This document shows positions 1-52,192 of a stretch of DNA of 52,192 bases, piece by piece. The position numbers were made by a program, and so were the translations under genes. Numbering within the stretch: position 1 is the first letter of the stretch; every line of letters begins with the position of its first letter. A model generated the notes under the pieces. The model worked only from the letters and a program-made list of their open reading frames with translations. It was not told the origin of the DNA and did not search any database. The stretch is from the IMG/VR virus record IMGVR_UViG_3300034166_000764, positions 1 through 52,192 of that record, one strand, 5' to 3'. This DNA comes from a virus. Taxonomy: Duplodnaviria > Caudoviricetes.

Positions 1-193
1 AGTTATCCTAATGTTGAGTTTGGATAAAAAATTCTCGAATGTGATCTGGCTTTTTATATCATTAAATAACTTCATTCATGTAACCCTCGTCATAAAACTG
101 TATGAGCCTTTCCTCAAACTTAGCAAAATTCTCTGCTATCTCTTCAGGAGTAAACAAATAACTTTTAAACTCATCTTTAGGTAAGGCTACAGT
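1..193. repeat. Terminal overlap, copy 1 (circular permutation)
   Basis: Identical to 52000-52192 except A128 vs G52127. Confidence 0.95.
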
Positions 194-748
194 CTTCTCA
201 TGTGAAACAAAATTAACTCTAGCACCTTCCACCACTATACCGCTCTCTTTTAATAGTTTAGCATAAGCAGCTATCTGAAGTTTATTGTTAGCCATACGAC
301 TAGAAGCTTTAGACATTACACCTATACTCTTATGATCTATAACCTCTAACTTAGCTGGTACAGTAGACTCACTTTGAACATAAGCTATCAAGTCTATAGT
401 ACCACAATATCTTAAACCATTAGCTAACTCTACTTTATAGAACTGTTCTATGCCAATAGGTTTAATGTAGTTACTTTTTAAGAATCTTCTGTTATATCTC
501 TCAAACATTCTCACTGCTTTAACAGTGTAGTCTTTAGTATCTGGAAACTCATAATCATTCTTCAAGTAGTATTCTAATAACTCATGTAGCTTAGTACCAT
601 CACTGGAAGCTTCATTAGGATCTAGTCCTTGTGCTAACTGCTCATTCTTCCACTTCTCTAATGCTTCTTTCTTAAACCTACTATCAGTAGCAGATAACAC
701 TGTGGTTACTGAAGGGTATAATTTACCATCTATCTCTCTAATTCTCAT
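62..748 (-). CDS. PD-(D/E)XK family phage exonuclease
   Basis: YPSVTTVL N-terminus, GTKLH, GTIDL..IDHKS catalytic motif, QIAAY; located among replication genes. Confidence 0.8.
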   Translation of the reverse strand: MRIREIDGKLYPSVTTVLSATDSRFKKEALEKWKNEQLAQGLDPNEASSDGTKLHELLEYYLKNDYEFPDTKDYTVKAVRMFERYNRRFLKSNYIKPIGIEQFYKVELANGLRYCGTIDLIAYVQSESTVPAKLEVIDHKSIGVMSKASSRMANNKLQIAAYAKLLKESGIVVEGARVNFVSHEKTVALPKDEFKSYLFTPEEIAENFAKFEERLIQFYDEGYMNEVI

Positions 749-775
749 CTATATGTGTTTCCTTTATTTCTAATC

Positions 776-1255
776 TCAATTCATCACCTCGTCAAACTTC
801 TTTTTAAGTTCTGCTGGGTAGTTTTCGTGTAGCCAAATGAACATTTCATAAATAGAGCTACTGCTAAAAATTACAGCATTTGACTCCAGCTCATTAACTC
901 CTGCCTCAAAAACTTCAAACTCTTCAGGTGAGTATTCAGTCTCATAAAACTTTCTAAAATAACGAGCATCAATGCCAACTTTGAAAGGCAAGCACGCCTC
1001 TAAAGCAGCTTTTGGGATGATTGGAACTGTAAACAATCCCATCTTATGAGATTCGCACCAGTTACGCAGCCCGTTGTAGTTTATATAATCAATCTCGGTG
1101 TCGCACTCTATGACTAAGCAATCATCAAGTCTTACAAAGAATTTAGACAAACCCATGTAATCCCGCAATTCAAATTTACAACAGAGTTTATTGAAGTTAT
1201 AGCCCAATTCAAGAATCTTTTTAGACTCTTCATAAGTTAAATTTAGTTCAATCAT
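776..1255 (-). CDS. Hypothetical protein
   Basis: 159-aa ORF overlapping the polA stop; appears richer in CG than its neighbours. Confidence 0.6.
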   Translation of the reverse strand: MIELNLTYEESKKILELGYNFNKLCCKFELRDYMGLSKFFVRLDDCLVIECDTEIDYINYNGLRNWCESHKMGLFTVPIIPKAALEACLPFKVGIDARYFRKFYETEYSPEEFEVFEAGVNELESNAVIFSSSSIYEMFIWLHENYPAELKKKFDEVMN

Positions 1256-3210
1256 TTTGCCTCCCAGTAATTTTTACCATAGTTTAAATCAACTTTAAGT
1301 GGTACTATCAGTGTACCACATTTAGGTAAGTTAATATCAGACATTATCACATTAATTTTATTTAAGAAATCATCTATCTTATCTAGTCTACATATACCAG
1401 CTAATTCATCATGTATAGACATCTGTAACTTAGCACCATAAGCAGGATTAGACTTACAGAAGTTATTTACTTTAACCATAGCCACTCTCATAATATCAGC
1501 AGCAGTACCTTGTATAAGAGTATTAAATGCTTCTCTTTCAGCAGCAGCTCTTAGTCTAGGTGAGTTAGAGTTAATATCTGGTAAGTATCTCTTTCTACCT
1601 GATAGTGTTAGAACATACCCACGCTCTCTAGTCAGTGCTAAACAATCTTCCTTAGCTTTGTTTAGGTTAGGGTAAGTTTCATAATACTTGTCAATAAAGG
1701 CTTGCCCCTCTTCTTTAGATACTTTAAGATCCTCTGCTACATTAGCTGCTGACCGTCCATAAGCAATTCCGAAGTTAAGAGTTTTTCCAATACGCCTTTC
1801 TAGACTGTCTTTCCCCACTTCCTCATAAGGTATGTTAAACATAGCTGAAGCTACAGCACTGTGAGCATCATGTCCGTTAAGAAAGGCTTTAACCATGTTT
1901 TCATCTTGCATTAGATGAACCATAATCCTAATCTCTATTTGAGAATAGTCACCAGCCCAGAAGACGTAGCCTTCAGGTGGAATAATACCTTCTCTAGCTT
2001 TAGCACCTAATCCTGTAGCTGGTAACTGTTGAATATTACTAGATAATCTTCCAGTAGCAGTCTGTGTAGCTAGGAAGTAAGGGTGAAATCTATCTGTTTG
2101 AGGATGTTTCTTTTCTATTAAAGAAGCATAGGTACCATCAATCTTTAGCATATTTCTATAGTTCTTTAGATAGTGTAGTATCTTATGATCCTCACCGTCA
2201 GCTATGAGCTTAGTAATAACATCAGCACCTACAGAGAGTTTCTTAGATTCTTTGCTATAGCAATACTTTCTAGGTTTAACACCTAACTCTTCATAGATAA
2301 GCTTACATAGTTGGACTGGAGAAGCTAGATTAATCTCTCTACCTAAAGTCTTGTAGATAACAGATTCTATCCTCTTTGATCTTAACTTACATCTTCTAGA
2401 CAAGTTCTCAAACACTGGTGTGTCTAAATAAACACCATTATTCGACATATCCATGCAAACTACAGAAGCTTCATGGTCTAGTTTAACTATCTCTTTATCT
2501 ACTTTATCTTTTAAATCTTGGTATATCTTCATAGTGAAGTAGACATCAGCACCACAGTATTGAGCTTGCTCATCTAAAGGCACTTCAGTGAACGGCTTTT
2601 CTTTCTTACCAGTACCAACTAACTCTTTATAAGTAGTCATCTTAAGACCATACCTAGCAAATACTATATCTTTTAATCCAGATTTACCACAATCAGCACT
2701 TACATAGCTATATACCATACTGTCCAAGTAGTATTTAGGTGTAATGTTCAACCTATCAAATATAGACTTCTCAAATGCTAAGTTATGAACTAAGAAGAAG
2801 TTATGTTTAGCTAACTCTCTTAGATCATTTAATCCTTGCTCTACATTAACAGTATAGAACACTTCATTATATACAGTGCAGATACCTATACCAAGCACTT
2901 CACAAGTGAACACATCAGTAGAAGTAGTCTCTAGATCCACTGCAAAGATGTTATTAGTAATGTTCTTTAGATTAGAGAAGGATTCTACTATTTTTACATC
3001 TAATCTATCTAGTGGTTTACTAACAGTCTGCACTTTAGCTGGAGTTTTAAACACAATCTTTCTAGCACTGTATAACTTCTTTAGCTCATCTTTATCAACC
3101 TTCTCTTTCATAAAAGAGTATTGTTTTGGTATATACACAGTAAGCATTTTAAGCTCTTGGTGATACTCAGTAGTAATGCCAAAAGCTTTAAACTTTGATT
3201 CATAATCCAT
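1252..3210 (-). CDS. polA: DNA polymerase family A with 3'-5' exonuclease domain
   Basis: ExoI DLETT, HNLAFE, YCGAD; TATGRLSS; motif A DYSQIEIR; motif B RRIGKTLNFGIAYG; motif C IHDEL. Confidence 0.95.
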   Translation of the reverse strand: MDYESKFKAFGITTEYHQELKMLTVYIPKQYSFMKEKVDKDELKKLYSARKIVFKTPAKVQTVSKPLDRLDVKIVESFSNLKNITNNIFAVDLETTSTDVFTCEVLGIGICTVYNEVFYTVNVEQGLNDLRELAKHNFFLVHNLAFEKSIFDRLNITPKYYLDSMVYSYVSADCGKSGLKDIVFARYGLKMTTYKELVGTGKKEKPFTEVPLDEQAQYCGADVYFTMKIYQDLKDKVDKEIVKLDHEASVVCMDMSNNGVYLDTPVFENLSRRCKLRSKRIESVIYKTLGREINLASPVQLCKLIYEELGVKPRKYCYSKESKKLSVGADVITKLIADGEDHKILHYLKNYRNMLKIDGTYASLIEKKHPQTDRFHPYFLATQTATGRLSSNIQQLPATGLGAKAREGIIPPEGYVFWAGDYSQIEIRIMVHLMQDENMVKAFLNGHDAHSAVASAMFNIPYEEVGKDSLERRIGKTLNFGIAYGRSAANVAEDLKVSKEEGQAFIDKYYETYPNLNKAKEDCLALTRERGYVLTLSGRKRYLPDINSNSPRLRAAAEREAFNTLIQGTAADIMRVAMVKVNNFCKSNPAYGAKLQMSIHDELAGICRLDKIDDFLNKINVIMSDINLPKCGTLIVPLKVDLNYGKNYWEAK

Positions 3211-3213
3211 TAA

Positions 3214-3477
3214 TTAGTCCTCGTCTACTCCACCCTCATCAATAAAAGTAGGGAAGATATACTTATCTATAGTGTAGTTTAGTGTATCTATCTCAGAAGT
3301 AACAGCAGCATCTACAACGTAAGCTCTCTCCACATAAGGAGTGAATAGTTTATTTATAAGTTCAAACTGAGTCTTAGACAACCCAGCAGAGTTTAACTCT
3401 TTAAGTATCTCTTCTAAACCAATATCATCTAGGACACCTTCTAGTTTAACTAATACTCTCTTTTCCCATCTAGCCAT
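3214..3477 (-). CDS. Hypothetical protein
   Basis: 87-aa ORF tightly packed in the operon. Confidence 0.65.
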   Translation of the reverse strand: MARWEKRVLVKLEGVLDDIGLEEILKELNSAGLSKTQFELINKLFTPYVERAYVVDAAVTSEIDTLNYTIDKYIFPTFIDEGGVDED

Positions 3478-3748
3478 CTCTAAACTCTCCTTCTAATGCT
3501 TTAGTTAAATAGTTAATTGCTTTCTTTAACTCTAGTTTAACATCATCTTTATTACCAGCTCTACATAAGTGTTTAAGAGCATAAGTAACCCAAACACTTG
3601 ACTTGTAAGCTTTATCATCTGATCCTAAAGCCTTAAATACATTATACCCTATTTCTTCCTGAACATCACTCACCTTAAAACTATTTTTATAATAGTGGTC
3701 TGGTTTGTATGTGTCTGGTTCTGGTGCTTCTACTGGCATGACTGACAA
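3470..3748 (-). CDS. DUF3310-like (T7 gp1.7/SaV-like nucleotide kinase family) protein
   Basis: PDHY...ALKHLCRAGNKDD..ELKKAINYL pattern typical of DUF3310. Confidence 0.7.
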   Translation of the reverse strand: MSVMPVEAPEPDTYKPDHYYKNSFKVSDVQEEIGYNVFKALGSDDKAYKSSVWVTYALKHLCRAGNKDDVKLELKKAINYLTKALEGEFRDG

Positions 3749-6600
3749 TCCTCCTGCATGTTAATTCTACTAGCTTTCTCTGATCTTAGATAATATAAAG
3801 TCTTAACATCACTAGCCCAAGCCATATGATGAACTTCTTTTAAATAATTACCATCTACATTACCACTTTCATCTAAAGCAAAGAATAAGTTTAAAGATTG
3901 TGACTGACATAGGTATTCTTGTCTAGCAGCAGCTTGTCTAATTATCACTCTTTGATCTATCTCATAAGCAGTGGCAAACAACCTCTTCTGTTCAGGTGTT
4001 AAGAAATCTAGATGTTGTACTGAGCCTTTATTTACAGTAATATCAGTCCACACAGCTATAGTATTCTTACCTAAAGACTCTAATAACTTCTCTAAGTATT
4101 TATTTTTAACAATAAAACTACCACTTAATGTTTTCTGTAAATACGCATTACCAACTATAGGCTCTATACAAGGTGTGCAATTACCTGCAATAATAGATAT
4201 ATTAGCTGTAGGTGCTATAGCAGTCATGTAGCTGTTTCTGTAACCTGGGTTGTATTCACAATCACCTAACTCAGCAGCTAGCCAAGTAGTAGCAATTATA
4301 GCAGAGTCTTTAATTCTTTTCTGAATACTCTTAGCTAAACCGATAGCAGAAGGTGAGTCAAAAGGTATCTCATTCTTCATCAGGTAACCGTGCCAACCCA
4401 TTAAACCTAAACCAATAGACCTTTCCTTCATAGCTGATCTTCTAGCCTTCTCGTAACCTACAACACCGTCAGTATCATGGATAAAGTGAGTTAAGTTCTG
4501 GTCTAGTGCTTGTACTGCTAGTCCTGTAACATATTCTATCTCATCATCTTCTATCTGTTCTAGGTTGATAGACCCAAGATCGCAAACTGCGGTATGCTGA
4601 GAGTCAGTCGGCAAGAGGATTTCAGATTGTCCTGTGTAAACACCATTAAATATAGCAGTGTGGTTTTTAGGTTCGTTGAAACAATAAGTAGGTTCTCTAA
4701 ACCCAGTGTATTCAACACTTTTAACAGTTACGAAGTGTTTAGCATCTCTATTTATAACGTGATTGTTAAAAACTAACCTATTAGTTTTAAGCCCTAAATT
4801 TAACAGTTGTTTTACTCCAGCACCACTAATTATAAGTCTACTAGAAGGTTTGCATAAGTAGTCTTTCTTACCACCTTTACCATCAGGCATTGACTTATAA
4901 CCACCACTTTGACCATGAACTACTTTAGCGTGAACTCCTAGTGTACTTAGCATATATTTAATATCAATCAGGAAGTCGTTGTTGATACTAGATACTTGAA
5001 TAGATGAAGCTCCTTTATTGTCAGTAACACAACCATCAGAGTCTAACAATCCTGCAAACCATTCAAGTCTAGAAGCTACACTGTTGTTTAAAGGAACTTC
5101 AAATTTAACGTAATTACTATCTACTCTAAATCTAATTCTATCTTGATTAGTATTATACTCACCTATTTGAGATCCTTTTAAATGTTCTGCTAATAACATC
5201 TTCTCGCCATACAAGTCAATATGATTTTTACCTTTATAATTACAACCATCTCCACTAAACATACCTTGTGTATAAGCGTCTGGCATCTCCACACCAAAGT
5301 AGACTACAGGTAAGTTGTGTTTCTGTAGTTTATCCCCCACCATCAGGTCTTTAGTTTCTACTACTTCTAAAGATAGCTTATCTTTACCACTACCTTTATT
5401 ATAACCTTTTTGAATGTGGAACTTGTGGTTATTTGAACATCTTAAAACACTACCGTCAGAGAAAGTTACTAGGTAAATATCTTTATCTCCAGTGTATTGT
5501 GGTTGTACTGTAGACCACTCGTGACCATTCCAAGCATGTATAGGAGCGTCTAGCAACTGATCTATAGGTAAATGTCCTTTATCAGTTAATACTAAAGTAT
5601 CTCCAGAAATGCAGCAAAGGTTTGTTTGATTGATCTGTAACCCCCTCTCCTTGTGGCTTTGAAGAGCATATCTATTAACTGTATCTATGTAAGTAATATA
5701 AGGCTCTCCAGTCTCAAAGCGGTTCTTAAGAATCTTAATCCATAAATCATGTGCATCTATAGTCTTAGTTACTTCTCCAGTTCTAGGACACACTAGATCA
5801 ATAGTAGTTCTGTCTTTAACTGCTTTCATAAAAGAGTCAGTAATATTAACACCGTGATGTAGGTTTAAACATCTACGGTTATCATCTCCGCCAGTAGGTC
5901 TTCTGATATTAATAAACTCTTCTATATCAGGGTGAGTAACATCTAGGAAAGTAGCAGCACTAGCTCTTCTAATACCCCCTTGGGAGATAGCTAAAGTAGA
6001 ACTGTCTAGAGTTTTCATAAAAGGTATAGTTCCAGTAGACTTACCAGTACCATTAATAGTAGCATTTAAACCTCTTACTTTAGAGAAGTTTACACCTAGT
6101 CCACCACCACCTTTAGATAATACAGCACACTCTTTAAAAGAATCAAAGATACCTACAATACTGTCTTCTACTTCAGTTAGATAACAAGAGATGGTTAAAC
6201 CTCTGTTAGTACCAGCATTAGCTAGAATAGGAGTAGCAGGCATGAACTTAAGAGTGGATATGATATCGTATAAATTCTGAGCATCCTCATTAGCTGAATC
6301 ACTTTCTGTATCCACTAATCCAGCAGCTACCCTAGCAAAGAAATCTTGTGGTGCTTCACATATCTTACCTTCTAGTGTTTTAAGAAAGTATCTATCTCTT
6401 AATGTCTCTAAACCAAAGTATGTTAATAGTTTATCATTGTGCAGATTTTGCACAATGCTTTTTTGTACCTGATAGATTTTATAATCATAATTAGGTGAGT
6501 GTTCACTCCAATTATCACCAACCTCAGCATAAATCTCATCTAATATAAGATCCCTTGCTCTACTTAAATCACCTTTATCTAATGCTTCTAATATACTCAT
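3730..6600 (-). CDS. nrdA: Ribonucleotide reductase class I alpha subunit, intein-containing
   Basis: PATPILAN, ISCYL, GGGLG, GEPY, TNLC/SEI active site split by an intein, APTANIS, QSQSLN, KTLYY, C-terminal CQSC. Confidence 0.95.
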   Translation of the reverse strand: MSILEALDKGDLSRARDLILDEIYAEVGDNWSEHSPNYDYKIYQVQKSIVQNLHNDKLLTYFGLETLRDRYFLKTLEGKICEAPQDFFARVAAGLVDTESDSANEDAQNLYDIISTLKFMPATPILANAGTNRGLTISCYLTEVEDSIVGIFDSFKECAVLSKGGGGLGVNFSKVRGLNATINGTGKSTGTIPFMKTLDSSTLAISQGGIRRASAATFLDVTHPDIEEFINIRRPTGGDDNRRCLNLHHGVNITDSFMKAVKDRTTIDLVCPRTGEVTKTIDAHDLWIKILKNRFETGEPYITYIDTVNRYALQSHKERGLQINQTNLCCISGDTLVLTDKGHLPIDQLLDAPIHAWNGHEWSTVQPQYTGDKDIYLVTFSDGSVLRCSNNHKFHIQKGYNKGSGKDKLSLEVVETKDLMVGDKLQKHNLPVVYFGVEMPDAYTQGMFSGDGCNYKGKNHIDLYGEKMLLAEHLKGSQIGEYNTNQDRIRFRVDSNYVKFEVPLNNSVASRLEWFAGLLDSDGCVTDNKGASSIQVSSINNDFLIDIKYMLSTLGVHAKVVHGQSGGYKSMPDGKGGKKDYLCKPSSRLIISGAGVKQLLNLGLKTNRLVFNNHVINRDAKHFVTVKSVEYTGFREPTYCFNEPKNHTAIFNGVYTGQSEILLPTDSQHTAVCDLGSINLEQIEDDEIEYVTGLAVQALDQNLTHFIHDTDGVVGYEKARRSAMKERSIGLGLMGWHGYLMKNEIPFDSPSAIGLAKSIQKRIKDSAIIATTWLAAELGDCEYNPGYRNSYMTAIAPTANISIIAGNCTPCIEPIVGNAYLQKTLSGSFIVKNKYLEKLLESLGKNTIAVWTDITVNKGSVQHLDFLTPEQKRLFATAYEIDQRVIIRQAAARQEYLCQSQSLNLFFALDESGNVDGNYLKEVHHMAWASDVKTLYYLRSEKASRINMQEDCQSCQ
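4627..5613 (-). mobile_element. Intein with LAGLIDADG homing endonuclease, C-terminal Gln (329 aa)
   Basis: Starts CISGDT, block B CSNNHKF, endonuclease motifs GMFSGDG and AGLLDSDG, ends FNGVYTGQ then Ser; removal restores NLC-SEI. Confidence 0.9.
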
Positions 6601-6782
6601 TTAAGTTCCTTTTTTATAATTTCCTTTTTCAACCTCAGCCTAATACTTATTCTGTTTCTGCATGTCCACGAGCTTCTATACTTATAGTTGCCTAGATTGT
6701 ACCCTAGTAAAGACATTGCTTTAACAACATCTTCAGGACTTAATATGATCTCAATTTCATCTGGTTCTCTTTTATCTGTCAT
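6597..6782 (-). CDS. Hypothetical protein
   Basis: 61-aa ORF with AAGGAG RBS, overlaps the nrdA start. Confidence 0.6.
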   Translation of the reverse strand: MTDKREPDEIEIILSPEDVVKAMSLLGYNLGNYKYRSSWTCRNRISIRLRLKKEIIKKELK

Positions 6783-6799
6783 TTATTCTCCTTCTTACT

Positions 6800-7081
6800 C
6801 TATTCCCAACTATCTTCTTCTTTAACAGGTCTAAGTGCAAAATCTACACCATCTAGAAAAGCTTTTAACTTGACTTGTGACTCTGCTAAATCTTTAGCAT
6901 ATTCGTATAATTCCTCTCTTACAATACCCTCTATCGAAGAGATGACCTCTGCAATGTCATCATCAGAAATTGCTTGATTAAGCTCTTTCTTAGCAGCAGC
7001 TTCTAACCCTCCATATTTAAACCAACCTTTCATCAAGTTAGAAAATTCTATATCATCTAATCCTCTAATATACGGTCTCAT
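6800..7081 (-). CDS. Hypothetical protein
   Basis: 93-aa ORF with AAGGAG RBS. Confidence 0.65.
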   Translation of the reverse strand: MRPYIRGLDDIEFSNLMKGWFKYGGLEAAAKKELNQAISDDDIAEVISSIEGIVREELYEYAKDLAESQVKLKAFLDGVDFALRPVKEEDSWE

Positions 7082-7392
7082 TTATTCTCCTTTTTTATTT
7101 TTGTACTTTTTAACTGATTAGTAAGTTTTACCATTACTTCCTCTGCTTCTTGTACTACAGATCCTAGAACTTGCTCTTCTGAAAGTAACTCTTTAATAGA
7201 CTTAACCATTGTTTCTTCTGCATAATCTCCAGATAAAAACCACTCCACATCGTGCAATACCTCAGCTACTTTAATAAGATGATCCTTAAATGCTTTTAGT
7301 TCTGGTATTTTATTAGTGTAAGGTTCTTTTGCTATATCATAAGCTGCACTTTCTACCTTGAAATAAACGTAATCTAAACTTCCACCGCTCAT
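7078..7392 (-). CDS. Hypothetical phage protein (MSGGSLDY N-terminus)
   Basis: MSGGSxxY...HDVEWFLSGDY resembles a common uncharacterised phage family. Confidence 0.65.
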   Translation of the reverse strand: MSGGSLDYVYFKVESAAYDIAKEPYTNKIPELKAFKDHLIKVAEVLHDVEWFLSGDYAEETMVKSIKELLSEEQVLGSVVQEAEEVMVKLTNQLKSTKIKKENK

Positions 7393-7406
7393 TATTTTCT
7401 CTCCTA

Positions 7407-8267
7407 TTAAAACTCTAAGTTTAAAATCCTATCCTTATCAAAATTTATAATTCTTTTCCCCCTGAAGTATCTAATCTTAGAGTAGGTAGACGGCTTAGGG
7501 AATAAGTTTATAATCCCTGCTTCGGTCGTTACAGGCGTAACATTTATGTAGTATCTGCCCTTCTTAAGTCTCTTGATCTCATACTCTGTTTTTTCTTCAA
7601 AGGAATAACTTGGTACGATTTGAGCTGAGTCTTTTGGACTGTCTACATTAACGAAGTTTAACACCATACCTTCAAGAACTGGAATGGTTCCGCTTACGGT
7701 TACAGTGTCGGTTAAAAACTCTTCTCTTAAAGTCTCAGATAAGGCTCTTAAATCGTCATGCTGAAAACCTAAATTCGGCTTAAAGCTAACCATTAATCCC
7801 CTTGGCTGTGCTGACCCTTCGCCTGCTCTAAATGGCTGTGTATGATCTATCCCGATGGAGTGCAATATTTCGTGAATGATAATCCATGCTAACCTTTCTG
7901 TACTGGAAGCGGTACCAGCGACACACAACCCACGATTAACACCCCCACTTGGTAATCTATAAGCTAAAGCTAAAAATGCAGCTCCCGTATTGTTGTAGAT
8001 ACTTGCATAAGCAACTGCTACCTCATTGACAGCAGGAACATAAGCTAAATCAATATTTTTCCTTTCTTTTAAAACAAGCGGGTATGGCTTTAATATCTCA
8101 AATACCCTATTAATAACCTCTTGTGGGTATTCGGTATCAATCACTAGCTGAACTGGCTTAGTTCCAGCCCAATGAGCTTTCTTTCCTTCTGACCAATTAT
8201 AGACTGCCGCTTGAGCTTGATTGATTCCTATTGATAGTAATATAATTAATAATGTTAGTTTTTTCAT
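7407..8267 (-). CDS. Secreted metzincin (matrixin-like) zinc metalloprotease
   Basis: Signal peptide MKKLTLLIILLSIGINQAQA; HEILHSIGIDH (HExxHxxGxxH); downstream Met-turn GLM. Confidence 0.75.
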   Translation of the reverse strand: MKKLTLLIILLSIGINQAQAAVYNWSEGKKAHWAGTKPVQLVIDTEYPQEVINRVFEILKPYPLVLKERKNIDLAYVPAVNEVAVAYASIYNNTGAAFLALAYRLPSGGVNRGLCVAGTASSTERLAWIIIHEILHSIGIDHTQPFRAGEGSAQPRGLMVSFKPNLGFQHDDLRALSETLREEFLTDTVTVSGTIPVLEGMVLNFVNVDSPKDSAQIVPSYSFEEKTEYEIKRLKKGRYYINVTPVTTEAGIINLFPKPSTYSKIRYFRGKRIINFDKDRILNLEF

Positions 8268-8572
8268 TTATAATCCTCTCTTTTTATATATAACATAACT
8301 TTCTTTTCACCAACAGTTAAAAAAGCTAATAAGTAATCATCTACTTGGTAGTCACTAATACGACCTGTTAGGATCTTGTAGGTGTTAGTTATCACCTCTC
8401 CGTTAAGAGTTACAGCACCACCTACAACTAATCTTTTAGCTTCAGCTACAGTATCTACAAGCTTTACCCATACTAACAGATCAGTTATTGTGGTTCTAAA
8501 ACTAAAATAACCCAGCCCCATACCTAGCTTACCTAAATCATATCCTTTTAATGTCAGCTCTTCTAGTTCCAT
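8264..8572 (-). CDS. Stand-alone S4-like RNA-binding domain resembling the TyrRS C-terminus
   Basis: ITDLLV..KLVDTVAEAKRLVVGGAVTLNGEVI...LTVGEKK. Confidence 0.7.
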   Translation of the reverse strand: MELEELTLKGYDLGKLGMGLGYFSFRTTITDLLVWVKLVDTVAEAKRLVVGGAVTLNGEVITNTYKILTGRISDYQVDDYLLAFLTVGEKKVMLYIKREDYK

Positions 8573-8901
8573 TAGAACTGCTCCTTATCTAAATCATTTT
8601 GAGCTTCTATTTTTGGATCTATCTCATCCTTATGCTCTAACATATATAAATATTCTAATTCTATAGACATTTGAGTAAATTTATCTCTGTTTACCATCTC
8701 CCTGATAAACTGATCCTTAATGTTGTCACCAGTAACAAAAATACATACTCCGTATTTATCCACTGTCATACTTGCATAGAAAGAATCACTTTCTTGATTA
8801 TACTCTGTAACTTTTCTAAACAAATATTCTATATCTGCTATTTGGTGTGAGTTTGGTTTAAATTTTTCTATCATTTTATTTCTCCTGTATTTATTGTACA
8901 C
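8572..8901 (-). CDS. Hypothetical protein
   Basis: 109-aa ORF; true start may be the internal ATG after an AGGAG RBS. Confidence 0.6.
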   Translation of the reverse strand: MYNKYRRNKMIEKFKPNSHQIADIEYLFRKVTEYNQESDSFYASMTVDKYGVCIFVTGDNIKDQFIREMVNRDKFTQMSIELEYLYMLEHKDEIDPKIEAQNDLDKEQF

Positions 8902-8920
8902 ATAATTTTAAATTTATATA

Positions 8921-9106
8921 TTAATTATTTTTAATTTTCTTTTTAACTTCTTTCTTTTTCTGCACTTCCCAGTAATACTCACACTCTTCACCTTCTTTAA
9001 AGAAATTAGCATAAGATTGCCTCATTCCTTCAGGAGCAGTGTGTCTATAACAAGTATCTTTTTTTAAACAGTTTTCACTATTAAAACATTTTGAAATGTC
9101 AGCCAT
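8921..9106 (-). CDS. Small Cys-rich phage protein (MADISKC...CYR...QSY...CEYYW)
   Basis: Start reassigned to ATG 9106 to avoid overlap with nrdB; four-Cys pattern. Confidence 0.65.
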   Translation of the reverse strand: MADISKCFNSENCLKKDTCYRHTAPEGMRQSYANFFKEGEECEYYWEVQKKKEVKKKIKNN

Positions 9107-9158
9107 AATATTTATATTCCCATATTTTAGTAAAGTAATTGTTAAGAAAAAATAAAAT

Positions 9159-10100
9159 TTACCAATTAATAGCACCTTTAGCGTATTCAGTAGCTCTGTT
9201 TTCAAAGAAATTAGTATGTTCCTTAGCTGATAGCATAGTATCCATGTATGGTAAAGGGTTTTCAGACACCTTAAATAATGGTTCATAGCCTAGACCTCTA
9301 AGTCTCATGTCAGCTAGGTACTCTATGTATTTACAAGTATCTTCTAGCTTCAATCCTACCACATCACCGTCAGCAAAGCAGAGTTTTAAGAACTCTTTTT
9401 CAGCATTTACTATGTCTATACAAGCTGTATATACTCTATCTGCTAATACTTCTAAATTAATGTTAGACTCTTGTACTAGAGTTTTAAAGAGTGTTGAGAC
9501 ACCTAAAGAGTGAATACTCTCATCTTCAGCACTCCAAGCAACTATTTGACCTACGCCTTTCATTAACCCTCTTCTGGAAAAGTTTAACAATACAGCAAAT
9601 GAGCCGAACAGGCTCACACCTTCAATAAAACCACCGAATACGGCTAGGTTAAGAGCTAGTGCCATATCTGATACACTAGCACCAGTGGAATAGTAGTGCA
9701 TTTTATCTATCTTTTTCCTCATCTCTTCATACTCTAGAAACTTACTATATTCGTTTTCAGGCAATCCTAATGTATCATTAAGGTGAGAATAAGCCCATAC
9801 GTGGATATTCTCACGTGAAGCAAAAGAAGATAACATCATAGTGATCTCAGGCAGTTGGAAATTATGTATCAGTTGCGTATTATAATTATTTTGTACTTCT
9901 AAATCCCCTTGAGTAAAGAACCTAAGTATCTGTATTAACAGATTCTTTTCACCATTTGTTAATCTGGTGTTGTAGTCTCTGATATCATCTGCCATAGGTA
10001 CTTCTGTAGGTAGCCAGTGCATTTTCTCATGCTTTTCAAATAAGTTATATGCCCATCCGTAGTGAATAGGCTTGTAGTGTTTTCTTGTTCCTAAAATCAT
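9159..10100 (-). CDS. nrdB: Ribonucleotide reductase class I beta subunit
   Basis: HWLPTEV, FFTQGD, RENIHVWAY (radical Tyr), EGVSLFGSF, DESIH, NFFE C-terminus. Confidence 0.95.
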   Translation of the reverse strand: MILGTRKHYKPIHYGWAYNLFEKHEKMHWLPTEVPMADDIRDYNTRLTNGEKNLLIQILRFFTQGDLEVQNNYNTQLIHNFQLPEITMMLSSFASRENIHVWAYSHLNDTLGLPENEYSKFLEYEEMRKKIDKMHYYSTGASVSDMALALNLAVFGGFIEGVSLFGSFAVLLNFSRRGLMKGVGQIVAWSAEDESIHSLGVSTLFKTLVQESNINLEVLADRVYTACIDIVNAEKEFLKLCFADGDVVGLKLEDTCKYIEYLADMRLRGLGYEPLFKVSENPLPYMDTMLSAKEHTNFFENRATEYAKGAINW

Positions 10101-10111
10101 AGTGCGTATAT

Positions 10112-10140
10112 ATTATAGTATCCCTTTTTCTTGTTTTCAA
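10112..10140 (-). promoter_or_regulatory. Sigma-70-type promoter for nrdB
   Basis: TTGAAA-17 nt-TATAAT on the minus strand, 11 nt before the ATG. Confidence 0.7.
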
Positions 10141-10291
10141 TCATTAAGATTCTTAATCTTTAATATTTTGTAAGTCTTATCTTTAGTTACTAGCTTACTT
10201 CCAACTACTGGAAGTAGAATATCTTTAAGAAGAGCAATAATCTTAGCTTTTTCTCTCTCTTCTTTTCTTACCTTTTTGCTCTTCATAATTA

Positions 10292-10489
10292 CTAATTCTC
10301 TATCTGTGAGCAGTCTATTAAACTAATATCTACACTAGAATCAAAATCACTAAAGTAATGAATATTAGCTATACTATAATCTGGATGTATAGAGTAGCCA
10401 TAGCTGTTTAATAAGTTAATCAGCTCTAGTTCTGGTATTCTTAGTTCTATTTTAAGCGGTTTTTTATTTTCTGTTTTCCTTGTTTTCAT
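10292..10489 (-). CDS. Hypothetical protein
   Basis: 65-aa ORF with RBS. Confidence 0.55.
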   Translation of the reverse strand: MKTRKTENKKPLKIELRIPELELINLLNSYGYSIHPDYSIANIHYFSDFDSSVDISLIDCSQIEN

Positions 10490-10500
10490 ATCCTATCCTT

Positions 10501-10713
10501 TTATGAGTTTACTTCCCCTAACATTACTGAACTATCATCCAGTACCCAAAATATAATCTTCTTAGACGGTTTAAGTAGTTCTAATGACTTAATCATATTT
10601 TGAGTGTTATTAGTTTTAAGTACATGCTTAATATGTATAGCATGTTTATCAGTTGGTGTTTCAACTGTGAAATGCTCAAATTCTCTCAGTTCTTTTAATA
10701 TATTATCTAACAT
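10501..10713 (-). CDS. Hypothetical protein
   Basis: 70-aa ORF in the early-gene array. Confidence 0.55.
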   Translation of the reverse strand: MLDNILKELREFEHFTVETPTDKHAIHIKHVLKTNNTQNMIKSLELLKPSKKIIFWVLDDSSVMLGEVNS

Positions 10714-10845
10714 TCTTAGTCATCCAAGTATTTTTAACTACACTACATACATTAATCACTATATCAGCAAGCACTATAAATACTGCTATCGGTATAAAGA
10801 TTAATACACAAGCTACTAATCCTATTATTAAATCTATTATTATCA

Positions 10846-11058
10846 TTATTTCACTTCCTCATAATCTTCACTAAGATACTCTTTAAACCTATCTATACTC
10901 TTTATTATCACTTCACTAGCTGGATAACCTTGCATGATTAATAAATTAGCATCATCAGCTATCGTATATAGGTATGAGTTGATATTATCTGATTCGTAAA
11001 TCTCGTTATCATCTAATACCTTTCTCAGTTCTATTAATAAATCTGATACTTTAGTCAT
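10846..11058 (-). CDS. Hypothetical protein
   Basis: 70-aa ORF with GAGG RBS. Confidence 0.6.
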   Translation of the reverse strand: MTKVSDLLIELRKVLDDNEIYESDNINSYLYTIADDANLLIMQGYPASEVIIKSIDRFKEYLSEDYEEVK

Positions 11059-11079
11059 TTTCTTAACCCTCTTTTATTT

Positions 11080-11304
11080 TTAACGTAATATTTTACGCAT
11101 CTCATTAGGCGTGTAATTATGTTGTAGCCTGCGAGGTGTTACATCGTTCAATAATCCCCTAGCAGTTCTATTTACTTCATAGTGAAACTCTATCCTAAGT
11201 TCTAGGGTTCTTACTCTCTTTAACTTTTTTCTGAGCCTATCGACAGCATCACATCCATGACTTAAGGCACTCATTACTTGAGAATTTATTTCTTGATTAG
11301 TCAT
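11080..11304 (-). CDS. Hypothetical protein
   Basis: 74-aa ORF overlapping the upstream gene. Confidence 0.55.
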   Translation of the reverse strand: MTNQEINSQVMSALSHGCDAVDRLRKKLKRVRTLELRIEFHYEVNRTARGLLNDVTPRRLQHNYTPNEMRKILR

Positions 11305-11639
11305 TGTTTACCTACCTTTAATTCACTAATAACACTAGAAAGCCCTTTATTAGATAACTCTAAATAGTTTATAGTAGCTCTATAATCTCGGTTAGTAGCT
11401 GCTACATAAGCTATCATTTCTGCTTTCATGCCTTCACTAAAAACAGCATAATAGTATATTGCATAATCTAATAAACTGCTGCCCTCTGGAAGAGGTAATA
11501 ATCGCTTAAGTTCTTTATAGTAAGTATTGAACTTTTTAGTTTTAAGTTTAGGTATTTTATTATATTTAATCATATGCTCATAGTGTTCTAATTCCTCTGG
11601 TAACATATAAAATACGCTTTTTAAAGTGTGGTTATTCAT
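11301..11639 (-). CDS. Hypothetical protein
   Basis: 112-aa ORF with GAGGT RBS. Confidence 0.6.
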   Translation of the reverse strand: MNNHTLKSVFYMLPEELEHYEHMIKYNKIPKLKTKKFNTYYKELKRLLPLPEGSSLLDYAIYYYAVFSEGMKAEMIAYVAATNRDYRATINYLELSNKGLSSVISELKVGKQ

Positions 11640-11810
11640 GGTCTATTACCTCACCTACTATTCTTTTAATTAATTCGCTAGCCTCTTCTATAGCCTCACT
11701 AGCCTCTATTTCTCTGATTATGTACTCTTCATCCATACCAATATCTATTTTAGATATTAGTTTCTTTATGTTATTGTAATTGTTCATATTTTTACCTCTC
11801 TTTTTTGTTA

Positions 11811-12545
11811 TTAAATCCTATCTATTATCCATGTATCACTGTCCTTAGTCCAGCTTATTTTACGCATATTTAAACCTAATTTTTTTAATATAGATTCGTG
11901 ATAGCTAATTCCCACGCCCCCATCAAATTTAGGTAAATTTAACCCGTATTGACTTATCCCGTAATTAATGGATTCTCTCAGTTCTAAATTATTCTTACTT
12001 ACTAAGCCCTTGATCTCATTAGCATTTCTATTAATACATAATAATTTTTCTATTTTATTAAGAATTAACTTTTTAATAACTACTGATTGATTTAATAAAT
12101 CAGCCGTACTCGTTGATTCTTTGCAATATCCACACCCGCTAATTTTATAAGAATTCTCATAAAATTCTAGCGAATAGCCTTTAGTATGAAATACTGTTAA
12201 TTTTCCCCTTGGATTACTGCCCCAAGTAGCTGACTTTTTCCAGTCTGTATGTATTGACATATCTCTAAAATCTTCTAAATTAAAAGATTCGATTTTATCT
12301 AAATCAGCTAAGAGCTTATTATATTTTTTATCTAGATCTTTTAACTCTTTTTTAGCTTTTTTAGGGTCTTCTGTTTCTTTATTTTTTGTTTCTCTTTTAT
12401 CATAATCGGGATTCTCAGCTATAAAAGTTTCTAATGCTTTTAAAGCATTTTCGAGATCTTGCGAATATTCAGCTTTTTTAGCTTCATATAGATTTTTATA
12501 AAAATCTCTTAATAGTTCATATTTTGTTGGTGCTGTATTTTCCAT
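11811..12545 (-). CDS. Hypothetical early protein
   Basis: 244-aa ORF; WKKSATWGSNP and SGCGYCKEST motifs. Confidence 0.7.
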   Translation of the reverse strand: MENTAPTKYELLRDFYKNLYEAKKAEYSQDLENALKALETFIAENPDYDKRETKNKETEDPKKAKKELKDLDKKYNKLLADLDKIESFNLEDFRDMSIHTDWKKSATWGSNPRGKLTVFHTKGYSLEFYENSYKISGCGYCKESTSTADLLNQSVVIKKLILNKIEKLLCINRNANEIKGLVSKNNLELRESINYGISQYGLNLPKFDGGVGISYHESILKKLGLNMRKISWTKDSDTWIIDRI

Positions 12546-12562
12546 TTTGTTTATTTTTCCTT

Positions 12563-12934
12563 TTATTTTAAAATTATATTTTCTAACCTTTCATTTTTAT
12601 ACTTGTCATAAGCTTGTAGATACTTTTCTTTTCTAGTATCATCATCTAGAAGTTTATTATCTTTTAAAGTTTTTAGTAATTCCTTTTTAATCCATTTGGG
12701 GGTTTTACGCCATTCGTTAACAAGATAATACCCATCTATTGAATAATTACATTTTTCAAAATGCCCTAATTTGCGTAAAAATAAGGTGTCGGTATACCCG
12801 AGACAGTTCTCTGGAGTCTCAATATATACATACGTATCAAATTCATTAACACCATATTCTTTAAATGTATAATAGATAGTGTCTACATGTATCACGTACT
12901 CTAACCCTTCAAATTTTCTACTTTTTAGTTTCAT
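12563..12934 (-). CDS. Hypothetical early protein
   Basis: 123-aa ORF with AAGGA RBS. Confidence 0.6.
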   Translation of the reverse strand: MKLKSRKFEGLEYVIHVDTIYYTFKEYGVNEFDTYVYIETPENCLGYTDTLFLRKLGHFEKCNYSIDGYYLVNEWRKTPKWIKKELLKTLKDNKLLDDDTRKEKYLQAYDKYKNERLENIILK

Positions 12935-13042
12935 TATTTATTCCTTTAATAGTTTTAATTTGTTCATCTGTTAGTTACACCTACTATATGATTCTCTTTT
13001 ACTAACTCATAATATTTCATTTTTATATATTCCCTTTATTTT

Positions 13043-13324
13043 TTAAATAAAATTGTAATTACTAGCTAATTTAGCTTGTTCTGTCCATATTCCATAATTA
13101 TTTGACCAGTTTCGGTCCCTTATAGCATACTCTTTACCTTTAATTTTAAAGGTTAAATAATCATAAAATTTTGACGTTACAGGATTATAAGTTAGTTTTT
13201 CTTTAACTAATAAAATTTCATTCTCATTAAATTCTGAAAAGTATTGCTCAGCTCTGAGCACTTCTAAGCCATTTATTTTTAAGCTAGAATTTCTAGCTAT
13301 AGTACATTCTATTGTTATTTTCAT
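13043..13324 (-). CDS. Hypothetical early protein
   Basis: 93-aa ORF. Confidence 0.6.
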   Translation of the reverse strand: MKITIECTIARNSSLKINGLEVLRAEQYFSEFNENEILLVKEKLTYNPVTSKFYDYLTFKIKGKEYAIRDRNWSNNYGIWTEQAKLASNYNFI

Positions 13325-13327
13325 AAT

Positions 13328-13561
13328 TTATTTATTCCTTATTATATTCTCAATACTATTCCTATCATAGATGTAATACCCATCTATCATTTGCCCATCT
13401 TCATCAAATATATAATCTGGTAAATCATTAACTAACTCAATAGTTAGAACATGCCCTGTATTAAATATTGATAAATCAGCTATTATATATATTTTATCAC
13501 TATCTAAAATAATTTCTAGATCGTTAGTATTTAATAGTTCTATTAGTTCTGTTTCTGTCAT
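13328..13561 (-). CDS. Hypothetical acidic early protein (MTET start)
   Basis: 77-aa ORF; shares a 25-bp start region with 13619-13882. Confidence 0.6.
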   Translation of the reverse strand: MTETELIELLNTNDLEIILDSDKIYIIADLSIFNTGHVLTIELVNDLPDYIFDEDGQMIDGYYIYDRNSIENIIRNK

Positions 13562-13574
13562 AATTATTTATTCC

Positions 13575-13600
13575 AAGCAGTTTTTTGACTTGCTTAAGTC
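13575..13600 (-). promoter_or_regulatory. Candidate H-type pseudoknot leader, copy 1
   Basis: GACTTAAGCAAGTCAAAAAACTGCTT: GACT/AGTC stem; loop AAGCA pairs with TGCTT; directly before RBS. Confidence 0.55.
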
Positions 13601-13618
13601 TTGGTTACTAATTAACTT

Positions 13619-13882
13619 CTATTCCTTATCCCATATGATATTTTCTAAAAAGTTTCTAATATTCTCTTGTATTATATCGTCAAGATAAACAAAGTAAACT
13701 TCTTGCTCAGTACATATCATCACTTCCCTTGACTCTATCTCGCTTAAATGAAGTTCAACTATCTCGCCTAGTTGCGGGCAGTGAACAGTAGTCCATCCGT
13801 CACAATACACACTATCATTTGATAGCTTGTTTATAAGCTCTAGCGCTTTCAAAATCTTCTTATTATATGCTGTTTCTGTCAT
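13619..13882 (-). CDS. Hypothetical acidic early protein (MTET start)
   Basis: 87-aa ORF. Confidence 0.6.
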   Translation of the reverse strand: MTETAYNKKILKALELINKLSNDSVYCDGWTTVHCPQLGEIVELHLSEIESREVMICTEQEVYFVYLDDIIQENIRNFLENIIWDKE

Positions 13883-13927
13883 AATTATTTATTCCTTATT
13901 ATATTTTTTCTTTTTCCTTAACTAGCG

Positions 13928-14128
13928 TTACAGTTCCAATATTTTTTTAATGGCAGAACTGCTGCCGAGATAAAACTCTTTATTATTTATTTCTAGTAAC
14001 CCCTTAAAAAAATTAAGGTTTACTGTCGGCTCTTCTAATTTTTCAAGAAAATTTTTAATTTCCTGTGAAGTGTTGATTTTCACAAGTTTTAGTCTCAAAA
14101 CTTTTTTGTTGAATTTATAATTTTTCAT
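13928..14128 (-). CDS. Hypothetical early protein
   Basis: 66-aa ORF with AAGGAG RBS. Confidence 0.6.
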   Translation of the reverse strand: MKNYKFNKKVLRLKLVKINTSQEIKNFLEKLEEPTVNLNFFKGLLEINNKEFYLGSSSAIKKILEL

Positions 14129-14144
14129 TTTTTTTTTTCTCCTT

Positions 14145-14170
14145 AAGCAGTTTACGACTTGCTTAGGTCG
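14145..14170 (-). promoter_or_regulatory. Candidate H-type pseudoknot leader, copy 2
   Basis: CGACCTAAGCAAGTCGTAAACTGCTT immediately followed by AAGGAG. Confidence 0.55.
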
Positions 14171-14185
14171 TTGCTAATTTAATTC

Positions 14186-14229
14186 AAAAAAAATAGAGAC
14201 AGCTAATTTAATAACTGTCTCTATTTTTT
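14186..14229. terminator. Bidirectional intrinsic terminator-like hairpin
   Basis: A-tract-TAGAGACAG...CTGTCTCTA-T-tract after the 14228-14530 gene. Confidence 0.7.
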
Positions 14230-14530
14230 ATCTTATTGCCTCAAGCAAGCTATTAACTTGCTCTTGCGATAGAGAAGTATCTCTACCTCTGTAACTTAAG
14301 CTAGCTGGGCTAGCTGGCTCAGTGATGTTACCATCCCAAGCCTCTTTTATAGTCCAGTTACCTGAACTATAAAATGTGGCATGGTGAACATAGCTGTTCA
14401 CCCACCCTGTTTCTTTATCCCAATGACGGGATAAAGGATTTTCTAAAATACTAGGCAACTGCCTAGCAATTTTAGATTCTATTTCACGCTCTTCTTGAGC
14501 GTATTTTGATTTTAATTCTTCGTTTCTCAT
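14228..14530 (-). CDS. First early gene, hypothetical
   Basis: 100-aa ORF directly behind a sigma-70 promoter. Confidence 0.65.
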   Translation of the reverse strand: MRNEELKSKYAQEEREIESKIARQLPSILENPLSRHWDKETGWVNSYVHHATFYSSGNWTIKEAWDGNITEPASPASLSYRGRDTSLSQEQVNSLLEAIR

Positions 14531-14536
14531 ACTATT

Positions 14537-14565
14537 AATATAGCAAAGTTAGATTAAGAAATCAA
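14537..14565 (-). promoter_or_regulatory. Sigma-70 early promoter, probably leaderless transcript
   Basis: TTGATT-17 nt-TATATT with TGn extension, 6 nt before the ATG; no SD. Confidence 0.65.
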
Positions 14566-15266
14566 TAAGAACTTTCAATATTTAGATTAACTTTCTTTAA
14601 TACAACTAATAAATATTTATGCTATAATGCCCATAATTCTAATTGTTATAAAGTAACATTAAAATGTAATAGATATTACTCAGCTAGAATCATTTGAGTA
14701 ATAATCATTTGAACTCAAATTATTAGTATAGTTATTATATGCCTTGCAATTATTACAGTTCTAATAATTAGTATGCTGATTATACTTATAGATATAATAT
14801 CTATACCCTTACACTTATAGGTATATACATAAGTTGAGGCGGAAAATGACCCACTCCTCACACATAATGTCAAGTTAATTATATTTAATATTCAAATTAG
14901 GGTTATGCCTAAATGTTATAAAGTAACAATTAGATATAAAATGCTTATCGGCACTCAAATTTAAATTGATACCCCCATACTTATACCTCAATTAAGCTAA
15001 AATCGCTTGCCTGCTGATAAGCAACATAAACAAGCTAAAATATTAGATATAAAATGCTTATCGGCATACCCGCTAATGCTGCTGATAACATAAAATAACG
15101 TTAAACATTAGTATAGTATCAAGATAACACTATATTATCTTAAATAGAAACGTGATTCTAGAGCCATTTCTTAATTAAAATACTAAAATTGGGGGATTAT
15201 CTTAATCATATAATTATTTAATAATTGATTTAACCAATTCATAACTAAATGGTGTATAATATAAGT

Positions 15267-15386
15267 ATGAGAGACCAAGATAAACAGTTTATTAAGATTA
15301 TGATAGGCTTTGCGGTATGCATAGCTCTATGGCATACCATAGAAACTAACTGCTTAGTACCGCCACTAGCAACTATCCCCTTCTAA
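15267..15386 (+). CDS. Small putative membrane peptide (39 aa)
   Basis: MRDQDKQFIKIMIGFAVCIALWHTIETNCLVPPLATIPF; TATAAT 6 nt upstream of the ATG. Confidence 0.45.
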   Translation: MRDQDKQFIKIMIGFAVCIALWHTIETNCLVPPLATIPF

Positions 15387-16724
15387 CTACATTGGGGGTA
15401 AGATAACATCAAGCCCCCTAATCCCCCCAATCTTTAGCAGGCAAATATATTCCATGCCTTGTTAAACTTAACATGCCTTATTCATGAAAATAAGAGATAT
15501 ATTATATCATCCTTATTCCTCCTAGCATCTCATCGAATGGGGAAAGGGTGGGGTTTGGTTGGGCTGGAAACGTCATAAAAACAGAGTGTACGTGATGCTA
15601 ACCCCTCAAATAATAAAAGTCTCTAAAAATACGCACTCACGTTATGTTTTAAGTTATTTTATGTCTCAAATTTATACTTTATTTGCGACAAACTTGTCTA
15701 GCTTAACCAGTAAAAAAAGAGGCTACGCGTAGTTTAAAAAACTACTGTATTTAAAAATCTTTGATTTTTGAAACGTAATGTCCACCTCGTGTGGTTTACT
15801 TTGTATGGTGGAAGTCCACAAAAAGTAAACTTAGTAGCTATAAAATATACTTCCAATGTCTAGTTTTTGGTGTTAAAAACAAGCAATTTCTAAAAAATAA
15901 ACTCTATTATGATATTTCTTTTTCATGCTCAACATCTAAAATTGGTATAGATGAGCAGTATTTATCACTAACTAAATTATAAAAATAATCTGTTATCTTT
16001 TGGTCATTATTAAACTCAAGAAACTTTATATCAAATAATTCATCTTCTTCCATAGTTCAATAACATTATTCCCATTATTTCAGTATTATAACATTAAATT
16101 TTATTAATATTTACATTAGGGTTTTGCCTGTTATTTTATTTAAAATAATTGTATTTAAGAAATCTTTGATTTCTTGAAACCCTAAACTTATTTAATTTAA
16201 TTATGTCTATACTACTAGTGGCTAGAATCCTCTAGAATCGATTTATTTTAATTAAACCTCTCAATATAGCCAACTGCTATTTTAAATTGATTGTAGAGGC
16301 ACACAGACCCCTTAGAATTAATCTATGGAGGGGAGGTGACCTGCCGTGCCGCAGCCATCGTGGCGGGAGGGGGGGCAAGCTGGCAGGGGGGGGGCTGCGG
16401 AACTGGGGGGTGAGCTTTACCACCGATAGGGTATAATCCTGCTAGTTTTATGGTGTTTTATACCTGATAGGGGATAGTTGGAGCTAAAGCCGATAGTTAG
16501 CATAAGTTTAATACCGCTATTTGAAAGAAGATAAGTAAATATATATTACTCCGAACGTTATCCGCCAAAGCGGATAGCGGCTTAACAGTTAAGTAAATAC
16601 ATATACTCTTTTTTTTTATATATAAATATAATATATAACATAATACGTATAGCAGTATTATATATTATACAGTATTATATATTAATAATTAATATAAATA
16701 TATTAATTATATATTTACTATAGC

Positions 16725-16800
16725 TATATTATATATTAGCTATATTATATATTAGTTATATTATATATTAGTTATATTATATATTAGTTATATTATATAT
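16725..16800. repeat. Tandem repeat of 16-mer TATATTATATATTAGY (4 full copies plus a partial one)
   Basis: Read directly at 16725, 16741, 16757, 16773, 16789. Confidence 0.9.
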
Positions 16801-17153
16801 AACAGTATTATATATTATATATATTATATATATTAGTATTATATATTATAGTAGTATTAAATATAAAACCCCGATCCGCATGCTGCTTATAGTATGCCAT
16901 TTTTCAAAAAACGTAGCCACTATTTTAAAAATTTAATAATTTCTTAATAATTCATTAACATTTCAGTATAGTTTAAGTTTAGGTATCTGAAGTAGAAAGT
17001 AAACATCAATTCTAAGAGGTCTACAAGGTCATAGAATCAAAGTAAAGTATCTGTTTGCTATAATGTGACCTTTTTATATTTTAAATTGATTGTAGGGGAT
17101 TCTAGAGGGGTATGGTGAAATATTAAAAATAAATATAAAAATATTTGTTTTCA

Positions 17154-17184
17154 AGTAACAGAATTGTAACTCTTGAAATACTAT
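17154..17184 (+). promoter_or_regulatory. Putative phage late promoter 1
   Basis: AGTAAC-N14-TGAAATACTAT. Confidence 0.65.
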
Positions 17185-17191
17185 GATTCTT

Positions 17192-17395
17192 ATGAGTGAT
17201 TACATAGTTCAACGTATAGACAAGTTAGATGAAAAGCTCAGTAATAAAATATCTGAATTAACAGAAAGACTGCACGTTTCTCAGATGGAGCATGTAACTA
17301 AAAAAGAGTCTAATCTTAAGTTTTTTATTTTAATAATAATTAATTTTATTTCTATAGGGGTTTTAAAGCTAAGAGATTTACTGACATTTTTATGA
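17192..17395 (+). CDS. Small coiled-coil protein with C-terminal TM (holin-like)
   Basis: One hydrophobic helix (FFILIIINFISIGVL); start set at ATG 17192 from promoter spacing (ORF track gives 17183). Confidence 0.5.
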   Translation: MSDYIVQRIDKLDEKLSNKISELTERLHVSQMEHVTKKESNLKFFILIIINFISIGVLKLRDLLTFL

Positions 17396-18171
17396 GTAAG
17401 AAAGTTAAATTTGAAAAAGCAGAGTTAGTTAAGTTAGATACTGACCTGTCTTATGATAGAATTAAAGCTTCTCTAGCTGCTGATAAGTCTAAAGAGAAGA
17501 TAATGGCTATTTATAACACTACCAATGATGGGGAGTGTAAGCAGTTAATTATGAATGATATACTGCTTTTAGAATCTAGAGAATTAGGGATAACCCCATT
17601 CAAAAGTTATGGTGCTAAAACTAACGCAGTAAATAAAATGTTAGAAGTTTATCCTTGCTGTCAGAAAACAGCATATTTAGTTTATGATGATGCTATGAAG
17701 AGAATAGTATCACTAATTAATGTTTCTAAGATAATTAAGAAATCTTTTGATGTTAGTGCTGATATTATCCAGAGGATTTATCAAGACTTAGGTTATATCG
17801 ATGATATGATCCAAGAAGAGAAGAGTTTAGAAGAACCAAACAGTAATAAGATATTGAGACTGATTGCTAACAAGCAAAGATACTATGACCAGTTACTTGT
17901 CTATGTCAAGATTTGCGGTGTTGATTTGTATAGTAAAACTTCTAGTAATTACATTGAGAAAGAGAAAGTAGAAGTAATGAAAGAGAAGGTAATGGCAGAT
18001 AGTAAATACCAACAAGCTGATATCGCTATTAGAGCTGAGAATCTAGTAGATACTGTTAATGACCTAGCTCAAGCTATTATGAGTGATAGAACTATGCTTA
18101 ATGCTCTAGAAGCTCATTACACTGTGTTAGAGGGGAATAATGGACAAAGAGACGTTAGTAGCGATACTTGA
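17392..18171 (+). CDS. Probable terminase small subunit
   Basis: Helical 259-aa ORF overlapping terL; call is positional. Confidence 0.5.
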   Translation: MSKKVKFEKAELVKLDTDLSYDRIKASLAADKSKEKIMAIYNTTNDGECKQLIMNDILLLESRELGITPFKSYGAKTNAVNKMLEVYPCCQKTAYLVYDDAMKRIVSLINVSKIIKKSFDVSADIIQRIYQDLGYIDDMIQEEKSLEEPNSNKILRLIANKQRYYDQLLVYVKICGVDLYSKTSSNYIEKEKVEVMKEKVMADSKYQQADIAIRAENLVDTVNDLAQAIMSDRTMLNALEAHYTVLEGNNGQRDVSSDT

Positions 18172-19813
18172 CAATCTAGCTAAAACTGATCCTCTTAAAT
18201 ATCAACAGATACTAAATACTACGAATGATGTAAGAGAGGCTAAACAAGTTAATAAACTGTTAAGGTTTGAGAAAACTAGAAAAGAACAGTTAGAGTTTAT
18301 CTATTCTGAATTTGATATTAACATAGCTCTATGTGGGAATCAGTGGGGTAAGACCACTTCTATGATGTTTCTACTAGCTGAGACTGCTACTGGGAATAAC
18401 CCTAAGGCTAGACATCAACCAGACCCTTCTAGGGATATGATGGTTTGGGTAATAGCTGAATCATGGGAAGTTATAACTAACACAGTACAGAAAGACTTGT
18501 TTACTTTCTTAGATCAGAAGTATATCTGTGAGAAAACTAGACCTGGTGTATTCACCACTGCTCTTAAGATAAAAGCACCTAATGGGGGTATTACCTCTGT
18601 TCAGTTTAAGACTATATCAGAGTCTAAGAAAGAAGAATCACAAGGTTTTGAGGGTAACAGGGTTCACTATGTATTTGTTGATGAAGGTATTAGACCTGAA
18701 CTGTTCCAAGATATACTTATCAGGATTGGTTCTTGTGATGGTCAGTTCTTCCAAGCGTTCACTAGACTTGCTAAGAACTACCACATGGCTTATCATCTAA
18801 TAGATTTAGAGAGAGGTAAAGGTGACTTTGCTCACTTGATAGCTGCTGGTAAAGTAAAGATAGTTAGAGGTTCTACTTTAGATAACATTTTCCTCTCCAA
18901 AAAACAGTTAGAGAATATGCAAGCTGCTGCTGGTATGGATATAACTACTGGTAAGATAGTTAATGAGCATTTATATAAAGCTAGAATACTTGGAGAATTA
19001 GACAGACCTGCAGGCTGTGTATTCAACTTTAGAGAAGAAGTTGATGGACAACCTTATAACACTATATCCTTCACTGAAATGGCTGGTATATGGGCTACTG
19101 AGAATGGTAGATGGGATCTACTACATGACTATGCTCAAGCTACTTATGCTTCATGGGTACTTATTTGGACTAGCCTTAAGACTGGTACTACTTATTTTAT
19201 TGATGAAGTTTATGCTAAGAATATGAGTTTACAAGAATCAGCAGAGAGATGTAACCAAATGCTGAACAGATGGGAAGCTTATAACAAGGTTAAGATATGC
19301 TTTGCTGATAGACAGATAACTAATCAAGGTATTAAAGAAAATAGAGTAGATGTTGATGTTACTATATTAAGTCAATACCTGTCTAAGAGTATGCCTAATG
19401 GTGAACCATGCTTCCACCCACACATGAGATGGCACTGTAGGCAATCAGATAAAAATAACATAGAACATACAGTTACCCTAATGCAAGAGCTTCTAGAGGA
19501 AGAGAACCCCCTCACACCTGGTAAATCATACCTTAGATATACCTGCAAAGCTGACCACTGTCAAAGAGAGATTAAATCATTAAGATGGGCTATTACCGAC
19601 AGCACTTCTAAATCAGATAAATCTTCTATGTATATAGGTGAAGATCACACGATTGACCCTACTAGATATTTTATAAATAACAAAGTTAATAAAACTATAT
19701 GGAAGAACAGATTTAAAATCTTTAATGATTCTAGAGAACAGTTTAAAGAAAATGAGTTAGCTTATTTAGCTGGTGCTAATGCTAACCCTTTATTTACTAA
19801 TTTAGGTTTATAA
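18140..19813 (+). CDS. terL: Terminase large subunit
   Basis: Walker A GNQWGKT, Walker B YVFVDE, STLDNIFLS, nuclease HDY and DHTIDPTRY. Confidence 0.9.
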   Translation: MDKETLVAILDNLAKTDPLKYQQILNTTNDVREAKQVNKLLRFEKTRKEQLEFIYSEFDINIALCGNQWGKTTSMMFLLAETATGNNPKARHQPDPSRDMMVWVIAESWEVITNTVQKDLFTFLDQKYICEKTRPGVFTTALKIKAPNGGITSVQFKTISESKKEESQGFEGNRVHYVFVDEGIRPELFQDILIRIGSCDGQFFQAFTRLAKNYHMAYHLIDLERGKGDFAHLIAAGKVKIVRGSTLDNIFLSKKQLENMQAAAGMDITTGKIVNEHLYKARILGELDRPAGCVFNFREEVDGQPYNTISFTEMAGIWATENGRWDLLHDYAQATYASWVLIWTSLKTGTTYFIDEVYAKNMSLQESAERCNQMLNRWEAYNKVKICFADRQITNQGIKENRVDVDVTILSQYLSKSMPNGEPCFHPHMRWHCRQSDKNNIEHTVTLMQELLEEENPLTPGKSYLRYTCKADHCQREIKSLRWAITDSTSKSDKSSMYIGEDHTIDPTRYFINNKVNKTIWKNRFKIFNDSREQFKENELAYLAGANANPLFTNLGL

Positions 19814-19816
19814 TTT

Positions 19817-19884
19817 TGTTGGTGGAGGGGGTTGAACCCTCGTACGTCTCACGTTAAGACACTTTACCATTAAGCTACACCAAC
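19817..19884 (-). ncRNA. tRNA-like RNA with shortened, non-canonical anticodon arm
   Basis: Acceptor stem GTTGGTG/CACCAAC, D arm with AATGGTA loop, T arm GAGGG-TTCAACC-CCCTC; only 19 nt between D and T arms; no encoded CCA. Confidence 0.75.
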
Positions 19885-19890
19885 ACATTA

Positions 19891-19899
19891 ATTATACCA
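19891..19899 (-). promoter_or_regulatory. Extended -10 promoter for the tRNA-like RNA
   Basis: TGGTATAAT ending 6 nt before the first acceptor-stem base. Confidence 0.65.
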
Positions 19900-19966
19900 C
19901 GATATTTAGATTTATAATAAATATCTTTAAAAAGAAACATTAAATTTTTTTCATCTCCATGTAACT

Positions 19967-19984
19967 TGTTATACTATATATAAT
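19967..19984 (+). promoter_or_regulatory. Late promoter -10 box variant before portal
   Basis: TGTTATACTATATATAAT then GTG; GTAAC lies adjacent rather than 14 nt upstream. Confidence 0.55.
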
Positions 19985-21901
19985 GTGGAAGATAAAAATA
20001 CTAAAAAGGAAGATGCAGCTATAAAAGCTATCTCTTCTTGTATAGATTTCACGGCTCAGTATTACCAAGACAGACTAGACTGCTACCGCAGATACGAAGG
20101 CGTACGTGAAGAACGCAAGACAGATACTAGAGACCAAGAATCAGATCATGTATATATCTCCCATGAACCAGCAAAACTAACAGAACAGCTTGTGTCTTTT
20201 TACACACAGGCTTTATTAAACGAGAACAATGAGAAAGTTTTTGATATTGCTCCTTACAACAATGTAGAGGCAGCAGCACAAGCCGAGGCAGTAGCTCTTC
20301 TCCTTAACTACTACTTAAGCAACATGAACACCCACGAGATACTAAGAAGTACGTTATTTGAAAGCGTACTTCTAGGAACAGGTATCTTAGAAGTATGTCA
20401 TAAGAAAATATATATTACAGAGATAGATAACAGTAAACCAGAGTTTATATCTGCTTTTGATGAAACTGGTAAACTAACTCAAAAACCTAACAATAGAGAA
20501 GTGCAGAAAGAGTGGTTATCTCAACCTTTTTTACAACACATTAGTTTAAATAACTTCTTTGTTGATAGTACAGCTACTAGCATGAATGATCTGCAAATAG
20601 CTTGTGTTAGAGAAATAATGAATTATAAAGACGTAGAAGCAATGAAAGATGCTTATGGTTTTAAGAACCTAGCTAAAGCCAAAGAAAGTGAGATTCCAGT
20701 TAGAACTAAGATGAATGGTTACTGGAACTATAACGGTACTAGAAAAAGAATAGGTACATACGATATAGACACATTATTAGACTATAATAAAAAAGACCTT
20801 AATAAAAAGAATCCTAAAGTAGAGTTAATAAAGATATACAGACCTGGTACTGTTCAGTTTGTTTTAAACAATGTAGTTATCTCTGATGAGGTTACTATCT
20901 ATCCTGGTGTTAGATTTCCATTCGTTATCTTTAAAAATGATCCTAAACCTAGAGAGTTCTTTGGTAGATCATCTATTGAATTAATTAAAAGAGATATTGA
21001 GTTCCATGAGGAGCTTATTGAATTAATGCATAAGTCTTATCTATTGCATTTAAAACCTACAATCTTTGCTGATGTTGGTGTAATGAATAAAGAGGCTATA
21101 GAATTATATAAAAACGGTAAGGGTGGAGAGATGATTAGCGTTCCGCTAGGCAATTCACCAATATTAGAAGTAAGAGGTGAAGCTCCTCAATCATCTGCTT
21201 TTGATTTTGCTAACAATTACGTTAAAAATGCTAAAGAAGCATTATCTATTAACCCTTTAATGGAAGGCTCAGGGCAAGATTTAGGCTCTGGTGTCCGTAC
21301 TGAAGGAAGCTTTGAATTACTATCTAGGATAGGATCTACTAGACTCCAATCACAACTAGCCATGTTTGTTAAAAACTTTGAGGATGTTGGTAGAATCCTT
21401 CTCCAGATAGCTAAGATATTTGCTGATAAGATGGTTTACATAACCTCTACTGGCGTATTAGGCGACACAGTAGAAAGATTTATTGATCCTGCTTCTGTGG
21501 ACACTAGAATTAAGTTTAAAGTAACTCTAGGATCTATAGCTGACCCTAGCAAAGCTTCTAAGACAATGCAAAGAATACAGTTATTAGACACTATTTCTAA
21601 GCTAGACAAGTTCCAGATATTTAGATCAGAGAAAGCACTAGCTGAAACTGCCATTAAGGCAGGTTTATTTGAAGATCCAGTAGGATTATGGGAAACTGAC
21701 CCAGAAGTCATACAAAATAAAGCTCAATATGCAGCTAGTTTAGCTGGTGTAGATAAAGCAGTAGTATCAGGCTTACCATCACCAAGTATGATGCAACAGT
21801 CAATGCAGGAAGGTCAAGAGGGGCAGGAACCACCACAACCTGAAGAGCCTCAACCAACACCGCAGGCTAGTAGTTTACCAAGACCAAACGAAGGAGTGTA
21901 A
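19985..21901 (+). CDS. Portal protein (podovirus/P22-like)
   Basis: 638 aa directly after terL; FPFVIF..P...FFGRS motif; P/Q-rich C-terminal tail. Confidence 0.8.
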   Translation: MEDKNTKKEDAAIKAISSCIDFTAQYYQDRLDCYRRYEGVREERKTDTRDQESDHVYISHEPAKLTEQLVSFYTQALLNENNEKVFDIAPYNNVEAAAQAEAVALLLNYYLSNMNTHEILRSTLFESVLLGTGILEVCHKKIYITEIDNSKPEFISAFDETGKLTQKPNNREVQKEWLSQPFLQHISLNNFFVDSTATSMNDLQIACVREIMNYKDVEAMKDAYGFKNLAKAKESEIPVRTKMNGYWNYNGTRKRIGTYDIDTLLDYNKKDLNKKNPKVELIKIYRPGTVQFVLNNVVISDEVTIYPGVRFPFVIFKNDPKPREFFGRSSIELIKRDIEFHEELIELMHKSYLLHLKPTIFADVGVMNKEAIELYKNGKGGEMISVPLGNSPILEVRGEAPQSSAFDFANNYVKNAKEALSINPLMEGSGQDLGSGVRTEGSFELLSRIGSTRLQSQLAMFVKNFEDVGRILLQIAKIFADKMVYITSTGVLGDTVERFIDPASVDTRIKFKVTLGSIADPSKASKTMQRIQLLDTISKLDKFQIFRSEKALAETAIKAGLFEDPVGLWETDPEVIQNKAQYAASLAGVDKAVVSGLPSPSMMQQSMQEGQEGQEPPQPEEPQPTPQASSLPRPNEGV

Positions 21902-22224
21902 TGATGATAGGGGATGATTCATTAAGACTACATAAACTAAAGCAGATAGTAACACTATTTGATAATGATATGTTTTTAGTTTTAATAGGTTTACTTAAGG
22001 ACGAGTTAGCTAAATTTGATGCTAACTATGAACAAAAGAATAAAGGTTTACTTCACTGTAATGTAAGTAATTTTTTTGAAGTAAAAATAGAACAGGTTAA
22101 AGCTTTGGGGGGGTTCGAAGCTTTAAATTTAGTTCTAGATAGATACTTCGATTTAGATGCTGTACTAAATAGTATAGACAAATTAGAGAGAGAAAGAGAA
22201 AGGGGAAACAATGCAAGGGCCTAG
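21901..22224 (+). CDS. Hypothetical protein
   Basis: 107-aa ORF coupled to portal. Confidence 0.65.
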   Translation: MMIGDDSLRLHKLKQIVTLFDNDMFLVLIGLLKDELAKFDANYEQKNKGLLHCNVSNFFEVKIEQVKALGGFEALNLVLDRYFDLDAVLNSIDKLERERERGNNARA

Positions 22225-22591
22225 AAATAAGGAAACAAGAAGAAAAATAGAGGAAGCTCAACCACAGGTAAGTATGGCAGCTATCAAATCAGTACCATTT
22301 ACACCAGTAGGAAACAATATAGTTATTAAAAGAGTAACACAAATAGTCCTAGCTAGTGGAATCATCTTACCTAATGCAACTAGCAGTAGTCAGGTTTATC
22401 AGAACTACTATGTGCATGAGATATCAGATGAACTAAAAGAATGGGCTGATAAAATTGGTTTAAAACCAGAGATGGAAATAGACTTCTTTTCTCATGTTCA
22501 GTCTGTAGATTTTGCAGGGCATGAGACAGAAACTGTAGCAACTAGATATTTTTATGCAGAACCGCATAATATTTTAGGAATTAAAAAATAA
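22211..22591 (+). CDS. GroES-like co-chaperonin
   Basis: FTPVGNNIVIKR...ASGIILP mobile-loop motif and NILGI C-terminus. Confidence 0.65.
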   Translation: MQGPRNKETRRKIEEAQPQVSMAAIKSVPFTPVGNNIVIKRVTQIVLASGIILPNATSSSQVYQNYYVHEISDELKEWADKIGLKPEMEIDFFSHVQSVDFAGHETETVATRYFYAEPHNILGIKK

Positions 22592-22602
22592 TTTCAATTT
22601 TA

Positions 22603-22633
22603 AGTAACAAAATGTAGCAAAGTGAAACACTAT
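22603..22633 (+). promoter_or_regulatory. Putative phage late promoter 2
   Basis: AGTAAC-N14-TGAAACACTAT. Confidence 0.65.
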
Positions 22634-22649
22634 AAAAGGAAGAACGAAC

Positions 22650-23381
22650 ATGCGTTTTAAACATACTAGATACACAATAAATAACGAAGAACTATCAGAT
22701 GTAGGAGATGTTGGAGGTGGTGACGTATCTGCACCAGCAGAATCAGCAGCACCAGCTCAAGCAGCACCACAATATGACAGTGCAGCTATTATGTCATTGG
22801 TACAAGATAGCCTAAAGCCATACGAACAGAAGTTTAGTACAATGGATAAGCTAGCAAGCTTGTTTAATCCAGAAGCACAAAAGCCTGCCGATCCGTACCA
22901 GACTATTGACTATAATAATGCTTTACCAGCGATTCAAGATTTAAGAAATCAACTACCTAACTATCAATCAGAAGTAGAAGCTTTAAGACAGCAAGTACAA
23001 GATGCTCAAGCTATGGCTGGAAGGTATCAAACTGAACAGATAGTAAATCAGTTAGAGAATTATTTTGAAGAAAGGCATGTTGAAAAAGGCACTGTTCTTA
23101 AAGCAGCAGAGTTTTTAGTTCAACAAGATGCTCAAGCTCAGCAGTTCTTTAACAGATATGGTTACTACGATAATAACACTTTAATAAGAGCAGCTAACAC
23201 GATCAAAGATCAATTATTAGATTCTTTATCAGATCCTAATAGAATAGCTGATATTCAAAAACAATTAGCAAGAAAACAAGCTTTGGCTACTAACAGTATG
23301 CCTAGCTCAAATACGCAAAGCGTTGGCGGAAACTCGCCACAATTAGATGGGTTTCAGGATGGATATTCTGAGTACCTATAA
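22650..23381 (+). CDS. Capsid scaffolding protein
   Basis: Acidic, Q/A-rich coiled-coil immediately upstream of the major capsid gene. Confidence 0.65.
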   Translation: MRFKHTRYTINNEELSDVGDVGGGDVSAPAESAAPAQAAPQYDSAAIMSLVQDSLKPYEQKFSTMDKLASLFNPEAQKPADPYQTIDYNNALPAIQDLRNQLPNYQSEVEALRQQVQDAQAMAGRYQTEQIVNQLENYFEERHVEKGTVLKAAEFLVQQDAQAQQFFNRYGYYDNNTLIRAANTIKDQLLDSLSDPNRIADIQKQLARKQALATNSMPSSNTQSVGGNSPQLDGFQDGYSEYL

Positions 23382-23394
23382 CAAGGAGAAATAA

Positions 23395-24789
23395 ATGGCA
23401 GTAACAGAAACCACAGGTTTAGGTCAGCTTAATTTTAAGGGTGATGTAAGACACTCTAATATTATCATACCTAGCTTGGAAAATTCAATAAAAAAAGAAA
23501 ACTCTCCACTAGTATTAGTTAGGCAACTAGCTATTAATGGTGGTTCATACGCAAACAAACTAGCAAAGGATGAAAATTACGATGCTAGACCTTCAGTAAA
23601 ACTACCTGGTATCACTACTAAAGATCCAATCGTAAGTTGGACAGAGTTTGCATTACGCAGACCTCTATCTTTCGTAACTACTTCAGGTATCAACAACTCA
23701 ACTGACACTACTTTCACAATGGCAGATGCTAGTGTGTTAAGAAAAGAGCAAATCCTGTTCTTCCCAGTAGGAAAAGAGTGGATGAAAGTAACAGACATCA
23801 ACACTGGTACAAACACTGTAACAGTAGCTAGAAATCTAGGTGTAACCCAAAACACACCAAGAACTTTAGTTCCAGGTGGTGTAACAGCTAAATCTAAACA
23901 AACACACGCTTCTGGAGCTACTTTCCTTCCTTTAGCTACAGGTGTTGTGCATGGTAGTGTTTTTGGTGATACTCGTAAATATCAAGGTATTGAAGAGAGA
24001 GTAACAGCTACTCAAAACATCAGAAGCAATATGTCTATCAACAATGTTAGATATATTCAACAACAAAAAGACAGATCAAAACATACTCAGTGGCAATCTA
24101 GACAAGAGCAAGAAGTGTACTACATGGCTGAAGAGCTTGAAGCTACATTATTGTTTGGTGCAACTCACTATGATTCATTAGCTAGAGTAGGTGCTACAAC
24201 TGGTGCTTTATCAACTGGTACTGAAGATGCAGCTTTCACTTTAAGTGATGGTTTATTCAATGCTATTGAGACTTATGCTTCAGGTAACGTAATCACAGCT
24301 ACTTCTTTAGGTGGCCCAGTGTTAAGTTACGATGTAATCTCTGAATACATCAGAACTATTGATGCAGCTATTGGTACAAGTGAAAACACACTTCACATGT
24401 GTGGTTATAACACTTTCAAATCAATAGGTAGAATTGATAGCACTCTTAACAACATCAAATACGACCTTAAGTTTGACAAAGGTATGGAAGAGCAACGTAG
24501 AGGAACTAAAATCAGAACTATCGATACTCAGTTCGGTTCAGCTACATTCTACATTCACCCAATGTTCGACACAGCAGGTACAACTTATGCTAACAGAATC
24601 CTAACGATTCAGAAAGATAGGTTGAACATAGCAGCTCTAGAAGGTATGGAGTTCAAATGGTCTAAGGATTCAGGAGATCACGATTACAACGGTTACTCTG
24701 GTATTAAAAAATACTGTGAGGCTAACTTAGGTCTTCTACTTGCTTATGCTGATGAGCATTTCATTCTAGACGGTATCACACAACTGTAA
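23395..24789 (+). CDS. Major capsid protein
   Basis: 464 aa, strong AAGGAG RBS, ELEATLLFG, DGLF, IDTQFGSATFYIHPMF typical of HK97-fold capsid proteins. Confidence 0.8.
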   Translation: MAVTETTGLGQLNFKGDVRHSNIIIPSLENSIKKENSPLVLVRQLAINGGSYANKLAKDENYDARPSVKLPGITTKDPIVSWTEFALRRPLSFVTTSGINNSTDTTFTMADASVLRKEQILFFPVGKEWMKVTDINTGTNTVTVARNLGVTQNTPRTLVPGGVTAKSKQTHASGATFLPLATGVVHGSVFGDTRKYQGIEERVTATQNIRSNMSINNVRYIQQQKDRSKHTQWQSRQEQEVYYMAEELEATLLFGATHYDSLARVGATTGALSTGTEDAAFTLSDGLFNAIETYASGNVITATSLGGPVLSYDVISEYIRTIDAAIGTSENTLHMCGYNTFKSIGRIDSTLNNIKYDLKFDKGMEEQRRGTKIRTIDTQFGSATFYIHPMFDTAGTTYANRILTIQKDRLNIAALEGMEFKWSKDSGDHDYNGYSGIKKYCEANLGLLLAYADEHFILDGITQL

Positions 24790-24857
24790 TTTAGTAAAGA
24801 TTAAAGGGGGCTGACTGCGGAGCGGGAAGCCTCCTCCAATTAAAGGGGATAATTAAA

Positions 24858-25454
24858 ATGGCAAAACTAACAAAATTTAAAGTAACTACACCGTTTCCAT
24901 TAGTGGCAGCTTGTGTAGTAGGATTATTTGAGTACCAAAGAGAGTACGAGAATATATGGAAAAGAACTAAAGAGATTGATTTTAAAGTAGACTGTAAGAA
25001 AACTACTTTATCTAATGAACTATTAAGAACTGTAGCTAACAAACCGTGGAATATTCACGAGTATGCTTTTGATTTAACTAAGATAAGCAGAAATGACGCT
25101 AAGAATCCAAACCCAGTAACACTATTTGATGTATTAGATTGGATGGTAACTAACTATGACGGTTACTTTAAATCTGGTGAAATTAGATTCGTACTTGACT
25201 TAGATGAGAATGGCAAGCCTACAGATAAAGAGTTAATTAAAGAATTAAAGATCCTACAAGATGATGAGCGTATCTCTTCTAGTAACTTCATTAGTTCAGA
25301 AATATTAATCAAGATCAAGAGTGCTGCACCTATCAGCTTAAGCATAGGTAACATTGATGATTCTCAAGTGGATTCACTGCAAGACATCAAAGATCAAATT
25401 CAAACTAACGTAGGCAATAAGAAAGACAAACTAGCAGTATCTATCGATGGCTAA
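24858..25454 (+). CDS. Hypothetical protein (head module)
   Basis: 198-aa ORF after capsid. Confidence 0.65.
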   Translation: MAKLTKFKVTTPFPLVAACVVGLFEYQREYENIWKRTKEIDFKVDCKKTTLSNELLRTVANKPWNIHEYAFDLTKISRNDAKNPNPVTLFDVLDWMVTNYDGYFKSGEIRFVLDLDENGKPTDKELIKELKILQDDERISSSNFISSEILIKIKSAAPISLSIGNIDDSQVDSLQDIKDQIQTNVGNKKDKLAVSIDG

Positions 25455-26151
25455 TATAAGAGAAAATGATTTCAAGAATAAAGTAGCTTTAGCTTTAAGA
25501 CTAAGGGGTGAGGAAGACTCATCCCTAGTTGAATTAATCATAGAGTTAGCTGTTAAAGACATTTTTAGAGAACTTGGCAGTGATATAGGTACTAGAACTG
25601 TCTATAACCTATCTATAACTAATGAAGATAATAGCGGATACACATTCTCTAGGATTTATTTACCTGAAGATGCTTTATTCCTAAGATCACTTTTTATCAA
25701 TGATGAAGAGCTAATCTGTATAGACCAGAGAGAAGGATTAAAACAAAAGCTTAATATAACATCTACTGCTGGTAAGTTTGTAGGAACTATTCACACTTCC
25801 GAAACAGGTAGATTATATGTAGAACTAACAACTACTTATACTGTAGATGAAGCAGAGCCACCAGTTATATCATGTATTTACAGAGTAAACTATAAAGATA
25901 TTACTTACATACCAGAAGCTTATTTTGATAACTTGCTATATGCTTGTGTATATCACTACAGATGTTTATATGAGTATTCAGACCTAGACTCTTTCAAGAT
26001 ATCTAAAGCTAACTACGATAAAAGACTAAATGATTTAAGAAGTTTAACTAATAATGCTACAGGTGCAGATAAGAATAAATTTCCTTATGAAGTGCTGTGG
26101 CAACAAAACACAGAGTGGTTATACGCTGGTAACAGAGGCGAACACTACTAA
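25447..26151 (+). CDS. Probable head-tail adaptor / tail tubular protein A
   Basis: Size, position and YLPED...IPEAYFDNLLYAC pattern. Confidence 0.55.
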   Translation: MANIRENDFKNKVALALRLRGEEDSSLVELIIELAVKDIFRELGSDIGTRTVYNLSITNEDNSGYTFSRIYLPEDALFLRSLFINDEELICIDQREGLKQKLNITSTAGKFVGTIHTSETGRLYVELTTTYTVDEAEPPVISCIYRVNYKDITYIPEAYFDNLLYACVYHYRCLYEYSDLDSFKISKANYDKRLNDLRSLTNNATGADKNKFPYEVLWQQNTEWLYAGNRGEHY

Positions 26152-26163
26152 AAGGAATGAACC

Positions 26164-26628
26164 ATGAAATTAAGCGAGCAAGGGGAAACACTTTTACACA
26201 CAAGGGAGATCTCCAGATCACCAAACCTAACAGCTTACAAAGACACTGTAGGAGTGTGGACGATAGCGTATGGAAACACATTCTACGCAAACGGTACTCC
26301 TGTCAAGGCAGGGGATAAGATAACTAAAGCTGAAGCCGATAAGCTGTTTAAAGATATTTTATCACAGTTTGAAGGTAAAGTCAAGAAACTAATAGACGTT
26401 ACTAAATTAAATCAGAATCAATATGATGCACTTATCAGTTTAGTATATAACATTGGTACAGGTGCTTTTGGTACTTCTACGCTAAGAAAGTTAATTAATG
26501 ATGGCAAGCTTGTAGAAGCTTCTATAGAGTTTTTAAGATGGAGATTTCCTAATGAGATATTTTCTAGAAGACTAGCGGAAGCTAGACAGTTCGCAGGAGT
26601 AGGTTTTACAGCTAGGTATGGTGCATAA
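26164..26628 (+). CDS. Endolysin, GH24 lysozyme
   Basis: E...AYKDTVGVWTIAYGNT, NQNQYDALISLVYNIG, RRLAE. Confidence 0.9.
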   Translation: MKLSEQGETLLHTREISRSPNLTAYKDTVGVWTIAYGNTFYANGTPVKAGDKITKAEADKLFKDILSQFEGKVKKLIDVTKLNQNQYDALISLVYNIGTGAFGTSTLRKLINDGKLVEASIEFLRWRFPNEIFSRRLAEARQFAGVGFTARYGA

Positions 26629-27038
26629 TGAAAGTTGAGATGATTGGTTTTGATATGAACACTGACTTAGATGTCACCTTTGCCGATAAGCAAATGTTTT
26701 TATTACTAACTAAATCAATCATGGTTAGAGTTACTGACACTAAACAACCTTCTCTACACTCATTTAGCTTTAGAATACCTAAAGGTACAGCATCAGACGG
26801 TGCTAGCAGACCTTTATGGTCAGCGTGGTTAATAGGTGAGAAAACTAAACAACATTACATAAGAGCTGCATTAGTACATGATTTCCTGTGTAGAGAAAAG
26901 ACTTTGCCTCAAAGATTAACTCACGGTATATTCAAAGAACTGCTTAAACAAGATGGTGTAAACCTAGTAACTAGAAATCTAATGTACGCAGCAGTAGTAG
27001 CTTACAACAAAGTAGGGAACTTGTCATGGAAGTGGTAA
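26628..27038 (+). CDS. DUF1353-like protein
   Basis: IPKGTASDGASRP...AALVHDFLC...FKELL...MYAAV. Confidence 0.75.
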   Translation: MKVEMIGFDMNTDLDVTFADKQMFLLLTKSIMVRVTDTKQPSLHSFSFRIPKGTASDGASRPLWSAWLIGEKTKQHYIRAALVHDFLCREKTLPQRLTHGIFKELLKQDGVNLVTRNLMYAAVVAYNKVGNLSWKW

Positions 27039-27064
27039 CAGCAGACACTAAAGTGTTATACTAT
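27034..27064 (+). promoter_or_regulatory. Putative phage late promoter 3
   Basis: GGTAAC-N14-TGTTATACTAT. Confidence 0.65.
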
Positions 27065-27074
27065 ATACATTAAG

Positions 27075-27230
27075 ATGTCTTCTTCAGGTGTAGAACTTAA
27101 ACTAGATTTAATGATAGAGCAAAAAGCTGTAACAGGTGGCATCCCATCGGACAGTTTTTACATTCTTCAAGAAGACAATTTTAAAATTCTTCAAGAAGAT
27201 AGTTTTGGGATATTAACAGAAAATGCCTGA
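27075..27230 (+). CDS. Small virion-associated peptide with ILQED repeats (51 aa)
   Basis: MSSSGVELK...YILQEDNFKILQEDSFGILTENA; below the ORF-track cutoff; follows a late promoter. Confidence 0.6.
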   Translation: MSSSGVELKLDLMIEQKAVTGGIPSDSFYILQEDNFKILQEDSFGILTENA

Positions 27231-27420
27231 TTCAAAAATATCTGGATTAACAGAGGGAACAGTTGTAGATCCAGCTAATGACTGGTTTGTTTATGTAGAC
27301 ACATCAGACACTACTCAAGATTTACTGACGGGGAGTACCAAAAAGTTACGTCCTAGTAATATACCAGCAAGCAGTAAAGCAATAGAAGAAATGAAAAGGA
27401 TAAGTTTCATCAGATCGTGA
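27223..27420 (+). CDS. Tail-fibre N-terminal-like small protein
   Basis: MPDSKISGLT...VDTSDTT...GSTKK. Confidence 0.55.
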   Translation: MPDSKISGLTEGTVVDPANDWFVYVDTSDTTQDLLTGSTKKLRPSNIPASSKAIEEMKRISFIRS

Positions 27421-28259
27421 TTATTCTTAACGATGCTACGAATTTAACGATAGAGCTTGGTACGACTGTAACCACTAACCAACTACCTTTTTATTGCTCA
27501 TATAGGGATTGTGCGGTAGGAGAGCTAACACCCTCCTTCACTTCAGGAGACACAAATAATACTAGCGTAATAAACCTAGCACCAGCAGCAGCTTCGGGTA
27601 AGACTAGAATTATTGATTTCTTTAATGTTTTTAATTTAGATACAACTGCGAAGACAGTCATAATTAAAGTAGGAACTAGAAGATTGTTTTCGGTTGTACT
27701 TTCTTCCAGCGAAACTTTGCAGTACACTGATTCACAGGGATTTCAAGTATTGACCACGGCTGGCAGCGTGAAGCAATCTATCAATCAAGGGTCAAATGCT
27801 GCGAATTCGGGATTTGAAATATCAGTTCTGAGTTCAGATGTAACAAACAATAACGCTACAGCTAATACGATGCAAGATGTTACGGGATTGAATTTCCCTG
27901 TTTTGAGTGGAAAGCTTTATGAATTTGAATTTAACATCCAGTATACGGCAGCGGCGACTACCACTGGCTCTAGATGGGGTGTTAGTGCTTCGGCTGGTGC
28001 AGCGACAAACTTGTCTTTAACAAGCGAATATTCTTTAACAGCTACAACAACAACGAGAAATGCTTTAATTCAGGCTTTTGATTCACCAGCAGCGAGTAAC
28101 GCAACATCAGCAACGACAGGTAACAATTGGGCGAATATTAAAGGTGTAATAAGAGCAACAGCGGATGCTACTTTAACAGCAAGATTCGCTTCGGAGGTAG
28201 CTTCGAGTGCTATAGTGGCGAAAGTTGGTTCCACAGTAAAATGGAGGCAAATTGATTAA
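27417..28259 (+). CDS. Putative fibre/structural beta protein
   Basis: T/S/A-rich; MQDVTGLNFPV...YEFEF, LTARFASEV. Confidence 0.55.
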   Translation: MIILNDATNLTIELGTTVTTNQLPFYCSYRDCAVGELTPSFTSGDTNNTSVINLAPAAASGKTRIIDFFNVFNLDTTAKTVIIKVGTRRLFSVVLSSSETLQYTDSQGFQVLTTAGSVKQSINQGSNAANSGFEISVLSSDVTNNNATANTMQDVTGLNFPVLSGKLYEFEFNIQYTAAATTTGSRWGVSASAGAATNLSLTSEYSLTATTTTRNALIQAFDSPAASNATSATTGNNWANIKGVIRATADATLTARFASEVASSAIVAKVGSTVKWRQID

Positions 28260-28479
28260 TTATTTTTCTTTAGCTGAAAATAACACGCAACTAGAGTTAA
28301 TTACAACTTTTTTTATACCTTTAGCGAATGAACCTTTAGAAGTTCAATCAGAAGACCTTGCATTGTGGACTTTACATCTAGCTAATGTTGAAAACGCAGC
28401 AGATGGAAGATCGTTTACTTTAGATGAAGAAGAGAAAAATCATATTTCGGCTTTTTTAAGGATACACAATTTAATATAA
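28252..28479 (+). CDS. Hypothetical protein
   Basis: 75-aa ORF coupled to the upstream gene. Confidence 0.55.
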   Translation: MINYFSLAENNTQLELITTFFIPLANEPLEVQSEDLALWTLHLANVENAADGRSFTLDEEEKNHISAFLRIHNLI

Positions 28480-28491
28480 GGATACATAATT

Positions 28492-29340
28492 ATGATAGGC
28501 GGATCAGGTAGAGTAGAAATAACAAATAAATTAGTCCAAATAGGCGAGCTGTTTAGTGAAGAATTTAAAGAGCCTTTAAAAGAAAGGGTTTTAGAAGTTT
28601 TTAACCAAGAAATCGAAAAGCTATTAGCTAAAAAAGTAGATAAGCTTAAAGGTCAAAAAGGCGATATTGGAGATCCAGGACAGGATGGTAAAGATGGTGC
28701 TAATGGACTTGATGGTGCTAATGGTAAAGACGGATTAAATGGAGCTGACGGCAAGGATGGAGCTAACGGAAAAGATGGTCTAAATGGTAAAGACGGACTT
28801 GATGGGGCTGATGGTAAAGATGGTGTAGATGGAAAAGATGGTCTAAATGGTACGAATGGTTTAGATGGTAAAGACGGAAAGAACGCAGAGTTTGATTATG
28901 TTTTTGTTAAAAAAGAATTAGCTAACTTGTTTGATCTTTGGAAAAACACTCTAGGAGATTTGACTGGTAAGCAAGGAGAGCAAGGAGAGCAAGGTACACC
29001 AGGTAAGAACGGTTCAGAGTACCCTACTTACGAGAAGCAGTTACTTTCAGATGACATGGTTTCAGTAGTACATCATCAATTACCTATGACTAACGCTGTA
29101 ATGATAGTTTCTGTTGTAGGTATCTCTAATCTTAGTAATTTTATTCGCTTCGAGGAAGAAATAATATTTCAAAATGTAGCTGGTCAAGGTAAATTATTAA
29201 GTAAAGGTTATTTCGTAAATGGTTCTCCAAAGAACAAACCTAACTTAACCTACTCAATCGATATAGTTGATGGTTTCCTTGATTTTTCAATGAAAGGTAA
29301 AACAGACGAAATCTTCGATATTACTGTAGTATTAAAATAA
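28492..29340 (+). CDS. Collagen-like (Gly-X-Y) fibre protein
   Basis: Long GKD/GAN/GLD triplet run plus a second short GXY run. Confidence 0.85.
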   Translation: MIGGSGRVEITNKLVQIGELFSEEFKEPLKERVLEVFNQEIEKLLAKKVDKLKGQKGDIGDPGQDGKDGANGLDGANGKDGLNGADGKDGANGKDGLNGKDGLDGADGKDGVDGKDGLNGTNGLDGKDGKNAEFDYVFVKKELANLFDLWKNTLGDLTGKQGEQGEQGTPGKNGSEYPTYEKQLLSDDMVSVVHHQLPMTNAVMIVSVVGISNLSNFIRFEEEIIFQNVAGQGKLLSKGYFVNGSPKNKPNLTYSIDIVDGFLDFSMKGKTDEIFDITVVLK

Positions 29341-29418
29341 CTAACCAATTAGTAACGTTCACTGTCAAAGTGTTATACTATATATAGTATGGACTTTAAT
29401 ACTATGATCTCTCAAGCT
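29332..29418 (+). repeat. 87-bp direct repeat, copy 1 (late promoter plus first 10 codons MDFNTMISQA)
   Basis: Matches 30479-30565 with 4 mismatches. Confidence 0.95.
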
Positions 29419-29577
29419 TCGAGTGAAGGACAATCACATATATCTGCAAAAAGTGGGAATAGCATTACTTATGTAAGCGACAAAAAACCTTTGAAAAAAA
29501 AATATAACAGTTGATGAAAATTTATTAAACAACTCACCTTTTAAGATTATAAGTTCTTTATTCGAGATATTTAAACT

Positions 29578-30066
29578 ATGACAATATTACCTTTTATCGT
29601 TGGACTATTGATATGCTTATGTTTTTTGCTTTCTGGTGAAATTAGTGTAAATAATTTGGATACATTGATAAAAGATCACTATATAACGGTTTTCACGACT
29701 ATACTTGCCATAAATACAGCGTCAGTAGCTAATCTATTAGTACATTTAAAAGATATAGAAATAAGGGAACATCAAGGAAAAGAAGTATACAAAAAGACTC
29801 GTAAAGAAATGTACGATAATTTGAAGTTCTGTGTAGTAGGGTTAGGTATTTATTTTTTGCTTTTAGCTACATATCCACAAACAAAGATGAAAGTGTTTTA
29901 TTCTTTATTTTCTAGCCCCCTGAGCTTAGAAATAGTTGGTGCATTTCTTTGGTTTGTAGTGGCAAGAGCTTTATGTTTAGCATTATTTATGTATTATCTA
30001 TACGCTACTTATGAAATAGCTGTTAAATTTACAGAGGCAATAAATGGACAAAAAACTAACCCTTAA
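29578..30066 (+). CDS. Multi-pass membrane protein (accessory cassette)
   Basis: About four hydrophobic segments; lies between the direct repeats. Confidence 0.7.
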   Translation: MTILPFIVGLLICLCFLLSGEISVNNLDTLIKDHYITVFTTILAINTASVANLLVHLKDIEIREHQGKEVYKKTRKEMYDNLKFCVVGLGIYFLLLATYPQTKMKVFYSLFSSPLSLEIVGAFLWFVVARALCLALFMYYLYATYEIAVKFTEAINGQKTNP

Positions 30067-30232
30067 ACAAGCCCAAGAGCAAAACAAGCTAGAAGAATTT
30101 ATCCAGCAACAAGAAGATTCAAGCACTGGTGATGAAGAGCTTTTTGATAATACGCTCAAATCTATGCTTGAAAATAAAAACGTAAAAGGAAAAGAAGTTA
30201 AAGAAAATACATCTAAATTAGAGAATATTTGA
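30044..30232 (+). CDS. Hypothetical protein (accessory cassette)
   Basis: 62-aa ORF overlapping the membrane gene. Confidence 0.55.
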   Translation: MDKKLTLKQAQEQNKLEEFIQQQEDSSTGDEELFDNTLKSMLENKNVKGKEVKENTSKLENI

Positions 30233-30247
30233 TTTTTCTTTTAATAT

Positions 30248-30284
30248 ATAAGTGAGCTGGTACGGGAAATACCAACTCACTTAT
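30248..30284. terminator. Hairpin between convergent cassette genes
   Basis: ATAAGTGAGCTGGTA...TACCAACTCACTTAT inverted repeat. Confidence 0.65.
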
Positions 30285-30298
30285 GAATGTTCAAGCAG

Positions 30299-30430
30299 TT
30301 ACTTCTTCTTTCCTTGTGCTTGAGCAACTGCACTAGCAGCTATAGTTTTGCTCGTTCTTGTAGATTTAGGGCTTCTAAGAACTTTTGCAGCAACTTTAGC
30401 TACCTTTCGGCTTGTTTGCTTTTTGCTCAT
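30299..30430 (-). CDS. Small highly basic protein (43 aa)
   Basis: MSKKQTSRKVAKVAAKVLRSPKSTRTSKTIAASAVAQAQGKKK; TTAACA-17-GATACT promoter 6 nt upstream. Confidence 0.65.
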   Translation of the reverse strand: MSKKQTSRKVAKVAAKVLRSPKSTRTSKTIAASAVAQAQGKKK

Positions 30431-30478
30431 ACTTAAAGTATCGCAAAATTATTAACGTATGTTAAGGGGATAAGCGTG

Positions 30479-30565
30479 TTAAAATAACCAACCAATTAGT
30501 AACATTCACTACCAAAGTGTTATACTATATATAGTATGGACTTTAATACTATGATCTCTCAAGCT
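30479..30565 (+). repeat. 87-bp direct repeat, copy 2 (late promoter plus start of intact gene)
   Basis: Contains AGTAAC-N14-TGTTATACTAT at 30498-30528. Confidence 0.95.
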
Positions 30566-30844
30566 ACAGGTGGTTTTGGTGGTCAGACACCTGCAATAAA
30601 CTATAAAAACACTGCTGCTGGTTTTGAGTTTGATAAGAAAGGTAGGATTAAAAGAGATCCATCAACTGGTCTTTTAATAGATCCAAGAGAAAGAAGAACT
30701 TTAAAACAATATAATAGAAACCCATTTGGACAGACAGTAGGTAACACTTTAAACTGGAATATACCAAATGTTCTAACAGGAGCTAACATACCTTCAGGTG
30801 GTTATGCTGGTATTCTATCAGGATTACAAGGATTAGGTCAATAG
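30536..30844 (+). CDS. Hypothetical virion/ejection-module protein
   Basis: 102-aa G/N-rich ORF after a late promoter. Confidence 0.6.
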   Translation: MDFNTMISQATGGFGGQTPAINYKNTAAGFEFDKKGRIKRDPSTGLLIDPRERRTLKQYNRNPFGQTVGNTLNWNIPNVLTGANIPSGGYAGILSGLQGLGQ

Positions 30845-31261
30845 ATGAGTAAAAAGAACGATAATTTAGAATTTGCTAAGATACTAGCTCAGTTAATCCC
30901 TTCTGTGATGAAGAATCAACCTACACTAGAACCCGTTTTAAGTATGCCAAAAAAAGCAATAAAAAATATGCTATACAGAACATCACCAGATTATAGAAAA
31001 GATGCAAAAGAGAATACCGCTCTTATGACATATCAGAGAGGTCTTGAGTATGAGCCTTTAGCTAGGAACTGGGATAGAGAAAACGAGGTTGCAAAAGAAT
31101 ATACTTATGGGGGATCTCCTAATGATGCTGATAATACACTGTATCCTAATGCTTATGCAGCTTACAGAGAATTTGTAGAACCCCGCAATGGGTCTCAACA
31201 TGGTTTAAGTGCCGCAGAAATGTTAGCTAGAGCTAAGTTCTCAAATAAGAGAGGTCAATAG
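30845..31261 (+). CDS. Hypothetical protein
   Basis: 138-aa ORF abutting both neighbours. Confidence 0.6.
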   Translation: MSKKNDNLEFAKILAQLIPSVMKNQPTLEPVLSMPKKAIKNMLYRTSPDYRKDAKENTALMTYQRGLEYEPLARNWDRENEVAKEYTYGGSPNDADNTLYPNAYAAYREFVEPRNGSQHGLSAAEMLARAKFSNKRGQ

Positions 31262-32416
31262 ATGGCAAGAACAGTGTCAGGAAAAGCAGCACCAGCTAGT
31301 CCAGCAACACCTCAATTCGTACCAGCACCATCTAAACCGATGGGCGGACAATTTATCAAAACAGGAGTCGTAACAGATGCTTTCAGGAACGCAGTCAATG
31401 CAACAGGTGAATACAATGGAGTCCAAGACTACCTCGAAAAAAACCCCGAAGTTAAAGACCTTAGAGGCACAGGAAAAGCCAACGATGCAAATAAATCACT
31501 TATTGGGAACAGCCTTTATAAAAGCACTGGAAGTGGCACTGACGGATCGCAGCCCACTACGCCCACAACTGACCCAAATGCACCGTTACCCGTTGATCAA
31601 CAAATCGTTAAAAGTGGTGTAGACTTAACTAACATTGGCTCTGGTATACTAAAGAGTCCAAATGAGCAAGCTAACACCTTAATGAATCAAGGGAATCAAA
31701 CTTATGGACAAGGTTTCTCAGACATTGGAGCTACTTATGGACTTGCTAACTCAGCTAGGGGTTATGGAGATCTTATCCAAGATCTAATTAATAGCAATCA
31801 GCAAGCAGCTCAACAAGACGTAAGTAATTACTATAATGCACAACCACTAGATACACTAAGATCAAACATATCTAACCTTAATGCTAACCTAGCTAACACA
31901 GGTGGCTACTCTTCTCGTTCAGGTAACAACATGAGAGCTAACTTAGAAAGAGGTTTAATCAGAGATCAAGCTGAAGCTAACCTAGCTGTTAATGAAAGAG
32001 CTAGAGCAGCACAAGAAGCTGAGTTAGCTAATCAGCGTAGTACAGATACAGGACTAGCTGGTCTATTCTCAGGACAAGGACAAAACTTACTTAACACAAG
32101 TGCTAACCAGTTACAAGCTTCAGGTAATTTACAAGATCAACGTACTAGCTTAGGTTCTAATATCTACAATCAAGGATTCCAGAACATTATGCAAGCTCTA
32201 GGCTTTAATAATGACATAGTTACACAAGCATTTGATAGAGAGAACGCTTTAAGAACTCAGAACTTAGCTAACATACAAGGTGATAAGAATAATCAATTCT
32301 CTAAAGGAATCCAAAGAAGACAAATGGATTTAGCAGAAAAAGCTCAAGCTCAGAAGTTATGGACTGATATTTTAGCTGCTGCTTCTGGTACAGCCTCTAA
32401 GGCTGCTGGAGCTTAA
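31262..32416 (+). CDS. Probable internal virion / DNA ejection protein
   Basis: Q/N/A/G-rich helical protein, typical of podovirus ejection proteins. Confidence 0.6.
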   Translation: MARTVSGKAAPASPATPQFVPAPSKPMGGQFIKTGVVTDAFRNAVNATGEYNGVQDYLEKNPEVKDLRGTGKANDANKSLIGNSLYKSTGSGTDGSQPTTPTTDPNAPLPVDQQIVKSGVDLTNIGSGILKSPNEQANTLMNQGNQTYGQGFSDIGATYGLANSARGYGDLIQDLINSNQQAAQQDVSNYYNAQPLDTLRSNISNLNANLANTGGYSSRSGNNMRANLERGLIRDQAEANLAVNERARAAQEAELANQRSTDTGLAGLFSGQGQNLLNTSANQLQASGNLQDQRTSLGSNIYNQGFQNIMQALGFNNDIVTQAFDRENALRTQNLANIQGDKNNQFSKGIQRRQMDLAEKAQAQKLWTDILAAASGTASKAAGA

Positions 32417-32428
32417 ACAAAGGACTAC

Positions 32429-34006
32429 ATGGGTAAAGACTACATAGCACCACCAGACTTATCAGCAGAAGCTGGATTCACAGTAATGAATCCTCAAGAA
32501 TCTGTTAATAACTTCTTGAGTAATTCTATATCTGCTGCTAACAACAGTAGAACTAACTTCCAATCTGGTATCAATCAAGCTATAGCAGCAGCTAACTCAG
32601 CTAGAATAGCTGAACAGAATAGACAAAATGCTTTAACACTACAAACTCAAAGAGCAGCAGCACAGGCAGATAGATTAAAAATAGCAGATCAAATTAAAAG
32701 AAAGTTTGAATATGAGGATATAAATAATTTTGTAAATTTTAAGCAAGATTTACTCAAGTCAGGCATGTCACCAGAACAGGCGGAAGCATCAACTAAAGCT
32801 TTAGCAAACACTAGGTTAATGTACTTAGACGAAGGCTCACCAGCATACAACCTATACTCTAAATATGTAGGGCAAACATCACAACCACAGCAACCAAGCA
32901 ACACAGAGCTTACACCAGAAGATTTAGCTATCACAGGCGGAGCAACTGTAGATAACACACAACCAATGCAAGCTGGTGCAGTAGCACAAGAGTATGTACC
33001 AGAACCGCAAGCACCGAGTGTAGACTTCTTAGCTCAAGATCGTGAAGCTCAAAAAATAGCACAGGGAGCTTTGCAGGCAGAGCAACGTGCTAAAATATAT
33101 GACACTGATGCTAAAGCAGTAGAAGCTCAAGGAAGATTAGGTATACAAGAGGTTAAAGATAAAAAAATAGATGAGTTTGCTGATATGTATGCTAGAAATG
33201 ATGTAGAGAGATCATTTATTAGATCAATAAAGAATGATATTAGCTTAACTGCTGAAGGTCAGAAAAATTGGGAGAAGGGTAGAGACTCATTTAATGCCTC
33301 TGAGGACAATATAACAGATGCTACACAGAAAACTAAACAGTTAATAGATGTTTATAAGAAGATGCAAGCTAGAGGTTTAACTATCTCTGATTCTGGTACT
33401 TCAATGTTAAGGGCAGTTCAAGGTAAAGCTTTATCCAATGACAGTTCATCAGGAACTATTTATGACGAGAAGATTAAAGCTGAAACATTAATTCCAGAAG
33501 ATGTAGAATTGTCTAGAGAGCTTTATGGTGTGTTAAGTAGTTTAGAACCTAACTTCATAAGTATTAACCGAGCATTAGGGAACGTAGGTACTCAAACAGA
33601 GAATGACTTTACCCGTGCATTAAAGCTTGTATTCTCTCCTGGTCTTACAGATCCACAATCACTTATTAAAAATGCTGAAGATGGTTTTGGCTTCTTAATG
33701 GCTAGCAATGTTAAAAATGGTGTTAAGTATGGTAATGAAAGAGCTGCAAGCAACGCCATGATTGAGCTTAATAATAGAAATCTAGTATTAAACGCAGCAG
33801 GTAGAGCTATTCCAGGAGATCCATTCCGTAATCAGCCAATATCTACTCAAGCACCAGCAGTACAGCAACCTTCAATAGTCCAACAACCTGTTGCACAAAT
33901 AGCAGCACCTAAACCTAGTAGTGTCAGCACGTCAAGAGGTTATAAAACTTATAATGTAAAACCTAGCAGTTTCGAGGATGAGTTAAATTACTTTAACAGT
34001 TTGTAA
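32429..34006 (+). CDS. Probable internal virion / DNA ejection protein
   Basis: 525 aa, Q/A-rich; GTQTENDF motif. Confidence 0.6.
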   Translation: MGKDYIAPPDLSAEAGFTVMNPQESVNNFLSNSISAANNSRTNFQSGINQAIAAANSARIAEQNRQNALTLQTQRAAAQADRLKIADQIKRKFEYEDINNFVNFKQDLLKSGMSPEQAEASTKALANTRLMYLDEGSPAYNLYSKYVGQTSQPQQPSNTELTPEDLAITGGATVDNTQPMQAGAVAQEYVPEPQAPSVDFLAQDREAQKIAQGALQAEQRAKIYDTDAKAVEAQGRLGIQEVKDKKIDEFADMYARNDVERSFIRSIKNDISLTAEGQKNWEKGRDSFNASEDNITDATQKTKQLIDVYKKMQARGLTISDSGTSMLRAVQGKALSNDSSSGTIYDEKIKAETLIPEDVELSRELYGVLSSLEPNFISINRALGNVGTQTENDFTRALKLVFSPGLTDPQSLIKNAEDGFGFLMASNVKNGVKYGNERAASNAMIELNNRNLVLNAAGRAIPGDPFRNQPISTQAPAVQQPSIVQQPVAQIAAPKPSSVSTSRGYKTYNVKPSSFEDELNYFNSL

Positions 34007-34007
34007 G

Positions 34008-36860
34008 ATGAGTCAGAGTCAAGAAATATTTTTAAGATTAATAAATGCTGAGTCAGGCAATCAACCACTTTTAGGTAGAGCTTTAGTAGCTAGAGCAGTG
34101 CTGAACAGGCATTGGCTCATTGCTCAAGGTGTTGTACCTCCAAGTAAGTTCAATTCTAAAAGTGCAGATATATTAGATATAGTCTCAGCTCCTAGACAAT
34201 TCCAACCTTATGATGAAGGTAAATTAAACAAACCTCTTTCTACAGAAGAGAGAGATAAAGCTATGTTAGCAGTTAAGCTTGCTCTAGATGCTGATAAGCT
34301 AAAGAAAGTTATAGTTAATGACCTTAAAGTAGATGAGACAGAAGCTAACAAAATGCTTGCTGTAACAGGGTTCTCTACACATGATGCTACTCCAGACAGA
34401 TCACAGACAGCTAATACTTTTGGTTTAGCAGGACATAAGTTTACTACTGCTGGTAATGATAATACTCTAGTTCTTAACTCTAAAGGTGTTGTACCAATAA
34501 CAGGAGCAACAACTAACACTGATAGTGGTGCTTTTCCATACCCAGCACCAGAACAGAGTAGTTTAATACCACAAAGTCAAACACTAACACCAGATGAGTT
34601 GTATCTAACGCATTCAAAAGCCAACAATGACCTAATGCTAGGTTTACAGTATGGTCTAGCAGCACAAGGAAAGATGTCAGATAAGTTAGCTGCTGAGAAA
34701 GGAGCTAACACTAAATCAGATTCTTATAAGCTAGGTAGAAACTTAGCTAAAGGCGGTAAACTACTTACTGAAACTGGTTTAAACACAGCACTAATGTACT
34801 TAACAGGTGGGCTAGGAACAGTAGGGCCACTAGCTAAAACAGCTACACAGTTAGCTAAAGCTAAACCTATAACTAGAGATATAGCTAGAACTGCTATTGG
34901 TTTTGCTACAGCAGGAGGCTCTAACCTAATTACCAATGTAGGAGGTAGCTTATTTGCCCCTCAGAACAAGGAAAATATTAAAAACAATTTAACTCAAGCA
35001 GCTATTACAGGTGGTATAGGTGGTGTAACAAATGCAGTGCTAGGTAGGATTGTAGATGCTAACACTGCTAAAGCTGGTGCTGAAGCTGTATTAGGTAAAG
35101 TAAGAACCTATGCACAATCTACAGGTAAGTCTATAGAAGAGTTAGCTAAAGGTGGAGATCAAGAAGTTATCAATATCTTTAAAAGCATAGCTGATGACTA
35201 CACACAGTTAGTTAAGCCATTTGATGATGTTATTAAAAGTGGTGTAGATACTAAGAAACTATCTAAAGAAGCATACAAAGAACTTGTAGATCAAGTAAGT
35301 AATGCAACTAAACCAATCATAGATAATATGAAAGCTGCTGGTGGGCAGGTTATAGCTAACCAAACAAAGAAAGTAAAATTACCAGAAGGATTAATAGATA
35401 CTTTAAAACTAATACAGAAAAATGCTGTTTTTACTAGAGGTGATAGTAAAGGGCCAAAGAAGCTAGCTGAACAGATAGACTCTATTATAAGTAGTGCTGG
35501 ATTAGACAGTAAAGACAGAGTTGTAGAAAAAATATCTACTGATTTACCTGAGTGGAAAATGATTCCAACGAAAACTACACAAATAGTAGTTAAACCTCCT
35601 AAAGCAACAGAAGCTAATGCAGAAGCTATAGTAAACAGTATTAAAGAGATTAAAGCTTTAATGAAAGATGTTCCAGCAGCTAAGAAGTTTGCAGACCTAC
35701 TAGATCCTTATGTAGACACTATAACTGATTCAGTACCTTCTTTAAAGTTTGCTAAAGATGTAGATAAAGTTTACAGCGATGTTCTTAAAGGCTTTGGCAT
35801 AGATCCTACTGATGTTGAACTATCAACAATGGCTAAGATAGTTAAAAAGAGTGTGGCAGACCCTAGCTACATACCAAGTGCTGACAAGTTAGTATCTTTA
35901 ATGGATAATCCTAAACTAAGAATAACTACTAAAGGTACACCATTAGAAGGTAAAATATCTATATTAAATCCTGAGATACAAGCTCAGAGAGTTAAAGAAG
36001 CACAAGCAGCTAAAGAGTTAGTACAATACCAATTTGGTAAGGGTAAGCCTGGTGCTACCACAATGTTTAACTTAATAGAAGGTTTTAATAAATCTAATGA
36101 AATACCGCAGATAGATAAAATAACTAAAGCCTTTTTAGACTCTGATGTAGGTTCTTTAATAGGTAATACAGTAAAGAATCAGAAGGTAAAACCTGAACAA
36201 GTAGAAAAAGCTTATATGTTCTCCTTTGCTAAAAACGCTAAGAAAGTAGAAGGATTAACTAAGCAAGCTGAAGCAAGATTCGCTAATCCAAAAACAGCCT
36301 TAGACACTAAAGCTTTACTATCAGGTGAAAATGATGTCGCTAATTTAGCTACAGATGAAGGTGTGATAGCTGCTAAGAACTTACCAAATAACCCAATATC
36401 TGGAGCTGCAAACTTCTTTAGCGGTAAACAATACACTCCAGTAAGAACTAACACTGATGTACTATACCCTTCCCCAAGAGATGTAGTTAAACAAGCTGTA
36501 AACTCTGAGGATGCTATTAGAAATGCTTTAGGAAATAACTTCACGCAGACTCCTATGTTAGGTGCTGCTGTAACAGAGAGATTAGCACCAGCTAGATTAG
36601 ATGCTTTAGCAAGTGAAGCTAACAATCTAATGAGAGGTAGAAACGTCACCACTATGATAGATCAAGGTAAGGGGTTTATTTCTGGTGCTTCTGATGCTCC
36701 TGTCAATGTTACTAATACAGGAAACTTAATTCAAGAAGCAGCCTTCTACAACTCTCTAAGACCAGTCGCAGCACCGTTTATTCATGGTGGGCCTGGAGGG
36801 TTTGAAAGTATTATAGCACCCTTATACAAAGGAAACGCAACAATAAATGAAAGAAGATAG
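34008..36860 (+). CDS. Large ejection protein with N-terminal SleB/Hydrolase_2 cell-wall hydrolase domain
   Basis: LINAESGNQPLLGRALVARAVLNR...IVSAPRQFQP...GHKF, then A/G-rich hydrophobic helices. Confidence 0.75.
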   Translation: MSQSQEIFLRLINAESGNQPLLGRALVARAVLNRHWLIAQGVVPPSKFNSKSADILDIVSAPRQFQPYDEGKLNKPLSTEERDKAMLAVKLALDADKLKKVIVNDLKVDETEANKMLAVTGFSTHDATPDRSQTANTFGLAGHKFTTAGNDNTLVLNSKGVVPITGATTNTDSGAFPYPAPEQSSLIPQSQTLTPDELYLTHSKANNDLMLGLQYGLAAQGKMSDKLAAEKGANTKSDSYKLGRNLAKGGKLLTETGLNTALMYLTGGLGTVGPLAKTATQLAKAKPITRDIARTAIGFATAGGSNLITNVGGSLFAPQNKENIKNNLTQAAITGGIGGVTNAVLGRIVDANTAKAGAEAVLGKVRTYAQSTGKSIEELAKGGDQEVINIFKSIADDYTQLVKPFDDVIKSGVDTKKLSKEAYKELVDQVSNATKPIIDNMKAAGGQVIANQTKKVKLPEGLIDTLKLIQKNAVFTRGDSKGPKKLAEQIDSIISSAGLDSKDRVVEKISTDLPEWKMIPTKTTQIVVKPPKATEANAEAIVNSIKEIKALMKDVPAAKKFADLLDPYVDTITDSVPSLKFAKDVDKVYSDVLKGFGIDPTDVELSTMAKIVKKSVADPSYIPSADKLVSLMDNPKLRITTKGTPLEGKISILNPEIQAQRVKEAQAAKELVQYQFGKGKPGATTMFNLIEGFNKSNEIPQIDKITKAFLDSDVGSLIGNTVKNQKVKPEQVEKAYMFSFAKNAKKVEGLTKQAEARFANPKTALDTKALLSGENDVANLATDEGVIAAKNLPNNPISGAANFFSGKQYTPVRTNTDVLYPSPRDVVKQAVNSEDAIRNALGNNFTQTPMLGAAVTERLAPARLDALASEANNLMRGRNVTTMIDQGKGFISGASDAPVNVTNTGNLIQEAAFYNSLRPVAAPFIHGGPGGFESIIAPLYKGNATINERR

Positions 36861-38841
36861 AGTATTAGCAGAGAAAGCTACAGGCTTCGTAAGCTTAAAC
36901 ACTAATTCTAATCCACGTAAACTAGAAGCTGATGAGCTATCCAGTCTAGTAAATATGCGTTACGGTACTGATGGTACTATAGAGAAACGTAAAGGATCTA
37001 AACTATTTAAGAATAACTCTCAATGGGGTGAAGTAGCTGTAATAGAAGGGATAGGTTATGAACTAGGTGAGACTGGTGCGGAGATGGCAGCTATACTAGC
37101 TAACGGTAAACTATTCTATGCTAAAGTAGCAAATATCTCAGCATTGCCTAGATCAACCTTTAACCCAGCTTATACTTGGACTGAGATAACACAAGCCTCA
37201 GCAGCACCAGCTATAACAGTTACAGACAAGAATAAAGTATTTATTAAATGTATAAATAATCATGTATATATATGTTCAGGTACTAACTATATAACCTACT
37301 TTGGTTCTGACCATGTACTAAGATCAGTTCCAGATCCTATAGATTTTGAAATCACTATGACAGTAAGTGCAGCAGTAGCAGCTACATTAGACACTACATA
37401 CACTGATGCTGATGGTAGAGAGTATGCTGTATCAGTAACTAAAGCAACTACTGTAGGTACTAGCCTAATATTAAGACAGACTGGTTCAGTTAATCTATCT
37501 CTTCTACCAGCTAGAAAGACAGGTGCTTTTACTTTAACTAAGACTGGTTCAGGTGCTGGAGATGCTTCCATATCTGTGACAGCAGTGACAGGATATTCTG
37601 ACAATTATATCTGTTTAACACAGAGACAAGGTAGATTAGAAGCTATCACAGATGCAGGCAGTTACTTCGTATCAGAGCCTAACACTGGATTTGATTTCAG
37701 CTCACCGCAATCAGATAGATATGATCTAGGTAAAGAGAATGGTCTATCACCTACTTATGCTTTCCCTGTATTTAAAAGCACTATTATATCACTAACTAAT
37801 GAGGAACTACAACAGTTTAGTTCAGCTTCCTTTCAAGGTACTATAGTTCCAGATCCTAATATTATAGCTCAACAAGAGACTAACGACTTCTTTAGAGTAG
37901 TAAGACAATCTAAGAGAATAGCTGTACTTGGCAGATCAGGTGAGGAAGTGGACTCAGGCTTTGTAGGCTTATCTAGAGATGGTTTTATTTATACTTCTTT
38001 TGTTTCTTCTGATAGAGAGCTAGGTTTAAATGTAAGAGATAAGATAGGTTCAGTAATCTCTAACTATACTCAATCTATTAACTACTCTGCTATGAACAAT
38101 GTAAGGGCTTGTATGAATGAGGAAGACAATACTTACCTATGTGCTGTTCCTTTAGACACTAGCACTAACAACAGTTTAGTGTTTATGTATGATGTAGATA
38201 AGTCTACCTTTGCTGTAGCTAATCAGAAAGCTATTGATAAATGGGCTACTTATGTTTATAATTTTGGTGATGCTAGCATAGTTAGCATGTTTACAGTCTT
38301 TGGTGTACCACACTTCGGACTAACAGATGGAAGTATCGTTCAAACGGAGGTTGATAATGTCTATACGGATATTGGCAGTAATTACTATAGTAGCTTTACT
38401 ACTAAGGCACTTGATTTTGGGATAAGAAGTTACTTTAAAACAATTAAAACATTCTTAGTAGACTTGACAGTAACAGCTACAGAAGCAGACCCACTTAGAT
38501 TAAACACTATTATAAAAGCAGATGGTAAAGTAATTCTATATGATATTAAAGGTAAGAAGTATAAAGAAGTAGATGTAGCTAGCTATCCTACTGAAGATGT
38601 GTGGACTACTGCACCTAGTGATGTGTGGACTACAGATCCTTTTGATGTATGGGGTGAAGGCTTAGTAGGTACTTATAGCTTAGTAAGCGGTATATCCTAT
38701 CCTAGATTTCAAGAAGTGTCTATCACTATAGATGATGGCAGTTCAGATAAACTATGGGGTGCTGCTGGCTTTGAAGCAATAGCTGAAAGAGAAGCCGAGT
38801 ATGCAGACTTTAGAAATATAAGAACTAGACCAAGAGATTAA
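36847..38841 (+). CDS. Probable tail nozzle / stabilisation protein (P22 gp10 / tubular B-like)
   Basis: N-terminal LVNMRY..DGTIEKRKG, beta-rich, FTTKALDFG..YFK near the C-terminus. Confidence 0.65.
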   Translation: MKEDRVLAEKATGFVSLNTNSNPRKLEADELSSLVNMRYGTDGTIEKRKGSKLFKNNSQWGEVAVIEGIGYELGETGAEMAAILANGKLFYAKVANISALPRSTFNPAYTWTEITQASAAPAITVTDKNKVFIKCINNHVYICSGTNYITYFGSDHVLRSVPDPIDFEITMTVSAAVAATLDTTYTDADGREYAVSVTKATTVGTSLILRQTGSVNLSLLPARKTGAFTLTKTGSGAGDASISVTAVTGYSDNYICLTQRQGRLEAITDAGSYFVSEPNTGFDFSSPQSDRYDLGKENGLSPTYAFPVFKSTIISLTNEELQQFSSASFQGTIVPDPNIIAQQETNDFFRVVRQSKRIAVLGRSGEEVDSGFVGLSRDGFIYTSFVSSDRELGLNVRDKIGSVISNYTQSINYSAMNNVRACMNEEDNTYLCAVPLDTSTNNSLVFMYDVDKSTFAVANQKAIDKWATYVYNFGDASIVSMFTVFGVPHFGLTDGSIVQTEVDNVYTDIGSNYYSSFTTKALDFGIRSYFKTIKTFLVDLTVTATEADPLRLNTIIKADGKVILYDIKGKKYKEVDVASYPTEDVWTTAPSDVWTTDPFDVWGEGLVGTYSLVSGISYPRFQEVSITIDDGSSDKLWGAAGFEAIAEREAEYADFRNIRTRPRD

Positions 38842-38848
38842 AATAAAA

Positions 38849-38883
38849 CCCTACACTCCAAGCCGTGGGGGCTTGTGGTAGGG
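38849..38883. terminator. Hairpin after the tail nozzle gene
   Basis: CCCTAC..CAAGCC/GGCTTG..GTAGGG between convergent units. Confidence 0.5.
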
Positions 38884-39055
38884 GTGCTAAGGAATCTAAT
38901 AACATCAATCTAGAATCAGTTACTAGCAGAACTTAGCATTGAACTACTCTATTTGAGCATATCTGTAAACAGACATAGGCTAGGTAGTTACTGATAATAT
39001 CTATATACCCGTTATTTTGAATTATTAACTATATTCCAGTAAATATTCTGCAATA

Positions 39056-39856
39056 TTAATCATCTACAAAACATCCACATCCGCCGAAATCATTTTTTTC
39101 TATTTCATTTAATTCTAAGTGCTTCTCCCTAAAAGCCTTTAAAGATAGATATTCTATTTTTTTATTAATTGTTTTTTTTAAAAAAGGTTTATCTAATTTA
39201 GGATTTTTTTTAATTAAATCTTCTTGCTCCTGTTCGTGCCTTAAATAAACTTCTGGTAATTTTTCGTAAAGGTTTTTGAAGTGTGCAAGTCCAGCCCTGA
39301 CACAAAAACCACCGCAATTATTATGAGAAAAACCTAAGTCATATAATCTAGGTTTTTCGATTCCATAACTGCTTAATATTTTTTCTTTATCTTCTGGGAA
39401 AATAAAAGGTTTATCGCAAAGTGGTGCTATAACTTCATAGGGATTATTTATTTTGGCTCTTTCTAGTCTTTCCGATTCCTCCCAGCCGATACCCAAGCAA
39501 ACAACAAAATCACCATTAGGGTAATTTTCTTTAATCCATTTATTGAAAGTTTCTCTTTTAAGGATTTTAGAACATGGTGCTATTCGAGAATTACCTTGAA
39601 GCTTAACATCCTCGAAAACTTGCCACGGGGTTCTTCCATCGGCTATTTCGATTAATTCTAAATTCAAAGCTTGAGCTGATTCCCTTAAAAATCTATATAG
39701 GTCGGGGTCTTCGATCAAAGTGTCCGTAAAGACTAATTTGATTTCCGTTTCTGGATATTTGATTTTGCACAGGTGAGCAGCATAAAAGCTACCTAATCCA
39801 CCCGAATAACTAACTATGATTGTTTTTGGCATTTTAACTATACTCCTGGTAAACAC
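39056..39856 (-). CDS. PAPS-reductase-like (adenine nucleotide alpha-hydrolase) protein with Cys clusters
   Basis: SYSGGLGS PP-loop, FTDTLIED, CSKILK, HNNCGGFCV, GGCGCF; start probably MPKT at 39832. Confidence 0.8.
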   Translation of the reverse strand: MFTRSIVKMPKTIIVSYSGGLGSFYAAHLCKIKYPETEIKLVFTDTLIEDPDLYRFLRESAQALNLELIEIADGRTPWQVFEDVKLQGNSRIAPCSKILKRETFNKWIKENYPNGDFVVCLGIGWEESERLERAKINNPYEVIAPLCDKPFIFPEDKEKILSSYGIEKPRLYDLGFSHNNCGGFCVRAGLAHFKNLYEKLPEVYLRHEQEQEDLIKKNPKLDKPFLKKTINKKIEYLSLKAFREKHLELNEIEKNDFGGCGCFVDD

Positions 39857-40286
39857 AAGTAAGTTTTTTCTTCTGATCTTCTTTAGTTAGTAGAGCTACT
39901 TCTGCCACTCTTCTTTTCTTAAGTCCTGACTCAGAAGCTAGACCTTTATTAATCTTATTCTTCATAACCCACGCAGCAGCAGGTTTATTACCGCTAGCAG
40001 CTAACTTAACTGCTTTAGTACAGCCGTATCTACCGGCATTATAACAATAGCTAACTAAAGCATCATGCTCATTCTTAGTAGCATTTTTAAATATTGATAA
40101 TACGTATTTAGAATCTAACTCCAAGTGTTTAACCATTCTAGACTTAGCTTCTGTCTTGCCTATACATTCCCATTTGCTATTAGCTTTAGTACCGTAGCCG
40201 TTAGAGTATTGAGATAAGTCATGGTAAGCACAACTAGAGAAGCCTTCCAACCCAATTATAAAAGTTAATAAAGACTCTGTAATCAT
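39834..40286 (-). CDS. Second GH24 lysozyme-like protein
   Basis: LEGFSSCAYHD...SNGYGT, DALVSYCYNAG, GLKKRRVAE. Confidence 0.85.
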   Translation of the reverse strand: MITESLLTFIIGLEGFSSCAYHDLSQYSNGYGTKANSKWECIGKTEAKSRMVKHLELDSKYVLSIFKNATKNEHDALVSYCYNAGRYGCTKAVKLAASGNKPAAAWVMKNKINKGLASESGLKKRRVAEVALLTKEDQKKKLTCVYQEYS

Positions 40287-40612
40287 CTACCTACCATCCT
40301 GATACCAGTACCAGCAGCTCTAGGCTCATGTACATAAGTAGCACCTATTCTAACGTGAGAATCTTCGCTAGTAACAGCAGCCTGTCTTGACAACTCTTCA
40401 GCTTCCTCATAATACTTAACAGCTTTTATTGATGTAGCTAAAAGCTTGTTTGCTGTTAGATAGTTAATCTTACTTCTTCTATACTCAGCCTCAGCATACC
40501 TTTGGTTCTCTCTTCTAACCTCTAGCTCATCTCTTGCTATCTTTAATTGTGGTGTATCCGCTAATGCAGCTTGACCAACTAAAACTATTCCTAATAATAT
40601 TAATTTTTTCAT
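40283..40612 (-). CDS. Exported coiled-coil protein
   Basis: Signal peptide MKKLILLGIVLVGQAALA. Confidence 0.65.
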   Translation of the reverse strand: MKKLILLGIVLVGQAALADTPQLKIARDELEVRRENQRYAEAEYRRSKINYLTANKLLATSIKAVKYYEEAEELSRQAAVTSEDSHVRIGATYVHEPRAAGTGIRMVGR

Positions 40613-40678
40613 AAAAACTCTCCCTTACCTATTGTACCCAAAATTAGGATTAGTATTATTAATTATCTCTAATGTTCA

Positions 40679-40709
40679 AGTAACAAGACAATCCCCACTG
40701 TAATACTAT
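40679..40709 (+). promoter_or_regulatory. Putative phage late promoter before the tail-fibre module
   Basis: AGTAAC-N14-TGTAATACTAT. Confidence 0.65.
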
Positions 40710-40718
40710 ATATAATAG

Positions 40719-41357
40719 ATGTCCTTCTCATTCATTAAACCTCTGCCGTTGAACAACAACCAGAGAAACGCAAAAGAAATAGCAGATGCTATAACAGAGC
40801 TGCGTGATGGTTTAACTACTTTTAATCCAGATGATCTAATCCTACCAAGTAAGGTAGGTGGTGCTAACAAAGCATTAAGTTTAAATGCAGGTGAAACAGC
40901 TTTAGTATATAACACTGTAGCTAGAACAGACGCTTCTAGTTTTATTAGTCAAGATATTTTAGTACATGATGGTAGTTTATTTACTAGATTAGGTAAAGGT
41001 GCAGAAGGTCAATTACTTGGCGTAACTTCTGGCAATTTAGCTTATAGGACTGTAGCTACTGATTTAACTGATTGGGAAATTAAAACATCTAACTTTAATG
41101 CTACTGATAAAGGTCAATATTCCATTAATACAGGTTTAAATGTTCAACTACCTCCACCGACTGCAACGATTAATATAGTAGTCAAACCAGCAATAGGACA
41201 GGATTTTACAGTAACTCCATCAACTTTAGTTAGGGCTGGTTCTGAAAAGATAGCTAATGACGCTGCTAGTTACACAATGGATATAAATGCAGAGTACAAG
41301 ATTACAAGTAATGGTACAGATTATGATGTATCCGTTACACCAATAGGGAGAGTTTAA
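40719..41357 (+). CDS. Tail fibre protein
   Basis: RLGKGAEGQLL and WEIKTSNFNA...VQLPP fibre-type repeats. Confidence 0.65.
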   Translation: MSFSFIKPLPLNNNQRNAKEIADAITELRDGLTTFNPDDLILPSKVGGANKALSLNAGETALVYNTVARTDASSFISQDILVHDGSLFTRLGKGAEGQLLGVTSGNLAYRTVATDLTDWEIKTSNFNATDKGQYSINTGLNVQLPPPTATINIVVKPAIGQDFTVTPSTLVRAGSEKIANDAASYTMDINAEYKITSNGTDYDVSVTPIGRV

Positions 41358-41359
41358 TT

Positions 41360-42985
41360 ATGGCAAGTGCAGGAGATTTATTTGGTGGCGGTGGTGTATC
41401 AGAACTAGACTTAGTAGCTGGAGAAAACTTAACAGTTGGAGATCTAGTGTCTTTAGGCATTGATGGGAAAGCTTATAAATCTATAGGGCTTTCAAATAAT
41501 TCAAGTGTAGCTAGTCCTTTGCCTTTAGCTACAACTACAAGGTATTTACTTGATACAGTAGCAAGTAAAATAATTGCTTTGGGAGTAAGCACTGTTACTA
41601 ATACTGCTTTATACACTTCCGTGGGGAATGTATCGGCTTCTGGTGCTTTAACTTGGGGTGCTGTAACTACGCATACGATGGGTTCAACCATTGGAATTTC
41701 TACTGCATCTTGGGATGCGATAAGACAATCTAATAATCAATTAATGCTTGTATATACAGATAATTCTTTGCCACCTTATATTAGAGCTAGAATTATACAA
41801 TACTCAGGGACTACTACTACAGTAGGTACGGAAGTAACAACAACAGCAACTAATGTTACAAATAATCCAGTAATTAATCTTGTGGCAGACTCAACGGGAA
41901 GAGTTTTAATAGCTTGGTTCAGAAATACCTCTAATTTTACTTTATGGGGTGCAAGAGCCACTGTATCAGGAACTACTATTACTTTGGGGGCAGAAACGCA
42001 AATAACACTAACTAGTGCGCCCGCCTCTAATACGAATCAGCGACTAGAAATGCTTTACGATGCAACCCAAGACAGGGCTGTCATATTTGCGAATTACCAG
42101 TATGCAAGTACGTCTTACGGTACAGATTTAGTATCAGTTAATTTTTCATCTACAGTGTCTACAGTATCTACTTCTGCTCAAGGAAATTTTGCGTCTCCCT
42201 CAGGAAATTTGCGAGGAGCTTTATCTAGGGTTTCTGGCACATCATCTTATTTAGTTAGAAGGTGTCTAAGTAATACTACTACTAGCGCAAGAATTGTCAC
42301 AATAACTACAACAGCGTTTACACTTGGCATAGAAGTAACTTTAAGTCAAAATGCTAATGGGATAGACAATGCTAACTGGGTAGAAGATACTGTAAATAAT
42401 AAAATTATTTTCGGTTATGATTCAAACGGCTGTCAAGTTTTCACTAGATCAGGTACTACATTAACTTTAGAAAAAACAGATACAGATATAGACTTTACCT
42501 CCAGCATTATGAATTTTTTTAGCCCTTACGTTGTAGGAGCATTTAGTTCTTTGCAACAGATATATGATTTTTCAGGTGCAATTCCAAGAGCAGTGGGAAC
42601 TTTAGATATAAATACAACGGCTTTAACAAGTCAGGCAAGATTACTAACTGCAACAAGCGGTATAACTTATTCTATTGAAAGAGAAGCAGGAGCAAAGCTA
42701 GGAAGCAGTATCCAAAGACATCTTATAGCAAGAAAATTAACAAACGAAAACCAGATAGGAGTATCTACTCAAACAGTATCAGCAGCAGCTACGGTTAGGG
42801 TAAGACTTAGATTTAACAAAACGACCCCAGCTAAAATAGTTACTGGGCTATCTGGATTAACTCCAGGTGTTCATTACTATACATCAACATCGGGGGCTAG
42901 AGATGTAGCAGGTGTAACTTATCTAGGTTATGCTAAATCTGCTACAGAATTAGTATTAGCTAATCCTGATGGAGCAGAGACATAA
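41360..42985 (+). CDS. Putative tail tip / receptor-binding protein
   Basis: AGENLTVGDLV N-terminus, T/S-rich beta repeats, GLTPGVHYY...GYAKSATEL C-terminus. Confidence 0.6.
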   Translation: MASAGDLFGGGGVSELDLVAGENLTVGDLVSLGIDGKAYKSIGLSNNSSVASPLPLATTTRYLLDTVASKIIALGVSTVTNTALYTSVGNVSASGALTWGAVTTHTMGSTIGISTASWDAIRQSNNQLMLVYTDNSLPPYIRARIIQYSGTTTTVGTEVTTTATNVTNNPVINLVADSTGRVLIAWFRNTSNFTLWGARATVSGTTITLGAETQITLTSAPASNTNQRLEMLYDATQDRAVIFANYQYASTSYGTDLVSVNFSSTVSTVSTSAQGNFASPSGNLRGALSRVSGTSSYLVRRCLSNTTTSARIVTITTTAFTLGIEVTLSQNANGIDNANWVEDTVNNKIIFGYDSNGCQVFTRSGTTLTLEKTDTDIDFTSSIMNFFSPYVVGAFSSLQQIYDFSGAIPRAVGTLDINTTALTSQARLLTATSGITYSIEREAGAKLGSSIQRHLIARKLTNENQIGVSTQTVSAAATVRVRLRFNKTTPAKIVTGLSGLTPGVHYYTSTSGARDVAGVTYLGYAKSATELVLANPDGAET

Positions 42986-43023
42986 AAAGGACTTATTAAA
43001 ATAAGAAAACAAGGAGAAAAAAC

Positions 43024-43401
43024 ATGGCACAAATAAAAACATACAATGAAATAGCGAACCCAACAGGAACAGGAGCGATAGGATTAGTTCAAGTACAACC
43101 AGCAGGTAGTACACTAACAGACGGTGTTATTGCTCTATCTAACGTAGACAGTATAGGTATTCAGTTAGTAGGAACATTCACTGCTACAGTTCAATTTGAA
43201 GCATCTAACAATGGTACTACTTGGGTAGCTTGTAAAGGTGAAGCAGCAGCTAACAACACAGCAGTAACTACAGCTACAGCAGCAGGCTTATTTAGAGTAC
43301 AAAGAGATGATTTATCTGCTTATAAATTCTTTAGATTAAACGTATCTGCATTTACATCAGTAACATCATTTGATCTAACACTAACTACTAGAAAGGAGTA
43401 A
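43024..43401 (+). CDS. Small structural beta-sandwich protein
   Basis: GTFTATVQFEASNNGTTW...FFRLNVSAFTS; strong RBS. Confidence 0.6.
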   Translation: MAQIKTYNEIANPTGTGAIGLVQVQPAGSTLTDGVIALSNVDSIGIQLVGTFTATVQFEASNNGTTWVACKGEAAANNTAVTTATAAGLFRVQRDDLSAYKFFRLNVSAFTSVTSFDLTLTTRKE

Positions 43402-43404
43402 TTA

Positions 43405-43476
43405 ATGAAAAATAAAAAAATGACACCTAGTAAATCAGGTAAAGGTACAGGAAGTAAAGGTAAAGGCAAATGCTAA
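43405..43476 (+). CDS. Tiny basic K/G-rich peptide (23 aa)
   Basis: MKNKKMTPSKSGKGTGSKGKGKC; AAGGAG RBS; fills the gap and overlaps the next start. Confidence 0.5.
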   Translation: MKNKKMTPSKSGKGTGSKGKGKC

Positions 43477-43793
43477 TAACAAATAGTACAAACGGTACTG
43501 GGATTCAAACATTCTGTGCTGATGGTAGTGGTGAAGTAATAGCTGGTGATGGTACTGTAAAATATACAGCAGCAGCATTAACCTGCACTCATGTAATGTT
43601 ATTCGCTGACGGTGCTGACACTCCAATAGTGTTCAGTGCTTTAGGTTCTGGAGTATCTATTACAGCAGCAACACACCCATTAATAGTTAAGAATGGTGAA
43701 AGACTAATCCTAACAGTACCACCATCTGAAAGATTCCTAGCTTCTAAAGGTGCTTCTGGTACTCTTAGAATAGCTTATGGAGTTAATAACTAA
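43470..43793 (+). CDS. Small structural protein
   Basis: 107-aa beta-rich ORF. Confidence 0.6.
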   Translation: MLITNSTNGTGIQTFCADGSGEVIAGDGTVKYTAAALTCTHVMLFADGADTPIVFSALGSGVSITAATHPLIVKNGERLILTVPPSERFLASKGASGTLRIAYGVNN

Positions 43794-43805
43794 GGGATAT
43801 AAATT

Positions 43806-44153
43806 TTGGCTACACCTACAGACTCATTAAAAGTTAATATAACTGTAAAACTAGATGGTGAAAAATCCCCTAACTCGTCTAGTTCGTTTAGGTTTGAAGG
43901 AGTAGCCACAACTTTTTTTAATATAACAGTTCCTGCTAGTAGCACTTATGTTTTTAATCAAACATTTATTGGTTCTATAGAAAGGATATTTATAAAGAAT
44001 AATAGTGGTAAGAACTTAGCATATAAGCTAGGTGCTGGTACTACAGAGTATGATCTTAAGAAAGTAGCTATACTATCTTTTGATACTGACATTACCTTTG
44101 TAAATGCTAACACGTCAGCAGTAACAATATCAGTACAGGTACTAACAACATGA
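43806..44153 (+). CDS. Small structural protein
   Basis: 115 aa, TTG start; resembles the next gene (VPASSTY). Confidence 0.6.
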   Translation: MATPTDSLKVNITVKLDGEKSPNSSSSFRFEGVATTFFNITVPASSTYVFNQTFIGSIERIFIKNNSGKNLAYKLGAGTTEYDLKKVAILSFDTDITFVNANTSAVTISVQVLTT

Positions 44154-44533
44154 GAATAAGTATAGACAATGAAGTGTCAATAGATAGAGAACTACATAAA
44201 GTACATAGCAGTTATATCACTATTGATGATAAGAGTGCAGATCTAACTGAACAAATACTTATTATACCAGCTAGCACATCTTATACAACAGCAGCACTAT
44301 CACTAGCTACTGCACCTATACTAACTTATATCACTGTTAAAGACAAGTCTAATAACACTGGACTTAACATTAGGTTCAATGGAGCTACAGATACTAGCTT
44401 TAAACTAGATCCAGACCTTCTATTAGAAGAAGTAATCACTAGCGTTAGTATTAATAATACCAGCTCTGATGATAAAGTAGTTATATTCTTACAAGCAACT
44501 GGTTCAGTTGATTATAAGCTAACAGTTAATTAA
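44150..44533 (+). CDS. Small structural protein
   Basis: 127 aa (IPASTSY); last late gene, converges with the minus arm. Confidence 0.6.
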   Translation: MRISIDNEVSIDRELHKVHSSYITIDDKSADLTEQILIIPASTSYTTAALSLATAPILTYITVKDKSNNTGLNIRFNGATDTSFKLDPDLLLEEVITSVSINNTSSDDKVVIFLQATGSVDYKLTVN

Positions 44534-45009
44534 CCTAATAAGTCTTCTAAATGGTCTATTAAATACATACTGTAACTCTGTGGTTGTTTATAATTACCAG
44601 ATAGTATCTCTTTTATCTTTGGTTTAAAATAGTCTTTACCTTTACCAACTTTACCGTCTTCTCTAAATACTGGTTTACCATTCTCTAGTTTAGATAGGTT
44701 AGAGTCTTTAACTTCCTCAAAACATCTCTCTAGTACCTCTACAGCTCTGTCTCCATAGCCTGCATCCTCTAATACTTGAAGTCCTATGTTAAAAGCTACA
44801 AAGGCTACATCACATACACCGTCTATAGTTTCTACTACACTATCATTACCGTGTATAGTATCCTTCATAACCCAAGAATAAGAAAGAAGTCCTTGTCTCA
44901 GCTCCTCAACCTCTTCATCTAAATACTTTAAATGATCTATAGCTGACTGCAAAGGATCTGGATTACCAGCTCTTACTATTTTATCTATAAACTGTTTAAT
45001 CTTTTTCAT
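44530..45009 (-). CDS. MazG-like / PRA-PH family NTP pyrophosphohydrolase
   Basis: EEVEEL, ETIDGVCD, EVKDSNLSK..GKPVFREDGKV.KG.DYFKP. Confidence 0.85.
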   Translation of the reverse strand: MKKIKQFIDKIVRAGNPDPLQSAIDHLKYLDEEVEELRQGLLSYSWVMKDTIHGNDSVVETIDGVCDVAFVAFNIGLQVLEDAGYGDRAVEVLERCFEEVKDSNLSKLENGKPVFREDGKVGKGKDYFKPKIKEILSGNYKQPQSYSMYLIDHLEDLLG

Positions 45010-45431
45010 TAACTACTTATCTCCCTACAAAATCTCCACCCAAGTTCATACTTATCTTGCATAAGCTGTAGGAAGTATTCAGCATCAACTACTGCTAATG
45101 GTGCTTTCCTATTCCTTTTCAGTATTAATACTGGTTCTACTAATATAGGATTAGGAACATGAGTAGCTTTAGTTATCTTCTTATTCTCTAACTTAGCACC
45201 TTCACATGCCTGCTCATAAGCAGCCCAGATACTAACACTTTCTTGAGCTTTACACTCTATTGCTAAAGGTATCTTACCTTGTGCTAGTGGAGATAGTTGT
45301 ATATCTGTACCAGTAACACCCATAGGTGTGGATTTAATATCATTAACTAACTCTGGAAATAGCTTAATAATCTGATCTCTAACCCAGTTCTGCAAATTGC
45401 GGCCCTTTGCCTTACACGATTTTGTATTAAT
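45009..45431 (-). CDS. Holliday junction resolvase-like PD-(D/E)XK nuclease (probable ATT start)
   Basis: SCKAKGRNLQNWVRD, G.DI, IECKAQE, EPVLILKRNR; ORF-track start 45395 truncates the conserved KAKGR. Confidence 0.75.
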   Translation of the reverse strand: MNTKSCKAKGRNLQNWVRDQIIKLFPELVNDIKSTPMGVTGTDIQLSPLAQGKIPLAIECKAQESVSIWAAYEQACEGAKLENKKITKATHVPNPILVEPVLILKRNRKAPLAVVDAEYFLQLMQDKYELGWRFCREISS

Positions 45432-45846
45432 GATTAGCCTCCCTCTCTGTCTCTAGTATAACACCAGCCTTACCAATATGTCTAGGGTATTCTCTACCTC
45501 TCATAATTAATTGATGTTCATATTTAGTAGGCTTAAATATCTCAACTAACTTAGCTACAGCATTATCTACATCAAACTCTTTACAGCTAAATATATCTAC
45601 TGTTAAGAAGTTATCCTGATCTGGGAAAGTGTGGAAGGCTATATGACTCTCTGCTATTAGCACAACACCACTTAGACCCCACTCTTCCTCTACTTTACCT
45701 TTATACTTAAATACATATGGTGGCATTATCTTAGTCATACCCAGAATACTAGGTAAATTATCCAATACTTCAGTAAGTTTATCTATGCTAGTTAGTGTGG
45801 AAGGCTCACAACCGTAAGCCTCCAATATAAGGTGTGGCCCAAACAT
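45427..45846 (-). CDS. speD: S-adenosylmethionine decarboxylase proenzyme (class 1B family)
   Basis: GPHLILE, GLSGVVLIAESHIAFHTFP (ES self-cleavage site), VDIFSC. Confidence 0.9.
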   Translation of the reverse strand: MFGPHLILEAYGCEPSTLTSIDKLTEVLDNLPSILGMTKIMPPYVFKYKGKVEEEWGLSGVVLIAESHIAFHTFPDQDNFLTVDIFSCKEFDVDNAVAKLVEIFKPTKYEHQLIMRGREYPRHIGKAGVILETEREANH

Positions 45847-46088
45847 TAATTATCAGCTCCTAAGATTGGTTGTTGTAAGTTATCTGTATCTACAATAAAC
45901 AGATGTAAGTTACCACCTAGTTTTTGTTGTAGTACAGCGTATGCTACATTGATAGCACTCTCCACCACTGTAGAAGCTGTAAGGTTAGTTAAATGTGGGC
46001 TTAGATCCCTCACTACCTTCTCAGCTCTCTCAATGAACTCAGTACCTATTCTTAATGTTTTTACTTCTTTATCTTCTTCTTTTACCAT
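45846..46088 (-). CDS. Possible ribbon-helix-helix regulator
   Basis: Start moved to ATG 46088 (AAGGAGG RBS); KTLRI strand then two helices. Confidence 0.45.
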   Translation of the reverse strand: MVKEEDKEVKTLRIGTEFIERAEKVVRDLSPHLTNLTASTVVESAINVAYAVLQQKLGGNLHLFIVDTDNLQQPILGADN

Positions 46089-46098
46089 TATATCCTCC

Positions 46099-46863
46099 TT
46101 ATCTATTGTCAAATGCCTGTCTTGATAGCTTATCAAAGTTATCATTGAATGTGTCAAAGTATGCAAAGTCCTTAGCTAGATGAGGTAATATCTCTCTATC
46201 TAGGTTAGGGAATAGCAGTTCATAATCCACACCAGTACCATTTGAGATGTCTTGCTTCTTCTTTAGCATCTCAGTAAGCAATGTACCATTGATTGTATCC
46301 ATTGGATTCTGAGAGAAGTCAAAGTTAGCTTTATTATCTATCTTTAAAGTAAGTATCTCTACATCATTACCAAAGTTATTTTTTTCTTCAGGATTATTAA
46401 CATAACCTCTCATAGCATAGTAGTTACCAAAGAAAGCAGTTAGTTTATTTAAGTATACTGATTTGTTATCAGCACCTTTAACACCTAAAGTACAAGACTT
46501 AGATTTAACTGATACGTTTGGTTTGCCAGATTTAGTTTCACCTTCAAAGATATTAAAGTTAGAAGTCTCACCTAGCTTAGTTGATTCTTTCTGATCTCCT
46601 AAGTATCTACTGATGTAGAACCCTTTAGGGGTAAACTTCTTATTATCTATCTTAGATAATATAGGTAACTCTTTAGACTTGTCTCTGTAACCTTTGTAGA
46701 AAGCTACTGGATATTCCTTACCATCTTCTAACAACACTCCATAACCTCTATAAGTATCTAGTATACTATCAGGCTTACCGTCCTTACCTTTAAACACTAC
46801 ATCTTTAGCTATTTCTAACCTAATTTCTAATTCCATTATTTTTTCCTCTTTCTTTCTATCCAT
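46099..46863 (-). CDS. Hypothetical protein in the replication module
   Basis: 254-aa ORF; start probably at 46836; no recognised motif. Confidence 0.65.
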   Translation of the reverse strand: MDRKKEEKIMELEIRLEIAKDVVFKGKDGKPDSILDTYRGYGVLLEDGKEYPVAFYKGYRDKSKELPILSKIDNKKFTPKGFYISRYLGDQKESTKLGETSNFNIFEGETKSGKPNVSVKSKSCTLGVKGADNKSVYLNKLTAFFGNYYAMRGYVNNPEEKNNFGNDVEILTLKIDNKANFDFSQNPMDTINGTLLTEMLKKKQDISNGTGVDYELLFPNLDREILPHLAKDFAYFDTFNDNFDKLSRQAFDNR

Positions 46864-47021
46864 TCATCTACAGCTTTTATAGTAAATCCTTCTGTTCTTT
46901 GGTTAATATCTACACATTTCTCAATAGCAGCAAATATTCCATCAGCAGGTTTAACTACATTCAATAAGTCTTTTTCATTAGACTCATTTAAAGCATTTAT
47001 ATTATGTCTCACTACTATCAC
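46836..47021 (-). CDS. Hypothetical protein
   Basis: 61-aa ORF filling the gap in the operon. Confidence 0.45.
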   Translation of the reverse strand: MIVVRHNINALNESNEKDLLNVVKPADGIFAAIEKCVDINQRTEGFTIKAVDEWIERKRKK

Positions 47022-47232
47022 CTACATTCTTCAAATCATCACCTATTCTATTTAAAGTATCAATGTCTTTAGAATCTACTATAGCATTAACAGCTAGCTC
47101 AGCTATCTTACACAACTTATCTTTATCCCAATGAGGATTAAAAGCTATAGCTAGTGTAAATACACCATCATGTAATCCATAAGTAGCTTCATCTAAAGCT
47201 ATGTAGTATCTATTAGTTAATTTATCGTTCAT
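47002..47232 (-). CDS. Hypothetical protein
   Basis: 76-aa coupled ORF. Confidence 0.6.
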   Translation of the reverse strand: MNDKLTNRYYIALDEATYGLHDGVFTLAIAFNPHWDKDKLCKIAELAVNAIVDSKDIDTLNRIGDDLKNVGDSSET

Positions 47233-48401
47233 AAATATACTGGGAAATACTTATAAAAGTTAGTTTCCCTTCTCCCTTTACTATCTATATAATAGCTTAT
47301 AGCTTGTGAAGCTTTGCTATTAAACCCTAACGTATCAGCGTATCCATCTTGTCCACAGAGAGAACCATTAGTAACTATCTTTCCATCCATATAAGAATTA
47401 CTCTCATGGTAATGACCCATTCTAAAGAAGTCTATATTCTTTTTTAACTGAACTGATCTATTAGCAATGTGAGTAAGGATAGATTTAGGATTGTTACTCT
47501 TAATCATATCTCCATGTTCATATACTATAGTATTACCATAAAGCTCTACTACACTATAATTGACTTCTGAAATATCCCATACTACATTATTGTACCCAGA
47601 TTTATTACTTAGTAACATTAAGATATTATAAATAATCCAGGTAACATTATTCTTAGCAGCATGACTAAATGATTTATGTTCTTGAGTCCTATCATGGTTT
47701 CCAGTAACCCCAACAACCTTTACATTAATCCCCTTAGAGGCAGCATACGCAAAGACAGGACTCAAGATATCTTCAAACAGTGATATGGTAGAATAAGTTA
47801 TTTGTTCACTGTTTCCAAACTCACAACCTACAGCAGACTCTAAGCCGTGCATAGTGTATGATTCTATAATATCACCCATAAGAGCTATGATTACATTCTC
47901 TACATTAAAGATTTTAGATTCATTCTCTATCTCTTTTATAAGAACATCAGCAAGCTCTACTAGCCTAGCTCTAGCTACCTCAAGATTGAATGTAGCAGTC
48001 TTCTTACCAAAGTGCAGATCGCTAAGAAGCAACTCAATAGACATACTATGTTTGTTATTAACTTTCTTTTCATTATGTTTGACAGTCCTCGGCTTTATCT
48101 TATCTACTATGTCATTAACAGCTATCAGTATATCATCTAATAATAGATGTTTCTCTGCTATGTTGTTAAGGTTCTTAGCTACTTCTCTATTCCTAGCAGT
48201 TAGTCTAACATTAGTTTTAATTACATTGATCTGGTTCTTATCAGATACATAGTAACCATATCTAGAGTAAGCCACAGATAAAGCACTACAGCTTTTATCG
48301 TCACTGAATTTTTTATTATATTTATCTTTAATTACATCCCAATCTAAACCTTGTAGTTTAAGATCGTGTATAAATAGTATATGTTCTTCTTGATAACTCA
48401 T
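47229..48401 (-). CDS. Calcineurin-like metallophosphoesterase with N-terminal HTH-like region
   Basis: SDLHFG, GDIIE, GNHDR, EHGD, GHYH. Confidence 0.9.
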   Translation of the reverse strand: MSYQEEHILFIHDLKLQGLDWDVIKDKYNKKFSDDKSCSALSVAYSRYGYYVSDKNQINVIKTNVRLTARNREVAKNLNNIAEKHLLLDDILIAVNDIVDKIKPRTVKHNEKKVNNKHSMSIELLLSDLHFGKKTATFNLEVARARLVELADVLIKEIENESKIFNVENVIIALMGDIIESYTMHGLESAVGCEFGNSEQITYSTISLFEDILSPVFAYAASKGINVKVVGVTGNHDRTQEHKSFSHAAKNNVTWIIYNILMLLSNKSGYNNVVWDISEVNYSVVELYGNTIVYEHGDMIKSNNPKSILTHIANRSVQLKKNIDFFRMGHYHESNSYMDGKIVTNGSLCGQDGYADTLGFNSKASQAISYYIDSKGRRETNFYKYFPVYL

Positions 48402-49561
48402 ACATACTCCCTTAGAAGGTCTTTGAAATCAGGATTCTTTAAAGCTCTCAATGCTCTAGATACTACCCCTTTACCAAACTCTTCAATCAAACTTCTCTTA
48501 CTTGTTTTAGTATAACCAAACAATCCAAATAGTCTACAGATAACTAACTCATTAATTTCACCTAAAGTAGATAAAGCTCTTTTAAGATCAATAAGATAGT
48601 CGTTATCCTCTGTAACGCTTGTTTTATCATGCTTTACGATAGATACTGAGTTAGTATATTTAGTAATATATTTTAAGTCTTTCTTAGTTAAGTTAGTCAT
48701 CTTCTCATCATTGAGAGAAGTACCATCAAAATTACTTCTAGTAGCTTTCATAATGTTAGTAACTCTCTTAACTGGAACTATAGTGTTGTAAGTAACTACC
48801 TCATTGACTAAAGCTTGAGCATATACGTTTCTAAAAGCATAATGTATATTATCATAATTTGAATAGTGTTTAACTAACTGTAGCACTGCTGCATTAAAAC
48901 AAGACTCTGCTACATTAGGATCTTGTGTGTATCTTGTAGCAAAGTTAGACTTATAACTCTTCAACTGTTCACAAAGTCTAACTATCCATCCAGAATGTTC
49001 ATCACCAGAGCTGGTAGCTGCTTTAGTAACCAACTCTTTCAATGACATCTTTCTGGACTTTCCCACACTAGCAGTGTTACCACTAACTAGAATACCCTTT
49101 AACTTCTTTAACATCTCATACTTACTACCTTCTAAGTTAAACTTAGCTATACACTCCTTAAGAGAAGGGTACTTAAAGTTACCACTAGCATTAGGTATAG
49201 CTACATGATCTCTAGCTAGTTCTAGTAGATCAACAAGAACTATAGCTGGAGTAGGTCTATTAACTTTAAAGTATAAACTAGCTAACATAGTATCTTGGAA
49301 GTCTTTGTTAATAGTATAGGTGCTAAACCCTTCTGAACCATCATTAAGAATGTCGGTTATTTCTTTAATAGTGTAGCCTTTAGCAAGCTTCTCATCAGTA
49401 ATACCGTTGATAGCAGTGATATGAGCTGGTACTGTGTAACCTTCTGCTTGTTTAATGTAGTGTGTATTATCATCAATCACAACCGCTAGCACGTTAGGTG
49501 TGCTAGGGTCTTTATAGTTATGGGTTTTTAACAGCCCATCTGTTTCAAAGTATAGTATCAT
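48398..49561 (-). CDS. Degenerate DnaQ/DEDDh-fold domain fused to a sigma-70-like factor
   Basis: N-terminus: ILYFETDGL, YIK..GYTVPAHITAINGITDEKL, FKYPSLKE; C-terminus: region-2-like ALVNEVVTYNTIVPV and region-4-like LKRALSTLGEINELVICRLFGLFG...RALRALKNP..KDLLREYV. Confidence 0.65.
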   Translation of the reverse strand: MILYFETDGLLKTHNYKDPSTPNVLAVVIDDNTHYIKQAEGYTVPAHITAINGITDEKLAKGYTIKEITDILNDGSEGFSTYTINKDFQDTMLASLYFKVNRPTPAIVLVDLLELARDHVAIPNASGNFKYPSLKECIAKFNLEGSKYEMLKKLKGILVSGNTASVGKSRKMSLKELVTKAATSSGDEHSGWIVRLCEQLKSYKSNFATRYTQDPNVAESCFNAAVLQLVKHYSNYDNIHYAFRNVYAQALVNEVVTYNTIVPVKRVTNIMKATRSNFDGTSLNDEKMTNLTKKDLKYITKYTNSVSIVKHDKTSVTEDNDYLIDLKRALSTLGEINELVICRLFGLFGYTKTSKRSLIEEFGKGVVSRALRALKNPDFKDLLREYV

Positions 49562-49562
49562 A

Positions 49563-49823
49563 CTAGAATCCTTTTTTAGTTTTAGGTTTAGCTACTGCTT
49601 TAGTCTTAGGTAAGTTCTTTTGAATCACTGCTGACAGTGCTACTAAAGCTTTATCATAATCTAGGTTACCTGTTAGCTCGTAGTCAAATTCAGTTTTAAC
49701 TCTTTTAACAAAACCTTCAGCTAACCTATTACCAACTTCTTCAAACACTTCTGTATCCCACAGTAAATCATTTAATACTCTGTCTATAATTGGTGTCACT
49801 AAGTTTGATATAAATATTTTCAT
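49563..49823 (-). CDS. Hypothetical protein
   Basis: 86 aa with AGGAG RBS and basic tail. Confidence 0.65.
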   Translation of the reverse strand: MKIFISNLVTPIIDRVLNDLLWDTEVFEEVGNRLAEGFVKRVKTEFDYELTGNLDYDKALVALSAVIQKNLPKTKAVAKPKTKKGF

Positions 49824-49859
49824 TTTAATAATTCTCCTATTGTTGTTATACCCGATTTC

Positions 49860-51104
49860 TTAATAATTATAACCTACCACCTCATTAAATACTTGTCCAT
49901 TAATATTAGTAAATGGCATCAGTGTACTCTCATTCATACCACCACCAAACTCATGTCTATTTTTTAAGCATTGTAGATCCACTCTGTTACGTTCCTCAGT
50001 CTTAGTTATAGTAATGATTTGACTAGCAGCATCTTTAGTCTGCCCTGAACCTTTAATGTCATCATAAGACTTAATAGTCTTAGAACTGCTGCCACTATCT
50101 ACAGAGGACTTTCTTAGCTGTGCTAAGCAGATAGCTATAGCACCTTCATCTATACAATACTTCTTTAGACCTAATACAAACTCATCAAACTTAGCTATGT
50201 CTGTATTACCAGTAACCATGTTAAGATGATCTACAAAGATAAACTTATACTTCTTCTTGTAAAGCATTGGTAAGAAGTCATCTATGTTAGGGTGACAGCC
50301 AAAGTCAATATCCATATCATACACAGAGTCTTGTAAGTCATTAATGATAGCTATATCATCCCTGTTGGGGCTTTCCACTGACTTCATATTAAATGTTAAT
50401 CTACCTTTCCTTGTAGCCAACTGTACTAAAAGCTTTCTCATTAATACATTAGAATCCATCTCTAAACTGTTATAGAAGCAAGGGTAGTGTCTACTAAAGT
50501 CTTCTAGTAGATTAAGAGCAAAGGTAGTCTTACCACAACCAGTACCAGCAGTCAATACCAGTATATCATTCTCTCTCAGCCCACCACCAAAGCATCTATT
50601 TAAAGAATCATATCTAGTAGGGTAGATGATAGATTTACCAGTCTCTAAGTAGTCTACAGCCTGCTCTAACACCTTATCAAATGCTTGCTTAACACTCTTA
50701 GGTTCATCTATTCTAGGTAGTCTAGCTATGTTCTTATTCAGTACAGCAAGGTGTTTATCAAACTTCTCTGGTGAGTCTAGAACTGCTTGGTTAAACACTT
50801 CTAAGAATCCAGTAGTCTTTAGTTTCTTATAATTATCTAAGCTACCTTTAAGATATATTACTTTCTGCTCTTGAGGTAAGTTTTTAAACAACTGATATTC
50901 TTCTGATGTGGTTAGTTCAGCTACATAAGTAAGCTCACTATCAGTAAGTGATTGCATACCTTGACCATCTTGTATACTCTTAAGTATGTTCACCGACATA
51001 GTGTCATCAAAGAAGTCTAAAGGAAGAGTAGATACCTTCTTAGATATATACTGATCCATAGTACCATCTAATGGTGTTATAGCTAACAGTTCTTTATTAT
51101 ACAT
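49860..51104 (-). CDS. DnaB-like replicative helicase
   Basis: Walker A AGTGCGKT, SLEM, FVDHL, LAQLRK, DIKGSG, KNRH. Confidence 0.92.
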   Translation of the reverse strand: MYNKELLAITPLDGTMDQYISKKVSTLPLDFFDDTMSVNILKSIQDGQGMQSLTDSELTYVAELTTSEEYQLFKNLPQEQKVIYLKGSLDNYKKLKTTGFLEVFNQAVLDSPEKFDKHLAVLNKNIARLPRIDEPKSVKQAFDKVLEQAVDYLETGKSIIYPTRYDSLNRCFGGGLRENDILVLTAGTGCGKTTFALNLLEDFSRHYPCFYNSLEMDSNVLMRKLLVQLATRKGRLTFNMKSVESPNRDDIAIINDLQDSVYDMDIDFGCHPNIDDFLPMLYKKKYKFIFVDHLNMVTGNTDIAKFDEFVLGLKKYCIDEGAIAICLAQLRKSSVDSGSSSKTIKSYDDIKGSGQTKDAASQIITITKTEERNRVDLQCLKNRHEFGGGMNESTLMPFTNINGQVFNEVVGYNY

Positions 51105-52074
51105 TGTTTACATCCTTCTCTATCTCTCTAACACTCATAGACCTGATCTGAGCTAGGTCTAAACTCATCTGCTTTCTATGTAACATAAATTTACATGACC
51201 TTATCAATCTAATAATATCTAAATCATTATACCCATGATTAAGCATCCACATAACTACTCCTATCTTAACATAGTTATTATCATTATACAAACACTCACC
51301 AAAATCTTTACCAGAATAATCATAACAATACACTGGAACTCCTACAGCTATTAGTTTCTTTAACAGCTCATATTGTGCCTGTAAACCTGATTTATCATTA
51401 TCAAGAGCTAATATAATATCTCTTCCTAAGTCTTTTAACTGTTTAATCTGCTGCTCACTAGCAACACAACCACCTAAAGCTACACAATCTAAATCTTCTT
51501 GTTTAGCTAAGATAGAATCAATGTAAGACTCTACCACTACTACAGGTGCTTGTCTATTAGTGATGTTGTCTAATCCCATCAGCACCTCTGACTTACCACC
51601 ATCACTACTATACCTATACTCTTTTCTGTAAATGTCTCTAGTCATATGGAACTTATACTTTTTATTTTTAGATATTGGAAATACTATAGCAGATCCAAGT
51701 GCAGCAAGCCTATAGTCATCTATAGAGTCATCAGTAATACCTCTAGAATAGAGGAACTTCTTATGTGCTTCAGTTAATGGTTCAAACTCTGGTGATTCCT
51801 CTAACTCTATTTTATCATACTTTATCTCAAACATATCAGCTATTTCTTTAGCTGCTTGAGTGTAGTTTAAGTCATTTAGTTGAGAATAGTATCTAATAAT
51901 GTCTGACCTTTCACCACAAGCAAAGCAGAAAGCAAAGTCATCATTCACTATCATAGAGGGAATCGTATCATTATGAAACGGACATCGTATCATTTTCTTA
52001 GTTATCCTAATGTTGAGTTTGGATAAAAAATTCTCGAATGTGATCTGGCTTTTTATATCATTAAATAACTTCAT
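51097..52074 (-). CDS. DnaG-like primase (CHC2 zinc finger plus TOPRIM)
   Basis: CPFHNDTIPS...CFAC; VVESYID; ALDNDKSG. Confidence 0.92.
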   Translation of the reverse strand: MKLFNDIKSQITFENFLSKLNIRITKKMIRCPFHNDTIPSMIVNDDFAFCFACGERSDIIRYYSQLNDLNYTQAAKEIADMFEIKYDKIELEESPEFEPLTEAHKKFLYSRGITDDSIDDYRLAALGSAIVFPISKNKKYKFHMTRDIYRKEYRYSSDGGKSEVLMGLDNITNRQAPVVVVESYIDSILAKQEDLDCVALGGCVASEQQIKQLKDLGRDIILALDNDKSGLQAQYELLKKLIAVGVPVYCYDYSGKDFGECLYNDNNYVKIGVVMWMLNHGYNDLDIIRLIRSCKFMLHRKQMSLDLAQIRSMSVREIEKDVNNV

Positions 52075-52192
52075 TCATGTAACCCTCGTCATAAAACTGT
52101 ATGAGCCTTTCCTCAAACTTAGCAAAGTTCTCTGCTATCTCTTCAGGAGTAAACAAATAACTTTTAAACTCATCTTTAGGTAAGGCTACAGT
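52000..52192. repeat. Terminal overlap, copy 2
   Basis: Duplicate of 1-193. Confidence 0.95.

Follow-up and report, generated by a model that had tools for sequence, protein, structure and literature searches.

A phage gene joining a predicted pseudo-exonuclease of the DnaQ fold to a divergent sigma-70-like half

In this work, one gene of a 52,192-nucleotide stretch of phage DNA, the whole of which is called the window below, was found to encode a protein of two unlike parts, and the evidence supports an architecture in which a dead DnaQ-like domain and a divergent sigma-70-family half are carried by one gene (Table 1). We hypothesize that the N-terminal part is a pseudo-enzyme and that the C-terminal part is a sigma factor that would redirect the host RNA polymerase to phage late promoters, a reading to which we assign a probability of roughly 55%. 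An earlier note on this DNA had proposed the same architecture, which is upheld by the catalytic alignment, the HMM and hhalign comparisons and Foldseek. On the other hand, no result supports its further proposals of a late-transcription switch, of a dead domain acting as a sensor, a tether or a built-in anti-sigma, and of a one-protein analogue of T4 gp55/gp33/gp45. The note had also taken the architecture to be undescribed, and no description of it was found in the literature searched.

Table 1. Coordinates of the fusion gene, its parts, the neighbouring operon genes and the promoter-like sites in the window.
Feature	Position	Strand	Evidence
Whole gene, 387-aa fusion protein	48398-49561	-	Single ORF, start/stop overlaps, full-length homologues from independent assemblies
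Residues 1-160, DnaQ/DEDDh-fold domain (predicted pseudo-exonuclease), 4/5 catalytic residues replaced	49082-49561	-	Pfam, PHROG, PDB profile, AF2, Foldseek, alignment
Residues 60-110, hypervariable segment within predicted pseudo-exonuclease, includes former ExoII motif	49232-49384	-	Column variation
Residues 161-190, linker or possible pre-region-2 helix	48992-49081	-	AF2 pLDDT <50 from residue 162; nearly invariant in homologues
Residues 191-265, candidate sigma region 2	48767-48991	-	Weak: Pfam, TIGR02937, ECF HMM, Atlas
Residues 266-320, region 2.4/3.0-to-region 3-like linker	48602-48766	-	Inside hhalign match (C-half 98-214 = protein 262-378)
Residues 321-387, sigma region 4-like domain (LSTLGEINELVICRLFGL...ALRALKNP), recognition helix ~6 residues shorter	48401-48601	-	HMM, hhalign
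DnaG-type primase and DnaB-type helicase, upstream operon genes	49860-52074	-	Pfam, PHROG
DnaG-type primase	51097-52074	-	Pfam Zn_ribbon_DnaG, Toprim_2; PHROG
DnaB-type helicase	49860-51104	-	Pfam DnaB_C; PHROG
Metallophosphoesterase-type (Mre11-like) exonuclease, downstream operon gene	47229-48401	-	PHROG 284 E 7.9e-56, Pfam Metallophos
Late-type promoter-like site 1 (GTAAC-N14-TG-NN-ATACTAT), start of rightward structural module	17155-17184	+	Motif
TGTTATACTAT element before portal gene; GTAAC present, spacing differs	19967-19977	+	Motif
Late-type promoter-like site 2, upstream of ORF at 22650	22604-22633	+	Motif
Late-type promoter-like site 3	27035-27064	+	Motif
Late-type promoter-like site 4	29352-29381	+	Motif
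Late-type promoter-like site 5, in duplicated block shared with site 4	30499-30528	+	Motif
Late-type promoter-like site 6, upstream of ORF at 40719	40680-40709	+	Motif

The fusion gene is a real ORF, translationally coupled within a primase-helicase-nuclease operon. It is a single open frame with an ATG start and its stop codon at 48398-48400; the ATG sits 1 nt past the stop of a small ORF upstream, with AAGGA 10 nt 5' of the start, and its TGA and the ATG of the gene downstream share bases (ATGA). Pfam and PHROG scans confirmed the earlier placement of the gene downstream of the primase and helicase, a pair that corresponds to PHROG 47 and PHROG 19. The phage DNA polymerase has a 3'-5' exonuclease domain of its own (PF01612, E 3.4e-13), so a separate proofreader is unnecessary, and no phage RNA polymerase was seen among the 30 ORFs scanned. 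The homologues of the fusion protein fall into nine 90%-identity clusters (360-404 aa, 81-100% identical) from JGI, ENA and Logan assemblies, and in two further runs contigs cover the whole ORF free of indels. The independent assemblies and indel-free contigs rule out a sequencing artefact that joins two genes, the possibility that the earlier note had named as fatal to its proposal. Two DNA contigs differ at four places inside the ORF, all of them third codon positions (three synonymous, one N32K); these contigs are too alike for a dN/dS estimate.

For residues 1 to ~160, the predicted fold, of the DnaQ/epsilon-type DEDDh (RNase H-like) class as originally suggested, is confirmed by both profiles and a structure model. 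The Pfam RNase_T match covers residues 30-145 with E 2.3e-4 and 22.2 bits, slightly below the 24-bit cut-off, and the N-terminal half matches PHROG 192 with E 1.2e-6. Furthermore, its profile retrieved Cas2-DEDDh (E 2.1e-4) and the PolC exonuclease (E 7.4e-3) from the PDB. The AF2 model from a 7-row alignment was unusable (mean pLDDT 41.6); an 11-row alignment rescued the N-terminal domain only, with pLDDT of ~85-94. The best Foldseek match of this domain is the DnaQ domain 8h2f (E 2.1e-5, TMt 0.68), and the top matches comprise DnaQ, PolC exonuclease, DinG exonuclease and epsilon, with E from 2e-5 to 5e-4 and TMt of 0.6-0.69.

The catalytic positions were judged by alignment with P0013, P0014 and P0016, active relatives in which the motifs read FDTETTG, HNxxFD and AHDAxxD. 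The ExoI Asp is absent (Y4-F5) and Glu6 is the only catalytic residue retained; the ExoII Asp has become Q89, the ExoIII His K155 and the ExoIII Asp N162, the last position being D in five of six aligned relatives. All seven family members have Y/F in place of the ExoI Asp, Q in place of the ExoII Asp and K in place of the ExoIII His. The loss of the ExoI Asp, the altered HNxxFD and the want of an intact ExoIII, all read earlier from the sequence, agree with this alignment. The motif KYPSLKE, which had also been cited, is present and is common to the active relatives (FRYPKLHE, FKWPTLSE), but it is not ExoIII, which in those relatives comes after it. The N-terminal half has lost metal-binding and general-base residues and is therefore predicted to be a pseudo-enzyme, kept for binding and not for catalysis. 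Among seven homologues, 45 of the 51 columns of residues 60-110 vary, against 7/54, 7/101, 4/55 and 6/67 in the next segments, and P0008 has an 18-residue insertion there. Residues 1-59 and 111-164 are conserved, and only 24 of the 277 columns of residues 111-387 vary across the same homologues. Our guess is that the N-terminal domain binds nucleic acid or docks on a protein, and that its hypervariable loop region is turned towards a variable partner.

At the level of sequence profiles, the data support a C-terminal half that is detectably sigma-70-like and very divergent, with a match beyond chance. Two custom sigma HMMs, scored at Z=1, gave this half 16.3 bits (a 91-sequence profile assembled from 80 genome-contig loci and further loci of E. 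coli and phages) and 11.0 bits. None of 3000 shuffles came up to these scores (the best being 7.2 and 9.0), and reversal of the sequence gave -1.0 and -0.3. Homologues of E. coli FliA were too uniform for a diverse profile, the matches listed (at least 120) being near-identical FliA with at least 81% identity. Among the 85 open frames of 80 aa or more in the six-frame translation of the window, the fusion ORF alone scored on the sigma HMM (14.6 bits; next 1.0), and no second sigma-like or activator-like frame came to light there; the seven listed of eight Vibrio-phage control proteins scored at most 0.2. The highest posterior within the HMM match falls on the region 4 part. Comparison of the C-terminal half with the sigma profile by hhalign yielded Prob 82.3% and P 1e-5 for a match of 115 columns that runs from region 2.4/3.0 as far as region 4.2, and none of 258 column shuffles reached the observed score (max 28.3 vs 42.6). 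This alignment pairs VPVKRV with iPvH and LSTLGEINELVICRLFGL...ALRALKNP with region 4, and it places a 6-residue gap in the recognition helix, opposite vTreRi, which we take to remove most of the sigma-70 residues reading the -35 element. The region 4 resemblance noticed earlier thus has support from a profile match beyond chance, and the alignment shows the shortened recognition helix; the region 2 resemblance is only weakly indicated by TIGR02937, sub-threshold Pfam matches and a language model.

For region 2, the top NCBIfam match of the fusion protein is TIGR02937 sigma70-ECF (residues 206-341, E 0.0027), with 17.3 bits vs a cut-off of 42.9. The only Pfam Sigma70_r2 match in the record falls at 48830-48946 (E 0.007, 12.3 bits), the overall range of 12.3-13.1 bits being below the 24-bit cut-off; Sigma70_r4 and Sigma70_r4_2 gave nothing at E <= 10. 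When the C-terminal half was scanned alone, the unrelated eukaryotic family Homeo-prospero (E 0.019) ranked slightly above Sigma70_r2 (E 0.086). In two language-model searches of the ESM Atlas, every named cluster among the matches listed belonged to sigma-70 families, with a score of 0.94, and the Sigma70_r2 family set accounted for 25 of the 30 matches of residues 170-268. An ECF HMM aligned colinearly with region 2 at 6.9 bits, a score equalled or exceeded by 5 of 3000 shuffles and approached by another window ORF (6.1), and the region 2 part alone was not significant in hhalign (P 0.66). Against an 11-sequence alignment of group-3 and phage sigmas, hhalign gave Prob 0.5% and 0.3%, so the sigma detection depends on the group-1/2-rich profile. 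The C-terminal half is left unfolded by AF2 (pLDDT <50). Seeding a deeper AF2 run with sigmas was rejected as circular. Residues 165-387 were also co-folded with residues 250-320 of E. coli beta-prime; the score of 0.01, obtained without controls, counts neither way.

The distribution of relatives is narrow. A sequence search of 1.84 billion representatives found no relatives of the C-terminal half outside one narrow phage clade, and no protein outside one phage clade carries the fusion architecture. In 50,697 phage records, tblastn with the whole protein and with the C-terminal half gave nothing at 1e-3 and only six noise matches at E <= 10 (transglycosylase, hypothetical proteins). Pattern matches to the DNA of the relatives numbered 127 in viral contigs and 102 + 27 in two scans of metagenome contigs, with none confirmed in either. 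P0010-P0012 are standalone degenerate exonucleases. Phages gave no match to P0010, and their matches to P0011 (Vibrio podophages, Sphingobium phage) were dropped as context, being canonical active exonucleases without a sigma-like gene beside them. The phage is a member of an uncultivated group: a tblastn search with its terminase turned up no isolated relative, and its DNA is present in runs labelled freshwater or lake metagenomes.

The promoter-like motif GTAAC-N14-TG, to which attention had been drawn before, proved to be enriched, with 16 matches vs 5.86 +/- 2.33 expected, and TGNNAYACTAT occurs in 8 copies vs 2.13 +/- 1.32 expected. The composite GTAAC-N14-TG-NN-AYACTAT has 6 copies, all on the + strand and upstream of late operons, vs 0.00 expected, a count that is descriptive because the pattern was refined after the sites had been inspected. 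The GTAAC element stands at a fixed, -35-like spacing in six of the seven sites. The -10 part of the motif (TGnTATACT) resembles an ordinary extended -10.

We hypothesize that the fusion gene is transcribed together with the replication genes and that residues ~190-387 form a very divergent sigma-70-family factor, in which parts resembling regions 2, 3 and 4 follow one another, the recognition helix of the last being shortened. The fusion protein would most likely bind the host RNA polymerase core, replacing the host sigma, and the polymerase would then be directed to six or seven conserved promoters of the phage (GTAACA, 16-17 nt, TGnTATACT), which lie before the structural and lysis operons; the late timing and any role of the N-terminal domain are likewise inferred. 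It would be a long step further, which we regard as doubtful, to suppose that the dead epsilon-like domain docks on primer 3' ends, the replicative polymerase or the sliding clamp, so that the sigma acts only on replicating phage DNA. The protein might then be an independently evolved one-protein counterpart of T4 clamp-coupled late transcription, with residues 60-110 tracking a variable host partner.

The sigma ancestry of the C-terminal half could also be accepted and its role read differently. It may bind RNA polymerase without conferring promoter specificity, serving as decoy, inhibitor or appropriation-type factor by which the host sigma is displaced or remodelled. The host sigma would then read the late promoters via their extended -10, and GTAAC would be bound by another factor. 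A recognition helix ~6 residues shorter in the hhalign alignment and a scarcely recognisable region 2 would fit such a role, and TGnTATACT is near the consensus of an extended -10 that the host primary sigma could use unaided. However, the order of regions 2, 3 and 4 is kept in full-length colinear alignments, the fixed -35-like position of GTAAC is as expected for a contact with sigma region 4, and the window offered no other sigma-like or activator-like frame; we consider this role unlikely. The factor that directs the polymerase to the late promoters remains our preferred reading.

More radically, the C-terminal half may be no sigma at all, its likeness being convergent or due to chance, and be a lineage-specific helical domain with a role in replication or repair like that of its neighbours. 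The lack of homologues beyond the clade among the 1.84 billion representatives, curated models that all stay below their cut-offs, the negative hhalign comparison with group-3 and phage sigmas, the missing confident AF2 fold and an operon of replication and recombination genes are consistent with this idea. It is made improbable by the empirical nulls (0/3000 and 0/258 shuffles), by the single scoring frame of 85 and by the agreement of Pfam Sigma70_r2, NCBIfam TIGR02937 and the ESM Atlas on the same family in the same order. Still less probable is an N-terminal domain that remains a nuclease with non-canonical residues, in a protein that would be an RNA-polymerase-associated or DNA-end-processing nuclease. 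Some DnaQ-fold proteins without the DEDDh residues do cleave nucleic acid, Glu6 is kept with Asp at position 162 in five of six relatives, and residues 1-59 and 111-164 are conserved; against it, the replacement of the ExoI Asp, ExoII Asp and ExoIII His holds in 7/7 family members, and no part of the protein varies more than the former ExoII region.

Encoding a sigma factor is a classic way for a phage to control its genes in time, and the known phage sigmas are free-standing sigma domains. If our reading is true, the sigma-70 family would gain a new domain architecture, a sigma joined to a pseudo-exonuclease, and there would be a further case of an enzyme fold reused for regulation or binding. 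The phage belongs to an uncultivated group, with no isolated relative found in the terminase search, so its regulation is otherwise opaque. Moreover, the six near-identical sites make a clean promoter set, with which the added role of the extra domain is directly testable in vitro.

Compared with the sigma-70 family, the C-terminal half would share the colinear series of a region 2-like part, region 2.4/3.0 (VPVKRV vs iPvH) and region 4.1/4.2 (L..L.e..elVi.RlFGL....l.E.G....ALraLk.P), and its length of ~200 aa is like that of group 3/4 sigmas. Unlike that family, the protein stays below every curated cut-off, its region 2.2 core-binding motif is unrecognisable, its recognition helix is ~6 residues shorter, and the place of region 1.1 is taken by the 160-residue DEDDh-fold domain. 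It resembles the sigmas of Bacillus phages Bcp1, Stills, Bp8p-C and z1a, Brevibacillus phage Jenst and Microcystis phage MaAM05 in being a phage gene of the early/middle region, and possibly in a presumed role of redirecting the host RNA polymerase to phage promoters. Other phage sigma factors are SPO1 gp28/gp34 and T4 gp55. However, the phage sigmas compared show no detectable similarity to the fusion protein (hhalign Prob below 1%), and an exonuclease-type N-terminal domain is annotated in none of the records compared (Bcp1, Stills, Bp8p-C, z1a, Jenst, MaAM05). With DnaQ or Pol III epsilon, PolC exonuclease, Cas2-DEDDh and DinG it shares the predicted fold and a sequence-profile match, and Cas2-DEDDh and DinG likewise have a DEDDh domain fused to a non-nuclease partner. 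In contrast to DEDDh exonucleases, it has other residues in place of the catalytic D, D and H (and, in this copy, of a further D), and its fusion partner is sigma-like. T4 late transcription uses the sigma-like gp55, the co-activator gp33 and the sliding clamp gp45. The Pfam and PHROG scans gave no homology to these three proteins, and neither a clamp gene nor a clamp-binding motif was identified. A functional analogy would be conjectural: in both cases a minimal or divergent sigma may be at work, and its activity could be tied to replication. If the N-terminal domain does tie transcription to replication, it would mean that the T4-type logic arose more than once.

The fusion is genuine and not an artefact. 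The gene is a single open frame whose ATG lies one base after the upstream stop and whose TGA overlaps the ATG of the next gene. A search of 5.8 billion proteins gave nine clusters of 360-404 aa, 81-100% identical, from JGI, ENA and Logan sources, and contigs of two further sequencing runs cover the whole ORF without indels; of the four substitutions in them, which all fall on third positions of codons, three are synonymous. A search of 1.84 billion representatives returned no full-length protein from outside this clade: eight proteins passed E 0.001, and for the seven that do not belong to the clade the similarity is confined to the N-terminal domain. No usable relatives came from viral contigs, metagenome contigs or the collection of phages. 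In one lake-metagenome run (X10), a contig has 779 additional bases at 49853-49869, where they separate the helicase gene from the 86-aa ORF; this insertion, at strain level, immediately precedes the operon segment with the fusion gene.

Coordinates of the genes, putative promoters and other features discussed
Feature	Position	Strand	Remarks
DnaG-type primase	51097-52074	-	Pfam/PHROG; same operon as fusion gene
DnaB-type helicase	49860-51104	-	Pfam/PHROG; same operon
86-aa ORF	between helicase and fusion gene	-	same operon
Fusion gene	48398-49561	-	one open frame, 387 aa; within long leftward operon
Metallophosphoesterase-type exonuclease	47229-48401	-	PHROG 284, E 7.9e-56; next after fusion gene
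Six extended late-type sites	17155, 22604, 27035, 29352, 30499, 40680	+	upstream of structural-module operons
Seventh TGTTATACTAT	19967	+	before portal gene
Eighth TGTTATACTAT	16889-16899	-	in ORF-poor region
Sites with close start codon	19967-19990, 27054-27085, 29371-29398, 30518-30545, 40699-40722	+
Duplicated block, ~90 nt	29330-29420, 30477-30567		one late-type promoter in each copy
Leftward island	39056-40612	-	inside rightward late module; PAPS reductase-like gene (PHROG 424, E 1.4e-45) and two small ORFs; late-type site 6 (40680) comes after it
ORF-poor, AT-rich region, 2.6 kb	14530-17180		GC 0.28-0.30; between divergent leftward and rightward modules; several 25-39-nt direct repeats
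Repeat array in this region	especially 16610-16870		~16-nt and ~31-nt spacing (TATATTAGTTATATTA-type)

Because the window ends overlap directly over 193 nt (1-193 and 52000-52192, 192/193 identical with one mismatch), the window amounts to a closed genome of 51,999 bp with terminal redundancy, in which ORF 62-748 and the open-ended frame 52061-52192 are one gene; the record is classed as linear with an estimated completeness of 63% despite the overlapping ends. An ORF scan revealed ribonucleotide reductase, a RecB/Cas4-like exonuclease, MazG, AdoMet decarboxylase and PAPS reductase, together with a family-A DNA polymerase that carries its own 3'-5' exonuclease domain. Terminase, portal and tail fibre genes lie in a structural module that runs rightward. 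No RNA polymerase-like protein turned up among the 30 ORFs scanned. The ORF-poor region is a candidate origin or early-promoter region. By a sequencing-run look-up with 22000-31000, the stretch or part of it was found in 20 rows from 17 studies (runs dated 2016-2025), mostly labelled freshwater or lake water metagenomes; in 14 of the rows, half or more of the sampled words are present, and four of these 14 are possibly the source of the window DNA. The phage seems to recur in lakes.

The earlier note had proposed a DnaQ-like N-terminal half with lost catalytic residues, and this proposal is borne out. The sequence matches are modest and consistent with a DEDDh identity: Pfam RNase_T (E 2.3e-4, just below cut-off), PHROG 192 'DNA polymerase exonuclease subunit' (E 1.2e-6) and, for a four-row profile against PDB, Cas2-DEDDh (E 2.1e-4) and PolC exonuclease (E 7.4e-3). 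With distant relatives in the alignment, AF2 modelled residues 1 to ~160 at pLDDT about 85-94, and Foldseek matched this model to DnaQ domains, PolC exonuclease, the DinG exonuclease domain and Pol III epsilon (E 2e-5 to 5e-4, TMt 0.6-0.69). The catalytic positions were read from the alignment to three distant, active relatives (P0013, P0014 and P0016) with canonical FDTETTG, HNxxFD and AHDAxxD motifs. Only Glu6 of ExoI is retained; Y4-F5 stand in place of the ExoI Asp, Q89 replaces the ExoII Asp, K155 the ExoIII His and N162 the ExoIII Asp, which is present in five of the six family members aligned with it. The 'KYPSLKE' stretch, which the same note had counted in the DEDDh pattern, is not ExoIII, being a motif common to the active enzymes and placed before their ExoIII. 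The N-terminal half thus most probably represents a dead DEDDh domain. Three standalone DnaQ-like proteins of 190-195 aa (P0010, P0011 and P0012) show a matching loss of catalytic residues, with Y/S at the ExoI Asp, Q/H at the ExoII Asp and ExoIII absent, and therefore dead versions of the domain also exist free of the fusion.

By comparing seven family members, residues 60-110 (49232-49384), which include the former ExoII motif, were found to vary at 45 of 51 columns, with an 18-residue insertion in one member (P0008), while the flanks of the domain (residues 1-59 and 111-164) remain conserved. Residues 111-387 vary at just 24 of 277 columns, and thus the C-terminal half is constrained far more tightly than this part of the N-terminal domain. 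Either an interface under diversifying selection or a decayed active-site region under relaxed constraint could account for the hypervariable span.

The C-terminal half (residues ~165-387) appears sigma-like beyond chance and far from typical. The sole Pfam Sigma70_r2 match in the record is to its residues ~206-244 (E 0.007 for the record, 12.3 bits, sub-threshold), and the best NCBIfam match is TIGR02937 sigma70-ECF (residues 206-341, E 0.0027, 17.3 bits vs a 42.9-bit cut-off). A broad sigma profile was built from 80 group-1/2 sigma loci of one genome-contig scan and 12 sigmas from E. coli and phages, of which filtering by length left 91 rows. In HMMER, the C-terminal half scored 16.3 bits against this profile (P 2.7e-7 at Z=1) and 11.0 bits when only the 80 loci were used; 3000 residue shuffles all stayed lower (maxima 7.2 and 9.0 bits, respectively), and the reversed sequence scored below zero against both. 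The six frames of the window hold 85 open frames that are 80 aa or longer, and only the fusion protein scored (14.6 bits; next 1.0), and seven listed of eight Vibrio-phage control proteins gave at most 0.2 bits. Furthermore, hhalign against the 91-row alignment gave Prob 82.3% and P 1e-5 over 115 columns, and none of 258 column-shuffled controls reached 42.6 (maximum 28.3). The alignment starts with 'VPVKRVTNIMK' opposite region 2.4/3.0 'iPvHv..nki' and ends with 'LSTLGEINELVICRLFGLFGY...LIEEFG------KGVVSRALRALKNP' opposite 'L..L..rer.Vi..rfGl......leEvg...gvTreRirQI...AL.kLr', leaving a 6-residue gap in the recognition helix; the sigma pairings of the earlier note, this gap included, were thereby recovered blind. 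Region 2 alone was not significant in hhalign (P 0.66), and against a 12-row ECF HMM it scored 6.9 bits, a value that 5 of 3000 shuffles also reached, with another window ORF at 6.1. Its colinear position agrees across methods (NFATRY... aligned with sIAkrY, and ...AESCFNAAVLQLVKHYSNYD with DLiQeG..GL..Av.kFd). In language-model searches, the look-alikes of residues 165-387 and those of residues 170-268 were all sigma-70 clusters (score 0.94) that share few features with the query (123-160 of 256), and serve as leads only. Sigma-70 ancestry of the C-terminal half is likely; the stronger support is for the region 3-4 part, and a region 2 is plausible.

The GTAAC-N14-TG motif pointed out earlier is enriched in the window (16 observed vs 5.86 ± 2.33 expected). 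Six of the 16 sites extend to GTAAC(A/G)-N13-TG-NN-A(T/C)ACTAT, for which the expectation of 0.00 is descriptive, the extended motif having been refined post hoc with the sites already viewed. They are read as putative promoters in which 16-17 nt separate a -35-like GTAACA from an extended -10 TGnTATACT. ECF-type sigmas typically use a -35 with an 'AAC' core, and it is sigma region 3.0 that contacts TGn. At five of the seven plus-strand sites the first ATG/GTG lies ~7-12 nt past TATACT (identically in the duplicated-block pair), and therefore late transcripts may be leaderless or nearly so; site 22604 differs in having an AGGAAG Shine-Dalgarno-like leader. The duplicated block runs into identical first codons (ATGGACTTTAATACTATGATCTCTCAAGC), so the promoter and 5' end are common to two adjacent late genes.

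We hypothesize, with a probability of roughly 0.55, that the fusion protein acts as a phage-encoded sigma, retargeting the core polymerase of the host to late promoters. The C-terminal half would act as sigma on the host core polymerase and redirect it to the GTAAC-type sites, and the DEDDh module would be carried along as a non-catalytic part. The attribution of the promoters to this protein is something we infer, because their -10 is near enough to the general consensus for possible use by a primary sigma of the host. A protein of sigma descent that binds the polymerase and does not set promoter specificity, which we regard as rather unlikely, would also fit the shortened recognition helix and the faintness of region 2. 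A C-terminal half without any sigma homology would agree with the lack of Sigma70_r4 and Sigma70_r4_2 matches, with the unrelated Homeo-prospero (E 0.019) outranking Sigma70_r2 (E 0.086) when Pfam was run on this half alone, and with an hhalign Prob <1% for 11 aligned sigmas (FliA and RpoE of E. coli, the rest from phages); set against the shuffled and reversed controls of the broad profile, it is improbable. With a single catalytic residue retained, a nuclease using non-canonical residues in the N-terminal half is more improbable still. The coupling of late transcription to replication through the phage sigma, as suggested in the earlier note, is doubtful.

A full-text literature search gave no match for an inactive exonuclease domain in phage, and the passages that it covered contained no sigma factor linked to a DEDDh or DnaQ-like domain. 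By joining a dead DEDDh domain to a sigma-like half, the protein has a domain architecture that is new for a known family and so far limited to one uncultivated phage clade. Passages on sigma factors in PMC7824862 describe minimal and RpoD-like sigmas of jumbo phages, with no exonuclease fusion among them. In Bacillus phage Eldridge (KU253712.1, 132650-134170), a CDS of 1521 nt (~506 aa) is annotated 'sporulation sigma factor SigF', and the sigma match lies within its first half; this could be a further phage sigma with a large additional domain, there on the C-terminal side.
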